DNA of 63,653 bases, counting the filler, from Folioceros fuciformis (Eukaryota): NCBI GenBank assembly GCA_049999805.1. It is 8 parts of 8 records of this genome, joined end to end, with 100 filler letters (N's around TTAATTAATTAA, not from the genome) between each part and the next. Parts side by side here need not be neighbours in the genome. Positions count along the whole stretch, not along the records: positions 43,284 to 50,048 come from JBNGIO010005854.1; 7 more parts are not named here. One strand, written 5' to 3'. This document shows positions 1 to 63,653 of the stretch, piece by piece. The translations under genes and the position numbers were made by a program. Numbering within the stretch: position 1 is the first letter of the stretch; each line of letters starts with the position of its first letter. The notes under the pieces were generated by a model that was not told the DNA's origin, made no database searches, and worked only from the letters and a program-made list of their open reading frames with translations.

Positions 1-1860
1 CTCCTTATTCAGTGGGGGAAAAACTTACGGTTGAGCAATCTCTGTAGTTTGAAGCTGATAAAGAAGAAATGTCCACTGTTCCCTACGCAGAAGCTGTTGG
101 ATGCTTAATTTTCTGTGCAAACTGGACTAGGCCAAATATTTCTTATGCCGCCAGTGTTGTTTCACCCCTCTTCTTGGTTCAAGTGGAAGCAAGAAGTTCA
201 TTCTCTCATCCTTTGCAAATGCGGACTAGGCAGCCGATGCCGATACTAGACGAAGCTTATCTGCATATGTATGCATATTAGCTTCCGGGGCTGTCAACTG
301 GTCATGTAAAAAACAAGCATCGTTGGCACTCTCTTCTACAGAGGCCGAATATAAGGCATTAACGAACGCTTGTAAAGAAGTGGAATGGGAATGACAGTAC
401 CTGGATTCTGTCAAGTTGACGCAGACTGAGGCCACCCCTTTGTTCTGTGATAATATGTCAGCTATCGCCCTTGTGGCTAATCCTAGATTCCATGCGAGAA
501 CAAAGCATATTGAACTTTATCACCATTACATTAGGGATGTTGCAGAACGTGGTTTAGTTCATGTACAATATGTGGCAACATCAGAAAATGTTGCTGATAT
601 CCTGACAAAAGGTCTTCCACAACCAAGACATGTTCAGCATCTTGCGTCTTTGGGTCTTAGGGAGTTTCAGCTCCCCATCCCTATTTCTAAATCCTGATTT
701 CTTACATTAAAAGGGAGAGTGAAGTGGATCTGATTTATTGAATCTGATTTATTGAAGCAAGAATGATCTGAGCTTACTTAGCTAATTTTTAGCTTCACTC
801 TCCTATGCTCTTCTGGATCAGGGTGCCTGCAAGAGTGTTGGACATCAACAGAAAGTACATGGCTGCTGTCAGTTCAATGGATGAAGCATCATGGTTACAA
901 ATCCAATCGTGAGCTTGGTTAGCAGCAACTGGGTTAGGAGCAAAGTCACGCTTTAACATAAGGCCACAACAGNNNNNNNNNNNNNNNNNNNNNNNNNNNN
1001 NNNNNNNNNNNNNNNNNNNNNNNNNNNNNNNNNNNNNNNNNNNNNNNNNNNNNNNNNNNNNNNNNNNNNNNNCTATGAGAAGGCCAACGAGTTCTTCTGC
1101 CACAGTTTGAGTTTGGAGCAGCAATCTTGAGAGCTCTAGGTTTTTTTTTTTGTTTCATAGATGTCTTGCAGATGCAACAGGTGCCGGGAATCAGCGGTCG
1201 TTGGCCAATTGGGCATCGAACTCTCTCCTCCTGTTGGCGCTGCAAGTTGCGGCTTCTTCTTTTCTCGATTCCACTGGCCAGCACTCCTGGCCGGGTGGCT
1301 CTCATGTTCAAGGCTGCTGGGCGCGCTGTCCACAACACACGACGTCTCCATGCTTGCTTGCTCCCTCTCCTATTGGAGATGGTGCCAGGAGCGAGTGATC
1401 AGACCATTCTCCTCTGCTGGGTTGTCAATTTGAGTCCAGATTGTGGCGCTGGGGTGCTGCGGCTGATCGCGTCGGTAGTGGTGATGGTGGGTGCTGTTGG
1501 CGCGCCGTGCTTGTGCTTTTAAACTCTGAAGATCGCACGCTGGTGCTCGTCCTGCTGCCATCGCGAGGGCCATGTGTGTGTTTGGCTTGTGTGCGAGGAG
1601 TTATTGTGCCGCGTGTGCCGTGGTTGGTGGTTTTTCGTGTGTATACGTGCATGTACGATGCTGTGTGCGTATTTATGGCTTATACCTCTTTTAACCTCGT
1701 TAAGTTAAGTGGGGGTGTTAAGGTGGAATTGTTTTAACTTAACTCGGTAGGTTAGTCTAATTTTTATTTAGGGTTAGACTTAACCTAGTATATAAATACA
1801 TACACAAATGTTTTATTATTATTTAATATACAACTTTTGATATAAGCTTCCGCTATTACA
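1..1860 (+). mobile_element. 3' part of a Ty1/Copia LTR retrotransposon (element 0): RT end/RNase H, ~1 kb extra 3' region, PPT, short 3' LTR
   Basis: PYAEAVGCL, KKQASLALSSTEAEYKAL, FCDNMSAIALVANPRFHARTKHIE and ENVADILTK motifs (to 697, disrupted). PPT AAGTGGGGG (~1707-1715) is followed by an AT-rich TGTT...TACA segment (1716-1860) with TATATAAA. Confidence 0.85.
1716..1860 (+). repeat. Putative 3' LTR (~145 bp) of element 0
   Basis: Starts TG directly after the PPT, ends CA and has a TATA box. No partner LTR in the window, so the right end is approximate. Confidence 0.6.
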
Positions 1861-2167
1861 AACAGGTTAGGTACTTACTCGCTCACTGGCAGAGATGTAG
1901 TGTTGGCAGAGATGTAGTGTAGATGATGCGCTTGGTTGACAAGAATTCTAAGCAAGTGAGGCTTTGCTGTCGCAGGTACTTCAATAATTTCGGTTTAAGC
2001 GTTGTGGACTCGGCTGAGCTCATGGCTGAGATTTTGCATGGGTCGGGTAATGATAATGGGACTTCACGGTATGAAGGAAAGGGGTTTTTGCGATGGGACT
2101 CATTTGTGTCCCTCACTTTTCTCGGTGAGCGGGGAGTTTAGAGGTAGCCAATGGTCATGGTGGAGAT

Positions 2168-3969
2168 GTGACACCGGAACCTCCCAGGGCTGGTCACTTT
2201 GTGAATCCTTTTGAAGGCCGGATTGCTCCACCCGGCGATCAAGTCTCCTGGGAAGATGGTGGTGACAGACAGAAAGGAGTTCAGTCAATTTCTTGTCATG
2301 AGATCATGCCTCTAGAAGACATGGGTTCTGCAGTGGAGAGTCGAAGTGGACGTTTCAGGCAGGTCCAGGAAGTGGAATACAGCAAGCATTTTGAACTAGA
2401 TAGGGAGAGGGCGTTGGGTGAACTGAGTCCAAAGATCCTTTCTGTATACGAAACTCGACGCGCTGAGCAGGACAACGCTGGTGAAATGACTCCACCATTT
2501 CTCAGGAAATCACTTTCGTCCCTGTCCTGTTCGAGGACCTCCGCTGAGAAAGCTGCAGCCAAAGTTGACTCGCAGATGCAAAGTCAAATAGAATCCCGAG
2601 AAGTGGACCTCCTTCTAGCCGCAGGCAGATCTGGCCAGATTCTCCTAAAAGTCCACAAGTGAAAAAGAGTGCACCTCAACCTGCTGTAGATTTCTCCGGG
2701 CCTGTCTCCAGACCTGAAGATGCCAGATTGTGCCAAAGCCCGATGCCCCTCCCAGGTGTCCCCTCGGTCGGACTGGCGGCTGTCCAAGAAAGCAACTGTG
2801 GCTGGAAAGGTTGTACCAGACAGTCTTGGCATGATGATTCCAGCAGATTGTATACTCCTCAGGGGTCGTGTTTGCTTCGTCAGGGTAGGCATCACTGTAA
2901 TAGCAGGTAGCGCAGCAACAGATAGGCCATATGCTGAGGCCGTGGTCAAGCGGTGTGGGATGGAACATGTGGTGATCGGTGGAGCAGGGGAAGATCGTGC
3001 AATTTCTCTTCTGGAACAGGAGCTTGAGTTTGTTGTGAGGACTCTGAAGACAGTCGATCCCATGGGTGCAGGTTTCTTCATGTGGTTTCATTGTCTGGAT
3101 ATGGCTTCACTGGTTTTGCTGTTCCATATCCATCCAGCTGCAGCTCTCAAAGTAGGCTTGCTCATTGCTTTCAGATTCGAATTTCTGTGGCCATTGATGC
3201 TGGACTGCGAGAGGCGCCGAGGCTTTACTTCTGTTTCACTGGTGATGGTGCAGACGAGCTGTTTGCAGGGTGAGATGTCATACCATGTTGTGCCGTGATT
3301 CATGGTATGATGCAAACATTTTTACCCTGGCCTAACATTCTCAACATGTGCAGGTACAACTTCGTTGACTCCATGGCCGAAGAGAGGTTCAACAGTTACC
3401 AGAAGCATATCGTCAACGTCATGCAGTTCTCCTCGTTGCCACTAGGAGCGGCACTGGGGATTGAGGTAAGTTGACTTGCATGGTCCACCTCTGGCTTGAT
3501 CGGAATTCAAATCGGTTCTGAGGTTGCGATGATCCGCCTGATCCAGGTTCGTCAGCGGAATTTGCACGCTACGGTTGGGAAGTATGCTTCAAAGCTCTCT
3601 AGAACCGACCTGATCGGGGTTACAGGGAACGGCTCAGACATTCAGGGGAAGCTCATTTTGAGGCAAGCGTTCCCAGGAGTGTATTCTGCATGGAGGAGGA
3701 AGGACTTCATAGAGGTTGCCAAATGGCCCAAAAATGGGCTCCCAACCATAAGCGTCCAACACCGACCATCTCCAGAGGTACGATTCCCACAGCTCATTCA
3801 AGGCCTCCGGATCCTGCCACCCAGAGTTGTGCGACCACTCCGGTCCACAGGTCACTCGAAATTGCAGGGTCAGCAGGCCCCGAGGCTGCCCATTTCCACC
3901 GCAACATGTATCCGGTGTGGAAGAGCATCACTTCTCAACGAGGTCAGTGGTCTCTACTGCTCTCCATAA
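2168..3969 (+). CDS. Multi-exon gene or pseudogene of unknown family
   Basis: Phase-consistent GT-AG introns 3113-3174, 3270-3353 and 3466-3546 join ...HCLDMASL/IRISVAIDAG...ELFAG/YNFVDSMAEERF...LGIE/VRQRNLHATV.... Upstream ORF 2168-2662 is in the same frame as 2720 but separated by stops. Confidence 0.5.
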
Positions 3970-4587
3970 GAAACATGAATCTGGTTCACACACTTCCACA
4001 TCAACGCGCTGCAGGCACAAATCAAAACCTTGCAGGCAACATCAGTTTGTGGTTCCCGTCGCATACTCGGGTTTTTGCACCCGTTCTCTGTACCTGCATT
4101 TCCATGCCAGGCTTTCCGTACCCGGGATGAAAGGATACCAAACCCGTCAGTTTGAAGTCCAGGTTTCAAACCCTAAACCCTAAATCGTGTTGGACTTCAA
4201 ACCCTAAACTCTAAATCTTGAACCGTTAATTCTCAAAGCTTTTGATGAGTTTGCTTCGTAAGCTATCCTAAAAGCTAAATCTGAATATGAGGGTTCAAAT
4301 ATGGTCTTACATGTTTCAGCATATGTTGTTTTAATGAAATCCAACTTTTTTTTTTACCATCTCAAATTGTATTTTATATAGTGGTGCTTCTAAGGGATTA
4401 CTATGTATGGAGCTTCTAGATCTGTATTCTAAAAGCCATAGCCAAGTTGTTGGTATCACTACTTTTAGCAACATAGGTTCCATTGGTTCTTCTATTTTGC
4501 CTAGCTGCTGCTGCACCATCCTTGTATATGTCAAGGAGTTTTTCAAGTTTTACAACATGTTTACAGATAAAACCTTTGTTCCCCATT

Positions 4588-4764
4588 AGACATGAGCATG
4601 TAGCCCAAGGAGACATAACCATGTAGCCCAAGGAGACATGAGCATGTCGCCCAAGGAGACATGAGCATGTAGCCCAAGGAGACATGAGCATGTAGCCCAA
4701 GGAGANNNNNNNNNNACATGAGCATGTAGCCCAAGGAGACATGAGCATGTAGCCCAAGGAGAGT
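4588..4764. repeat. 23-bp minisatellite (ACATGAGCATGTAGCCCAAGGAG)n, about 7 visible copies, spanning a 10-N gap
   Basis: Direct tandem copies visible. The unit is the SPWATCSC segment of the SWIM finger. Confidence 0.9.
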
Positions 4765-4859
4765 AACCATGTTCAATCACATACCACAAGTTAGGGGTCG
4801 ATGAAGACAATCAATGTGCAGCAACATTTTTGGGATACGGTAAAATAATTGAGCTAATA

Positions 4860-4976
4860 GAAATAGTTTCTGCATCCTTCATATGATAAAGGAATAGTTT
4901 CTGCATCCTTCATATGATAAAGGAATAGTTTCTGCATCCTTCATATGATAAAGGAATAGTTTGTGCATCCTTCATA
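4860..4976. repeat. 31-bp tandem repeat (GGAATAGTTTCTGCATCCTTCATATGATAAA), ~3.7 copies
   Basis: Direct tandem copies abutting the Copia B insertion site. Confidence 0.9.
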
Positions 4977-5460
4977 TTATAACATACACTTATTAGGGCA
5001 CTATTTAGGGTACCTTTACTTAAACATAGGGCAATAAGTAGTTTCCGTAGATAGTTATTTAGGTGGTTAGTTGTTATATTGGTTATATAGTTGTTACCAC
5101 TCAACTTCCTCTACTATATAAACACTTTGTACTTTGTATTATCAATGAATGCAACAAGCAACTTGTGCAAGTGTTTGTGCGTGATTTTCATCATGGTATT
5201 AGAGCTTTGGCCTCTTTATGCTTGTGGGCATTGCTTCTCCCTCCTAGAGCATCAATTCCTCAATGCATTTCGTACTAGAAGATCATTTAATTGCCTCATT
5301 TGCTACATGGAGGCTTCACTTTGGGCAGCAATTGTATATCTTTTATCTTGTATACTAATCATGCACAACTTGTGCATCACATCCTTGTTTTCTCACCATA
5401 GACTCTTCAGATCATGGTAGATAAGGACAATGGAGGAGATTCAAAGCAACAAAGGAGGAG

Positions 5461-5973
5461 ATGCATCAAGAGGACTACAAACTCAATCTCCTCGTCAAAC
5501 AAGACAGCAGAATCTGCATTCGAAACGACATAGAAGATTTTTCCAAATGTGTCTCTAATTTCATTGCAGCCACTTTGATCAAGTCTCACAATCAAGGAGA
5601 GCTAATCAAGATGGCTAGAAGGGAGTTGTTTTCTTCTTTTAGTCCAATCCAAGTTAGAGCCGTAGAATTGTCTCTTCAACACATTCCTAACTGGAGTGCA
5701 GGTCCTCTATCTTCCATTTGCCATAATCTGCTTACAAACATCAAAACAGATATAGAACATGGCCAAGCCAGCACAGATGACAAGTATAGACTAATTCTTC
5801 AAAAATTCAGTCATCTTAGTAATGGTCTTTATAGATTAGACCTCCAAGTATCGCATCTATCTCATAGATCCCTCCAGAAATCCCATAACATATATGCGTG
5901 TGCAGGTCTTGATTCTGATAAAGATGCAAATTCTCAAGATCATGTGACCTCCTCCAAGAATGCACGCACATGA
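5461..5973 (+). CDS. Extra ORF0 of Copia B (coiled-coil protein, 170 aa)
   Basis: Open frame between PBS and gag remnant. Segment IEHGQASTDDKYRLILQKFSHLSNGLYRLDLQVSHL aligns ungapped to ORF0 at 43668. Confidence 0.6.
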   Translation: MHQEDYKLNLLVKQDSRICIRNDIEDFSKCVSNFIAATLIKSHNQGELIKMARRELFSSFSPIQVRAVELSLQHIPNWSAGPLSSICHNLLTNIKTDIEHGQASTDDKYRLILQKFSHLSNGLYRLDLQVSHLSHRSLQKSHNIYACAGLDSDKDANSQDHVTSSKNART

Positions 5974-8900
5974 CGTAGTCAAGTCCTCTAATCACCTACA
6001 ACAATGGCTGGACGGGATGACAAACCCTAAACCCTATAGAATACAATTATTCTCATATTGTAGAAACATCTTCAAGCATACCTTCCAAAGCTAATAAAAA
6101 GAACGGGATCAAATGCAATCTGTGCAAGATCCCCAATCACATGGAGAAGGACTATAGAAAGAAGAAGAATCGCATGCCTAGGAAGGAGGTCGCACCTGGA
6201 GCACATGTTGCGGTGAAGAAACGATCTTCAGCAACACCAATATCATCTCTCACTTTATGCTTGGCATCATCAAAGCCAACAAACCAATATTGATACTTGT
6301 ACAATGGAGCCACATTACACATCTGTCACAACAAAAACATTTTTAAGTCTTATTTGCCAGCCACAGGACACCAGACTGTCCTACTGGGCGATGACCACAA
6401 CCTCCCCATCTCTAGTGTAGGTTTCGTCGTTCGCAGATGTAAGCTTTCAGGCCAAGTTCTCTCTCTCTCTCATGTCCTTCATGTACCATCCCTATGCAAA
6501 AATCTAGTGTTTTCTGCTAGTTTATGTTTAGAACATACTAGTCAAATTTCCTTTTTTTGCAGATAGTTGCCTTATCCTCCACATTAGAGGTAGGTAATAC
6601 ATCATTTGCATAGGGTCACTAGAATACGGGCTATATAGACTCTTAGTCCAAGTGGGTACCACACATTCAAGAAATGTATCGTCCCAAAATTCTACAAAAC
6701 CATCCCAAACCATGTTTTGGAATTGTCATTTCGGTCATCCAAATGGCCAAAAACAAGTCCAAATGTCTAAAGGCAACCTGTATAGAACTCCTTGCCTCTC
6801 CAAAATTCAACACCTTCCATGGTGTGAAGCTTGTATCATTACCAAAAGATACCAAGCTCTCTTCTAGAACATCTCCCCACAGAGAGCTACTTTACCTCTT
6901 GAGCTTGTTCATATAGACATTTTTGGACCCATCTTTGCATCTTCTTTCAGTGGTTGCAGATACTTTTTGACCAAGTTCATCGACGACTGCTCCTGCTTTA
7001 CTCCTATCTATATTCTCATCCACAAAAATGATGCTTATCATTTCTTCAAGGATTATATGGCATGGGAGGAGAGATCGACAGATAACAAACTCAAGACGTT
7101 ATGTTCCGACAATGCCGAGTTGATATCAAATAATTTTGCTGATTTTTGTCAAGCGGAAGGTATAGCTCAACAATTCACTATTGTACACACTTCTCAGCAA
7201 ACTGGTGTAGCAAAAAATGAGAAATTACGCCTCCAAAAGATCATTGGCTGCTTATTGACCCAATCTCATCTTTCTAAAGCTTATTGGGCGGAGGCTATTC
7301 TTACAACCATATGTCCCATAAACATATTGCCAACATATATAGTTAATGGTATGACTCCATATAAAGCCTTTATTGGTAAAAAGCCTATCATCGATCATCT
7401 TCGAAATTTTGGATCACTTGCATATGTCTTTCTTCATAAAGAACCATGCACAAAGTTAGATCATAAGGCTGCTAAATACAGCTTTATTGGCTATACGGAA
7501 GGCATCAAGGGCTACAAACTAAATGATTTTTCCATAAGAAAGCTCCTATCTACACCAAGCATAACTTTTCACGAGTCTCACCTATTTTCTCTTTCAGTGG
7601 GAGCTAATGACTCTAGTCCTCCTAAAGACGATGAGGACCCTAAATACTCCTCTTTTGATGATATTGATCATATTACACTCTCCTGCTTTTTGTTGGACCT
7701 ATTATGTAGGAGGAGGAGAAGTAAGCATCAATTCCACAACTAGATATACCTCCACCAAGTATACATGAACCCTCGACATCTCGAGGACATTCTCGACACC
7801 TCAGACATCAAACCAGATGACCCTGACTCTCCTACATAGGAATCAGCATATCAGGAGGTGGTAGAAGATGTAGAATTTGAAGTTGCACAACTTGCACCAA
7901 GGTACAACATGAGATTACGACCTGACATTTTAAGACTTGCAGGATGGAAATTTGAACCTCCTTTGGGATACCATCATTGATGATCCAACTATTTTCCCGT
8001 ATCACTTTATTCACGAGTACTTTACAAAGCCACAACTGATCCCAAGGAGCTTCTCACCTTGAAACAAGGTTTCTCATCACTTGAAAAAGTCTTATGGAAG
8101 GTAACAGGAGATTCTAAGTATAACTTCATAGTTAAACACTTTGCATGGGAATTAGTTAAGGCACTCAAGGGGAGAAAAATAGTAACCTGCAAATGAGTTT
8201 TCAAAATAAAAAAGGGAAATGGCTCCATTGAGCATTATAAGGCTCGACTTGTGGCTAGAGGAATTACCCATGTTTATGAGTTATACTATCTATTCTACGC
8301 CACATATGCACTGGTAGCCAAGTTTGCTTCCGTTAGAATGATCTTCCTCTTAACCTCACTAGTTGATCTTGCCCTTAACCTCACTAATTGATCTTGCCCT
8401 TCACATGTTAAACGTTAAGACAACTTATCCATATGGTCGTCTCCAAGAGGAAATCTACATGAGGCAACCAAAGGCCTATAAAGTAAAGGACAACGAAGAT
8501 AGGGTTTGCAAATTCATCACATGCATTTACTGCTTGAAGCGATCAGGCAAAGAATGGAAGGTCATAATACATTTCAAGCTAGTTAAGCCAGACTTTAGAC
8601 AAAGCAAGGCTAATGGTAACATATACATATTAATATCACAGAATGATATACTCTACCTTTTAATTTATGTTGTGTTGAGAATGAACCCCCGTTAGGGTTC
8701 ATGGTCATATAAACTGACAAGATGTTAATAATAGTGAATTAGGTTATATGAACAGATGTGAATATACACAAGTTTGGTATAAGACATATTGTGTGATTAA
8801 CCAAAAAAATTATTAGTTTAAGTCTCTATATATTCTCCTGTCATGGTATCAGAGCTCTACCAAGGTTGCACGTGATCCTGGATAGTCTGCCACTAATTTG

Positions 8901-9122
8901 ATCTAGCGAGAACAGATGCATGTGGTGACGAGTTTCACTCGTCACAAAACCCAGTGATCATCAATTTGATGGCCTCTGGGTCTTGTGCTCAGGAAATCTG
9001 TACCACCCACATGATCACGTTAGATAGAAATTTATACAAACTGGTGGACTCAAATAAAAACCTTCTGCTGTGCTAATCTAGCTGCTGGTGAGCAGCAGAA
9101 CATGCTTTCTTAAAGGACAAAG

Positions 9123-9602
9123 ATGACTCGGAGAGGCCGTTCTCGCCCGGAGCGCCCTCCTCCTGCATCTTGCACCCACCACAATTCGAGGCGTCAGCAA
9201 GAATCCACAAGATTTTCCAGAGAATATGATGAAAGTCATCCAGAGTAGGAATTGCAGGAAACTTTCAAGTCTCGTGATACAGATTTACCAGAAATCGTTG
9301 GAGCTTACAAAGTGCTCAACGATCGGCTGGTTAGCACGGAGACAGCGTTGTTGACCGCCCTATCTCGACAAAGTGAGATCACCACTGCCCGTCACGAAGA
9401 GGCCCTTGCTGCGATCGATCCTCTCCTGCGCAAGCATACAACAGTGATTCAGGATTTGCGCACAATCTCAGATTCGGTGGTAGCCCTCACCCAGCAGGCA
9501 TCATCAAATTCTGGAGCACCATCCTCTACAGCTGCACTGCTGCAGTCGCTGATCCCTGCGCGAGAGAAGCTAAGATCCCAAGGGGCACCTCCCGCGCTCT
9601 GA
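9123..9602 (+). pseudogene. Extra ORF0 of Copia A (coiled-coil, one internal TAG)
   Basis: ATG 9123 (MTRRGRSRP...), in-frame TAG 9246-9248, continues as ORF 9252-9602. DLRTISDSVVAL resembles DLRDLQEQISQL of ORF0 at 43668. Confidence 0.55.
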
Positions 9603-9921
9603 AACGGCGCACTTTCTCTGCCAATAGTCTCCTGCGAGAAGGCGCTAAGGACGCAGCTCTGCTCGGGTGCGCTTCATGCCTCTCGGCAGGCGGTTCCCAG
9701 CTCCGGGGATGTCCTTGCACGGGCGACTTCCAGTATTGTCAGGTGGCATCCAACGGGAATCGGTTTTGACGTTTGGAGGCACCTGACCAGCATCTTACCT
9801 CTTCGCAGTTCCTCTTCACTCTTTCGTCTGGCTACCTCCTTAGCATCTCAACCCACTTGTTGAAAAAGATCTTGTGCGGCCTGATCACCCGGATCTGATT
9901 TTCTTCACAAAGTAGGTTAAC

Positions 9922-12900
9922 TTGGCGTCAGGAGGTGGTGGCGAAGGAGGCGGAGGGGGAGGAGGAGGAGGGGGAGTTGGAGGAGTCTCTAATCCTCCTC
10001 TCCCACCTGTTCTAGTCATCCCACAACCGTCTTACTCCTTTGAATTCAAAGAGTGGGACAGGTTTAATGGCACGAAGTTCGAAGGTTGGAAGGTGCGCAT
10101 GACAGCTGCCCTGCAAGCGCGACACGTTTGGGGAGTTGTCACTAGCACGCTTAAACAACCTACTTCCATTGCCACACAAGAGGAAAAGGACAAGTGGGAG
10201 AACCTGAACGCCGTCGCTCATGCCATCTTGATAAGCGGGCTGGATGAGGCTCTTGTCGTTGATGTCGCTTTTCTCACTCAGGCTGATGAGATTTGGAACC
10301 TTCTCCTGCATACATATGAGGCTAAGAATATTCTTACCATGTGTGCTGTTCGGGGAGAACTCTTTCCTCTTCGGCTCAAGGAAGGCGACAAGGTTTCATC
10401 CTTCGTCATCCGCTTTCGACAATTGAGATCCCAGCTCATCGGCCTGGGCTCCCAATTCCCCGAGTTGGATGCTTTAGCCCAGTTGCTCACCTGTCTACCT
10501 GCCAGCTATCAAACATTCGTCTCCAGCTATGGTGCTACCATTCGAGCTGCCAATGCTGCTAGAGCTGCAGGCCAACCCACTAACATCAGCCTCACAGACG
10601 TTATAGGGGCTCTGTTACAGGAGGAGCAAAGCAGGGCTAACACCAGCTCACATGGCGGTCGTACCAAGACCGATAAAGTTCTCTTCACGCAAGGAAAATC
10701 AAATACGAGAACCAAATCAACCTCCGGGGCAGGTTCTTCTAAACCCAGTTCCACAAAGCGTACTGGAGCTTGTAACTGGTGTGGCATTCAAGGCCACAAG
10801 GAACACGAGTGTAGAAAGAAGAAAGGAGGCGAGCCACGCAAAGCTGAGAAGTCTCGACCGGCTGAAGCTCATGTGGCTACTACAAAGGATCGACAGACTT
10901 TGTCAACCTCCACAAAACCTCCTATAGTAATTACAGTTTGTTGTGCATTGACTGCTTCTTCTTTTCCCCACACCTGGTATCTTGACAGTGGGGCTACCTC
11001 TCACATCTGCCATAACGAGTCCTTGTTTAGTCATTACAGGCCTGCTGTAGCCACCAACAAGGTGTTGTTAGGAGATGAGGTTACACGCACAGGACTAAGC
11101 ATTCAAGGTTCCGGTACCTGTCGTTTTCGTCTTCTAGATGGCTCCATCCTTCATTTAGATGACGTTCTGCATGTTCCCCAGATGGCTAAGAATTTGGTTT
11201 CTGTTAGCCAGCTCATGTCTCTTCGCAAGTACAACCTGCTGTTCACTTTGTCTAGCTAAATGCTAACAAAACGAGGAGGAGATAAGCAGGACGTAGCACA
11301 TGGCATTCTGGTCCATGACTTGTATCAACTTGATTTTGTCAGCTTACCTGTCGACACAGCACATGTGGCCAAGTTGTCTCAGGCAGCAGAGGCTAGTCTT
11401 TGGCATGCTAGACTTGGTCACGCTAATCGTGACAAGTTGATAAAGATGTCTCAGCTTTCCTACTATAGAGAGCCCCTGCCAAAATGCTTTAAGGATCTTC
11501 CTTCGTGTGACGCCTGTGTTATAGCCAAGCAAAAGGAGATTCCTTTTCCTAGGGCACCCTCACATCGTACGTCCAACATTCTAGAATTAGTTCATGCAGA
11601 CATATCTGGCAAGATACATATACCTAGTTTGGGAGGTGCACAATATTATTTAACCCTCACAGACGACTACAGCCGTTACTCCTGGACTTACCCTATTGTT
11701 TTGAAGTCCGAGACTTTTACTGTGTTCCAGGAGTGGCTTGTTATGGTGCAGAGGCAAACAGGGTGCTTGCTCACATGTCTCCGCACTGACAACGGCACAG
11801 AATTTGTGAATGCTCACTTTGACCAGTTGTTGCTTGACAGTGGTGTCATCAGGCAGGTGATTGTGCCATACACCCAGCAACAAAATGGAGTTGCTGAGCG
11901 GCGCCATCAGACCCTATTGGGCATGACAAGAAGCATGTTAGAATGGTTTGGCTTGAGCAAGCCTTTCTGGGCGGAAGCAGTGGTAACTGCTACTTACATT
12001 CTGAATTGTCTCTTGACAAGTGCAGTGCCTGGGCAGACTCCCTTTGAAGTCATATGGAGGAGAAAACCCAGCCTTCTTCATCTCATGGTGTTTGGGTCTC
12101 CAGCTTACGTTTATATCCCTACAGAGAAACGCAAGAAACTCGAAGATACGGCAAAGTCTATGCTTTTCCTAGGATATGGCGAAGAAGCAAAGGCATACAA
12201 ATTATATGACACACTTACAAAGATAGCAGTATTTGCTCGCAGTGTGACGTCCAAGGAGCTTCTTTGCCCGGCCAAGCCCTATTTTGATTCTCTGCCACAT
12301 CACCAGGAGTCCGTTACTCACATTGATCTGACAAACATAGATGATTCTTCAGTTTTTCCACAAGATGATGTTCCTTCAGAACCTGGACAGTCCTTAGCAT
12401 CCGTTCCGTTAGTTCCACCTCAAGTTCAGCAGCCAGCTCATGTTCTACCTCCTGTAGCAGGACCCTGTAGCAGTTCCTGTCTCTGCTGATCTTCCCCCTC
12501 AAGATGCTTTGCCGGCTAATCCTCACCCTGAAGATGCTGCAGACCATGCTGATTTTGCAGATGATGTTTCACATACGTCTCTATCAGACTCTGCTAGTGA
12601 CATCTCTGTTGTTGCTGAGGACCCCGCCATCCCTCTTGTTTTTCTTCCAGACCATGAGCCACCTCCTCGTTATCCTACTCGCCAGCGTCTGCCTCCTTCT
12701 CAGTGGGCAGAGCCTCCCTATGCCTCCATAGATTTCCGTAGACTTAGAGCCGGTGTTCCCCTTCCACAGTCTTCACCCTCTCCCTTAGATGCTGGTTCCT
12801 CTGTCAAGCCAGAGCCTCGGTCTTACACAGAAGCTATCGAGGGCCCTGACAAGGATTTTTGGATTCCCTCTATTCAGGATGAGTATCAATCTCTCGTGAA

Positions 12901-14390
12901 AAATGATACATGGGAACTCTGTCCCCTGCCAGTAGGAAGAAAGGTGGTTAGCTGCAAATGGGTTTTCAAGCACAAATTGAACGCAGATGGTGAGATAGCT
13001 AGATATAAATCTCGCTCGTTGCTCGTGGGTTTACACAAGTGCCTGGCGTGGACTTCACCGACACTTTCAGCCCTGTGGTTAAGACTCAGTCCATCCGCAT
13101 GATACTAGCCCTCGCTGCTGCCAATGCTTGGGATNNNNNNNNNNNNNNNNNNNNNNNNNNNNNNNNNNNNNNNNNNNNNNNNNNNNNNNNNNNNNNNNNN
13201 NNNNNNNNNNNNNNNNNNNNNNNNNNNNNNNNNNATCTTGACCACCCTGATTGGGTCTGTCGCCTAAAGAAAACGATCTACGGCCTTAAACAATCAGCTA
13301 GAGAGTGGTATAAAACAATTGATGCATACCTCAAGTCTATTGGTTTTCTTCAGAATCCTGGGGACGCCAATGTTTACCTCTATGCTTCAGATGGCCGGAT
13401 TGTTATTTTGGCCCTATATGTAGATGATGCTATATTAGCATCCAATGATCCTGGTTTGTTAGCTTGGGTCAAGCAAATGCTACATCAGAAATTTGATATG
13501 AAGGATATCGGTTCTCTTTAAGAACCTTTGTTCTTGGTGTTCAACTTGTTCGTGATTTGCCTTCCCGTACTATCATGCTCCACCAAGCCAAGTACATTCG
13601 TGAGACCCTTCATCGTTTTCAGCTGGAGTCTGCTCATCCCGTTTCCACTCCTGGGGTCCCTGGCGCTAAACTCTCAGCTGCTCAGAGTCCTCAGACTGAT
13701 GTTGACAAATAGGATATGGCCCTTTTTCCTTATCTTCATGTTGTCGGTTGCTTGAATTATATCAGTTGTTGGACTCGTCCAGACATTCAGTATGCCGTCA
13801 ATGCCGTCTCCTAGTTTCTTGATAACCCTGGCAGAGAGCATTGGGGAGCTGTTAAACGCATTCTACGGTATTTGAAGGGTACTTTGCATTACGGCTTATG
13901 CTTCAGGGGGCGAAATACCGAGACTGAGCTTACCATTGCTGGTTTTGCTGATGCCGACTGGGCCACTCATCCCGATGCTCGAACAAGCATATCCGCTGAC
14001 TGCTTTACCCTGTCAAATGCAGCCATCTACTGGAGTTCAAAGAAGCAATTTTCAGTAGCACTCTCCTCCACGAAGGCTAAGTACAAAGCTTTAACTGAAG
14101 CACCTAAGGAATCAATCTGGGAACGTTGTTTTATGAAAGGCCTTGGTTTCCAGCAGTCATAGCCGACATCTATCTTCTGTGATAACAGATCAACCATTGC
14201 CATGACGGCTAACCCAAGATTCCATGCCCTTACAAAGCACATAGAAGTGCATCACCACTTTATTCGCCTCTGTGGAAGAGAAGGAAGTCAAGATTCAGCA
14301 CATTTCCACAAACTACAACCCTGCAGATTTGCTCACGAAATTTACCCGCTCGTAAACAACTGCTACACATGGAAGCTCTAGGAGTGAAGG
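9922..14390 (+). pseudogene. Copia A gag-pol polyprotein, disrupted by stops and frameshifts
   Basis: FKEWDRFNG gag start, CNWCGIQGHKEHEC knuckle, WYLDSGAT protease, WHARLGH/CDAC, LRTDNGTEF and QQNGVAER integrase, LYVDD RT, ADADWA RNase H. TAA at 11257, frameshifts near 12460 and 13015. Confidence 0.95.
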
Positions 14391-14538
14391 ACTACTCTCC
14401 ACCAACGACATTGTCCACCTGACTACCAACACTGCTGCGTATGGTGGATGAAGCTTCATCGCGTACCCAATCGCTTACTGCAGAGCAGTCGTTGGTTCTC
14501 AGGTTACTCTGGAGGCAGCGGACTGGCAGCTGCGCACT

Positions 14539-14814
14539 TTAGTTGCTCTTCCAGGGTCTCTTCTTCCATGTTGAATGTTGGCTCGTCCTCCAGCTCTCTG
14601 ACAGCGAGTGAGATGCCAAACCGACATTCCCAGCTCGCGATCTGCCATCTTTGCTCTGTCGTGAGCTCCCTCCATTTGTTGTAACTGCGTTGGTTTGCCC
14701 TAACCCTCGTGCGCCTTCTCCTTTTCTCTGCTCCTCACATACATGGTGATACAAAAGGAATACCGCGATCACGAAGGCACAGAGTGTTAGCAGTGTGTTC
14801 ACAGTCTCCGCCAT
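14539..14814 (-). CDS. Antisense ORF in the 3' region of Copia A with an N-terminal hydrophobic helix
   Basis: ATG 47 bp from the 3' LTR: MAETVNTLLTLCAFVIAVFLLYHHVCEEQR. A similar peptide occupies the same position in element G. Confidence 0.45.
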   Translation of the reverse strand: MAETVNTLLTLCAFVIAVFLLYHHVCEEQRKGEGARGLGQTNAVTTNGGSSRQSKDGRSRAGNVGLASHSLSESWRTSQHSTWKKRPWKSN

Positions 14815-17599
14815 CCGCGCGTCACTCCGTTATCAACATCATGCTCCGTTTACGAGGGCGTGTTGAGAATGAACCCCGTTAGGGTTCATGGTCATATAAA
14901 CTGACAAGCTGTTAATAATAGTTAATTAGGTTATATGAACAGATGTGAATATACACAAGTTTTGTATAAGACATATTTTGTGATTAACCAAAAACATTAT
15001 TAGTCTAAGTCTCTATATATTCTCCTGTCATGTTGATGATGTATTCATGGCTTCATTCTCATCCTCTCTCCTAGCCAAAATTAAGGCTTGTTTAAGAAGT
15101 CATTATGAAATGACTTATTTACGAGAGATGACATACGCACTTGGGGTTAATATTATTCAAGATAGAAACAATAAAACTTCAAATATTGTTCAAACAAAGA
15201 TATACTAAACTTGGACTAGAGGATGCCAAACCGGCAGCTAGCACTCCCTTTGCTAGCAACAGTATACGACTTACCTCATACATGAGTTTGAAGACATTTG
15301 TAGACAAGTTGAACGCATCGGTTCAAAGACATTTGTGGACAAGTTGAACACATCAGCAGTGCCATATACACATGCAATCGGCACTTTAATACAATTAAGC
15401 AACTTCACTAGACCAGACATATCTTTTAAAGTTAGCTGGATGTGAATATTGGACATCAGTTAAATGTATTTTTATATACCGCAAGGGTGCAATGAATACA
15501 GGAGTAGTGTACCAACACACATCCAGTATAAACAAATAATACTTATATCATATGCTAATGCCAACTATGCTAGCAACTCTAACACGAGAAAAAGCTATAT
15601 TAGATTAGATTACGTGCTTATTCTAGGCAAGGCTCTCCTCTCTTGGTCAAGATACAATCAACCATTACCTTGTCAAGTATTAAGTTAGAGTATAGAGTGC
15701 TAACCTCGATCGCAAAAAATATTGTATCGAGTAGGTTAGCCTCAAGTGAACTAAATCACACACAAGAAAAACCTACAACATTGTTAAGTGGTAGCCAAGG
15801 AGCTATGGAATTAGGCAAGAACCGTGTTTTTCACTCTAGAACTAAGCACATAACAATAGTATACCATTACATTATAGAAATGTTAGGAAATAGAACATTA
15901 ATATTAGTTATATTCAAACTCAAGAAAGCCTAGCTGATTTATTATCAAAATCCCTTGGTCAAGAATTACAGTAAGTCCAGGAACTTAGAAAACTAATATA
16001 AGTTCAAGTTATTAGGAGCACTTATTATAGGTTAAATGTGTGTGCCCCTCACACTTCTCACGAGGCAAAAACACTCATAATCGTGTTGTTTCCCATGCTC
16101 TCGTCTTCATCTGTAGAGGTATTAATAACTTATAATTATAGGCATAGAAAACTCAGATAAATTAGTATCCACAAAACTTACTAATAATTTATTCATCATT
16201 TTTCCTTTGCTTTTTCTACCCATTCTTTCTTTACTGAACCTCATAGGAAGTTCTTCGTGGGCACATCAATCACCTCAAAAATAGGGGTATAGGCACATCA
16301 TCAAGTTCCCAAACTTTTGTCAAATACCTGTAAGGACATAACAGACTTAGGGGTTAACAAGTTAGCCTGTCTATAAATACCTACTCAAAATGTTTATTGT
16401 ATTGCATCCATCTGCCCCATCCAGCATCTTTCTTTTCCTTTTTACAGTATATTCCAGATTTTCTCTCCATTTTCAACATGACATCTGCTATTCATCAAAT
16501 ATGCCTTCATATAATTCTTGAAGCAATACACACCTATAGTATGAATACCAGCATGGGAACAGTAGGCATACACACATGATGTGAGCAGGGCATCCAGGAT
16601 TTTTAAAACTAAACATGGAGGCAAGAACATCTTCAAGCATACATCTCCTTATTGGCACCAACTATAAATCCAAGCCCGTCCGCAAATATGAGCATGGACA
16701 GTCACACTTAGGCTGCATCCTCCTCCGCATATAGGCGCGTGTTACATGAGGAGCCTGCGTTCATACACCCTTGAGGATACGGACTGCAATTTCTCCCATA
16801 TGACTGCAAATTCCGGAGGGAGGAGGCACAACTGTTTTTTTACACCCACATAATACATTCCAGCATTAAGATCTGCAAGGAAGGGCGCTCCAAGTGGATG
16901 CATTTCCAAGTAAAGACCGGAAGGCAGATTTCTCACATTGGCAACAAGTATTGCCTCACATTGCTTTTGTGCAGGGCAACGATTTCTCTTCCAGACCCTG
17001 CAATCCACCATAGCAAGCAAGGGCGCCCCCAACGCGCCCTCCAATTCTCTAGCACAGCATGGAGGCGAAGCCGCATGGCAGGGTGGGAGGCGTCCGCCAT
17101 AGCCACCACCTTGGAGGCTGATGCACGCCCCGCGCGTTTGAGGACGACGGAGGGGGGACAACTGACTGGCCCCTGCCCCCACTCATTAAGTTTTCGGAAA
17201 AGCCTAATTTATTACCAACCTAGTTTTTCATTTCGTAAATTTCATAAAAATGGCTTTATCCTATTTTTCCTTTTTTTTAAATAATTCCTTAATTTTGACT
17301 GCTTAAGTTATTTTTCTTATGCTTTCAAGTTAAGTTACTTAAGAGCTAACTCCTGTAGTTTAGTCCATTTTGGCCCATTTTTAAGCCAGGAAATTTCTTT
17401 TTTTTTTTACCCTCAGTTCATAGTGAGTGGGAATAATAAAATACACTTAGTTTAGGGCACTATTCACTAGGGCACCTTTACTTAAACATTAATTTATTCC
17501 TAGGACACTAAGTAGTTTTCTTAGATAGTTATTTAGGTGGTTAATTGTTATATTGGTTATAACCATTTTATGGTTATAACTTCCCCCTACTATATCAAC

Positions 17600-18050
17600 T
17601 TCCCCCTATTATATAAATACTCTTTGTACTTTCTATTATCAGTAAATATAACAAGCAACTTGTGCAAGTTATATATAAACACTCTTTTGTACTTTCTATT
17701 ATCAATAAATGTAACAAGCAACTTGTGCAAGTTCTATATAAACAATCTTTGTACTTTCTATTATCAATGAATGCAACAAGCAACTTGTGCAAGTTATATT
17801 GGTTATAACCATTTTACGGTTACAATCACTCAACTTCNNNNNNNNNNNNNNNNNNNNNNNNNNNNNNNNNNNNNNNNNNNNNNNNNNNNNNNNNNNNNNN
17901 NNNNNNNNNNNNNNNNNNNNNNNNNNNNNNNNNNNNNTTTGTACTTTCTATTATCAATAAATGTAACAAGCAACTTGTGCAAGTTATATATAAACACTCT
18001 TTGTACTTTCTATTATCAATAAATGCAATAAGCAACTTGTTCAAGTGTGT
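17600..18050 (+). repeat. ~62-bp tandem amplification inside the 3' LTR of Copia B (at least 5 copies, gap inside)
   Basis: Unit TATATAAACACTCTTTGTACTTTCTATTATCAATAAATGTAACAAGCAACTTGTGCAAGT recurs (GCAACTTG at ~17655, 17718, 17780, 17970, 18032). Single copy in the 5' LTR. Confidence 0.85.
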
Positions 18051-18074
18051 GTGCGTGTGATTTTCATCATCATA

Positions 18075-19400
18075 GCGGTTTCCTCCTAGGCCTCAAGCTT
18101 CTTGTTATGCCTGTATCCCCCAAAGCCTCCAGCTTCTTGTTATGTTTGTATCCCCATTCTTTAGTGAAGTGCTGGTGCCAATAATGTCGGGCAACCACAT
18201 TCGCTAATTGGTGTAGTAACCAGTCTAGTCTACGGTCAAGCAAACTTGACTTGCTAAATGTTGCACGTTTTTTTATAAATCTATGGAATCCTTCCACAGC
18301 TGAAGTTGTATGTTGCTCTGCATGAGACAACATTCAAACACAAATTACATAATATAGGTATAGTATGATTACACAATGAGCGAATAGTAGAAATCTTTGC
18401 TTGACAATCATCAACAAGGAATGAACAAGGTGTCCAATCCTTGTTGATCTTTTCAACCTTCTTTCATAGAGCTGAAAGCCAACTGACAAGTGACTCAGTA
18501 GTAGTATCAGTGGCATATTTTGTAATAGCCTATACTACTGGAACACCGTTCAAGTAATGGTCAAAACCCATCATAGTGAATAAGTGGTAGCAATACCTGT
18601 TCAACCCAAAAGTTGCATCCTTAGCTAGCACATTACTATTCCCATAAAGTAACATGCAATTTAACATAAAAGGAGTTTGAATACCCAAAGCGANNNNNNN
18701 NNNAAGTAACATGCAATTTAACATAAAAGGAGTTTGAATACCCAAAGCGAAAGGTTGATTCTCGCTTGATTGGTGGAAGACTATAGATGCATTTTGCTCC
18801 AACCATAGGGACACTAATGTGGTATCATCCAAGGCTAGCTTCCATTCACCAACTTCAACTTGTGTAAGTATGTTGAGAACATCATATCTTTGCATATAAT
18901 CATCTCTTACTAGCGCATATACCTCTGTCTGATTGTTGATTCGAGCATACAATACATCTTGATGTCAACGCATTATTTCATCAACAGGAACTTTGCAATA
19001 TAGGCATTGGGAACTTTGCAATATAGGCAATGCCTGATCCAATCCTTCTTTTCCTATGAAAGCCATGTTGCTCTGACATCACGAGGTAAGCCTTTGTATC
19101 CAGGCCCATGACATATAGCATTTGAAAGGTCAATATGCCTATGTTCAAAAAGATCAATCTCAGCACCCTTCCGGGATGTAAGAACACCAAGACCTGCAAG
19201 CTAGCCTCACAATGTTAATGCCTCCCTAAGTAATAAAATAATTTACATACTTCAAACCTTCTTACCTAACATATGATGCAATTATATGCATTGTCAGTAC
19301 TAGAGGGCAAGGTAAACTGCCCGGGCCCTTAGAACCCTTCTTATAGAAGTTCGTACTATGCGAACTTATAGCACTCATTCTCCCCAATAAAGTCTCCCAC
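18075..19400 (-). pseudogene. N-terminal and catalytic part of a MULE-type transposase (resembles the plant At1g60560/At4g13970 SWIM family)
   Basis: HRHIDLSNAICHGP, FALGIQTPFML, DATFGLNRYCYHLFTMMGFDHYLNGVPV (MULE DDE core), TTSAVEGFHRFIK and RRLDWLLHQL. Several stops and frameshifts. Family assignment is from motif recall, not a search. Confidence 0.75.
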
Positions 19401-19723
19401 TCTAGAAAAGAATATGTGAACCACCTTCACATGTTTTTGCTACCCTGGTGCCCTAGTCATATTGAGAAGAAACCCAGATTAAGTCAGTATGGTTAAATAA
19501 CCCTAAAAGGTATATTACTTGGTAACTCTTCTAAATTAATAGAAGAACTCAAATCTATATTACTATCCACAAATGACATTCCCCTATCCCAAAGAGAAAA
19601 AATCCTATACCTAACCCTAATCTCAACCTTTAACCAAAATTCCTATCCCTCTAATCACAAGAGCGCATTCTGCAAAAGATTTAACATGCCGCTCTAAAGT
19701 CGCATCTGACGCAATGCAAATAA

Positions 19724-19912
19724 CGGAGTTCACATACCATGAGCTTGACGGAGTTCACATACCATGAGCNNNNNNNNNNGAGTTCACATACCATGAGCTT
19801 GACGGAGTTCACATACCATGAGCTTGTGAGCCAGGTACCATGAGCTTGTGAGCCGGGTTCACCATGAGCTTGTGAGCCGGGTTCACCATGAGCTTGTGAG
19901 CCGGGTTCACTT
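19724..19912. repeat. Compound 24-25-bp minisatellite (GAGTTCACATACCATGAGCTTGACG then CATGAGCTTGTGAGCCGGGTTCAC)
   Basis: Direct tandem copies around a 10-N gap. Confidence 0.85.
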
Positions 19913-20451
19913 GGAGCCTTAAACAAGTATTATTAGTAACGTGTAAGCGGGTAGGGATGTAAGCGGGTAGGGACGAGCGGCATGTTTGGTGGTATGTAGC
20001 GCACGAGCGTCAAAAATTTTGGCCACGTGTTCAGATTATGCATGACTCACCACAGCATGTTCCGATTATGCATGACTCACCACAGCATGGTGATGGGCAA
20101 GGACATACAGAGGTACATGTCGTGGAGGGCCGTGCGGACACACGTGCCGGCCTTAATGGCCATCGGGTATCCATTTGCAAGCTCAGTCTGGCTAAAGCCA
20201 GCAAGATAATCAGGGATATCGTTTCACCTCAAAAACGTTCACCGAGCAACCCTCTCCTTTCACACACCTATTCTTGTAAAGAACCTCACCAAGTCACTGC
20301 GCTCACCAACCGAGCGCCCATCGGCGCCTTTCATACACCTACACTTGCAACGACTCTCACCAAGTCACTGCGCTCACCAACCAAGCAACCATCAGCGCCT
20401 TGTCACAGTCCTACACTCGTAAACTCCTTCACCACGCAACTACAGCCCAAT

Positions 20452-21800
20452 CTATGTACAACTAATACTGATGCCAACGGAATACCATGAAAATAAGAAA
20501 AAGGCAGACAGTGTCAAGGGGATGAACACCTGTGACACTGATAACGTCCTCAGGGTAACAGCTGCAGAAGCTCTGAGGCGAGCAAATGCTGGTCGGCTCT
20601 CTGCAGGGGGATGTGCAGCTGCTACAATTGGAAGCGCTTGAACCATCGCTAAGCGTTCACCTACCTCAATATCCATTGACAACCCAGTCGCTTCACATTC
20701 TGACATAACAGGTGCAAGTGCCTGAGCTGCTGCGATGTCTGGGGCAGCAGCTTTACAGATTTCCCTCAGCTTCGCAAGCTTGTCCCCTGGATGCACGACA
20801 TAAGGCATGGAAGTAGAGTCATGAACTGCTTGCCTTCACATTGATGACTGCTACAATTACTAACTAAGGATACATACCATCCTTAACGAACAGGGCCCCG
20901 AGGGAATACTGGACCGCTATTCCTAACAGATTTGAGTCCAAAGCGGCCCAATCTGCATATCGTCGAAGTGCAGTGACAGCCGTCTCAACCATTCGCCCAT
21001 GTGACAAACTCTTTTTATCTGGCCAGAACACCATGTTCAAGTGTTAACAAGCATTGCCATCTTCACTTTCTTTCCCAGAAATTACTGGGAAGCACCTGCA
21101 GTAGGGTAAGAAAGAATATTGCCTTTGGGAGGTGGCATACCCTTGGTGGTGACAGCTCCCCTTCCTGGCATCTGACGTATGACTGTGTGTACAAACGAAT
21201 TCACAGTAACTGTCTTGTCAGGGAGTTTCATGTCTGATCGAAGCTGATCTCTTAAAGCAGCAGCAGTGAAACCACACACTTCGGCACTTTGCCACGTGTC
21301 TGCCAGGTGAAGGTTCTCCAAGATAAACTGGAGGAAGACAGCTCCCATTTCTCCATACAATGAGGTCAGCACTTCTTCAGCAAAGCTGTCACGAAACCTG
21401 ATGTGTAGACACAGACACAGCAGTTGAGTAACAGCTTCATATTCCAGCTTGAGGCATGACGATAAACAAAGGCAGTAAAACCTTACCGATGGAAACCGTC
21501 TTCGTTAGTCTCAGAAACCTCCCAGCTTTCAAAATCTGCTGGATGCATGGTGACCTGCATGACAGCCTGAGTATTGTTCTACGTTACTAGCAGGCTTTGC
21601 ATTACAGGTCACTATCATAACTAGCACAAATTTAAGCACATTAGCTCAAACCAGACAACATGGCACCTGGGCAGCACTGCCAAAAAGTGGTATCTGGAGA
21701 AATTCTGCACGTCTAGCTGCAGGGACTGGCACAAGTCGTGGCCAGGCATTGACAACCCTCGTAGCACATTCTACCCCCAGACCCCCTCCTCCTCCAGAGG
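20452..21800 (-). pseudogene. Spliced gene remnant of unknown family
   Basis: Exon 21554-21487 (VTMHPADFESWE...FHR) splices in phase to the exon starting 21397 (FRDSFAEEVLTSLYG...). The frame continues through two TAA stops to a GTATGT donor near 20876. Last exon-like ORF 20452-20808. Confidence 0.45.
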
Positions 21801-21826
21801 CATCGACCAGCCAATTAAGCAATTCG

Positions 21827-21926
21827 NNNNNNNNNNNNNNNNNNNNNNNNNNNNNNNNNNNNNNNNNNNNTTAATTAATTAANNNNNNNNNNNNNNNNNN
21901 NNNNNNNNNNNNNNNNNNNNNNNNNN
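21827..21926. other. Artificial contig linker N44-TTAATTAATTAA-N44 (also 29865-29964, 39948-40047, 43184-43283, 50049-50148, 53191-53290, 59279-59378)
   Basis: Identical 100-nt spacer with six-frame stops repeated seven times. Confidence 0.98.
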
Positions 21927-23340
21927 GTCTTCTTGGGGAAACTGGTTTTGATCTCGATGGTTGGCTTCGTCATTAGGATCAACTGCACCACCTTGTTCCT
22001 GGACAGCAAGGTTCTGTACAGCAGGGTTCCGTACAGCTGGGACTGGCAGGCCAGGAGGAGGGTTCGCTGGAGCGGGTGCTGCAGGTGGACTGGGTTCGGC
22101 ATCATCGTCAGGGAAGTCAAATTCAGATGTCTCACTTTCCTTATTTTCTCCCTCAGCAGCTAAATTTGCTCCCTCGGAATCCATATGTGACTGAAGACCG
22201 GGGGTGGCAGGTCGGGTTGGCTCGATGAAGGTAACGGACCTGGCCAAGACAGCTGTTTGAGTAGTAGGGTTGTAGAGTTTATAAGCCTTGGATGTTTCGC
22301 TATAACCCAAGAAAATAAGAGCTTGCGCACGTGGATCTAATTTGCGCCTCTTCTCTTCAGGTATGAGGGCAAAGGCACGGGATCCGAAAACCCGTAAGTG
22401 CAGGAGGCTCGGTTTCCTGTTCAACATAGCTTCAAATGGTGTCTTCAAAGGGACTGAGCTGGTGAAGAGACGGTTGAGCACATAGGTGGCAGCTACAATG
22501 GCCTCGTCCCAGAACTTCTGCGGCAGTCCAGCCTAGAGGAGCATGCTATGTGTCATGGAGAGAAGAGTCTGATTCTTTCTTTCGGCCACACCATTTTGTT
22601 GAGGCGTGTATGGGATGGTCAACTGCCTTTGGACGCCATGCTCTTCAAGGAAAGCATCAAAGGCAGTATTCACAAATTCCGTTCCATTGTCAGTCCTTAG
22701 GCATTTGACAGACTGTCCTGTCTGCTTTTGAATGGTTACAAACCAGTCCTGGAATACCTCCAAAGTGTCACTCTTCAATCGTAGTGGGTAGGTCCATGTA
22801 TACTTGGAAAAATTGTCTGTGATGCATAGATAATATAGTGCACCACCCAGGGAAGGTACCTGAATCTTCCCTGAAATATCTGCATGGACGAGCTCCAGGA
22901 TAGACTTTGCTCTATATGTTGCTAGGTTGGGGAAAGGGTGCTGTTTTTGTTTGGCAGTGATACATGCCTCACAGGGAGGAAGAGACTTAAAACAGCGAGG
23001 TAAGGGTTCCTTATGACAGGCCTGTAAGGACATATCCACCAATTTATGTTGATTGGCATGACATAGACGGGCATGCCACAAGACTGCTAATTTCTGTGCA
23101 TCTGTGGATGTCAGGCCCGCTACATGCTGATGTGTGTAAACGTCCAACCTGTACATATCATTCTCTAGGACACCTCTGAAGACATACAAGGATGGATCAG
23201 TAAGTCTAAAAAACAAACAGGTGTCATCCGCAGCTGTCATGCGGTAAACCCTTTGTTGCATTAGCTTGCTAAGGGACATGAGATTCTTTGCCATTGACGG
23301 TACATACAAGACATCCTGCAGGTGGGAGCCCTTGCTCCCT
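21927..23340 (-). mobile_element. Copia pol fragment (element I; protease end to integrase), close relative of A
   Basis: DVLYVPSMAKNL, WHARLCH, VHADISGKIQVPSLGGA, LRTDNGTEF, PQQNGVAERKN; in-frame TAG at 22533-22535. Confidence 0.9.
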
Positions 23341-23356
23341 GATATGGATTTTTAGA

Positions 23357-24236
23357 TCAATAGCCTCTCTGCCACCAGATTATGAGAGCTGCAACAAACA
23401 CATAACAGTGGTTTCGTTAGGTAGCAGTTACAGTGTGTTCAACACAACAGAAAAGATCATCAGCAGGTGGATGAAGCCCCACGATTATCTTATCGCCTGG
23501 CTGCTTGACACCTCAACCTCCGAACTCGCCATCTTCCTCGAGCTGGCCCAAGAGTTTCACTGCCTCCCTGAGACGAACGACCAAGTCAGCTTCTTTCTTG
23601 ATCTCCTCCTCCGTCCATGGCAGGAGTTCTCCTGCCCCCTTTTCTCCAGCTGGTGTTGGTCTCTTCCAGCTCAAGGAAATGCTAAGCTCCACTTGGTACC
23701 CCATGATGTTGAGGTACTAGCCACAGCGCAAGCGATGCTCGTCTCCATCAGTCACGAGTTCAGGTTCTTGGACATTGGATTGGGAACTGGATTCCTGCCT
23801 GTGCTCCATCCTCCTCTTCGCGTGCCGGTTGTTGCCGCTGCTAGCCTTGCTCATATAACTCTGCCCGCCTTGCATCCTCCTCACAACAGCGATTGCCAGA
23901 CGATAGGATTGTGAAGAGAGCTGCCAGTATATAAGCGAGGACGGTGCCTAGCTGGGTCACCATGGGAGGCTCACGCTAAGCAGCTGTGCCGGGAGCGCTC
24001 GAGTCTGTTGTGTCCTGGTGCTTTCTCGCATGTGCCTATTTAAGCTCGTCACGCTTAAGGGGGAGTGTTAAATATTGTCGTATATATTTATTAAGCTATA
24101 CTCGCTTAGGTTAACGATAGATGACAGTTTATGCCCGTTAAGTAAGTGACCTTTCGTAATTAGGTTTAGGAATATAAACAAATGAGACCATTGCCATTTA
24201 ATTAATTCAATCTTTTTGCCATGCATTCTCCGTTCA
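23357..24236 (+). mobile_element. 3' end of Copia element G: extra region, PPT, ~171-bp LTR
   Basis: PPT AAGGGGGAG (~24057-24065), then TGTTAAAT...CCGTTCA 24066-24236 with a TATA box. It truncates the integrase tail of element C. Left boundary approximate. Confidence 0.7.
23841..23963 (-). CDS. 40-aa antisense transmembrane peptide of element G
   Basis: Manual translation: MVTQLGTVLAYILAALFTILSSGNRCCEEDARRAELYEQG*. Below the ORF-track cutoff. Confidence 0.4.
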   Translation of the reverse strand: MVTQLGTVLAYILAALFTILSSGNRCCEEDARRAELYEQG

Positions 24237-27200
24237 CGTTCCGCCTAGAACGTTTTCATCATGTGCTGGATCAAGCACAATAGTGTCATTAGCCACCTTT
24301 GGATGTGTAGGGTGAACATCATCAACTACAACCGCTGGAGTGACAGGGGTAATAGAAGCGGCCCCCTCTAAAGCCAAAAAGGAGTCATCCTGAAAAATAG
24401 TAATAGAAGAATCATCAAACGCAAAAGAGTCATAAGGTGGGTCTGAAACACTAGATATAGATGCTGGAGGCATAGTTGCGCCAGGAGGGAGTTGAGCAGC
24501 ATGTTGACGAAGCAAATATCTTCGTTAAAAACCACACTGTGGGAAAGGGTCACATGGCGAGTAATCGGATCAAACAACTTGTAACCCTTCACATCATCAA
24601 AGTAACCCTCAAAACTTCTACGGACTGCCTTCAAATCCAACTTATGACAAATAGCTGTAGGGATATAAGCATAAACAAGTGATCCAAAAATGCGTAGATG
24701 CCCTATACAGGGCTTATTTCCAATCCCTCATAAGGAGTTGTCAATCCAAGCTCCTTAGTAGGCAGGCGGTTGAGAACATAATTTGCAGCCATCAATGCCT
24801 TAGCCCAATATCCACGAGAGAAGTTGGCAAAAGTAAGAGAGGCTAAAGTAGCCTTTTGCAGTGTCCGGTTTTTCCTCTCAGCGAAGGAGTCCTGAGGAGG
24901 AGTATACAGCACAGTGAACCGGTGTTGTATACCTTCAAAAGAGCAAAATTCCTGAAAAGCATTGCTGATGTATTCGCCGTCATTGTCATTGTGTAAAATT
25001 TTTACCTTGTGACCTATTTGCCGGAATGCAAACCGCACCTAGGTTTGAAAACACATAAAAGCCTTGCTTTTATTTCTTAATACATAAACAATACAATAGC
25101 GGCTCCATTCATCTATGAATGTAATAAAATAAGCAGCTCCTCCACATGAGCTGGTGGACATAGGGCCACAAATATCACTATGAATAGTATCCAGAAGGGC
25201 AGAGGCCCTTGTTGAGTGGAGATTCGTATATGGCTTAGAAAATGCTTTACTAAGCTGACAAGAGTCACAAAAGGGGTGACCACAAGAGACATAGGTAAGT
25301 GGATCTCTAAAGCTATCACCCTTCGTAAGAGATGCTAGACACTAGAAATTTACGTGGGCAAGATGACAATGCCAAAGGTGCATTGAAGCTTGTTTTGAAT
25401 GGCATTAACAGACTGAGTGGATTGAGGTTGCACTATGGATTTGACATCTAATAAATACAAATCATGAAAAGGGGTGCCTAAGAAAAGGTCATGACTTGAT
25501 GAAACATGCGTTACAGTGCAACCAATTTGATCAAAGCAGACTTGGCAAGAGTGTTCTTGTGACAACTTAAGCACTGACATCAAATTTTTGGTCATAGAAG
25601 GGATAAATAAAACACCAGATAGTGTGAGTGAAAACTCATGTGGGAGTTGTATGACCACTGAGCCTGAGCCCTTGATAGAAAGCCCACTGTCATCACCCAA
25701 AAGCACAAATTGATTGGCATCATATGTGGGTGAGAAAGTTTTAAATGAGTGTCTGTCAAAACAAATATGAGTGGTAGCTCCTGAATCTAAAAACCAATTT
25801 TATACTTGAGAATGAACGGATGAAAGACAAACAGCTAAGATTGTCGAAGACTTAGCCTTTGTGGTTGTGAGGTTTGATTCAGGAAGACTTGCATCTCGAC
25901 GAGGCTCACTAGCCCTTTTCTTCCGGAAATTCTTCTCAATGTGGCCGGGTATCTTGCACCAATGGCAAGTCATACTTCTGCTTTGGTGCTATTGTAGAAA
26001 ATTAGGATTATATGTGGAACACTGAAAATTCTGGTTGGGGAAGCCACGTCCCTTGCCACGTCCTCGAAAGCCCCCTCTACCTCGAGAAGTGAACGAAATC
26101 CTTAAGTTTGATTGACCACTTGAGCTGGCCTTCATTTTATTAAGGCCACGAGTCCTCTACTCCGCCAAAAGAGCTCCTAACACCTCCTGAAGTGTAATGG
26201 CAGGAGTTGCACGTGCAACTGTTGATTGACCTGCCGTTCTTATAATGGCACTCTGTGCGCTTACAAAAGATTCATATGCTTCAGGTAGGGTTGCAAGTAG
26301 GCTAACAATAGCCTAGACTTCAGTCAAATTTGTTCCACAATATGAAAGGTTAGCACGACAAGTGCAAAACCGGTTAATATAAGCCTCCATGGGCTCGTTA
26401 TCTTTCATGTGGAGGCTGAAAAAATCCCTAGATGCTTGAACAAGGGAAGCCGAGCTCTTGTCCTTATAAATCATCTTAAAGTTATTCCACACATCACTTG
26501 AAGTGGTAGCACCCAAAGTGTGTGTCATCATGTTCCGATCTAGAGCGGAAATAATAATAGTTCTTGCACATCTGTCCTTCTGTTGCCAATCCAAAACGAC
26601 ATCAGGGGCGGCTCCTAGAGCAGGAGCAGGTTGAGACCCATCTACAACCCCCATCAATTCATTTTCTTCTAAAATCTACAACACTCTCATTGCCCATTTG
26701 GTGTAATTTGACCCGTTAAATCTATCTCTATCCTTGAATTCTATCCTAAGAGGAGTTAGGGGAACAAGAGGGAAATGAAAAGGTGCCGCCATTGTATTTA
26801 GTCTAAATTGTAGAGCTTGAGCAGAAAAATCCCATATGGAATACTCTACTACATGAGTTTCTACCTCTGGAGTACTTTGTTTGGAAGTTTATTTGATACT
26901 CTAGTGGTAGAAACTCATGTAGTAGAGTATTCCATATGGGATGGCGTCCCTCCATCAAGGGAGTATCGTTTCCTGTCGGTTTCCTTCACACTTTGATTTC
27001 CATTCTAGCATCTGCATCTTGCAGTTGCGTTCTTACAGCCTACACTGGGCTAATGTACCAAAACGAAAAACATGGCTACAACATCGGCATGGTGATGAGC
27101 AAGGACTAATGCATTTTTTTTTAATTAATTACATCGGCAATAGATTATATTGGCCTGGCTATGATACCATAAATGTCAATAGGATTGACTCCAGCCTATG

Positions 27201-27510
27201 TGCAAGTGTAGGAGAGGAGAGGAGAGGAGAGTTGACTTCAGTCTATGTGCAAGTGTAGGAGAGGAGAAGAGAGTAGAGAGGGTGGTATTGGTGGTCACAA
27301 CCAAAAACAATACACATCACTACTATCTTACTATGGAGGCCCGAGGTCCTCATTTAAGTAGTACATTTAGGGCTACACAACTTTCAGGTTCAATATGGGA
27401 TAATCTACACTATCCTAAGTTCACTAATAACTAAAGCTAGTCTAGTACGAACCTAACCGGGATAAGTAACACACATGAGTTTAGCTTATATAGAGGTCGA
27501 TAACTCAACA
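24237..27510 (-). mobile_element. 5' half of degenerate Copia element C (LTR, PBS, gag, PR, INT)
   Basis: PBS TGGTATCATAGC at 27169-27158, gag IEFKDRDRFNGSNY (~26750), knuckle ~25970, WFLDSGAT ~25800, integrase 25200-24550. Confidence 0.88.
26829..26942. repeat. Long inverted repeat / hairpin in the leader of Copia C
   Basis: ATCCCATATGGAATACTCTACTACATGAGTTTCTACC pairs perfectly (37 bp) with its reverse complement, extending to ~46 bp with 2 mismatches around a ~22-nt loop. Confidence 0.95.
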
Positions 27511-29864
27511 CTCCCCCTCCAGCTCAACATAGCATCTGTATGCCTAACATAGCTCAGAATTTCTTTAGCTTCTCTGCTCCCATTGGCTTAGTAAATATAT
27601 TAGCTATCTGTTCGTCTGTGTTGACTTGACATACACAAGATCAATAACTCCAAATAAAATCCTTTCTCAAAGAAAATAATAATGTACCTCAATGTGTTTC
27701 GTCTTGGCATGAAACATTGGGTTTCGCGCCAACTATATGCTGCTAAGATTGTCACAGTAGATTACAACCTTATCGTTGACCTGCAACCCAAAATCTCCGA
27801 GTAACTTACAAATCCAAGTCACTTCGCACGCTGCCATTGCTACACCTCTGTATTCAGCTACTGTACTAGACAAATCCACTGTAGGCTGCTTCTTGTTAAT
27901 CCATGTTATTGCTGCACTCCCAAGTGAAAATATGAATCCACTTGTAGATCTACGATCTGTAACACTGCTTGCCCAATCTGCATCTGTGTACCCACACAAG
28001 ATTATTTCAGAATCTGCAACATAAAAGAGAGCATGATTCATAGTTGCCTTCACATAGCGCAACGTTCACCTTACTGCATCCAAATATGGCTTTCTTGGCA
28101 CCTGCAGATACTGACTCTGCAGTCCTACTGTATAGTTTAAATCTGGTTTGGATAGAGTGAGATATATCAAACTACCCACAATCTTCCTGTACACTGTTGG
28201 ATCTCCAAGTGCTTCACCATCATGAGCATTGACCTTCAGATTTTGATCCAAAAGAATCGAGATTGGCTTGCACTCAATGTTATCATACTTAGTTAGTACA
28301 TCTGACAAATACTTCCGCTGTGATAGCCAAATGCTGGTGTTGGTTTGTATAATTTCAATGCCCAAGAAGAATTTCAGTTCACCTAGGTCCGTCATGTTGA
28401 ACTCTTGTTGCAGAAGTTCCTTGATCTGCTCCACTTGATCCAGCTGATTACCTCCAATGATTAGATCATCCACATAAATGATCACAAAGACCAGTCCTTT
28501 TGTACTTCTGCACACATACAACGAATGATCCGCATCTGCCATGTTGAATCTGATGTGAATCAGACGCTAAGCAAGACGCTCATGCTAAGCCCTCCGGGCT
28601 TGCTTCAGTCCGTACAACATTTTTTTCAGCTTGCACACATGATTTGGATGATCCAAATCATCATAACCTGGTGGCTGGTCCATGTATACTTCTTCCAACA
28701 ATTCTCCATGTAAGAACGCATTCTTCACATCCATATGATGTAGGACCCAACCTTTCGATGTTGCTAGTGCGATCATGGTTCGAATTGTTGCCATTTTGGC
28801 AACTGGATTGAACGTCTCTTCAAAATCTATTCCATATGTCTGGGCATATCCCTTGGCCACAAGCCTTGCCTTGTACCTTTTGACACTACCATCTGCGTTG
28901 TGTTAAACCTTGTACACCCATTTGCAACCTATTGGTTTCTTGCCTTCAGGTAGTTGTACTAGGTCCCATGTTGCATTTTGATCTAATGCATTCATTTCTT
29001 CATCCATGGCATGTTCCCACTTTGTGTCTCCAATAGCTTCTTCAAAGCTTCTTGGTTCCACATCCTGCACAACCTTTGCCATATAGGCACGGTGCCTAGC
29101 TACATAGCTATCATAGGTCAACCGTTGTATTGGAACCTTCTACCTTCCAGATCTCCATGGGATTGAACCTCTTTTGCACTAGGAGTTTCGATTTTTGGTA
29201 CACTGAATTCCTCATCCAAGTTGTGCTTAGAGTCGCTTGAATCACCTGCACCTGCACTCAAGTGTGGTATCTTTGATTTCTAGATTTTTTCCTTCCCTTT
29301 GCAAGACACAACTATGGAGCTCGTAGGGCTCACACTACTTTGCAACCTACCACTCCATGGATTCTGAACATTTGTTGAGTTTGATAACGCTTGTGGTCCA
29401 CTCAACACTTGTGATTGTTGACTTGCATTGCTTGTTACCTCAGTTTCATGCACATCAGCTACACCACTTGCTTGTACTTCAAAGTACCAGCTAGCCATTT
29501 CATCAAAGACTACGTCTCTGCTTACTCTCATAGCTCATGTACTGGGATTGTAGCACCTGTATCTTTTCTGTGTAGCAGAATACCAAATGAAGACACACTT
29601 TTCTGCTTTTGGATCAAGTTAGTCCGCAACTCATCCAGAATATGGACATAAGCAATGCAACCAAATACCTTTAAGTGTAACAAGTCAGGTTTCTTCCATG
29701 TGAACTTCTCCTCCGGTGTTATACTGTGCACCGCTGCTGTGGGAGTTTTGTTCATGATGTACACTGCTGTGTTTACAACTTCAGCCCAATAGTAGTGAGG
29801 CATCTTCTTCTCTGTCATCAATGCTCTCGCCACTTCTGCTATGTGCCTGTTCTTGCGCTCTGCA
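27174..29864 (-). mobile_element. Copia element D, 3' half (INT-RT-RH, PPT, 337-bp LTR), different family from A and F
   Basis: [55 protein letters not shown] 27520-27511 follows RNase H closely; LTR 27510-27174 TG...CA. Confidence 0.92.
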
Positions 29865-29964
29865 NNNNNNNNNNNNNNNNNNNNNNNNNNNNNNNNNNNN
29901 NNNNNNNNTTAATTAATTAANNNNNNNNNNNNNNNNNNNNNNNNNNNNNNNNNNNNNNNNNNNN

Positions 29965-30814
29965 CCTGATCCTGCAGCAGCTTCGAGGAACGTTCCCGCT
30001 CCGCCCGCGCCGTCGGGCCAGGAGCTCGCTTCCCGCTGCCACGGCTCTCGGAGGAGGAGAAGCTGGAGCGCCTGGCGGCAGCCCGGGGTGTGGCCCCCTC
30101 GGCCCTGCTTCCCATGGCGTCCTTGTCCTCTGGAGTCGGGTCGGACCCGCTCTCACTCCCGCCCTCGGAATCCGAGCCCTCGAAGGCGGATCTTGCCGAC
30201 GAGCTTCGGGAGAGGTAGCTGTCGAACGAGTCCGGATGCACCGGGTCGGGGAGCTGGGGATTGTGGGAGCCGATTCCGGTTCCAGTTGCAGGGCCAGGAG
30301 CTGGAGCTGCAGTCGCAGTGGTAGTTGCAGTTGCAGCTGGCTTTGCAATGCGTGGAACTGGGTCAGGAGAGTGAACGTGAAGGCGATGACGATGTTCCGG
30401 ATCGGATCCGTCCGACTGGAAGGAGCTGGTGCGCCGGGCCCCAGACTCAGACTCCCTCTCCAAAGACAGATCCGGGGACTGCAGGAACGCGGCGCCCTGG
30501 AGTAAAGACACCTTGTCGCCGTCCTCGCCGTCCTTGTCCACGTGCACCTGCAGCTGCTGCGCAGAGTGAGGATCCTGCTGCAAGCTGCCTGCGATTGTCC
30601 CGGGCAACTGCTGTTTCAACACCTCGTAAGTTGACAAGCGGATGGGTCCTATCCTGTTCTCGACCACAATGATCTTGCCGGGCTCGTGCTCGTCAGAGGC
30701 GTCCAGACTGTCGGCTCCGCACAGATCCAACCATGGCTTGCTCAGCATGCAGCCCAGCACCAACAGGATTCCGGAAACGCCCTCAGCAGCAACAGCCAGC
30801 TGAGTACCAAACAT
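29965..30814 (-). CDS. 5' exon of a host gene, Ser/Ala-rich low-complexity protein, truncated by contig end
   Basis: ATG-started GC-rich ORF over 280 codons ending CAG|G at the gap. Terminal ARAERERSSKL loosely resembles a bHLH basic region. Confidence 0.5.
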
Positions 30815-32019
30815 CTAACCGCGCCCGATGGGGGTCTCGGATCTCGACCTCGAGGCGGCTGCGGCTGCGGCTGCTGCTGCTGCTGATGCTCCTGATCCCC
30901 ACCCCTACGTGTACGCCTGCGGATGTTGGCTGGATCCAACCAGGCATGGACGATGCATCAACTCCGGAGCCCGCCCAGCAGCTCCTGCTGGATCGTCCAG
31001 TCGTGGAATTGCAGGTGGCGGTGCCGATTCCGATGCAGATATCGATAGCACCATCGATCTGAGAAGGCGTACGGCAGCAGCAAGGCTCCCAGACGCTCGA
31101 GCCCTCAGATTGTGACGACGGCTTGGGTGCAGCCTCAAGCTATGATGCCCGAAGGCGAGCGGGCCAGGGGGCGTGGCCGGGCGTGCCGTCATGCATTGCA
31201 CGTCACCCACATTCACCACTTCCTTTCTCCCACTATCACCACATGTACCCGGCCTGTACAAACATTTCACATCATCTTACTCCTTTTAACCCAGTTTCCA
31301 TCGCATTCAATTTCACACCCCCAAGGGTTTCTGCCTCCGCTAGGCTCTACCACGCGGACATGTTGCTGTTCCGGGACACGTCCCACTCCAACCCCCCAAG
31401 TCCAACCAATGCCACCACCAACCCATATTATTCTAACCACATATTACTTATAGTACGAAATTCCAAGTGGAAACTCTTGTTCCCAAGGTTAACCAACCTA
31501 CTGCTTGCTGCACTCTACTGTGCTATAAGGCTGTAACGTGTATCTCCTGCTCTCATTGTCTTAACCCCTAATCTAGAACCCTAATCCTATCCCTAACCCT
31601 AACTCTAATCTAATACACAATAACTCTACAAGAAAAACTGCAAAACAAAGAAATTCTTATACTACCCTATCGAATTTTTCAGGTTAGGGCTAATGGCCCG
31701 AGCACAGGTAGAGAACACACGGTGCCCAGCAACTGCCTGGTGCACGTATGCAGGATGTAGCCAACTGAGAGATGCACTCCACTTCTCGGAACGCTGATCC
31801 GCAAACGATGTGGTGACACGAATTGCATATCTTCTGGGCATGCGCAACAAGGGCTCGCATGCTGAAGAGGCGCTTGTTCTGCATGCACAGACGGAGCAAA
31901 AGAGCCTCTGCTTTGGCTCACCGTGTTACTCCTGCTTTCCTTCGAAAGGCCTTTGCAAGCACTGTCGCTTGACAAGATGGATGCATTCCCTGATTGTAGA
32001 AACACCTGAACAGATGGAT

Positions 32020-32430
32020 AAGATGCTGCCGGAAAACTGTCTGGTCCACATTATGCAAAAATGTGGTGAACTCGCAGATGCACGGTCAGTTTTTCACTGC
32101 TTGGCCACAACGGGATGCGCCCATGGACGGGTATGCACAGCAACGATCCATCTAAGAGGTGCTTCTTCTCTCCGTATGGACAAATGGAGCAAAAAGGCTC
32201 TCATTTTTTGGCTGAGGATGTTAACCTTTTGCTTGCCTTCTCTGGAAGAACTGGTGCGTTGCAGAAGGAGGTCAGGGACTGCCAGAGATTCGTGAATGGG
32301 GTCTGCCGGGTAAGGCATTCTTCGCCAGGGCCACTGCTTGGTCGACTGATGCATGCAAAAGGTGGCACACTGGAAGTTGCACGCTAGGCATTCTGACTGC
32401 CTGCCATCAACCCTGACATGTCTCTATGGT
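32020..32430 (+). pseudogene. Degenerate PLS-PPR fragment
   Basis: NCLVHIMQKCGELADARSVF and MHAKGGTLEVAR resemble S-motif LV.MYAKCG.L.DAR.VF. Frameshifted. Confidence 0.55.
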
Positions 32431-32740
32431 GCTCGTGAGCCATTGAGATGACTCACTAATTTTGCTATTAGGATTTCTGCTAGTCCTTGATGAGAAAGGC
32501 ACTAGCTTGTTTGAACGACATGTTAGATAGCTACAACTCTTTGCTGCCTTTCAGTACTATGTATATGCTAGAACTCATGATCTGAACAAGTACACTTGCC
32601 CAGGGTACGACATAGTCACTAGGTGGGCTAGCAGGACATTTTAGCTCACTCTTGCTACTGCAGCGAGTGAGCTAACCCCAACAAAAAAATTTACGTTTTG
32701 TGTGCATCCAGACCACCATCCATTCATAGGCCTGGAAGCT

Positions 32741-34269
32741 CTAGAATCGACAGTCCTGAAGAAGGATACCCCAGTCTACCACAGGCTGCCCATCCATGTA
32801 CTCCCAATCGTCTTGCACGTAGATGTTGCGGCTTTTGTCGAGATGCGAGGCAGGATCCAGGAGGAGGGCAGCTTTGGTGCGGTCTGGCCTGGGCGCGTCC
32901 TGCCTCCGGTTGCGGTAGCGGGCGGGATTCTTTGCGTTAAGAAGCTGCTCAGCGGGTGCTACGATGGCATCGGCGGCGATCTCGACTGTGGTGAGCAGCG
33001 AAATCTGAGTCAGGGGTCCCGACAGCACCCTGTGGTACATTGCATGGTACCTGCCATTGCTGATGGTCTGCAATGTTGGGCAAAACAATTCGGGTGCCAT
33101 CAGTACTAGTACGCCTAGCTACAGCCGTCGGTAATCCCGGGAGTCGATATCTCGCATTTTTCGAAGCAATTGCAAACTCCATGGCAGACAGTAGTGAGTG
33201 ACGAGCTTAGCTTAGCAAGTATGCACATACCTCGATATCGTTCCCGAGGTGGACCAACCCTTCGTCCAGGAGGGCGGGCGTGGTGAGCCACTGGCCGTCC
33301 ACATAGTACTGCACGCCCCTCGCACCGTCGGACAGGTTGATGTTGAACATGTCGGGGTCGCAGTGCGCTGCCAGGGCCGGAGCTGGGATCTGCCCTTCAG
33401 GGACCTCCTGCGGCGGAGTGCTGGACAGAGACACGCTGGTCATCAACGGCCCGTACTGGTCGGCGATGTACGATTCTGGCAGCCCCAGACCCTCTACCAG
33501 CAGGCCCTGCAAGAAGATGGCCACCCGATGCATTTGTTCCACGTACAGCTCCACCTTCTCCCTGCAATCAGTAATGCATTCAGCAGCCAGCAACCAACAG
33601 CGCCGGCACCCAAGTCACGAATTCCCGCTTTGAAGGACACTGAAGCATGAAAATGAGGCGTCCTGCATACCTGGCTTCCATCTGGATCCGAATTTCGGAT
33701 GCACGTACATAAAAAGAGTACCCCTACCTGAAGCCGGCAGATAAGGCCGCCTGTTGCTCCGGCCAGGCGTTCTCCCTCCTCCTCCATTCCGGGTAGGCGA
33801 GAAGGCGGTACTCCTCCCTGAATCTGGCATTCGCCTCCGTCTCGGACCCCTCGGCCCTGCTCCACTTGTAGACGTAGCCCACAGTCCCGTGCTCCATGCT
33901 CCCCGTCTTGTTACACTTCGCCTTCTCCTCCACGGGCTGGTCAAAGAATTCCTTTGTCAAATGCCGGACATCGTCCACCAGAGCCTTGTCCACCCCGAAG
34001 TTGCTTATGAAGAAGAGGCCCACTTCCGCCGCCGCTCGGATCTCGTCCACCAGCTCGGCTCGCCTTGTGGGCGACACCGCCAGGCCCCCCAGGTTCACCG
34101 TTCTCTTCACCAGCACCGTCTGCTCTCTGGTCCAGCTTTCCGGGGACTCTTTGGGAAACGCCGACATCAACGCCGACGTCGTCACAGGCCCGTGATGCAG
34201 CGGGAACCTGGCAACGGGCACCAGATTGTGGCTGTGCAACGTTAACGGCACTGCGCATAGGGCCGCCAT
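32741..34269 (-). CDS. 2-oxoglutarate/Fe(II)-dependent dioxygenase (DOXC-like), exons 34269-33728, 33561-33231, 33067-32741
   Basis: DIOX_N features (EIRAAAEVGLFFISNFGV, KEFFDQPVEEK), HCD iron motif, GNDIE|TISNGRY and HRV. Both introns are GT-AG and in phase. The start could also be ATG 34167. Confidence 0.9.
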
Positions 34270-36328
34270 ATCGCCAGCTGATGGTACTGCTGAAGGCCCT
34301 TGATCGTGATTGATCCCGCCGTGCAGATCCCGCTGTCCGTCGATCAAGAAAATCTGCAGAACTGAATAAGATGAAGCACGCCTACGCTGCGCAGCTGCTG
34401 CTGGCTCAATTGAGTCTGGACCTGGGTTCCGAGGTATTGTGGGTTTGCGAGCACGTTATATTGGCTAGAGCTCCCGGATTTGCCTGCCATAATGGATTCA
34501 GCGCCCCTGGGCGCCAATATGCTTGAGAGCCTACCACAACAGTGGATACCTGCAAGCTGACGGATCACTCCTCCTCGGAGGCAGGTATCTGCACTTGGGT
34601 CCTGCCAAATCAGTTCATGAATGTCGTCACCTCTGCCGATTTCAGCAAACACCACGGAAAAGGCTGCGGGCCCGGAGCACAGCATACCGGTCCTTCCCCG
34701 TTCGCCATGGCCGATGAGGCCGGCAGCCCGATCCGGCCGTCACTTGGTCGTTGCCGGCCTGGCCCCTGTCCGATCGCCTCATGTCCCTCCCTACACAAGG
34801 ATTTAGTAACAATAATAGTGAATTGTACAAATAATTGAGAACGTGAACACTTTATAAATATGCAACGGACGGCAAGTTCCCAACAACACGGGGTCCATGG
34901 GGAACATTTCTTCATGGGGCGGGGCCGTGGGAACAATCCTAGGCTGTGTCTATTCATTGCTCTCAGGCTGCTACTAACCAACATTTCATTTCGTTTGTTA
35001 CTGGGCTTGTGTGTTGCCTCCCATTCTTTCTCCAGAGCTTGTGTCCTTTGGCAGTAATATTGGATTGGCAAGCGAATCAAATTTCGTTTCCTGTAGGATC
35101 TTTGGACAGGTTGTGTTCATATGCTTCCAACGTTAATAGCGAGAGGTGCATTTTTCACTTCCAGCCTTCTATTCGTCCTTAATTGTCCGTATTCTTGGTG
35201 CAAGAGGTGATATCAGTGATGGAGTTCAATTCATATTCACCACCATTGTTAGTTCTCCCTTTGAATGGCCTGTCCTAATATGGATACGGTCATCGGGATT
35301 CTGTTGGTGTGAGGGAAAAAGCTGCCTTGATAAACGGCGGCAATTTGGGCCATCACAGAGATGACCACATCAGCTCAATGCCCCCTACTCAATGCCTCAT
35401 TTTTCCTTTGTCTTGGACAAATCTTTCTCACACAGGAGACGATCATCTTTGTGTGGGTGATGCTAAGGTTTGCTATGTTACCAAGGTTTCAGTGGTTGCA
35501 GTGACCATACGGGCTTTGGGCTTCCGTGTAAATGAGCATAGGATCTTTCCGGTGGATGCAACTGAGCGTAGGAAAGCCCATGGACATAGGACTCAGATTA
35601 GGAGGGTCCCAGAGAAATCTGCGCTTTCTTATTACCATATCCTTGCATTATTATCAGAGACGACCTACCGAAGGAGCCCATTCCCACTCTTCTGCCACTC
35701 TGTTGCCCTAGAAATAGCTACACAGGATGGAAAGGGGTTCAAACGTCCCTCTGCACTAGGGGCACTAATGAGGTCGTTGTTGCCACCAAGCACCTCCAAA
35801 CATGGACTGTCGCATTGCGTGCAAATTCTCTATGATAATGCTGCTCCCGGGCACCAACAATACGGCCTCCAGGGCCCATTTCTTGCTGGCTTGAGACGAG
35901 GGCGCCACCCACATTTTACGATGCCAAGATTGGGCTTCGTTTTACAAACGCTACCAAGTTTTTGTAGGCATTCTTCCAAACAATCTGTCGAGACTGAAAA
36001 CAATCACGATGTGGGCGGTGTCCCTATCGATTTTCCCTAGTCCCAATCATCGAACGTGAATATTGACTTATAGCAGCAGATGATAGTGGTGTGAAAGAGA
36101 TGAATTTGTGAAGGCTGAAGGTCAAGATTGAACATCTGACGCATACTGATTCCCAGTTTTTCGAGTCACAAGCCTGACTGCCTCACACGGAGCCATGGCT
36201 GCCTGGAGGCTTGAGCGCAGTCTGGGAAGAGCTTCGTCTGGCCTGACTCTGAGGAACAAAAGGCTTCCAAACAACAACGGAGCCGGTCGGTGCAGCAACA
36301 AATTTGCAAGAGATCAACCCCGATTAAG

Positions 36329-39300
36329 AGCATGTGTGGTGGCTGGAGGCTCGTCTCCAAGCGAGGCCGTCTCCAGGAACCATTTTGGCGACAAGGCTTT
36401 CCGGACCTCAGATTCTGCCAACGTGGCAACAGTCTTCGTTCAGCTGTCTTCCGGCATATGCAGGCCCAGGGAGTCCTGTTTTCCTGCAACTTATGTGAGG
36501 CAGTCGGGGTAGATGCTCATCCTGGAGCTCTGGGTGTCAAAATGGTGTGTAGGGAGTCGAAGTCGCACTGGAGCTTGCCGTATGATGCTGGCCCTTGTAG
36601 GCCCGTAGAATACAGATCGAGGGTAACGTCTGAAACCGTGACCAAGCTGTGTGATGAGGGACGTGCTAGGGAGGCCGTTGAGGCTTTGGGATTGCTGGTG
36701 CAGACAAGCTGTCCTGTTTCCAGGTACCTCTTTTATGCTGTGCTGAAGAAGTGTGCAGTCGAGAAGGACCTTGTTCTAGGCCGTCGGGTTCATGCTTTCA
36801 CAATTAGAGGAGGATGCGGTTCGGACTTGTTCCTGTGCAATCACATGCTGCGAATGTATGCTGCTCATGGCAGGCTGCAGGACGCCGTGGATGTGTTTGC
36901 GATGGTGGCTGAGCCGGATGCCTTCATGTGGTCTTCCATGATGTCTGCGCATGTCAAACATGGGCAAGACAAGCAGGCTGTACAACTGTATCGGCGGATG
37001 CTCAGGTCACGTGTGGGGCCAGATAGCCATGTCTTTGTGGCAGCCCTTCAGGCTTGCGCAAGGGGGTCAGATTTGGAAACTGGGCATCAGGTGCATGCCG
37101 ACATGCTAGCCAGTGGAGTCGAGTGTGATACGTTTGTGTGGAATTGCTTGGTGTACATGTACGCGAAGTGTGGCAGGTTGGAGGAGGCTCAGAGAGTGTT
37201 TGAGGGACTTGGTCAGAAAGATGTGGCGTCGTGGAATGCATTGATCGCCGGGTATTCTCAGCAGGGCATGGGCCACGAAGCCCTTCGCCTTTACATGGCT
37301 ATGCAAGAAGAGGGCATGTCTGTACCGGATTCAGTGACATTTTTGAGCCTCCTACAGGCATGTGCGAATGTGGGCAGCCCAGCTTTGGAGAAGGGAAAGG
37401 AGTTAGAGGCTCAACTTAGAGAACAAGGATATGATGCTGACGTTTTCGTGGCCAGCAGTTTAGTCAACATGTATGCCAAGTGTGGCAGCTTGGAAGACGC
37501 ACAGAGAGTGTTTGCAGGTCTTTCTCATAAGGACGTTGTAACATGGAATACCATGATATCAGGCTATGTGCAGCAGGGTATGAGCCAGGAAGCCCTTTGT
37601 CTTTACAATGCCATGCAACAAGAGAGTACGGCTGAACCGGATTGTCTGACATTTGTGCGCCTCCTGCAGGCATGTGCGATTGCGGGCAAGCCAGCTTTGG
37701 AGAAGGGGAAGCAGCTTCATGTGCAAATCAGAGTGCAGGGACATGAAACTGATGCCATTGTAGCCACGAATTTGGTAAACATGTATGCCAAGTGTGGCAG
37801 CTTGGAAGATGCCATGACTGTGTTTCAAGGACTTGGTGAAAAAGATGTGGTGGCCTGGACTGCTATGATGTCTGGCTATACTCAGCAGGGCAAGGGCCAG
37901 GAAGCACTTCGCCTCTACAGTACTATGCAACAAGACAGTGCCAGTATTGCAGATAGCGTGACATTTGTGTGCCTCCTGCAGGCATGTGCAACTGTGGGTT
38001 CCCTGGCCTTGGAGACGGGGAAACAGCTTCACGCACATATCAGAGGGCAAGGGCATCAAGTTGATATTTCTGTTGCGAATAGTTTGGTAAACATGTACGC
38101 AAAGTGTGGCAGCTTGGTCGATGCTCGCAGAGTGTTTGAGGAACTTGGTGAAAAAGATTTGGTGACTTGGAATACCATGATGTCAGGGTATTCCCAGCAG
38201 GGTATGGGCCAGGAAGCCCTTCATCTGTTCAGTGCCATGCAAGAACATGGCATCTCTGTGCTGGATTCTGCGACATTTGTGTGTCTTCTGCAGGCATGTG
38301 CAAGTGTGGGCACCCCAGCATTGGAGAAGGGGAAGCAGCTCCATGCACAAATCGCAGAACCTGATGTGTTTGTGGGGAACAGTTTGGTACACATGTATGC
38401 AAAGTGTGGCAGCTTGGAAGATGCTGAAAGTGTGTTTGGGGGGCTTCATGAAAAAGATGTGGTGACGTGGACTGCTATGATAGCAGGGTATTCCCAGCAG
38501 GGAAAGGGCCAGGAAGCCCTTCAGCTTTACCGTTTAATGCAAGGAGATGGCCTCACTGTCCCCGACTGTGTGACGTTTGTATGCCTCCTGCAGGCATGTG
38601 CTAATGTGGCAGCTGTGTATCTCGGGAGGCAGCTGCATGCCCAGATTGAAGAGAAAGGGCTTCAATATGATCCATTCGTGGCAGGGAGTTTGATAAACAT
38701 GTATGGAAAGTCTGGGAGCATGGTTGAAGCTCAGCAGGTGTTTGACGCCTTGCCCAAGAGAGATGAGGTCTCCTGGAGTGCGCTGATTGCGGGCTACACC
38801 TCTCAGGGAGACAGTGAAGCTGTCTTTGACTTGATCGAGAAGATGAAACAGGAGGCCATACAGCCAGTCAGCGTCACATTCCTCTGTGTACTTACAGTAT
38901 GTTGTCATTCGGGTCTAGTGAACAAAGGGAGAGAGTACTTCGAGTGTATGAGCAGACACCACGGCATCACTCCCACCGTGGAGCACTATACATGCATGGT
39001 GGATCTCCTGGGCCGTGCAGGCCGCCTGGATGAGGCACTGAGGTTGGTACGGTCAATGCCTGTAGTGCCGAATGCTGCAATTTTTCACACTTTGTTGGCA
39101 GCCTCCCAAAAGTGGAGCAACGTTGAGGTGGGACACCAGGCTTTTGTGCAAGCATTGAATCGCGACAAGAGTGATTCGGCAGCATATGCCTTGATGTCCA
39201 ATATCTACAGGGGTGCTCACATGTGGAAGCACGCGGATGAGGCTCAGGCGAGGAGAATAAGGATGAAAGCGTGGAAGCCTCCGGGTCAAAGCTGGTGGAC

Positions 39301-39376
39301 AGACTCGGATGGACTGGTGCACAGTTTTTTGGTTGAGGATAGGAAGCCTTCAAGAGTCTTGCAAGGCATCAAATAG
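36329..39376 (+). CDS. PLS-class pentatricopeptide repeat protein, E+ subclass (WW-type PG box), organellar RNA-editing factor
   Basis: Intronless ~1000-aa ORF with about 7 P-L-S triplets (MYAKCG period mostly 312 bp), P2-L2-S2 (HYTCMVDLLGRAG), E1/E2 (AAYALMSNIY) and KPPGQSWWTD...VHSF, then stop. Start codon uncertain (~36329 or 36542). Confidence 0.95.
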   Translation, partial: SMCGGWRLVSKRGRLQEPFWRQGFPDLRFCQRGNSLRSAVFRHMQAQGVLFSCNLCEAVGVDAHPGALGVKMVCRESKSHWSLPYDAGPCRPVEYRSRVTSETVTKLCDEGRAREAVEALGLLVQTSCPVSRYLFYAVLKKCAVEKDLVLGRRVHAFTIRGGCGSDLFLCNHMLRMYAAHGRLQDAVDVFAMVAEPDAFMWSSMMSAHVKHGQDKQAVQLYRRMLRSRVGPDSHVFVAALQACARGSDLETGHQVHADMLASGVECDTFVWNCLVYMYAKCGRLEEAQRVFEGLGQKDVASWNALIAGYSQQGMGHEALRLYMAMQEEGMSVPDSVTFLSLLQACANVGSPALEKGKELEAQLREQGYDADVFVASSLVNMYAKCGSLEDAQRVFAGLSHKDVVTWNTMISGYVQQGMSQEALCLYNAMQQESTAEPDCLTFVRLLQACAIAGKPALEKGKQLHVQIRVQGHETDAIVATNLVNMYAKCGSLEDAMTVFQGLGEKDVVAWTAMMSGYTQQGKGQEALRLYSTMQQDSASIADSVTFVCLLQACATVGSLALETGKQLHAHIRGQGHQVDISVANSLVNMYAKCGSLVDARRVFEELGEKDLVTWNTMMSGYSQQGMGQEALHLFSAMQEHGISVLDSATFVCLLQACASVGTPALEKGKQLHAQIAEPDVFVGNSLVHMYAKCGSLEDAESVFGGLHEKDVVTWTAMIAGYSQQGKGQEALQLYRLMQGDGLTVPDCVTFVCLLQACANVAAVYLGRQLHAQIEEKGLQYDPFVAGSLINMYGKSGSMVEAQQVFDALPKRDEVSWSALIAGYTSQGDSEAVFDLIEKMKQEAIQPVSVTFLCVLTVCCHSGLVNKGREYFECMSRHHGITPTVEHYTCMVDLLGRAGRLDEALRLVRSMPVVPNAAIFHTLLAASQKWSNVEVGHQAFVQALNRDKSDSAAYALMSNIYRGAHMWKHADEAQARRIRMKAWKPPGQSWWTDSDGLVHSFLVEDRKPSRVLQGIK

Positions 39377-40047
39377 AAGTTTTGAGCGGGAAAAGCAATG
39401 CTTGCATGAGCGCAGCGATCTGACCCCTACGTGCAAATTTTGCATCCCTTCCCGCTGTCACAGAGCGCTCACAGGCAGTAGAGTCGCAGATTTAGCATTT
39501 GCAAGCAGCCAGTTCCAGCCACCTCAAACTTAGTTTACTTACGCCTGAGTTCACGACATCGGCGAGGGCTGGTCTCCACGGAAGTTCATGTAAGCAGGGG
39601 GCAAGTTGAGCCCTCTACAAACCTCCAGCCTGGTTCTGCCACGGAGCCCTGTGCTCTCCTCGGCGATGTAGCTTACCAGATACCCTCACATATATTGCAG
39701 CATTCGTGGAGGGATGAAATTTGGGCTAATACAGAGCCTCGGGCCTGACGATAGCGGTATTCCACACAGGCCCGAGTGCGGGGAGAATCTTCGCTGCACC
39801 AGACTCATATAATACTTACTATTTATGCATGCAATGGGATGGATGGCTAAGTAATAAGGCTTGGTTTGTTTCGTTATACACAGCAGCCCGCTTGACGAGA
39901 TCAGTATTCCACACCCTAAGGCTATTGAGACTATGTATGTCTTCTACNNNNNNNNNNNNNNNNNNNNNNNNNNNNNNNNNNNNNNNNNNNNTTAATTAAT
40001 TAANNNNNNNNNNNNNNNNNNNNNNNNNNNNNNNNNNNNNNNNNNNN

Positions 40048-41028
40048 CTTGTAGCCTTGTACACCAGCACCTACAGCCGTGGTCAGCAGCGTGCTCTCCA
40101 GCAGAGTATGCCCTCCTGCTGCGGGATCAGAGGGCGTATCAACAGCGTGCCCTCCAGCAGAGTGCCCTCCCGCTGTGTGCCCTCCTGCTGCGGGATCAGA
40201 GGGCGTGATCAACAGCGTGCCCTCCCGCAGAGTGCCCTCCACCTGCAGCTCCTCCTCGAAGTCCATGACATGGCAGGCCGCCATGTCCGGCCCCTGATCC
40301 ACCACCATGTCCCGCATCTGGTCCGGCACGGGCACGGGGACGGGCACTGGCAGGGGCAGAGCCAGGGACCGGATTTGCTCGTCCGGCCGACATCCCCACC
40401 TGGCCTCTGCCTTCTTGTGGTTTTCAGAGTTAGCATGGCAGCGCAATGCTGACAGCTGCAGGTTCCTGCACCCGGATCCCTTCCCCCAGGGCGTGTCCAG
40501 CCCGCCCTCCTCGTAGTACTCGCAGTTCATAACGGTCTCCCCGCTGGGCTTCTTCCTGGTGATGACCCACGGGTAAAGGTACCTCCACGCGTTGCGTAAT
40601 TGGCGCTTGAAGAGCTTCTTCTTGAGACTGGCGGAGCTGGCCAAGCCCATATCCACGCCTCCTTCTTGCTCGTCCCCCCTTCCATTCCCAAAACCCGGCT
40701 CGTGCTCGTGATCCTGATCCTGCTCTTGCTCTTGCTCCTGCTCCAGCTCCAAGTCGTTGGCATCCCCGTCCCTGTCCTCCTTGTCGTCCTCGAAATCCAA
40801 GTCATCCTCGCCGTCGGCCCCGACGTCGTTGCTGCCCTCCCCAAGACTGGCGCTCCCGCTCCCGCTTCCCGCGGGCCTCATGCCATCCTGTAGCCCGTCC
40901 CCGGGGAAGCGCGGATACGCATCCGCGCCGGCAAGAAGCGCCCCCAAGGTGACAGCCTTGCTCTTTCTTGGCCTGGCGGGCTTGTCTGCCAGGCCGGCAG
41001 CGGCGGACGCAGAGGCAGCGGCCGACAT
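40048..41028 (-). CDS. Protein with a TTF-type (hAT-related) zinc finger, acidic tract and GGH-rich repeats; truncated at contig end
   Basis: RQLRNAWRYLYPW...MNCEYYE...WGKGSG...LSALRCHANSENHKKA matches the ZnF_TTF-like W-PW/CxxC/HxxSxxH pattern. ATG 41028 is in frame. Confidence 0.7.
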
Positions 41029-43667
41029 CGCAGGAAGGGATCCCGCCCTTGCCCCGCCCCGTGTCACCGCAGGCCAGCCGGGCTCCGCACAGCATCTTGC
41101 CCGCTGCCCCGCAGCAGGGAAGGAGCAGAATTGAGGCGCCCCTGGTGACGAGTTCTCACATCCTGAGCAGCGCGCGTCATGGACGCATGAGGTCACGGGG
41201 CTGCCTCCAGCCCGCAGCCAGTCGCTACACGTGGGACTCAAACAGCACCAGCGCTTGCGCCATCAAAGATCTGGATCACGCCATCACAACAGCAGCGAGC
41301 GGCTGGCAGAGGCAGAGGCAGAGGCAGAGGTGAATGCAGGAGCAAGAAATCCTCATGAACCTGGTTCCCGAGCAGCAGAAGCGCACAGCGCAATTTCCAG
41401 CAGCCGCGCGTCCCGAGGCGAGGCGAGGCCCAGGCCCAGGCCCAGAGCAATTGGTGCCGGCGCCGGCCACCCTCCCCTCAAACTCCGTGCCAAGAGAATG
41501 CTAACGGGTTACAAGCCGCTGCGGGAATGGGAATTGCTACAGGCGTGCAGAGTTGCAAGAGGCAGATGAAGCCTGGGAAGAGGCGGCCCAAGGGGAGGGG
41601 AGGGCGTAACCAAGAGCTGCAGCGGCCAGCAACCCGGCAACGCAAACTCGGGCGTGGCGAATGCGAGGCCAGGCGAGGCACAGGCGAGGCACAGGCCCCG
41701 GGCGAAGGCGACGCGGACGGTGGAGCAGCTGCACCTGCAGTCGCAACAGTATGCTCGGTCCTGGAAACAGCCAAAGAGAGAGAGGCGACGTGGCGTCCAC
41801 CTCGCTTATCGCTTATTAGCTACCTGCTGCTCTGCGCTAGTACGCGTGCGTTACCTAAACCCCCAGGATTGCCCGCGCTTGCACCCCACCCACCGCCTGC
41901 TTTTGCTAATGCCACTCCTAATGCTTGTGACTATGTTTACGCTTCCTCTTACCCCTACGCTTATGCTTTTGTGGTGCTACACATCCTGGGTCGGGCCTGA
42001 ACCGGGCTCACTCTCACATGCACCACGCATATTCCTTCTAAACCGTAAACTCTGTCGCAAATGCTCAGAGCGAGCACACACACCTCAACAGCACCATTGT
42101 CCCGTGGCTCTTCCATGTCATAGCTTTCTTCTCCGCGCACACTCACCCAACAAACGCACTAAATGTGATGAAATCACAATCCATCACAGTAATAGTATCC
42201 ACAATTCAGTGGTCACTAGCCGTGTCAAAGTGATATGCTTTAGCACACCTTGGCTTTCCAAATTGTACCAGATAAGTCATCCTGTGTGAAGAAGAGTTCG
42301 TATTGGGCACTCGTAGCATCCCAGAAGCCTAGTGTTGCCTAGTGTTTAAGAGGGGATGATTGAAGTACTAGAACCGGACCATCACTGGTGTACTACAACC
42401 CACCGACTGTGGAGCTACCTCCACTTAGTCTTTAAGAGTGGATGAAGTGCAAGAACCACACCATCAATGTTGTACTTGAATCCACCCTCCTACAGTGGAG
42501 CTTCCGAGGAAGCTCCACTGTGGAAACTAGGGTTGTATGAAACATTTCAAACACTTGCTTAGTGTGTCAATGTCTTGAATGTGGTACTTGGCCTTTTGGA
42601 CATCGCACAAGTCTGTTCGACTGAAAAGTTTTGCAAATGGTACAAAAAGTATAAAGACTTGATCTCTGCCTACAATGGTACACAAGTATAAAGACTTGCT
42701 CTCTTGGATTGGGTACAAGGTTGTTCTACTTGAACAACTCTATCAATGCTTTTTCTGCAAGCTACATTATAAGTACTATGCATTCTACACAGTGTCGTCC
42801 AATGACAATGAGACTACTTTAACTATTCGCGTATCAAAGTAAATCATAGATGTTAACATGATCTCCTCACTTTGAATTGATTAGAGATGGAATAAATTTG
42901 ATCGCAAACTTTCCATCACTTGCATTAGGGTAGACATTAGATAAGCACTTTCTATCAATACATTACACCATAACTTGTAGAGAGGAGTAGGTAGGTCCGG
43001 ATCTACTGGCCCTTTCCATCTTTAGCCTTCTTCAAGTTGTTTCTCCCCATTTCTTGGGTAGTTGGAATCTCCATCTCTTTTAATAAGATAATGGATAAAT
43101 AAGAAAAGAAAGATTGCTAAGACTTGGTGACTGCCGGCACGTCCGGTCCCCACAGGCTTGCAAGTCACCTGACTGCCTTCCTCNNNNNNNNNNNNNNNNN
43201 NNNNNNNNNNNNNNNNNNNNNNNNNNNTTAATTAATTAANNNNNNNNNNNNNNNNNNNNNNNNNNNNNNNNNNNNNNNNNNNNATTGATCAACATGTTGA
43301 TTTAATCTGCATATTCATTTAATCAAAAATGGTATCAGAGCAGGTTATATGCAATCTTCATGTTATTTGATGCACATTACAGAATGCATTTACGTAAAGT
43401 TTTGTTATTCTTTTGATTTAGAAAAATGTTTTCTTGATAAGAAAACAAAACTTTTAAAGAACATATTTTGTGTTTTTTATTTATATAAAAATCCAAGAAT
43501 TCCTGGCAAATTAAGGAAGTGATCCTGGCGCATTTGTCCTGGATTGCTTTTTAAAGCAATCTCAGGACATATGCGCTAAGACAACTACCTAATCTGCAGG
43601 TAGATTGTTAGACATATTTATATAAATACAATGAACATTTAACAAAACAAAAATTTTGGCCTGATGA

Positions 43668-44411
43668 ATGGCCAATCAATTGGTCGGGCACCAGTGGCAG
43701 CCTCGCCCTACTGAGCGGATTCCACAACTTCAAAATCGCCGCAGGAGGCAAGGAGCACAAGCTGCAAGGAACGCAGTTGCTGGTCAGCTTCATCAACATG
43801 TGACCGAATGGATTGCTACAATACAAGACCAGCCTGTCCTTGCACTTGAAGTAAGGGAATCTTTCAATCCTTTGATTGAAGTGATTTATCCTGAACAGCG
43901 CCACTTGGTGATTGCCCTTCCACCCCGCAATCCTAACAATCTCCCAGAAGTTCGCGTTCAAAGAGCCTTTGATGGGAATGGTAACCCTAGAGGTTTTCTA
44001 ACAACACATGTCTCTTCACCTGCCAGTGTTGCACAGTTAGTGAACAGGATTGAGTCACATCAGCAACATGTGGACACACGCTTTAGCAGTATCATGCACA
44101 AGGTATATGCTAACAGTGTAGACTTGAGAGATTTGCAAGAGCAAATAAGTCAATTGGATTTCAAGCTTCTTACCTTGTTAAAACCATCTTTGCTTGCTAA
44201 CCCTATACACAGAGGTGTAGCCTGCAAGCATGCAACGAAAACAAGTAAAAAACATATGTTTGGAAGTCCTAATTCTTGTCCATCCTGCTCTATATATGCT
44301 TACAATAAGTGGGAGATTAGAAATCAGAAAATCAGAAACGGAATTCAACAACAAGAGTCAAAAGCTAGACTTGTAGCTGACAGACTCCCTGATGCTGTCA
44401 ACATACTGTAA
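43668..44411 (+). CDS. Intact extra ORF0 of Copia F (247 aa; basic N-terminus, coiled coil, CxH...CxxC)
   Basis: Uninterrupted ATG-to-stop ORF between PBS and the gag ATG (44527). Homologous segments in elements A and B. Confidence 0.75.
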   Translation: MANQLVGHQWQPRPTERIPQLQNRRRRQGAQAARNAVAGQLHQHVTEWIATIQDQPVLALEVRESFNPLIEVIYPEQRHLVIALPPRNPNNLPEVRVQRAFDGNGNPRGFLTTHVSSPASVAQLVNRIESHQQHVDTRFSSIMHKVYANSVDLRDLQEQISQLDFKLLTLLKPSLLANPIHRGVACKHATKTSKKHMFGSPNSCPSCSIYAYNKWEIRNQKIRNGIQQQESKARLVADRLPDAVNIL

Positions 44412-44526
44412 CTGAGCTGCATGTGCATTACATGTTTGAAGTCTTGAGTCTTCTAACCCCTGCAAAGCCATCACCGAATCTTAGTAATTTTGGGAGTAGC
44501 TAACCCAAAAATACCAAAGGGGTAAA

Positions 44527-47500
44527 ATGGCATCTGCAGTAGATACCTCATCTAGCTTGGGTGGGGAAGGGTTCAAGGAGAAAGATAGGTTTGGAGGTCA
44601 GGATGACGACATATGGGTAATCCGCATGAAAGGGGCCTTACAAAATAGGAAGTTGTGGAAGGTAGTCATTGGGGAAGAGAAGGCCCCAGTGGCCCCCACA
44701 CCTCCCACATTACCTACAGCTGCTGAGAAAAAGTTAATTGATGCATGAGATGCAAAGGATGAGGAAGCTATGTTCCTCATCAGGAGTGGTCTTACCTCAG
44801 AGATGTTAAGACAGACTTCAGAATGTACAACCTTAGCAGAAATATGGATAAGACTTCAAGACCTGTATGCAGGCAGCAACCAAACAAGTCAAATGACAGC
44901 TTTGAGAAATTTACAATTATGTAAAATGAGAGAAGGAGAATCAATCGAAAAGCACCTTTAGGACACTTGTGTCCAGACTTGAAAGTGCTTCAAACGAGGT
45001 TGTTAAAGATGATACACTAATACTTTACTTCCTCATATCCTTACCAGACTCTTGGTCACATTTTGTGACCTCCTTCAATGCCTCGAGACTCCAGACTGAG
45101 AAACTTGCAAAGGCAGCAGGTGTAATCCTGCCAGAAACCAGCTTTGCAGAGTTAGTGGGAGCCTTATTGCAAGAGGAAGCAAGCAAATCTTACAACAGAC
45201 GAGCTGGTAAGCAGCAAGCCCTCTATACATCCAACAGAGGACGTGGAGGAGGAAGACCCTATAACAGGGGTGGGGGCAGTACCTCGAGAGGTGGTGGTTC
45301 ACAAGGACGTGGAACCAGCCAAAGAAAACCCAAAAGGACAGGAACTTGCAACTGGTGCAAATTACCTGGTCATTGGGAGCGTGAGTGTAGGAAAAAGCAG
45401 GCTGGTGTACCTCGCAAGGAGGGTTCGACCAGTGCTGAGACTCACATGGTTGTTAAGAAGCAACCAACCCCCTCTGCCCTCACAGTTGGTACAACAGTGT
45501 TTGCCACAAGTTCATCCTTGTCACCTGCTTGTTTGTTAGCAAATACAAAGGTTAAGTATACCATAGATTGGTACTTAGACACAGGGGCTACTGCCCATAT
45601 TTGCCTAGACAGAAAAGCATTTCAAACGTACAAATCAGTTAAGGATCAGTACGTATACCTGGGGGATGACAGATCTCTGGTGTCTCCTGGCATTGGAACA
45701 ATAGAACTGCTTGTTCCATCAGGAAATGTATTAGTGTTGCATGATGTGTACTATGTACCAGACATGACACGTAACCTCATTTCAGTCAGAAAGCTGAATT
45801 CTGATAATCACTGTCACATTCTCTTTATTCAAACAGAATGTCAAGTATTAGATGCCTTTAATCATACTAGAGTACTTGCCTTTGGGTCTTCTGAGAAGGA
45901 CTTGTTCCGTCTACATACAGATAGAAGTATACCATTTTCTCATTTGACCAAGGATGCTACTCATGCATCTGCACAGCAAATAGAAAAGTCAAAACTATGG
46001 CATTTACGATTAGGGCACCCACATTCAGCAAAATTACAGAAATTAGCTGTAAGTGATCTTTACCAGCATGGGCAGATAGGTCCTCTGGTGCCATTTCCTT
46101 TGTGTGAGTCTCGTGTTCTCTCAAAGCGGCATCAAGCAGCCTTTAAGAACAAAGAACCACACAGAGCTACAGATGTCCTGGAACTTGTTCATACGGACTT
46201 ATGTGGACCACTCTCACAAGAATCCATTGGTGGTGGCAAGTATTTCCTGACATTTACAGATGACAAGACAAGGTTTGTAACAACCTATATCTTAAAGCAA
46301 AAGAGTGAATGCTTCAGCTATTTTAAAGAATATCTCAAGTATGTTGAAAGGTGGACTGGAAAACAACTAAAAACCCTAAGATCTGATAACGGGGGAGAGT
46401 TTACCTCAAAGGAGTTTCAGGACTACTGTTTAACTGAGGGTATTGGACGCCAGCTTACAGTTGTCTACACGCCTCAACAGAATGGTGTGGCTGAGCGCCT
46501 CAATCTTACGTTGCAGGAGATGACATCTTCTCTCCTACATCATGCTCAACTGCCCCTGCCATATTGGGCAGAGGCCATTATGACATCAACCTATCTCAAA
46601 AACAGATTGCCTACCACTTCAGTAGTTGATCTTACCCCTTATGAAGCGTTCACAGGGCGCAAGCCATCCATACTTCACTTGCGTATCTTTGGTTGTAAAG
46701 CATACGCCTTTGTTCCTAAGGAGAAAAGAAAGAAGCTATTAGATAAGGCTAGAAAACTTCTGATGTTAGGCTATACAGAGGGCATCAAAGCATATAAACT
46801 TTATGATATACTTTAAAATAAAGTTATCTACGGTAGGAGCATTACTTTTGATGAAGGTAGCACTTGGGCCTCAGTGGGAGTATCCCAGGATCCTCCTCTT
46901 GGTGACGAAGAGGCATCAGCGTTTCAAGATTCACACTTTGACCAGACTGATCATGGCACTCAAGTTGTTCCTGTTGAGGATGTTGCCCCTGTGGGTGGGG
47001 TAGATCCGGCTGATGATATTGATGATTCAGCAGGTTTTGATGATGTAGCTGTAGAACCTGCACAACAAGATGTTCCAGACAATCATCAGGATCAACAGGA
47101 CCATCATCCTCCAGAACCAATTGCTGATCCGATTGAGCCTACCTTAGATGCTGAGCTTGTTCACCCTCCAGTTGCTGAAGAACCAGTTAGAAGGTATCCC
47201 ACCCGCCAGCGACAACCTCCTGACTACTACCGTGCTCTGGATTTCCGAGTTTCTTCTTCTCATGTGACTGTCAATGCTGCCACTTCTCTTGATCCCATTG
47301 AGCCTCAATCCTATGAAGAGGCGTTGCGTAGACCTGATCACAAAGAATGGGAAAAAGCAATTCAATCAGAGTATGACTCATTAATGGAGAACGGAACATG
47401 GGAACTAGAGGAGTTACCTCCATAAAGAAAGCTAGTTTCATGCAAATGGGTTTTCAAAATGAAGGTTAAGGCAGATGGTACCTTCGATCGTTACAAGGCT

Positions 47501-48891
47501 CGTTTGGTGGCAAGGGGATTCTCTCAGATCCCTAGCTTGGACTATCTTGAAACGTTTTCTCCAGTAGTCAAGTTGTCCACTCTTCGAATTATCCTTGCCA
47601 TATCCACACATTACGATTATGAGTTGCAAATGTACGATGTCAAAACAGCTTTCTTATACGGCAAATTAGACACAGAAATATACATGCAGCAACCGCCTCG
47701 ATATGTAGTGAAGGGTAAAGCAAACTATGCCTGTAAGCTGATCAAGTGTATATATGGGTTAAAGCAGTCAGCTATGAAATGGAATGCTGCCCTAGATACA
47801 GAACTTCTACAGCTTGGATTCACAAAGAGCCAGGCAGACAGCAGTCTATACATATACTCGAAAGGAGAGGTTATATGCTATCTGGCAGTCTACGTGGACG
47901 GTCTGATACTGTCCAGTAACAGTCAGGCCTTTATAACAAGCATTACAGATGTGTTGGCCACTAAGTTTAAGATGTCATGTTTGGGACCCTTACAGAGCTG
48001 CCTTGGAATACACATTCAGAGGGATAGAAAACAACGGGTTATGACTCTTACTCAACCACGTTACCTTCTTGATTATGTTGAACAGCTAGGTTTAAAGGAT
48101 GCCAAGCCTGCATCGACACCCATGGCAGCAGGTCAGAAACTTAGCAAGGCTATGTCATCAACTACACGTGATGAGAAAGAACAGATGAAGGGCGTACCTT
48201 ACAGACAAGGTGTTGGCAAGCTTATATACGCTAGTAACACGACGAGACTTGAAATAGCTTATTCTACAAGTGTACTCTCCCAGTTCTTGGAAGATCCAGG
48301 ACTGGAGCATTGGACAAGTCTTAAGCGTGTGTTCAGATACCTGAAAGGAACACCCAGATTAGGTATCACGTACAAGTATCAAGAAGGAAAAGCATTGGAC
48401 CTGGAAGTCTTTACTAACTCTGATTATGCAGGTGATATTGATAGCAGAAAATCAGTATCTGGTTACCTGATTAGAATTGCTGCAGGGCCAGTTTGCTGGT
48501 CAAGCAAAAAGCAGCCTACAGTCGCTCTTTCTTCGACAGAAGCAGAGTATCGTGTACTGACTGCAGCAGCAAAAGAGGTAGCTTGGTGTAAGCTACTGTT
48601 TAAGGAGTTAGGCATCTCGATCCCAACTTGTACCACAATACAAACCGACAACCAAGGTTCGATGGCTTTAGCCAAGAATCCAGTGTTCCATGCACGAACG
48701 AACACGTGGAGGTGGAATACCATTACATCAGAGGACTGGTAGCAGAAGGAAAGATTGAACTTCACTATGTCTCAACTCAAGAAAACCCGGCAGACATACT
48801 TACAAAGGCTTTGAGCAGAGATGCTCACAACAAGCACATTCAGCGTCTTGGTATGGGAGAGGCACAAGCCTTCTCATCCAGTACAATCTAA
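44527..48891 (+). pseudogene. Copia F gag-pol polyprotein with several lesions
   Basis: FKEKDRFGG, CNWCKLPGHWEREC, WYLDTGAT, LRSDNGGEF, YVDG (degenerate YVDD), SSTEAEY. Stops at 44746, 44959, 46814, 47423 and a frameshift near 48700. Confidence 0.95.
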
Positions 48892-48904
48892 CAAGAAACC
48901 TAGC

Positions 48905-49843
48905 CTAAAACACCGGTGACTCATAGCCATCAAAATAAGCAGAGCATCCAAAGTCTATCTCGTCTCCAGACTGCTGGGATTCGGAAGTAGACTCATCTTC
49001 TATTGGGTAAGGGTTGTGACAGCCACCAGGTGACAGATCTCCAGGAAAGCCAGGATGGACTCTTTTCTTGAGAGGGGTTTCTTCAACTCTCAGCCTTTCT
49101 TCCTTCTTAGCCTCCTCCCTGAGTCTCTGTATGTAAACCGAGAAACAAGAAGATTGTAAGTAATCCTGCAAAAGATAACAGCAACAAAAGGACTTGATAC
49201 AGCAAGCAAGAACAGCAGCAGCTACTCACTGTACGTGTTGACCACATGGACAGGGATGTTCTCACACACTTCGACCTTCATGCGCTGCATCTTCAATTCA
49301 GTAAGACCGACCCACACCAAATACCAGAAAGGTGAGCAAGGATGCTCCAGTGATCCACAAGTGACAATATGGGTCTTCATGAAGCCGTGCCTTGGCTTTG
49401 GGAACTTCGCAGGCACACGCCGTGCTGGGCCATCTTCGTAGTAAGCAAAATCAAGGTTCAGAACTCTGACCAGAGGGGTGTATCCAGTCTGTGGCGGCGG
49501 AGAAGAGTCGTGAGTGTCCATATATTGCTGACCAGCAGCAAGTTCAGCATTGCGCCACTCCAAGACTTTTTTTGGTTGTCCCCTTCGGCCTGCCAACAGC
49601 TCGCTTGCTACAGGAAGCCTTTGTCTCAGCGGTTTGATCACTTCTGGTAGTTGTCTTAGTCGCAAATCTTCCTAGGGCGTCACGCTTGTGACGGCGGCGG
49701 TGCTTGGGAGCATCGGAATCAGAACCAGAAGACATGATGAAGAGAAGGCACGAGATCCAGCGCTCCAGCAGCTCAGACAATGCAAGAGACAAGAACCAGC
49801 TGAGTTTTATGAAAGCGGCGGCATCACCACCAGAACTCATCAT
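48905..49843 (-). other. Antisense coding-like region of Copia F (three consecutive ORFs, possible 64-nt intron 49229-49166)
   Basis: ORFs 49843-49544, 49665-49222 and 49171-48905 tile the whole pol-to-PPT gap. GTGAGT...TCTTTTGCAG intron-like segment. Confidence 0.5.
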
Positions 49844-50148
49844 GCTCAGCTGGAGAACGTGGAGCGCAATTGTGTACAGTTGTCTTTGGGACGTAACACG
49901 CAGTTGAAGTAACGTTCACGAGGACTGAGCGGCGGCGTACCGTGCGCCGGAACGTACACCTAAATCATTATCAGCAAGTGGGAGTGTTAAAGAGTATTCG
50001 CATACATATGCTGATTATATTTAGGGCACGTTTGGTTAGCTTAAGTGANNNNNNNNNNNNNNNNNNNNNNNNNNNNNNNNNNNNNNNNNNNNTTAATTAA
50101 TTAANNNNNNNNNNNNNNNNNNNNNNNNNNNNNNNNNNNNNNNNNNNN

Positions 50149-53100
50149 TCCTGCAAGAGCAAGATCCAGCGAGCTATGCGGCCCGATAGGTCTGCCTTGT
50201 TGACCAGGTGCTTGAGAGCAAAATGATCAACATGGAAGACAAACTCATAGGAGAGGAGGTAGTGGCGGAATTTACGACAAGAGTAGACCATGCCAAGTGC
50301 CTCCCTCTCGGTTGTGGTGTACTTGCGTTCAGCCTCCGTAAGTTGATGTCCAACATAGTAGATTGGGTAGTCCCTCCCCTACTCATCCCGCTGGCTAAGG
50401 ACTGTCCCAATGGCAAAGGCTGAAACATCCACGTACACATGGAATTTCTTGTCCCAATCAGGCCCCTTGAGTGTTGGTGCTGTCACAAGAGTGGTCCTCA
50501 AGTCCTGAAATGCAGCCTCCCTCGCCGCTGTCCACTCCCAAGATTGCTCCTTCCTCAATATGCCCGTCAAAGGGGCAGCCCATCTAGCAAAATTTGGCAC
50601 GAATCGGCGGTAGTATCCCACCATCCCAAGGAAACCACGCAGCTCCTTCAGTGTGGCTGGGGCCCTCAAGGCAGCAATCACCTTCACCTTGTCCGGGTCC
50701 ACTTCAATGCCCCTTGCTGAAATTCTGTGACCTAGCAAGATCCCTTCAGCCATGCCAAAATAGCATTTCTCTGGATGCAAACAAAGCTGCGTCTCACGGC
50801 ACCTGGCCAAGCACAGCCTTAGGTGCTCTAGATGCTGCTCCACCCCTCCAGACACACAAAAATCATCTATGAACTCCTCTAGGAACTTGTGGAGGAAATC
50901 CTTGACGATCTTGTACATGCTGCGCATAAAGGACCCCGGTGCTCTTGTCAGCCCAAAAGCACTCCTCTTGTAGGCGAATGTCCCCCAATCAGTTGTGAAG
51001 GCTGTCAATGGCCAGTCACTCTCCCTGAGGGACAGCTGATTGTAACCAGAATAGCCATCCAAAAAAGAGTAAATCATGCGGCCAGCCACCAAATCCAGAA
51101 TGTTGTCAATGAATGGCAAGGGGAAATGATCCTTCTTGGTGGCTTTGTTCAGCCTTCTCCAGTCCTGGCACACTCGGATCTTCCCTTGCTGTTTCTTGGG
51201 CACCACCACGATTGGGGCCACCCAATCTGAGTTCACAATTGGAAAAATCACATCTGCCTTCAAGTATTGCTCCAGCTGTTCCTTTACCTTCATGGAGTAT
51301 TTTGGATTCAGCTTGTATTGTGGAATTCGAACGGGAACAGCGCCTGGCTCCAAGTCAATCTTGTGCTCCCCCCACTCTTTGGGAATTCCCTTCATGTCTG
51401 TCACCTCAAAGGCAAACACATCGATAAACTCAGCCAGGAGTTGCTTCATTCCCCCTTCCAATTTGGCATCCAGCTGTTTGGAAAACTTTAGCACCTTGCC
51501 TGGAAACACCTCTACATCCTTAATTTCATCAGCCTGCACCCATTCACGCTGCACGGGTGCCGAGCTGACTCCAAACCCTTCTTCCGGCTCTCGGGGATCT
51601 TCCTCCCTCATTCCCCATTCCATGAATAAGTCTTCGGAGGTGAATCTAGTGACCTCTGTATCCTCACCAGCAAGCCCTTTAGACCTTGGGTCATAGCCCC
51701 CTTCCCTCATCTCATCTTCCTTCACACCCCTCTTGGCATGGGAGGCTTTTTCCTGGCCCTTCCCTTCAGCAACTCCAGCAGCCTGTCCTTCCACGTTTGC
51801 TGCTTCAGCCCCTACCATGTTGCAGTCCAAGGTGATCCCAAAACACTCGACCCGGTTCAGGGTATAAGGAATATCCCTTCGATAGTCCTCCTCTTCATCT
51901 GTCCATGATATGTGGGAAAAAGGGAATTTATCTTCCCCTTCCCCCTCCTCCAAATCAGTTGTGTCCCCCACGGACGTGTACCCCTCCGTGTCCGTTGGGG
52001 TCTCTCTGAGGTAGACATCCCGGCTCCAGCTCAAACAAATCCTACCCTCCTTTGTCTTGGGGTTCCATTCAGGTGGTTTGAAAGCCACCTCCTTCCTTCC
52101 CCATGACAGCCTGCACCTCGATCCATACAGCCAAGTCCTGCCCAGCAAGATGTCGTAGCCTGGTGCCTTGTGTTGAATGACCACAAAATCGAGAAGGTAG
52201 GGAATGGTCCCTATGGTCGTGGTTACCCCTCTCAGCTCCCCCACTGGCTGCATTCTAGACATATCGGCCAACCTCAAGACCTTGGTTGTGTGCTCGATCT
52301 CCAATCCGAGTTTCTTGGCGGTATCCTCCGTCATAATATTCACCCCTGAACCTGTATCCAGCGGCACCCTCTTAATCACACAGCCTGCAATTTCCACCTA
52401 CAGTTCAGCCGGTCCCTGGTCCACCATGGACACCATGTTGACCATGGGAGCCGACAACCTTGGCCCTGATTTAGGTAGCCTCTTCCTTCTCTTGGGTTGG
52501 GCCTCCTGCAATGCCTTCCGGACCTGCTGTCGATATTTAGGGTTATCCTTCAGGAGCTGACCAAAGGTAATAGCAAATTGCTGGTCCATGATGGCTCCAG
52601 CCAAATCAAATGGCTTCTGGACAGCCCCATTGGTGCCTTTGGTCACCGCTGCCACCTCCCTAGGTGGCAGACTTGCAGCCACGGGTGCTGACTCCTTTGC
52701 TGCCCTATCCAGCTCCTCCTGGATCATGTCTAGTACCTCTTCCCTCACATCTGGAGGAAATTCCATGTTTCCCCCCTTTGCTGGGGCTGCTCCCTCTCCA
52801 GCCCTTGATTTTTTCTCCTTGGGGGTCTGCCCTTCCTGGTCTCCTTTCTCCCGACATGATTCCTCCACATTTGGGGTGCCCTTCTCCTCCTCCGATCCTG
52901 CAGCAGATTCCACTTCCTTCCCCTTCTTCTTGGCACCCCGCTGCCTTCCCCTTCTCTTCCCACTACGAGTACATACCGCCATGGCTGCAGCCTCCCCATA
53001 ATAACCCTCCTTAGTGCTGTCCAGCCCTTCCAGCCCCTTAAGCACCTTGGCCTCGGCCTCCTCCCAAACAGCCATGAGGGCATCCTCCACGTGCATGGCC

Positions 53101-53190
53101 GTTGCAGCCCCTTGAGGTGCTGCTTGCAGCACCCCTGTCACCGCTGGCTGAGCAATCCTCACGCTCTTCCTAGGGTTCTGACAAAGCACG
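50149..53190 (-). mobile_element. Ty3/Gypsy gag-pol fragment (protease-RT-RNase H)
   Basis: LDTGSGVNIM protease, DWRRLNKATKKDHFPLP, LDGYSGYNQ, FIDD, YVDVSAFAIG and DHFALKHL...GRIARW in PR-RT-RH order. In-frame TAG at 52398. Confidence 0.95.
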
Positions 53191-54130
53191 NNNNNNNNNN
53201 NNNNNNNNNNNNNNNNNNNNNNNNNNNNNNNNNNTTAATTAATTAANNNNNNNNNNNNNNNNNNNNNNNNNNNNNNNNNNNNNNNNNNNNGCCCAGAGCG
53301 CTCTGCCGACAGCCCGCCTCCAACGTCCCGCCAGGTTTACAGCGCCCGCCTGGCCGGCACTAGGCTGCTTGTCTGCAGTCGGGCCGGGCTGCCTGCCTGC
53401 AGCCGGACGAAGCTGCCTGTTTCCAGGCGTGACCAACCACAACCAGCCTAGGCGCCCAGCCGGGCCTCCTGCACTTCGGCTGGCCGATTTGCCCAGGCAG
53501 GTCCGCAGTCCGATCAGCCAACCTGTCCCCCCTGATCCGACTGGTCGACAGCCTGCTTGGGATCTTGCAGCTAGGCTGCTGTCTAGCTTCTTGATCTTGC
53601 CCCGGCCATCTAGAGCCCCTAGCCAGCTGTCCTGATGGACGCGATCCAGGATAGCCAGCCATGACTGTCTGAACCCTGCGTCACCTGGTTGCTGCTATCA
53701 GGCTGCCCCTTGAGCCTGTGGCCAGCCGGTCCCGTGGCCTAGCAGAGATCCTAGCCGGGATCCGATCCCGGCAGCCTGCTCGCCACCGGCGCGGGCTGGG
53801 CTGCTTGGCTAAGCTCCTCAACCGGCCATCACCAGCCAGCAGCCCCTCTACCATCCTTCTCACATACCTGGCCCCCCTCCTGGCCAGCATGATCTAGATC
53901 AGCCAGAGGCCCGTCTGGCTACGATCCAGCGCCGCCTTAGGCTATCCGGCCCAGCTGCGACCAGCCGCCATGGCCAGGCCACCTGCCCAGCCAGCCTGAA
54001 TCCGGCTGGCCGCCTGCCTGCTTGGGCCCTGCAGCCAGGCTGCTGCTTGGCTTCTGGATCTGGCCCAACCTGCTACGTCTTGATCTGCCCCTGTAGCCGG
54101 CCAGCGACCGCCTGACCTGAGCCTCACCTG

Positions 54131-54241
54131 CCAGCCTTACCAGCCAGCCTTACCAACCAGCCTTACCAGCCAGCCTTACCAACCAGCCTTACTAACCAGC
54201 CTTACCAACCAGCCTTACCAACCAGCCTTACCAGCCAGCCT
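54131..54241. repeat. 13-bp minisatellite (CCAGCCTTACCAR), ~8.5 copies, inside a GC-rich CCAGC-rich repetitive block (53291-55230)
   Basis: Direct tandem copies. Confidence 0.95.
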
Positions 54242-55374
54242 CCAGCGCCGCCTCTGGGCTGCCTAGTTCAGATCTCCCTTGCCGATCGATCCGGCTACTA
54301 GCAGGCCTGGATCACCAAACCCCGCCTAGCCTGGATTCCTACAACCTCTAGGCTGTTGGGTCGCCGGCCAGCATATGCCTGGACGAGCTGCTAGGCAGTG
54401 CCGGATCCGCCTGTCCTCCCGGACCCAGTCATGCAGCCCGCTGCTGGGCCACCTATTGTTGGTCGGGTCTGTCCCCTCGTAGTGTTGCCTGCCTTCTGCC
54501 GGGCTGGGACGGCTGCTGGCTAAGCTCTTTAGCCGCCGCCTCCAACTAGAAGAAAGCCCTTGCTAGACCCCACCGCCAGCCGACTTGCTCCCGCTGCTAT
54601 CGACGATCCGGCCAGCCCGCCGCTTGGCTATGGTCCAGCCAGTCGGCCTGGCTGCCTAGATCCGCAGGCTTGCCTGCCTGCTTGCAGCCGGCCCAGGTTC
54701 ACTGCTGTCGAGACTCCTCAGCAGCCCATCACCTGCCATCAATCGGCACGCTGGCTGCCCATGCGTGCCTCCCGGATCCGGCCAGCCAGCCAGCCTACCC
54801 GACCTGGCTACCTGGCGCAATTGATGTTGTTGGCTGTCTAGGATGCTGGGCTACTGGCTAGGCTCCTTAGCAGCCTGCTAGACCACCAGCTAGCCACCGG
54901 CCTGTCATAGACTGCCCCGGCGACCTACCATACGCCACCGCACCGGCCTTGCCCCCATCTGGCCTACCTCCACCGCTGCGGGGATGCCTGCCTCTTTCAT
55001 ATCTACCCCTGGCCAACTCCGCCAGCCAAAGCCCGGTTGCTGTCGGCCCCCGATCTGACCAGATCCAGGCCACCGCCCCGATCCCGCCGGTCTACTAATC
55101 CGGCCACCTGTGCTCTTGTGATCCCTATCCACCCAATGCACCTAGGTAGCGTCCCGACACCTCCATCCCGTCCCCAGCTTCCACCAGCAATCTCCCAGAG
55201 AGAGCCAAGCCCCCCTCGCCTTCCATGACGTCCTGGGGTTTACTATTCCTCCATCACCTTACTCCAGGGACCAGAGCCCACGTCCTATCTACCACACAAC
55301 CTACCTACCCTATCTACTCACCATCAATCTAGCTACTATTCTAACCTAATCTCCCAACCTTTCCTCTACAACAC

Positions 55375-56346
55375 TCACTCACAAATCCAAAAAAAAAGAA
55401 AACCTATCATTTCAGCATGTGGAATCCACACAGAGTCTGAAGGTTGAGCCACTAGGCCCCCCTCCATTATTGGGATTCGTCTTCTTTTGAATCCACAAGC
55501 TTCCACCGTACCTTCCTCTGTGTGGATCTCTTGGGCTATCCCTTCACCACCACCTACAAGTTTGGTAGGGGAGGGTTCCCCTTGTTCCTCAACTTGAGGC
55601 TCCTTCCCTACGTAGGGTGGGAATGTTCCCTCCGTAGATAGGGTACCTACCATTCCTACCCCTCCTCTTGTAGGTAGGTTCCCTACGGAAGTAGGTACCC
55701 CTTGTTGCATGCTCTTCCTAGCCCATAGCAGCTCCTCAGGTTCCCATTGCGAGCTCTCCAGGTCCATACTGCTGTCCTCTTGAAAGTCTGTTGGTAGAGG
55801 CACTGTCTCCAGGGCCTCACGGTCGTCATCATGTGGCCCAAGATACCTTCGCCTCGCCAATGCTGCCAGTTCCTTGTGATGAGCGAGTAGACGTTGGTGT
55901 AGGTGGAGGTTGCGATTCTGTTGAGCTAGATCTATGGTATCCATGTCAACAACCCAATCCCCACCCTCGCATCTACTCTTGTAGATATCCCGTTCAGCCT
56001 CCATCGCCCCTACCTTCAACTGTAGGTCAAGGTTTTCTTGATGAGTTGCATGAAGCTTGGTCATGCACCCCGTCAAGTAGGCATAATCAGCACGAAACCT
56101 ACGAGCTCGAACCACCAGCATCCTGTGAATCTTGGTCTGATGCTCAGCTTCTTGTTGTGCTTTCTCCTGCTGAAGGTCTTCTAATTGGATGGTCAATTGT
56201 TCCCTCTCCACTCGCTCTCGTTGCCCTGCTTCAAGTCGTTGCTGGAGTTCCTGGTTCGCTTTAGCATTATGTGCCTCCAACTCATCTAGCTTGCCTTGTA
56301 AATCCTTTGCAACATAGACTTGTTCCTGTAGCTGTTCCTCCACCAC
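55375..56346 (-). CDS. Coiled-coil ORF remnant (323 aa), probably a TE accessory ORF, 5'-truncated
   Basis: Long E/Q/L heptad-rich frame that ends at the junction with Copia H. No enzyme motifs. Confidence 0.45.
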   Translation of the reverse strand: MVEEQLQEQVYVAKDLQGKLDELEAHNAKANQELQQRLEAGQRERVEREQLTIQLEDLQQEKAQQEAEHQTKIHRMLVVRARRFRADYAYLTGCMTKLHATHQENLDLQLKVGAMEAERDIYKSRCEGGDWVVDMDTIDLAQQNRNLHLHQRLLAHHKELAALARRRYLGPHDDDREALETVPLPTDFQEDSSMDLESSQWEPEELLWARKSMQQGVPTSVGNLPTRGGVGMVGTLSTEGTFPPYVGKEPQVEEQGEPSPTKLVGGGEGIAQEIHTEEGTVEACGFKRRRIPIMEGGLVAQPSDSVWIPHAEMIGFLFFWICE

Positions 56347-56379
56347 CTTCCTAGTTTCCTCAGACTGGGCGAGGTCCCT

Positions 56380-59200
56380 TCGACATGCAGAAAGGAGTCA
56401 GCTCTTCCAGAGTCCAATGTAGCCATGGGTAGAGCCAAGACGCCTTCAATACTTGTTGTTTGTGTGAATTCTGTCACTGTCCAGCAAGATAAGTGGTTTC
56501 TAGATTCATGTGCTACAAGTCACATATGTCTAGACAGGCGTGCCTTCTCATCTTTTGTTCCCTCTAAGAATGATAAGCGATTTGTGCTGTTAGGTGATGA
56601 TAGTGGTTTATCAATAAAGGGCACAGGTTGTGTCATGATACAACTACCTGGGCATGGGAGTCTCACCCTATCAGGAGTACTCTATGTCCCAGCTATGATG
56701 AAGAACCTCATGTCTGTTTACAAACTCACCCAAGAACACTTGTGTCAAGTTTTTGCTTCGACCACACAGGTTGTCATATATTTAGCCCCAACTCCAATCA
56801 TAAGTTGTTTTCTGGCCACCCGTATAATGACTTGTACATGCTTGATGTCTTAACTTTGGAACCTCCTACCATTCCATCTGCACATGCCCTCCAGGCGAAA
56901 CCCACCATGCATCTCTGGCACTGTCGCCTTGGCCATGTTAATTTTCAAAAATTGTTGTCTCTAGCTCATAGTGGTAGTTTTAGAGATACCCTCAACTTCA
57001 TCCCAGAGTCCAGCCCTTTCTGTGACTCATGTGCAATGAGCAAGGCACATTCCTTGCCTTACCGGGACAAGCACCTTACCCGTGCAAGGGCAGTCCTTGA
57101 AACAATTCACAGTGACATCTGCGGCCCCATATCGACGGCTTCTTTTGGAGGTGCATCATATTTTATCACATTTGTAGATGGTGGAGCCGGTATTGCACCG
57201 TATATTTGCTCAAGCACAAGAGTGAAGCCCTTGAGTGCTTCCAATCTCTTGTGAGGTATGCACAAAGGTAGACTGGTGCCCGTGTGAAGATTCTCCGTAC
57301 AGACAATAGTGGTGAGTATACCAGCCCAGCTTTCCAGGATTTTTGTGAAGCTGAAGGGATTCATCATCAATTCACTGTGCCCTACGCTCCAGCACAAAAA
57401 TCCTTTGCTGAGTGGAAGAATAGAACACTGCAGGAAGCCACCTTGGCGAGTTTACTTTTTTGCTGGCCTCACTCGTGGTTACTGGGCGGAGGCCCTCATG
57501 GCTACCAACTACATCCAGAATTGGCTGCCTACGAAGGAGTTGGGATCAATCACACCATATGAAAGATGGACAGGCAAGAAACCTCGCATTTCTCACCTAC
57601 GTGTGTTTGGCTCACCTGCATATGCTTTTATTCCATCTGAGTTGCGTACCAAGCTAGATCCCAAGGCACATCGACGTATCTTTGTTGGCTATTCCGATGA
57701 TGTGAAGGGCTATAAGCTTTTTGATCCTAATTCTCGCTCACTGACTATTTCACGAAGTGTAGTTTTTAACGAGAATGCCCTTCTTCAACGCCACCTGCAA
57801 CTGGTGCATACACCTATTGAGGTTTCTTCCTCGATTTATGGTGTTCAAATTGATGAGCCCCTTGATTCTCTTTCCTTGATCACCTATGACGACGATGAGG
57901 AGCCTCTGGGTTCAAGGGGGAGCTCCATCCAGCAGCCCGAGCCAGCACCAGCACAGTCTGCACAGCCACCTTCATCTGCTGTGCACAGCCACCCATCTGA
58001 AGATTCAGTTGTTCCAGAAGCTACTCATCCCATTGAAGTTCTTGCATTTGCTGATGATGAAGTTGCTGAACCAATGCTCTCACCCACTCTTGCTGGTCTT
58101 GCCATTGAAGAAGATGAGCCCGTCGACCCTCCTCTTCGTCGCTCAACAAGAGCTCGTCGTCCAATAGATGAATGGAAGCCAAACTATGTTGTCGGTATGG
58201 TCACTATAGAACCCTCCTCCTCAGACTTTGCTCTCAATGCAGCTGCTTCTCTTAGTGAACCTGCTACCTATCGAGAGGTAGTTGAAGGCCCTGAGGCCGA
58301 ACATTGGAAGCAGGCTATAGACTCAGAACATTCTTCCCTCCTACAGAATCAAACTTGGGAAGAAGTTGATTTACCTCCTGGTCGCAAGCCTGTTGCTTGC
58401 AAGTGGGTATTCAGGAAAAAGTTGAACACTGACAGGAGTGTAAGTAGGTACAAAGCAAGACTGGTAGCCAAGGGCTACAGTGAGGTACCTGGCCTTGACT
58501 ACATTGAGACTTTTGCGCCTGTTGTAAAATCCACCTCTATCAGAATTCTCCTTGCTATAGCTGCCCATTTCAATCTTACCATCCACCAATTAGATGTTAA
58601 AATTGCTTTTTTGCATGGTCGTCTAGAAGAGGACATCTACATGTGTCAGCCTGAGGGCTACATAAAGAATCCAGACAAGGTTCTGAAACTTCTATAAACA
58701 TTGTATGGTCTAAAACAGTCTTCTAGGGCATGGAATGAAGTTTTTCACCAAGTTCTCATTGAGCTAGGTTTTACTTGCCTTGATGCTGACAATAGTGTCT
58801 ACATACTATGTGAACTTCGAGATTTCATAATACTTTCTATCTATGTGGACGATAATTTCCTGTTTAGTACGTCAGCTGCCTTGATGGATAAGGTTAAGAG
58901 GATCTTGCTTACCAGGTTTGAGATGAGTGATTTAGGAGAACTCTCTTTTTCATTAGGAGTTCAATTCCATTTTAATCATGCGGACCATATAATCAACTTC
59001 CACCAAGAACACTTCGTCAAACAACTGCTACAATGTTTTCAAATGGAAGATGCAAAGCCAGTAGCAACTCCAATGGCAGTGGGAGAAAAGTTGTCCAAGG
59101 AGCAATCGCCTAGACTTTGGCTGAGAAGGCAAAAATGGCAAAGAAGCCATACAAGCAAGCTGTGGGTTGCTTGCTTTATTTGGTCTGTAACTTGGTGCAG
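56380..59200 (+). mobile_element. Copia pol fragment H (PR-INT-RT), same family as C
   Basis: DKWFLDSCATSHI, VLLGDDSGLSIKG (shared with C), LRTDNSGEY, LDVKIAFLHG, IYVDD. Frameshifted. Confidence 0.92.
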
Positions 59201-59378
59201 GTGTAGCTTGGGGGGTAGTCTTGCTCTTCCATGTGAGTAGTTAACCCTGGACGGCTTACGTTAGTCACGTTTGGGGTTNNNNNNNNNNNNNNNNNNNNNN
59301 NNNNNNNNNNNNNNNNNNNNNNTTAATTAATTAANNNNNNNNNNNNNNNNNNNNNNNNNNNNNNNNNNNNNNNNNNNN

Positions 59379-59721
59379 TTATCACGAAGACATGACATGC
59401 ACATAAAAGGAACACTGGAAAAAGGCAATTAAATTAGAATTAGAATCCCTACAAGCTAATAAGACTTGAACCCTAACTAGTCTACCTAAGGATAGAAAAT
59501 TAGTAGGCTCTAAGTGGACTTTTAAAATTAAGTTAAATGCTGATGGTAGCATAGAAAGATATAAAGCTAGACTAGTGGCAAAGGGATATTCTCAAAAGTA
59601 CGGATTTGATTATAATGAAACTTTTAGTCATATACTTAAGATAACCTCACTTAGGATTCTTGTAGCTTTAGCATCTCACCATGACTATGAATTAATGCAA
59701 CTTGACATCAACACAACATTT
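59379..59721 (+). mobile_element. Copia RT N-terminal fragment interrupted by element E
   Basis: [28 protein letters not shown]...ETFS...QLDINTTF. Confidence 0.85.
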
Positions 59722-62700
59722 TGTTAGAAATCAAGCTCTAACTGAATTGTTATTAAGAGCATACAACACTTAGGATAGTGTAGATTATCCCATATTGAAC
59801 TCGTAGTTATCTACCACCTAAGTGATACCAGGTTATACCAGGATATTGTGAACGGAAAAAACTTTCGGAATCCCCATTTTGAGCGACGGAATGAGCAGGT
59901 TGTGATTCTTTTTGTGAAGGGACAAGCGAATCGGCTTAGTAAGCGAGTAAGACCAGGGTGTTTATACCGAAAGTCCACCTTGGGCTTCGGGGTTTGGGGT
60001 GTACTGGAGATCGGGACAAGGAGGAAGGAGGAAGCAGCGAGTGCCTCCCTGACCCTCGAGTCCTTGAGAACATTAAGGTAGGCCAAAGTAAGGGCCGAGA
60101 CGACGGGGCGACGGTAGCCGGCAGGGCAACCGTCGCCGGAGGAACGACTGGTGGTAGCCCGATGGGCAGTAAGAAGAGAAAGCAGGCAGGGTATTAAAAC
60201 CCTAGAGAAAGGGGAGCTTTGTCCAGTATCCGGAAGCGTGGGGAGCGGGAGTAACTTGAAGCGTAAAGTGGCTGAGGAAGGCGAAATCGCCAGGACGACG
60301 GGACAGACGGCGCAGGGCGTAAGGGTCGAGCAGGCGCAGAGGAGTGGAAGACCTCCAAGGCGCAAGCGGTGGAGGGATCTGGTCGAACAGAGGAAGGGCC
60401 AGAGCGCGACCAGGACAGAAGAGTTCTGAGTCCGAGCGCGAGAGGAGGGGGACAGGTAGGATGAGGTCGGGGCCTGAACTGATCCCTGGAGCAGCAGCCT
60501 CTAGACAGGAGAGGGGACCTCCTGTCTCCCAAATCGACCTACTTATGTGGCCCAACATGGAGCATTGGAGAGTCAGGGCAGGAAAATTGGTGGCAGAGCT
60601 GGGTCTGACTTTTATGACCCAGAAGTGGAACCATGCAGCACCTCAGCTGGTTAGGGAGTGCGCCCTGAGGCTAATAGAGTCCGTACGCGAGGAGGGGATC
60701 AGAGGCAGACCCCATGAATGGAACTTGGAGTTGGTCAGGAGGGTCTACGGGCGCGACCAACAGGAGGAAGGGGGGCTGGTGCTAGAGTCCTTGAAGAGGC
60801 GTGGTGGACCATAGTGGCGGGACCCACCTGCACCGCCAGCCAGGCCCAGCAGCAGCAGCAGTGATGTGAAGATCCTTTGGGAGGACCTGCCGGATCAACG
60901 GAGGGGCAGAAGAGCGAGAGGAGGAGTAGCGAGGGGTGACGTGCGAAGGCCAGGAGGAAGCCGCCAGCGGCGTAGGACAGGGCGATAGTAAATGCAGGCT
61001 AGAATAGTTTTTTTTAGCGTGCTTTATTCGGACCCAAGTCGCTCAGAAATTTAAGAGCGCAGCCCCTTGCCTGACAGACTTTATGGCGGAAAAACCGCCA
61101 TCACCGTGTACAAGAGGCCGGTTTGAAGGCCTATGGAAGTAGCAAAACACCAACCGAGCAGTCGACCTTGCAGGAACCTAGCGATGGCTATTGCTGGACA
61201 GGAGGTCCAGGCAAGCGAGCGCACGTAGCAACTTGGGGTGCGGGTGTAGGTGGTGGGCGCTCCGTGATCAGGTCCGGGGACGAATCGGGAGGAGGAGCCT
61301 CGCCGAGTGGGAGAGAAGCTCCCCAGCTATCCTCGGAGTGGTCACGTGGGTGGTGTGGGTGTCGGAGCCAAATCCGCGAGTTCGGAGTGCAAGAGGTCCC
61401 TCTTCCCTTAGCTCCGGTACCTCACCATTCCTCAATGTTCATGGAAGCCCAGGAGGGGCATTGCTGAGAAAGAAGACGGAGGATTGGATAAGAAGAAGCA
61501 CGAGGGTGCGCGTGTGTGAGAAAGAGGAGAAGCGAGTAACCAGAGACGAGGAGAATGTATATCGAAAACTGGTGAGTGGAGAACGAAGCCGGAGAAACCC
61601 TAGAAGCGAGGTGAGTAATGTGTAACGAGACGTGGTGTGTATGAGTAACTAGTCGCGATGAGACTGGAGAGACTTTGAGGAAGTTGATTTGAGACTGCAG
61701 AGGGTGTACCTAGAGTGTGAAATCACACGGGTGGAAGGCGACCGGCAGATTGTTGCTGTTCATATGTGTGCGCGTTTGATCCTGAGGGTGAGAGGCTATT
61801 TTGTGGAGAACCAAGGAAGGAAAGCGCAAAAGGGAAAGCGCGAGAAAACAGTCGGGTAGGGACGACTCGGAGAGAGAGAAAATCCCAGAGAGAGAAAGAG
61901 AGAGGGAGTGGGACCCACGAGTGGTAGCCCGAAAGACGACAATAGTAGTCCATTGGGGAACGGAGGGTAGTCCGGTGGGCCACCAAGAGTAGTCTAGGGG
62001 GAGGTAGTCCCTGGTGCGACTGGGTGGTAGGAGAGTCGTCTAGTGGGAGAAGTAAGGGGGCTGGGTAAGGACCGAGCACTGGACGTGTGTGCGTGGGTCA
62101 GTCGAGTTTAGGTGCTAATTGACTTTAGAAGCTAACCTGTGTAGTTTAACACTAATCATTCCCTTGGGATCGAATCCCAGAGCTACAACGACATAGAGGG
62201 CTTGTGTGGACCTCGCGGTACCCCTGGGTACCATATTTTAACCCCACAGATATTGCACCCTCGTGACTAAGGCTTACCTTATCGAGGGTTGCCCCGCCTA
62301 AAGGCTATATATGTAGAATCCTGTGCACCATAAGGAATGTACTGTGGAGTCCATCTTAGCTTGTGGTGCTTTTCCAACATGGTATCAGAGCCAAAGAGAG
62401 CGTTGGCGGCCATGGTGGCTATGGCGGGGGTTTGAGGCTATGGCCGTGAGCGTGAAGGTGGCAAGCAATGCAAGCCTTTGAGAGGCGCAGGAGGTGCAGC
62501 AGCGTAGGCGGCATAGGAAGCCGCAACAGGCGCCACAGGCACAAGAGCGCGTGAGAGGCGCGAGAGGGAGAGAGACTCAAGAGGAGCAGTAACTACTGGA
62601 CGCAACCAGGCCGTGGGAGCCACAGCAGGCCCAGGATTTGCGAGGAGGAAGGCCTGAACTTGGCAAACAGTGTTCTGATTTTATTTTTTATTTTTGAAAG

Positions 62701-63653
62701 CTTGAGCAAAGGCTGTTTTTGCTTAATGAAGAGTCAGCTGCACATTCCTCACCACAGGGAGGAAATAATTGTGGTGGGTGGATTCTAAAAGATGAAGGGT
62801 AGTACTTTTATTACATAATCTCTTGTGATTCTTCTTTCACTCGTACTCTCGGCGTTGTGTCATAACGTATCATCGGCTTACGCTTTGGTTTAAAATCCAC
62901 AATAGATGTCATGCGCTTCTACCTCTGGGTCGGGGCTTCTTCGGTCTCCAAGGCTAGGATCAAGACCCTCGTCACCACCCACACCACCTCTAGGTGGGCA
63001 AACCATCAACCCACCACCTTTTGTTGGCTCAGCAGGCAACCCACCGCCTCCACCCCCAGTTGGTATCCCCCCACTTCAACCTTACTTCAACATCGTTAAT
63101 ATCAATACAGACATGTCTTCAAGGAAAAGGATAGATTTAACGGTACGAAGTTTGAGGTGTGGTCAAAGCGCATGAAGACTATGCTCAACAGTCGAGATCT
63201 TCTCCCCATTGTGGAGGGAACCATTCCCAAGCCCTCCGCTAATCCGGCTGTCATTGATGCTTGGGTTCGTCAAGATTGATAGGCTATGCAAATGTTGATC
63301 TCTGGCCTCGACAAGGTTACCTTACATCACACTGATGGTGCGTCCACATCTGTTGAAGCTTGGAAGCAAATCACTGACATCTATCAGTCCATGAACGTGA
63401 TGACGCTGGTCACGGTATGCCTAGAATTCTATTCTTTGCGCATGGGCCCCAATGACAACGTTGCTCAGCACGTTAGCAAGTTTTGATATTTGCAAGCCTA
63501 GCTTGCTGCTCTTGGGACAACCATCACCGAATTTGAAGCTGCTATTCAGTTATTGGCTAGCCTCCTGGCTAGCTACCATACATTTGTCTCCTCTCAAAAC
63601 CAAACAGTGAGAAATGCACATCAGGTTGTGCAGTTGGGTATGGTTCCCAACAT
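59722..63653 (+). mobile_element. 5' part of Copia element E (split 5' LTR, PBS, degenerate gag)
   Basis: LTR 59722-59822 + 62272-62379, PBS TGGTATCAGAGCC 62380-62392, gag from ~62906 with FKEKDRFNGTKFEVW. Confidence 0.88.
59823..62266. mobile_element. 2.44-kb solo-LTR-like insertion inside the LTR of element E
   Basis: 5-bp TSD CTAAG at 59818-59822 and 62267-62271. Starts TG, ends GA (degenerate CA). Purine-rich, no pol. Confidence 0.75.

Follow-up and report, generated by a model that had tools for sequence, protein, structure and literature searches.

An intact open reading frame ahead of gag in one Ty1/copia family of Folioceros fuciformis: a candidate family-specific accessory gene

Does an additional gene stand ahead of gag in Copia retrotransposons of Folioceros fuciformis, and is it one gene held in common by several elements or the property of a single family? 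The window analysed here is a stretch of 63,653 nucleotides, filler included, made up of unplaced scaffolds chained by N44-TTAATTAATTAA-N44 linkers, for which a first-pass annotation had proposed that a coiled-coil "ORF0" is conserved upstream of gag in three divergent Copia elements (A, B and F). To our knowledge, extra ORFs are numerous in plant LTR retrotransposons but none has a demonstrated function, and the 3' env-like ORF of SIRE is the only well-described type in Copia elements. The premise that canonical Copia elements carry gag-pol alone, with extra ORFs found elsewhere, proved too strong, since the accessible part of the REXdb catalogue of Neumann et al. 2019 records 582 Ty1/copia elements with extra ORFs of at least 250 codons, sorted by similarity into 45 groups and with a class defined for the 5'-forward type (PMC6317226). 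The same text describes these eORFs as mostly devoid of a conserved domain and their groups as mutually dissimilar, and SIRE is the only Copia lineage that it presents as typified by an eORF, in that case 3'-forward (PMC6317226). In the literature surveyed, which stopped short of the per-lineage eORF supplements of PMC6317226, we found no account of a Copia lineage characterised by a conserved sense ORF on its 5' side.

The Pfam domains Pol_BBD, gag_pre-integrs, rve, SH3_retrovirus and RVT_2 occurred in the window in Copia order; in F the INT set lies upstream of RVT_2 (E = 5.8e-59), and A and B carry the same INT set, all of which identifies Ty1/copia elements. PBSs of the tRNA-iMet type with at most one mismatch numbered five in the window against 0.38 expected, and one was present at 5194 (B), 8844 (A) and 43330 (F); these we take to match the tRNA-iMet 3' end, in agreement with Neumann et al. 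2019. LTR pairs were recovered for A (96% identical) and B (~75%), while F, whose LTRs are truncated by the ends of its scaffold, showed the PBS part of this signature only. Element F is the sole element on its scaffold (43284-50048, 6765 nt), and a repeat search of that scaffold found no second LTR copy. Its features, and those within its ORF0, are as follows.

43284-43329, plus strand: final 46 nt of the F 5' LTR; the linker Ns end at 43283, the PBS lies directly 3', and the remainder is lost at the scaffold end.
43330-43341, plus strand: F PBS, TGGTATCAGAGC, complete tRNA-iMet type, an exact match.
43668-44411, plus strand: F ORF0, 247 codons, sense, in the PBS-gag interval; intact, and distinguished by openness, codon score and ungapped diverged contigs.
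43668-43787, plus strand: ORF0 residues 1-40, basic N-terminal part rich in Arg (RRRR starting at residue 24; pI 12).
43908-43967, plus strand: ORF0 residues 81-100 (VIALPPRNPNNLPEVRVQRA), the stretch holding the listed between-copy differences.
44013-44183, plus strand: ORF0 residues 116-172, amphipathic helix of about eight heptads, a candidate coiled coil by its heptad pattern.
44223-44288, plus strand: ORF0 residues 186-207, Cys/His cluster C-K-H...H...C-P-S-C, with a basic C-terminal helix next to it.
44527-45391, plus strand: F gag with CCHC knuckle CNWCKLPGHWEREC, broken in the window copy.
44930-48742, plus strand: F pol (PR, INT, RT, RNase H), interrupted by stops in frame at 46814-46816 and 47423-47425.

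The breaks in gag are an in-frame TGA (44746-44748) and a shift of frame that falls between 44930 and 44961, and the end of RNase H runs on in another frame to ~48920. ORF0 itself is intact in this copy, as had been annotated, with an ATG immediately behind a stop and 247 codons thereafter, and its location between the PBS (43330-43341) and the gag ATG (44527) was likewise confirmed. When the leader was dinucleotide-shuffled 1000 times, 0 shuffles matched a run of that length, and the maximum was 169 codons. The codon score of ORF0 was +0.159 bits per codon in frame 1 (other frames, -0.26 and -0.37), and the controls scored +0.156 (F INT, within pol) and +0.126 (A gag). No tandem repeats were detected in ORF0 by repeat search.

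Further copies were taken from contigs of four sequencing runs (X1-X4) aligned to the F scaffold, and the comparisons that follow rest on the alignment listings. DNA run X1 contributed 508 contigs, 31 of them at 99% identity or above, 39 at 95-99%, 81 at 90-95% and 357 below 90%, with a contig depth of at most 9 at any single ORF0 position. One X1 record (988 nt) covers 43631-44618 without a gap and with 21 differences, which links ORF0 to the start of gag; a second, at ~82% identity (92 differences), is gap-free over the 514 nt from 43830 to 44343. All 12 listed indels lie outside ORF0: in the leader (43553), in the spacer between the two cistrons, within the opening 25 nt of gag, at the pol end and in the 3' region. 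Selection was judged from 19 ORF0 and 19 gag-pol sites among the 40 listed of 2349 variant sites, representing few contigs that are not fully independent: 12 of the 19 were synonymous in ORF0 (p = 0.0013) and 6 of the 19 in gag-pol. Among the between-copy differences listed for ORF0 (43908-43967), 10 of 12 were synonymous, third-position changes (binomial p = 1e-4 at an expected synonymous share of 0.277), this strongest signal spanning 20 codons only. The window copy also has private changes, at seven sites where every X1 contig and nearly every X2 contig differs from it (all X2 contigs at five of the seven); only two of the seven are synonymous, which fits decay of an inserted copy. The part of ORF0 that was seen to be conserved in the most distant copy comprised residues 70-113 and not the helix. 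A contig of run X4, a run guessed to be RNA (none of the runs listed as containing the sequence is recorded as such), was unaligned across 43611-43874, suggesting that the N-terminal part of ORF0 varies between subfamilies. Run X3 displayed a large excess of C>T and G>A changes, bisulfite-like in character, and its changes were left out of the counts.

Taken together, the openness, the pol-like codon usage, the ungapped diverged copies and the synonymous differences indicate that F ORF0 is a real gene which its family has conserved, and judging from these sequences it looks to be under purifying selection between copies. The description "selected accessory protein" may thus be kept for F, within its own family and on those four grounds, but not for a single ORF0 common to A, B and F.

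We are moderately confident that F ORF0, found in several diverged copies of the same species, is a family-specific 5'-forward ORF of the aORF/eORF type, belonging to one land-plant Ty1/copia family. It lies inside the element and outside gag-pol (the gag HMM and the Pfam gag families gave no match), and is in that respect an aORF as understood by Vicient and Casacuberta 2020. It misses the eORF-5'F class of Neumann et al. 2019 because it has 247 rather than at least 250 codons, while being forward and upstream as that class demands; the 250-codon cut-off of that scheme, as given in its accessible text, is an arbitrary length threshold and the sole ground for the exclusion. F ORF0 is accordingly an orphan addition to the already catalogued extra ORFs of plant Copia elements.

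The closest likeness was to the 5'aORF of sunflower Tekay elements, which the accessible part of its description reports in 500 of 523 copies, with a nuclear localisation signal and helices and with no amino-acid similarity between species (PMC11728184). As far as that text goes, the 5'aORF of Tekay 13-2 resembles F ORF0 in being sense, in occupying the interval from 5' LTR/PBS to gag, in being kept within the family (for F, as far as the compared copies show), and in its basic, NLS-like motif and predicted helices; both also have no known domain and no similarity to equivalents in other families or species. However, Tekay is a chromovirus of Ty3/gypsy whereas F is Copia, no sequence relation was found between them, and the Tekay protein is described as ~400 aa, proline-rich and largely disordered, whereas the 247-aa product of F ORF0 has a heptad helix and a Cys/His cluster. 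Ogre ORF1 (Ty3/gypsy Tat), a large sense ORF upstream of gag that the accessible parts of two reports treat as a stable part of the element (PMC2533021, PMC9181549), shares with F ORF0 its sense orientation and its place upstream of gag, but it belongs to Gypsy, measures 1527 bp in Mtr70 and often holds a plant mobile domain, according to the same partial sources, whereas F ORF0 is smaller and without such a domain. The env-like ORF of SIRE (Sirevirus), which comprises 19 groups, occurs in 74% of elements and is highly heterogeneous in sequence according to the accessible text of PMC6317226, is a lineage-typical Copia extra ORF that is located 3' of pol, frequently with transmembrane features. 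In contrast, F ORF0 lies 5' of gag, has an Arg-rich N-terminus and reaches a hydropathy of only 0.78 (best 19-residue Kyte-Doolittle window); it is not env-like, and no transmembrane segment was found in it at that maximum.

The predicted F ORF0 protein is basic (pI 10.1) and consists of the Arg-rich N-terminus, a conserved middle, the eight-heptad amphipathic helix and the Cys/His cluster. The Arg-rich start and the CKH...CPSC motif of the first-pass annotation were both found (RRRR at residue 24, CKH at 186, CPSC at 204); from the cluster we infer only that metal may be bound. Within the helix (residues 116-172), which exceeds the four heptads asked of a coiled coil, hydrophobic residues occupy 13 of 16 a/d positions and 10 of 41 other positions, a pattern equalled by 2 of 200 shuffles. 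A single-sequence AF2 model of low confidence (pLDDT 45.3) placed helices at 118-148 and 153-174 together with five strands, and a two-copy complex prediction for residues 112-180 (score 0.07, mark 0.32) spoke neither for nor against self-association.

Relatives of F ORF0 would bear on the possibility that it is a fragment captured by transduction from a host gene or a different mobile element, and that it does not serve the retrotransposon. Gene capture by retrotransposons is documented, the pieces being mostly in sense orientation according to the accessible part of a review (PMC7264820), and the codon usage of F ORF0 would suit any coding sequence. However, full HMMER against 1.84 billion representative proteins returned 0 matches at E <= 0.001, a word-indexed protein search 404 candidates and 0 matches, and metagenome contigs 156 pattern matches of which 0 were confirmed, so that no resembling protein was found in these three collections. 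Pfam gave no family (best Methyltransf_36, E = 0.12) and a PDB sequence search nothing significant (best major vault protein, E = 0.27), while the best ESM Atlas score, 0.79, fell to mixed fusion-protein-like clusters and is of a size that shuffled proteins also reach. Several diverged copies with mainly synonymous differences imply selection while the element family diversified, which also argues against capture, and the review, in its accessible part, holds that the lack of a gene homologue together with many copies speaks against such an origin (PMC7264820). We regard capture as unlikely.

Whether the frames of A and B are the same gene depends first on what those frames are. Element A is nested in B, with the target duplication TGTTG, and the features of the two elements are as follows.

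4976-5205, plus strand: 5' LTR of element B with its PBS (5194-5205, one mismatch); the LTR is ~75% identical to 17433-17669.
5425-5973, plus strand: B frame, 182 codons from stop to stop, ATG at 5461, at the capsid position of gag.
6114-6155, plus strand: degenerate gag zinc knuckle of B, CNLCKIPNHMEKDY, in another frame than the B ORF; tblastn with the F gag-PR aligns from 6096.
8674-8855, plus strand: 5' LTR (170 nt) of element A with its PBS (8844-8855); the 3' LTR, 14860-15032, is 96% identical.
9123-9860, plus strand: "ORF0" frame of A, 246 codons with two stops (9246-9248, 9600-9602), not distinguishable from chance.
10042-10815, plus strand: canonical gag of A (Pfam Retrotran_gag_2, E = 3.3e-24).

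In A, the frame at 9123-9602 has one in-frame stop and stands between the PBS (8844-8855) and gag (10042-10815), as annotated. Its longest stop-free run of 130 codons was, however, equalled in 275 of 1000 dinucleotide shuffles, and 180 of 2000 shuffles had two stops or fewer over 246 codons; its heptad pattern was not significant (21 of 200 shuffles as good), and the best Pfam entry, HsbA (E = 0.012), fell short of the cut-off. The A frame probably represents no more than an open stretch within a long leader of higher GC content. A Smith-Waterman match of the A frame to the F gag, reached in 29 of 1000 shuffles, was set aside as one of 16 tests and as involving low-complexity regions.

The B frame, placed by the first-pass annotation between the PBS and gag, has no gag after it: it begins 220 nt past the PBS, ends ~140 nt ahead of the zinc-knuckle remnant and so stands where the gag capsid belongs, and no canonical gag was found in any frame between the PBS and the knuckle. 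It is significantly open, its length being reached by 1 of 1000 shuffles; its codon score (+0.081) compares with that of B INT (+0.071), and its heptad pattern was equalled by 9 of 200 shuffles. An HMM built from four gags of the window scored it negatively, showing no resemblance to canonical Copia gag; Pfam yielded no family, the PDB sequence search nothing significant (best E = 0.42), the ESM Atlas no usable match, and searches for relatives 0 matches at near lengths (17 candidates) and 0 at longer lengths (214 candidates). The AF2 model had a pLDDT of 35.6. Most likely the B frame is the element's own non-canonical or replaced capsid region, the label 'gag' being given by position only, and since it is in the gag position it is not outside gag-pol in the sense of an aORF.

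Direct comparison gave little sign of kinship. The ungapped 44-residue alignment of B with F, with its 12 identities, was reproduced (BLOSUM62 score 33), but the similarity is not significant, the alignment having a BLASTP E of 22 and its Smith-Waterman score being reached in 64-72 of 1000 shuffles. The weaker match claimed for A dissolved, since shuffles reached the Smith-Waterman score in 237 of 1000 cases for A-F and 727 of 1000 for A-B, leaving no likeness to either. With other matrices the counts were 35-83 of 1000 for B-F and 330-705 of 1000 for A-F, and tblastn gave no cross-matches among the three frames at E <= 10. When the hydrophobic positions were held fixed, the best 44-residue window of B-F was reached by 4 of 500 and 16 of 500 shuffles and that of A-F by 306 of 500, for a window length picked after the data were seen. 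Six of the 12 B/F identities lie at heptad a/d positions. On these sequences the B-F similarity appears marginal (nominal p ~0.01-0.07) and would in part reflect generic heptad bias. In pol, identity to F was ~33-46% in most aligned pieces (tblastn), and the mutual distances of A, B and F were about the same as those to other Copia copies of the window that have no such frame; the suggestion of a possibly undescribed Copia lineage thus found no support, the three being no closer to one another in pol than to frame-less copies.

A reading that joins the three frames nonetheless would hold that a 5' accessory gene is old and conserved in position in a group of Copia lineages here, evolves too fast for pairwise detection, as the Tekay 5'aORFs do, and encodes an oligomeric RNA binder of the Rev or ORF1p kind. 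Its last traces would then be the marginal similarity between B and F together with the leaders and frames of equal size in A and F, and the protein might enable gag-pol expression past upstream AUGs or shield element RNA from silencing. We think this improbable.

A single ancient coiled-coil ORF0, inherited from the ancestor common to one Copia lineage and left in A, B and F as weak similarity, is a quite doubtful proposition. In its favour, the leaders of A and F, measured from PBS to gag motif, are equally long (~1195 and ~1230 nt, versus ~420 nt in C and ~725 nt in G), their frames are of the same size (246 and 247 codons) and both Arg-rich at the start, the heptads are significant in B and F, few pattern-preserving shuffles match the best B/F window, and known 5'aORFs, in the accessible account, hold their position yet lose sequence similarity (PMC11728184). 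Against it stand the BLASTP, tblastn and Smith-Waterman results, the chance-level openness of the A frame, the different architecture of B with no gag downstream of its frame, the half share of identities falling in the heptad core of a window chosen post hoc, and the conservation of residues 70-113, not the helix, in the most distant F copy. The claim of an ORF0 conserved in three divergent elements therefore fails on all sides (A chance-like, B in the place of gag, B-F marginal), and the remarkable claim, that a single accessory gene is deeply conserved among Copia lineages, is not supported.

It is very unlikely that F ORF0 and the B frame are diverged capsid-like gag domains, with F carrying a duplicated, specialised second gag and B the divergent type only. 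The B frame is exactly at the capsid position, the B-F similarity is marginal, and QLVNRIESHQQHV of F ORF0 looks by eye like TLVSRLESASNEV of the F gag (6 of 13 identical). However, the HMM of four window gags was negative on F ORF0 and on the A and B frames alike, the Smith-Waterman scores of F ORF0 against the four gags were reached in 329-743 of 1000 shuffles (true gag pairs gave z = 37-46), the Pfam gag families (Retrotran_gag_2, DUF4219, zf-CCHC) had no match at E <= 10 to any of the three frames, and the five strands of the low-confidence F ORF0 model would be at odds with an all-helical capsid. On the HMM and Smith-Waterman tests we reject F ORF0 as a gag duplicate. That F ORF0 is a functionless chance frame, which its lack of homologue and domain would allow, is highly improbable given 247 codons in 0 of 1000 shuffles, 10 of 12 listed between-copy differences synonymous and an 82%-identical copy ungapped over 514 nt.

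As a family-specific accessory gene, F ORF0 would, from composition and heptads, encode a basic factor, probably one that is nuclear or associated with RNA. The Arg-rich N-terminus and the basic C-terminus of this protein may bind nucleic acid or direct it to the nucleus as a localisation signal, the eight-heptad helix may serve oligomerisation, and the role of the protein might lie in export, packaging or translation control of element RNA or in protection from silencing. LINE-1 ORF1p combines a coiled-coil oligomer with basic nucleic-acid-binding parts, and retroviral Rev joins an Arg-rich motif to an oligomerisation helix and acts on unspliced element RNA; both offer a working analogy to F ORF0 only, as they come from different element classes. 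Being compact (247 aa), with signs of selection and recognisable parts, F ORF0 is a convenient candidate for probing what extra-ORF proteins do. A further question that it poses is how translation of gag-pol proceeds when another cistron stands upstream. In Ogre, according to the accessible text, splicing removes an intron in pol from a part of the transcripts only (PMC6317226). The F leader contains 8 AUGs ahead of ORF0 and 15 more from the ORF0 start to the gag AUG, so that ribosomes scanning from the cap are unlikely to arrive at gag; translation of gag-pol probably relies on an RNA that is spliced or internally initiated.

The 63.6-kb window consists of several unplaced scaffolds in a row and not a single locus, and the seven identical linkers in it (44 N, TTAATTAATTAA, 44 N) mean that features on opposite sides of any linker are not true neighbours. 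A tblastn search with the gag-pol of element F as query located Copia coding remains at about 10 places in the window, and five matches to TGGTATCAGAGC with at most one mismatch (0.38 expected) mark the primer binding sites (PBS, tRNA-iMet type) of the five Copia elements whose 5' ends lie inside it.

Linkers and PBS matches in the window
21827-21926, 29865-29964, 39948-40047, 43184-43283, 50049-50148, 53191-53290, 59279-59378: identical linkers (n=7)
5194: PBS of element B
8844: PBS of element A
27169, minus strand: PBS of element C
43330: PBS of element F
62380: PBS of element G

Element A is a complete Copia (8674-15032) with very short LTRs (170 nt, 96% identical) and a TGTTG target duplication, nested in B (4976-18070), an older element, within its RT region. 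In the 3' LTR of B a unit of ~62 nt is additionally repeated in tandem (17561-17794, 17938-18046). Scaffold 43284-50048 carries F as its sole element, with only 46 nt of 5' LTR. Identity of pol to F was ~33–46% in most pieces aligned by tblastn, and the pol regions of A, B and F were no closer to one another than to other Copia copies of the window. C and G have a canonical gag and shorter leaders (~420 and ~725 nt) without a long frame. The gags of A (9916-10050, GGGGEGGGGGGG..PPLPP) and G (62960-63100, PPPPPPVGIPPLQP, in another frame) have Gly-rich/Pro-rich stretches upstream of the conserved KDRFNG motif, which may represent a variable N-terminal gag extension. In a further copy, E, PR-INT-RT is recognisable from 56368 (56368-59108, plus strand) with no recognisable gag upstream, and a 340-codon frame on the minus strand (55375-56397), without a Pfam match, overlaps the expected place of gag.

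The frame between the PBS and gag of F, termed ORF0, is a real extra gene, and the only demonstrable one among the frames that the first-pass annotation had called ORF0 in A, B and F, all three of which exist. Its 247 open codons (43668-44411, plus strand), with the ATG immediately behind a stop, are housed in a leader of 1185 nt from PBS to gag ATG (44527), and none of 1000 dinucleotide shuffles of this leader contained so long an open run (longest 169). In a codon model whose training set was the remaining Copia genes of the window, the ORF0 frame scored +0.159 bits per codon, part of which it owes simply to the absence of stops, compared with +0.156 for the F integrase, +0.126 for the A gag, and -0.26 and -0.37 for the remaining ORF0 frames. 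The gag-pol of this copy is dead (in-frame stops at 44746, 46814 and 47423; at least two frameshifts), and given how often damage has struck it, an unbroken ORF0 is unsurprising by itself.

Two DNA runs of the same species contain two-thirds of the sampled words of the F scaffold, and contigs from sequencing runs (X1–X4) were aligned to it at a likeness of at least 80%. Of 508 X1 contigs, 31 were at least 99% alike, 39 were 95–99%, 81 were 90–95% and 357 were below 90%, with up to nine contigs covering single ORF0 positions. A gap-free 988-nt contig over 43631-44618 (21 differences) shows ORF0 joined to gag in another copy, and a 640-nt contig over 43830-44343 is also gap-free at 82% identity (92 differences). 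Among the variant sites listed (40 of 2349), 19 fell inside ORF0, of which 12 were synonymous where a share of 0.277 was expected (p = 0.0013). At seven of the listed ORF0 sites the window letter is shared by no X1 contig and by almost no X2 contig (by none at five of the seven); these are changes private to the dead window copy, and two of the seven are synonymous, matching neutral decay. Differences between copies at the 12 listed sites in 43908-43967 were synonymous third-position changes in 10 cases (p = 1e-4). The gag-pol sites among those listed numbered 19, most of them private or derived from the bisulfite-like run X3, and six of the 19 were synonymous. ORF0 contained none of the 12 indels listed, which lay at 43553 in the leader, at 44509 and 44511 in the spacer, within the first 25 nt of gag, at the end of pol and in the 3' region. 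Taken together, the listed variants and indels form a pattern of purifying selection on ORF0 during diversification of the family, with the strongest signal coming from 20 codons and few contigs. The proposal of a selected accessory protein appears to hold within the family of F and not beyond it. On 43284-50048, X3, a DNA run of the same sample, had 578 changes of C>T and 519 of G>A versus 7–52 of each other type, which is the pattern of bisulfite-treated DNA, and the methylation of the element could be read from this run.

The ORF0 protein (247 aa, pI 10.1) is organised as follows.

Regions of the F ORF0 protein
Residues 1-40: Arg-rich, pI 12; RRRR from residue 24
Residues 41-115: near neutral; contains the conserved stretch 81-100
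Residues 116-172: clean heptad pattern, hydrophobic a/d 13/16 vs 10/41 elsewhere; pattern reached by 2/200 shuffles
Residues 186-207: C-K-H...H...C-P-S-C
C-terminus: basic, helical

No transmembrane-like stretch was seen in it (maximum hydropathy 0.78). A contig from X4, a run only guessed to be RNA, aligns to 43875-44008 but not to the sequence on either side, so that the middle of ORF0, and not the heptad helix emphasised in the first-pass annotation, is best kept in a more distant copy. No Pfam family matched ORF0, and no relatives were found by word-indexed protein search, among 1.84 billion representative proteins (0 matches) or in metagenome contigs; the best PDB sequence match had E 0.27, the top score in Atlas (0.79) was uninformative, and an AF2 model built without an alignment gave no confident structure (pLDDT 45).

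The frame in B is open for 182 codons, a length reached in 1 of 1000 shuffles, and is coding-like (codon score +0.081 vs +0.071 for the B integrase). It begins 220 nt past the PBS and stops ~140 nt short of a degenerate zinc knuckle (6114-6155) that runs on into PR and INT. The 890 nt between PBS and knuckle could hold one unit of the size of gag but not an additional ORF as well, and no canonical gag was found there in any frame. Compared with four gags by Smith-Waterman, the frame scored no better than 190–992 of 1000 shuffles (true gag pairs, z = 37–46), its score on the gag HMM was negative, and no relatives of near or longer length were found. On position alone, we take the frame to be a capsid region belonging to B itself, either non-canonical or replaced. 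The frame in A (9123-9602, one stop; extensible to 246 codons with two stops) is ordinary for a leader of 52% GC: its longest open run of 130 codons was equalled in 275 of 1000 shuffles, at most two stops per 246 codons occurred in 180 of 2000 shuffles of the A leader, the extended frame had a codon score (-0.095) similar to that of the non-coding G leader, and its heptad pattern was not significant (21/200 shuffles).

A coiled-coil ORF0 conserved in three divergent Copia elements, as had been proposed, is unsupported, with a marginal B–F likeness, none for A, and the B frame at the place of gag. The claimed B–F alignment does contain 12 identities in 44 residues, six of them at heptad core positions in one register common to both helices; its BLASTP E value was 22, and tblastn among the three frames gave no cross-matches at E ≤ 10. 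Smith-Waterman scores were reached by 72 (B–F), 237 (A–F) and 727 (A–B) of 1000 shuffles, and with other matrices and gap costs by 35–83 (B–F) and 330–705 (A–F). The best ungapped 44-residue B–F window (score 36) was reached by 4/300 plain shuffles, 4/500 shuffles keeping hydrophobic positions, 4/500 shuffles of 22-residue blocks and 16/500 class-preserving shuffles within 44-residue blocks; the best A–F and A–B windows were reached by 306–410 of 500. The B–F similarity, with a nominal p of ~0.01–0.07, is a lead and not a finding, because the length of 44 residues was chosen once the data had been seen and three pairs were compared. By these comparisons, A has no apparent likeness to the other frames.

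The Arg-rich end, basic tail and long heptad helix of the F protein would suit a nuclear protein or an oligomeric binder of nucleic acids. The gag AUG, which is well placed, is preceded by eight AUGs upstream of ORF0 in the F leader and by 15 more within ORF0 and the spacer of 115 nt. Ribosomes scanning full-length RNA would therefore seldom get to gag, whose expression would need an internal start, reinitiation or removal of the ORF0 region by splicing.

Vicient and Casacuberta (2020) separate one-off captures from additional ORFs carried by most copies, whose origin and function they call unknown (PMC7264820), and Neumann et al. (2019) report 582 Ty1/copia elements with extra ORFs of at least 250 codons in 45 mutually dissimilar groups, define a 5'-forward class and give the SIRE 3'-forward ORF as the only lineage-typical one in Copia (PMC6317226). 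The closest working parallel comes from Tekay Gypsy elements, whose 5'aORF occurs in 500/523 copies, features helices and a nuclear localisation signal, and lacks amino-acid similarity between species (PMC11728184); the Ogre ORF upstream of gag is a second 5' example (PMC2533021, PMC9181549). The literature covered contained no description of a conserved sense ORF at the 5' end as a Copia-lineage feature, which is no proof, as the per-lineage tables of Neumann et al. lay outside that coverage. ORF0 of F is a new orphan example of an already known feature type, and a good candidate for experiments.

Elsewhere in the window, an intronless PPR protein of 1053 aa (PLS-type, RNA-editing class), ending in an E motif, is encoded at 36215-39376 (plus strand), its direct repeats having a 312-nt period and copies 68–74% alike, and a 2OG-dioxygenase fragment is also present; both indicate a land plant. 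A long frame at 50379-53234 (minus strand; 672 + 278 codons) has a Ty3/gypsy PR-RT look when its translation is read by eye, including a YSFLDGYSGYNQ-type RT motif. Finally, a 405-codon frame at 40048-41262 (minus strand), on a scaffold of 62% GC, contains a zf-C17orf113 zinc finger (E = 2e-11), a domain known from transposase-derived proteins.

Follow-up and report, generated by a model that had tools for sequence, protein, structure and literature searches.

The window analyzed here, by which we mean the whole stretch of 63,653 nucleotides from Folioceros fuciformis, is a chain of small contigs whose joints are N44-TTAATTAATTAA-N44 linkers. One of these contigs, 6765 nt long (43284-50048), by itself makes up an element that we call Copia F. 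Its features, together with those of an antisense unit proposed within it, are as follows, with the source of each in parentheses.

43284..43325, plus strand: 5' LTR tail of ~42 nt, ending ...TTTAATCA (sequence, and position just before the primer-binding site; presumed boundary)
43330..43341, plus strand: primer-binding site (PBS) TGGTATCAGAGC (sequence)
43668..44411, plus strand: ORF0, a sense ORF of 247 codons lying between PBS and gag (ORF list)
44527..48891, plus strand: Ty1/copia gag-pol, with the pol stop TAA at 48889-48891 (ORF list and Pfam)
49544-49915, minus strand: first frame, stop-to-stop, 123 codons (ORF list)
49547..49735, minus strand: first frame from Met 49735, 5' part of proposed exon 1 (ORF list, codon score)
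49567..49573, minus strand: homopolymer run of 7 bases within the 125 nt shared by the first and second frames; the coding signal shifts frame here
49222-49671, minus strand: second frame, stop-to-stop, 149 codons (ORF list)
49230..49671, minus strand: second frame as the 3' part of proposed exon 1, open from 49671, with Met 49521, ending one base into a codon
49166..49229, minus strand: proposed intron of 64 nt (29 T, 12 C), GTGAGT...pyrimidine-rich...TTGCAG (sequence; putative splicing)
48905-49225, minus strand: last frame, stop-to-stop, 106 codons (ORF list)
48905..49165, minus strand: proposed exon 2, with its stop codon at 48905-48907
49976..49984, plus strand: short purine tract AAGTGGGAG, the presumed PPT (sequence; assigned by its place before TG...)
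49985..50048, plus strand: presumed 3' LTR, first 64 nt, TGTTAAAG... (sequence; presumed boundary)

The element carrying these features is a Ty1/copia retrotransposon. Pfam matches from 44930 to 48742 run in the order Retrotran_gag_2, Pol_BBD, gag_pre-integrs, rve, SH3_retrovirus, and RVT_2 (the last with an E value of 5.8e-59), and the arrangement is GAG - protease - integrase - reverse transcriptase, with integrase ahead of reverse transcriptase (RT). In the window copy, gag-pol is interrupted by three in-frame stops (ending at 44748, 46816, and 47425) and shifts frame twice, near 44930-44961 and near 48604-48742. Of the LTRs, the contig retains only short pieces, about 42 nt (5') and 64 nt (3'), which are non-overlapping and not alignable to each other. 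At 43330-43341, the PBS TGGTATCAGAGC matches what we take to be the 3' end of initiator tRNA-Met. ORF0 has a codon-usage score of +0.072, inside the range of known genes; it has no match in Pfam, and its best hit in a PDB sequence search had an E value of 0.27. A blastn search of the window for a second copy of the contig returned only the contig itself and one 93-nt match at 73%. Metagenome loci matching the Copia F RT numbered 44, at 30-62% identity, and a protein search with the RT (hits of 240-767 residues; full polyproteins excluded) gave near-length hits at most 47% identical and one 244-residue fragment at 75%.

The original prediction, made from the sequence alone, held that three minus-strand ORFs fill the space between the pol stop and the PPT, and that the last of them ends 14 bp from the pol stop. 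Both statements are borne out: 48905-49915 is covered by three minus-strand frames and lies between the pol stop at 48891 and the start of the purine tract and LTR (49976/49985), and the stop codon of the last frame (48905-48907) begins 14 nt past the pol stop. From Met 49735, the first frame has a Ser/Asp-rich start followed by the basic cluster KHRRRHKR and by GRPKG, as had also been noted. It holds KRAVGRPKGTTKK, which may resemble canonical AT-hooks, a GRP core with basic flanks. The suggestion that this stretch is NLS- or AT-hook-like amounts to a resemblance of motifs, and Pfam returned no AT-hook match at E<=0.1.

Frames of this extent are uncommon in shuffled sequence. Among 2000 dinucleotide shuffles, the summed length of the three longest minus-strand frames (378 codons) was reached in seven and the length of the longest (149 codons) in 56. 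Crossing the region on the minus strand takes five frame switches, compared with a shuffle mean of 10.4 (five or fewer in 22/2000), and crossing the same pol-to-LTR region on the plus strand takes nine. Taken alone, the ORF-length statistic would be weak because the scan took in the whole 63-kb window; with roughly a hundred 1.1-kb strand-segments as trials, seven in 2000 is not a strong result. This leaves some room for the view that the region is the non-coding spacer of a decaying element, in which the frames and the GT...AG pair described below are coincidences of a 63-kb window, and the breaks in the frames at two places in the window copy point the same way. We consider this quite unlikely. 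Evidence from codon usage and from splice sites is independent of the ORF-length statistic, and much of it runs against coincidence.

Codon usage was scored with a model trained only on the other genes of the window. In leave-one-out scoring, known window genes gave 0.065-0.159 and one mis-framed exon gave -0.104; the gag-pol segments of Copia F score 0.112-0.118. The first frame from Met 49735 scores +0.156 and the last frame (49123-48908) +0.120, values reached by 0.29% and 2.05%, respectively, of 5426 shuffled ORFs, and the second frame scores +0.096 overall (reached by 3.7% of shuffled ORFs) and +0.134 from the 7-base run onward. Real ORFs of the window outside annotated genes (n = 218) reach the scores of the first, second, and last frames in 2.3%, 11%, and 6% of cases. 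Upstream of Met 49735, the first frame (49736-49915) is not gene-like, with a score of -0.121, and the coding signal thus begins at this Met; it ends at the stop codon of the last frame. Where the first and second frames overlap, the first scores 0.134 and the second 0.029. In a sliding-window frame plot, the best frame is the first in 11/11, then the second in 16/17, and then the last in 14/14. Gene-like codon usage thus extends over the whole path from Met 49735 to the stop at 48905, and each change of best frame falls exactly where one ORF gives way to the next. By ORF statistics and codon usage, an antisense coding region above chance lies between pol and the 3' LTR. A non-coding spacer would not be expected to show gene-like usage in each of the three segments, frame changes that coincide with ORF boundaries, and a signal that runs from a Met to a stop codon.

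Passing from the basic, GRPKG-containing segment of the first frame to the second frame still requires one phase step. A second intron was considered as the joint of these two frames and rejected by eye, the 125-nt overlap being purine-rich and lacking a pyrimidine tract or a good donor.

The second and last frames would be joined by splicing. A 64-nt segment with GTGAGT at one end and TTGCAG at the other had been pointed out in the original prediction, and it is indeed present on the minus strand, GTGAGT starting at 49229 and TTGCAG ending at 49166. GTRAGT sites on both strands of the window number 45, and 10 of these have TKCAG 50-210 nt downstream; a pyrimidine content of at least 70% in the 20 nt before the acceptor is found in only one of the 10 pairs, the 49229-49166 segment, where it is 80%. 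A GT donor, a pyrimidine tract, and an AG acceptor are therefore all found on the presumed transcribed strand of a segment that is the only donor/tract/acceptor set of its kind in the window (127 kb of scanned strand). The window contains a single multi-exon host gene, and both of its introns likewise terminate in TTGCAG; at 163 and 166 nt they are much longer than the proposed intron, within whose 64 nt no CTRAY branch-point motif was seen. The stop of the second frame sits 3 nt inside the segment. A splice set unique in 127 kb of scanned strand and placed exactly at the junction of two frames is a second argument against coincidence.

In the window copy, phase counting confirms the earlier remark that the splice, as written, is out of phase with the last ORF. 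The last codon of proposed exon 1 is cut after its first base, and the post-splice codon starts at 2 mod 3 compared with 1 mod 3 for the last ORF; the post-splice frame is open over 49277-49110 and stops at 49107-49109, and the last ORF's own frame is valid only from 49123 downward. A somewhat different picture comes from contigs, about 99% like the window, of the public DNA runs X1 and X2, which are one sample. Behind 49124, near the beginning of the last ORF, these contigs are 11 letters longer than the window, at full depth (33.8/33.8; 46.1/46.1). The insertion moves the post-splice frame from 2 mod 3 to 1 mod 3, so that by counting the splice would be in phase in the X1/X2 copy, and as read it adds no stop. 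This fit rests on phase counting in one sample, and the chance of obtaining it by luck is roughly one in two to one in three; it nevertheless counts against coincidence. The same contigs have a one-letter difference inside the overlap of the last two pol frames, and because of these two differences the X1/X2 copy is less damaged than the window copy at both indels among the differences listed. Those X1/X2 contigs that were listed end at 49554-49556, short of the 7-base run at 49567-49573. The window copy would be a damaged version of the proposed antisense gene, as it is of gag-pol. Run X4, which we guess to be RNA, gave five contigs, less than 95% like the window, on gag-pol and ORF0 only and none over 48934-50048. 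Among the six runs listed, none registered as RNA includes the stretch, and neither result informs on splicing in either direction.

That the window copy is not translatable as a single frame could also be read to mean that the unit produces a spliced non-coding antisense RNA, which might, for example, pair with the 3' part of the genomic RNA and feed small-RNA silencing or damp reverse transcription, the frames being incidental or relics. Such a unit would converge on pol and overlap the genomic RNA by more than 1 kb, and examples of non-coding antisense transcripts from retrotransposons are on record, namely micropia, TART, and Ty1 RTL (cited in PMC7264820 and PMC12786077). However, a non-coding product leaves unexplained both the codon usage of the frames, including their in-frame GC1>GC2 periodicity, and the phase fit of the X1/X2 copy, and we regard it as very unlikely.

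Searches for relatives of the antisense frames were negative. A protein search with the second frame gave 58 candidates, none at E<=0.01, and one with the last frame gave a single candidate, which was not confirmed. The sole second-frame matches among 1.84 billion representatives, P0001 and P0002, are tandem-repeat proteins that matched in four and seven stretches, and they were judged spurious. Against Pfam at E<=0.1, none of the three frames matched, except for a sub-threshold DUF6054 hit in the first frame (14 bits; cut-off 27). The best PDB sequence hit of the second frame had an E value of 0.31, and this frame gave 83 pattern matches in metagenome contigs, with none confirmed; viral contigs gave nine, also with none confirmed. 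The 44 distant metagenome copia loci have no similarity to the antisense frames or to ORF0 (best E 0.14), tblastn of the frames elsewhere in the window gave a best non-self E of 0.03, and Rfam returned nothing near threshold. A tandem-repeat scan found one trivial 19-nt row. Modeled with AlphaFold2 from its single sequence, the second frame had a mean pLDDT of 34.9, with 0 residues at 50 or above, too poor for a fold search. The failure of these searches to find a homologue or a sister copy, and of the structure model to reach any confidence, are points in favor of coincidence.

The missing relatives bear in the opposite direction on a further possibility, namely that a host gene, or the 3' part of one with a single intron, was captured as DNA and inserted in reverse between pol and the purine tract in one low-copy family, with no role in the element. 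Gene-like codon usage and a good intron would be expected of captured gene sequence, and GC at third codon positions in the second frame (0.51) and the last (0.43) lies between that of Copia F pol (0.30-0.43) and that of the host PPR gene (0.55). X1/X2 depth over 48934-50048 equals about one contig, from which the Copia F family looks low-copy, and one or a few copies of the region would suit capture. But low depth is common to the whole element and so does not single out this region, and protein searches found no plant or other protein resembling the antisense frames. Moreover, the unit is tightly packed: 14 nt separate its stop from that of pol, and at the other end it adjoins the purine tract. 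That it spans this space fully, and has its own start, is unexpected for a random fragment. We consider capture unlikely.

The explanation that we tentatively favor, with a confidence somewhat short of even, is that this Ty1/copia element carries an orphan antisense accessory gene with one intron, a candidate member of the aORF-3'R class. The original prediction had likewise proposed an accessory gene that contains an intron and converges with gag-pol; codon usage, the unique splice set, and the phase of the X1/X2 copy agree with that proposal, and the search for a homologue did not supply one. Under the accessory-gene explanation, antisense transcription would start near the purine tract or the LTR edge and head toward pol. 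Within the 3' LTR piece, at 50023-50014 on the minus strand and thus 279 nt upstream of Met 49735, lies a TATA-like TAAATATAAT that could conceivably act as the promoter. Translation would proceed from Met 49735 or, failing that, from Met 49521, through the two frames that meet at the 7-base run; the 64-nt GT-AG intron at 49229-49166, whose signals are present, would be excised; and reading would stop at 48905, 14 nt from the pol stop, so that the two messages would be convergent and overlapping. Started at Met 49735, the putative product would be about 255-260 residues long, and started at Met 49521, about 186. It would have a basic N-terminal part, followed by an orphan middle that contains Cys/His, a stretch of charged residues, and an acidic tail. 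Its basic N-terminal part looks suited to the nucleus or to DNA, and by analogy with the Grande gene23 and Retand TRP28 proteins the product would most likely be a nuclear factor that affects the element's own expression or its nuclear steps.

Persistence of such an intron follows from established logic. On the genomic RNA it would read CT...AC, and it would therefore be retained and copied at every retrotransposition. It was stated earlier that reverse transcription spares an intron lying antisense to the genomic RNA; this is sound, being the converse of the logic of intron reporters (PMC12786077, in the part available). Retrotransposition indicator cassettes, as described there, share strand-specific splicing with the Copia F candidate, since their intron is lost only if it is in sense to the element RNA. 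However, the cassettes are engineered reporters, whereas the Copia F unit would be a natural gene retaining its antisense intron.

Extra genes that run backward are known in other plant jumping genes, and the Copia F candidate is without known relatives. The closest parallels are the aORF-3'R of plant Ty3/gypsy elements, including maize Grande gene23, rice RIRE2, and Silene Retand (PMC7264820, in its accessible text). According to the same portion of that review, the gene23 product is reported to be nuclear and transcription occurs from its own promoter. The Copia F candidate has in common with this class its place between pol and the 3' LTR, its antisense orientation, its lack of similarity to known proteins, and a basic region suggesting a nuclear protein. 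The known hosts, however, are Ty3/gypsy Tat/Retand elements with spacers of 3-6.5 kb and ORFs conserved in most copies, as far as the accessible text goes, whereas Copia F belongs to Ty1/copia, has a spacer of 1.1 kb, is known from a single copy, and carries a candidate gene proposed to be split by an intron. Within that text, an aORF is expected to be present in most copies of a family and to be conserved like the other proteins of the element, and the word “intron” is absent from it (PMC7264820). Retand TRP28 (Transposase_28, PF04195) is likewise encoded in antisense between pol and the 3' LTR; it is predicted to bind DNA and has been suggested to be regulatory (PMC11963269, available sections). 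Transposase_28 was not matched by any of the Copia F frames in Pfam at E<=0.1. In those sections, TRP28 is reported solely from flowering plants, and again the word “intron” does not occur (PMC11963269).

Among plant Ty1/copia elements, most lineages have tRNA-Met as their dominant PBS, and extra ORFs occur on either side of the polyprotein, those on the 5' side in sense (Neumann et al. 2019, PMC6317226, in the portion accessible); Copia F shares the tRNA-Met type of PBS and has extra ORFs on both sides. For the 16 copia lineages covered in that portion, the typical 3' extra ORF is in sense (SIRE, 74%), and antisense 3' extra ORFs are given for 1% of SIRE and are otherwise absent or unclear, the rows for Bianca and Ikeros having two numbers of ambiguous column. 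As set out there, the survey counted only uninterrupted ORFs of at least 250 codons, and an intron-split gene like the Copia F candidate would thus have been missed. In freely readable full texts, we found no description of an intron-containing antisense ORF in a copia element.

Outside plants, HTLV-1 is another reverse-transcribing element whose 3' end bears an antisense gene. This gene, HBZ, is transcribed from the 3' LTR side and has a spliced form; its product is a basic protein, whose nuclear localization is mentioned in PMC11963269. However, HBZ comes from an infectious animal retrovirus, its product is of the bZIP type, and its first exon is in the LTR, whereas Copia F shows no sequence relation to it and its proposed intron is internal. 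Taking these features together, a more far-reaching and doubtful possibility is that Copia F represents a “complex” plant Ty1/copia lineage, in which gag-pol is joined by the sense ORF0 in a 1.2-kb leader and by an HBZ-like antisense gene with its own promoter, a spliceosomal intron kept through its orientation, and an orphan product that serves as a nuclear or DNA-binding regulator.

Among plant LTR retrotransposons, antisense accessory genes have, to our knowledge, been described almost exclusively in the large Ty3/gypsy Tat/Retand elements. The evidence for the antisense unit comes from one locus; if our reading of it is true, the antisense gene arrangement arose independently in the other superfamily, Ty1/copia, and Copia F would provide a natural case of an intron kept by a retroelement through its orientation. 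Surveys of long uninterrupted ORFs would then undercount such genes and, if Copia F does stand for a “complex” lineage, split antisense genes may be commoner in copia elements than the literature suggests.

The 63,653-nt window is made up of small contigs chained by N44-TTAATTAATTAA-N44 linkers or by N10/N100 gaps, and the contig that carries the antisense unit (43284-50048, 6765 nt) is a single Ty1/copia element, whose Pfam domains follow copia order: Retrotran_gag_2, Pol_BBD, gag_pre-integrs, rve, SH3_retrovirus and RVT_2 (E 5.8e-59).

Features of the copia contig and of the joins in the window
43184-43283, 50049-50148 and eight further places: N blocks, which make the window other than one continuous locus
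~42 nt on the contig: 5' LTR piece
43330-43341: expected primer-binding site, TGGTATCAGAGC
44527-48891 (+): gag-pol, with three in-frame stops and two frame changes in the window copy
from 49985, 64 nt on the contig: presumed 3' LTR piece, starting TGTTAAAG

The primer-binding sequence is presumably identical with the end of tRNA-Met. This tRNA is given as the dominant primer of plant copia lineages (Neumann et al. 2019, Additional file 5). The LTR limits and a short purine tract at 49976-49984 are putative placements made from the contig sequence, because the two LTR pieces on the contig are short. Between the primer-binding site and gag, the unusually long 1.2-kb leader holds a 247-codon sense ORF (ORF0, 43668-44411, +), which has a gene-like codon score (+0.072) and no match in Pfam or PDB. 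Contigs ~82-84% like it are present in the DNA runs and in a run guessed to be RNA, so ORF0 has diverged relatives in the same organism.

Other contigs of the window stand apart from this element. A gypsy element at 50379-53234 lies across a linker and has no positional relation to it. An intronless PLS-type PPR ORF of 1053 codons with an E motif (36215-39376, +; PF13041 5.3e-112, PF20431 8.9e-09) identifies the host as a land plant in which organelle RNA is edited. A 420-codon ORF (40000-41262, -) begins at a linker, matches the zf-C17orf113 zinc finger (PF25431 2.1e-11) and sits in sequence of 62% GC; it may be a gene derived from a transposase.

The original prediction held that three minus-strand ORFs between the pol stop (48891) and the purine tract form an intron-containing accessory gene.

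Antisense features and the local splice-site reference
49544-49915 (-): first frame, 123 codons
49222-49671 (-): second frame, 149 codons
48905-49225 (-): last frame, 106 codons
49229-49166 (-): proposed intron, 64 nt, GTGAGT...TTGCAG, with 29 T and 12 C
32741-34455 (-): 2-oxoglutarate-dioxygenase-like host gene, three exons, DIOX_N 2.2e-14

All the features described for this region are in place in the sequence and the ORF list, including the 14-nt distance between the stop of the last ORF and that of pol, and the basic stretch KHRRRHKR/GRPKG; both of these motifs lie within the first frame, in a segment opened by a Met at 49735. The splice is also, as had been said, out of phase with the last ORF in the window: codons of the second frame start at 0 mod 3, the final base of exon 1 (49230) is the first base of a codon, and the post-splice frame, with its stop at 49107-49109, runs at 2 mod 3 against 1 mod 3 for the last ORF.

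Together, the three longest frames of the minus strand make up 378 codons, a total attained by 7 of 2000 dinucleotide shuffles. Five frame switches suffice to cross the region on the minus strand against a shuffle mean of 10.4 (five or fewer in 22/2000), and nine are needed on the plus strand. The ORF-length statistic is weak by itself, because the region was picked by a reader out of a 63-kb window. The splice signals are a line of evidence independent of ORF lengths. GTRAGT occurs 45 times on both strands of the window, with TKCAG 50-210 nt downstream in 10 cases, and in a single one of these 10 pairs do pyrimidines make up at least 70% of the 20 nt before the acceptor: the proposed intron, exactly at the end of the second frame. 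The acceptor TTGCAG recurs in both introns of the window's one multi-exon host gene, the 2-oxoglutarate-dioxygenase-like gene, which served as reference; those introns are longer, about 166 and 163 nt.

Codon usage was modeled on eight coding ORFs that lie in the window outside the copia element, and each frame was scored against the five other phase models. Known ORFs, left out one at a time, score 0.065-0.159, one mis-framed exon (-0.104) aside, and the gag-pol segments of the element score +0.112 and +0.118. Within this range fall the first frame from Met 49735 to 49547 (+0.156), the second frame (+0.096 overall, +0.134 from the 7-base run at 49567-49573 onward) and the last frame from 49123 (+0.120). 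For the scores +0.156, +0.096 and +0.120, the share of length-matched shuffled ORFs that do as well is 0.29%, 3.7% and 2.05%, and that of 218 real window ORFs lying outside annotated genes is 2.3%, 11% and 6%. Upstream of Met 49735 the first frame scores -0.121, so the coding signal starts at that Met. Where the first two frames overlap, over 125 nt, the scores are 0.134 for the first and 0.029 for the second, and a sliding frame plot gives as best frame the first in 11/11 windows, then the second in 16/17, then that of the last ORF in 14/14; GC1 exceeds GC2 in the second frame and in the last. If the unit were a spliced antisense RNA with no coding function, this codon signal would be left unexplained, and we regard that reading as very unlikely.

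Of six public runs listed, two DNA runs from one sample contain the stretch, with 73% and 65% of the words sampled, and no run that contains it is recorded as RNA. Four runs (X1-X4) were aligned to the whole contig at 80% likeness. Run contigs are ~99% like the window over 47925-49556, with 6 differing letters over 1064 nt and 7 over 514 nt in X1 and 17 over 1632 nt in X2. Among the matches listed, there are two places where their length departs from that of the window. A single additional letter at 48700 (depth 35.1/39.6, 46.1/56.1 and 17.5/17.5) falls in the overlap of the last two pol frames (48604-48742, +), so at least one pol frame break of the window is absent from the run copy. Eleven extra letters behind 49124 are at full depth in X1 (33.8/33.8) and X2 (46.1/46.1) and missing from X3 (0/8.12). 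X3 has C>T at 578 places and G>A at 519, and each other change at 7-52, as expected of a library made by bisulfite or enzymatic conversion, so where X3 differs from the window, this does not reflect variation among copies.

By phase counting, the eleven letters shift the post-splice frame, whose open stretch is 49277-49110, to that of the last ORF from 49123, and by reading of the sequence they add no stop. In the run copy, the second frame and the last ORF are thus in phase across the proposed splice, a fit that comes from one sample and that luck would give with a chance of about one in two to one in three. The listed run contigs end at 49554-49556, short of the 7-base run where the first two frames are expected to join. 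A real gene, or a recently real one, is more likely than chance, because the tiling by ORFs, a codon usage that changes frame at the ORF borders, a unique splice set at one of these borders and the phase fit of the run copy agree; with that agreement against it, we hold a chance origin to be distinctly unlikely.

Searches for relatives of the unit returned nothing convincing. The second frame has no match among proteins of similar length, in metagenome contigs, in viral contigs or in PDB, and the last frame no relative; for all three frames, Pfam gave nothing beyond a sub-threshold DUF6054 match. An exhaustive HMMER pass of the second frame against 1.84 billion representatives gave two spurious matches, rejected as tandem-repeat proteins. 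Nothing like the three frames or ORF0 occurs at 44 metagenome copia loci found with the element's RT (30-62% identity), and a single-sequence structure model came without confidence (pLDDT 34.9). Depth over 48934-50048 is about one contig per run, so the antisense region seems to be low in copy number, as does the rest of the element at 99% likeness. The runs contain more divergent relatives (81-84%) over ORF0 and gag-pol and, among the matches listed, none over the antisense region. Overall, the features described are borne out, and their reading as an accessory gene has partial support from the codon signal, the splice set and the phase fit. Low copy number and the want of relatives would suit a captured fragment of a host gene, which we consider unlikely, given a unit that fits tightly from the pol stop to the purine tract and has a Met and a stop of its own. 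Because of this tight fit, we favor a gene belonging to the element, at a little short of even confidence.

Such an element gene would be transcribed from an antisense promoter near the purine tract or the LTR edge, for which the TATA-like TAAATATAAT at 50023-50014 (-), 279 nt upstream of Met 49735, is a candidate. Met 49735 would be the start of translation, with Met 49521 in its place should the first frame lie outside the gene; the 64-nt intron would be spliced out, reading would run to within 14 nt of the pol stop, and the message would end inside the antisense of pol. The intron would persist because genomic RNA reads it as CT...AC. By likeness to the Grande gene23 and Retand TRP28 proteins, the product, with its basic N-terminal part, probably acts in the nucleus.

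Plant LTR retrotransposons have an accepted class of antisense extra ORFs located between pol and the 3' LTR, with Grande, RIRE2, Retand and PvRetro13 as examples and a further case in fungal Boty; a review gives their function as unknown, reports one product to be nuclear and expressed from a promoter of its own, and calls for a search for antisense and spliced transcripts (PMC7264820). The Retand antisense protein TRP28, predicted to bind DNA, is reported to be encoded in 97% of Retand clusters (PMC11963269), and the word "intron" is absent from the texts of both papers. One survey counts 582 copia elements, from 45 groups, with extra ORFs 250 codons or more in length (Neumann et al. 2019), and among lineages the antisense 3' kind appears only in SIRE (1%), the Bianca and Ikeros rows being ambiguous (Neumann et al. 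2019, Additional file 5). The unit described here matches the class in place and orientation, as a single locus set beside a class defined by conservation among copies; it is negative in the TRP28 domain test, and it differs from the described cases in its Ty1/copia carrier and its intron-split gene. We found no description of an intron-split antisense ORF in a Ty1/copia element in full-text searches of the literature outside subscription papers. The case, based on one locus and on sequence evidence, is neat and cheaply testable, and, if real, it would extend the class of antisense extra ORFs to an intron-split gene in a Ty1/copia element.
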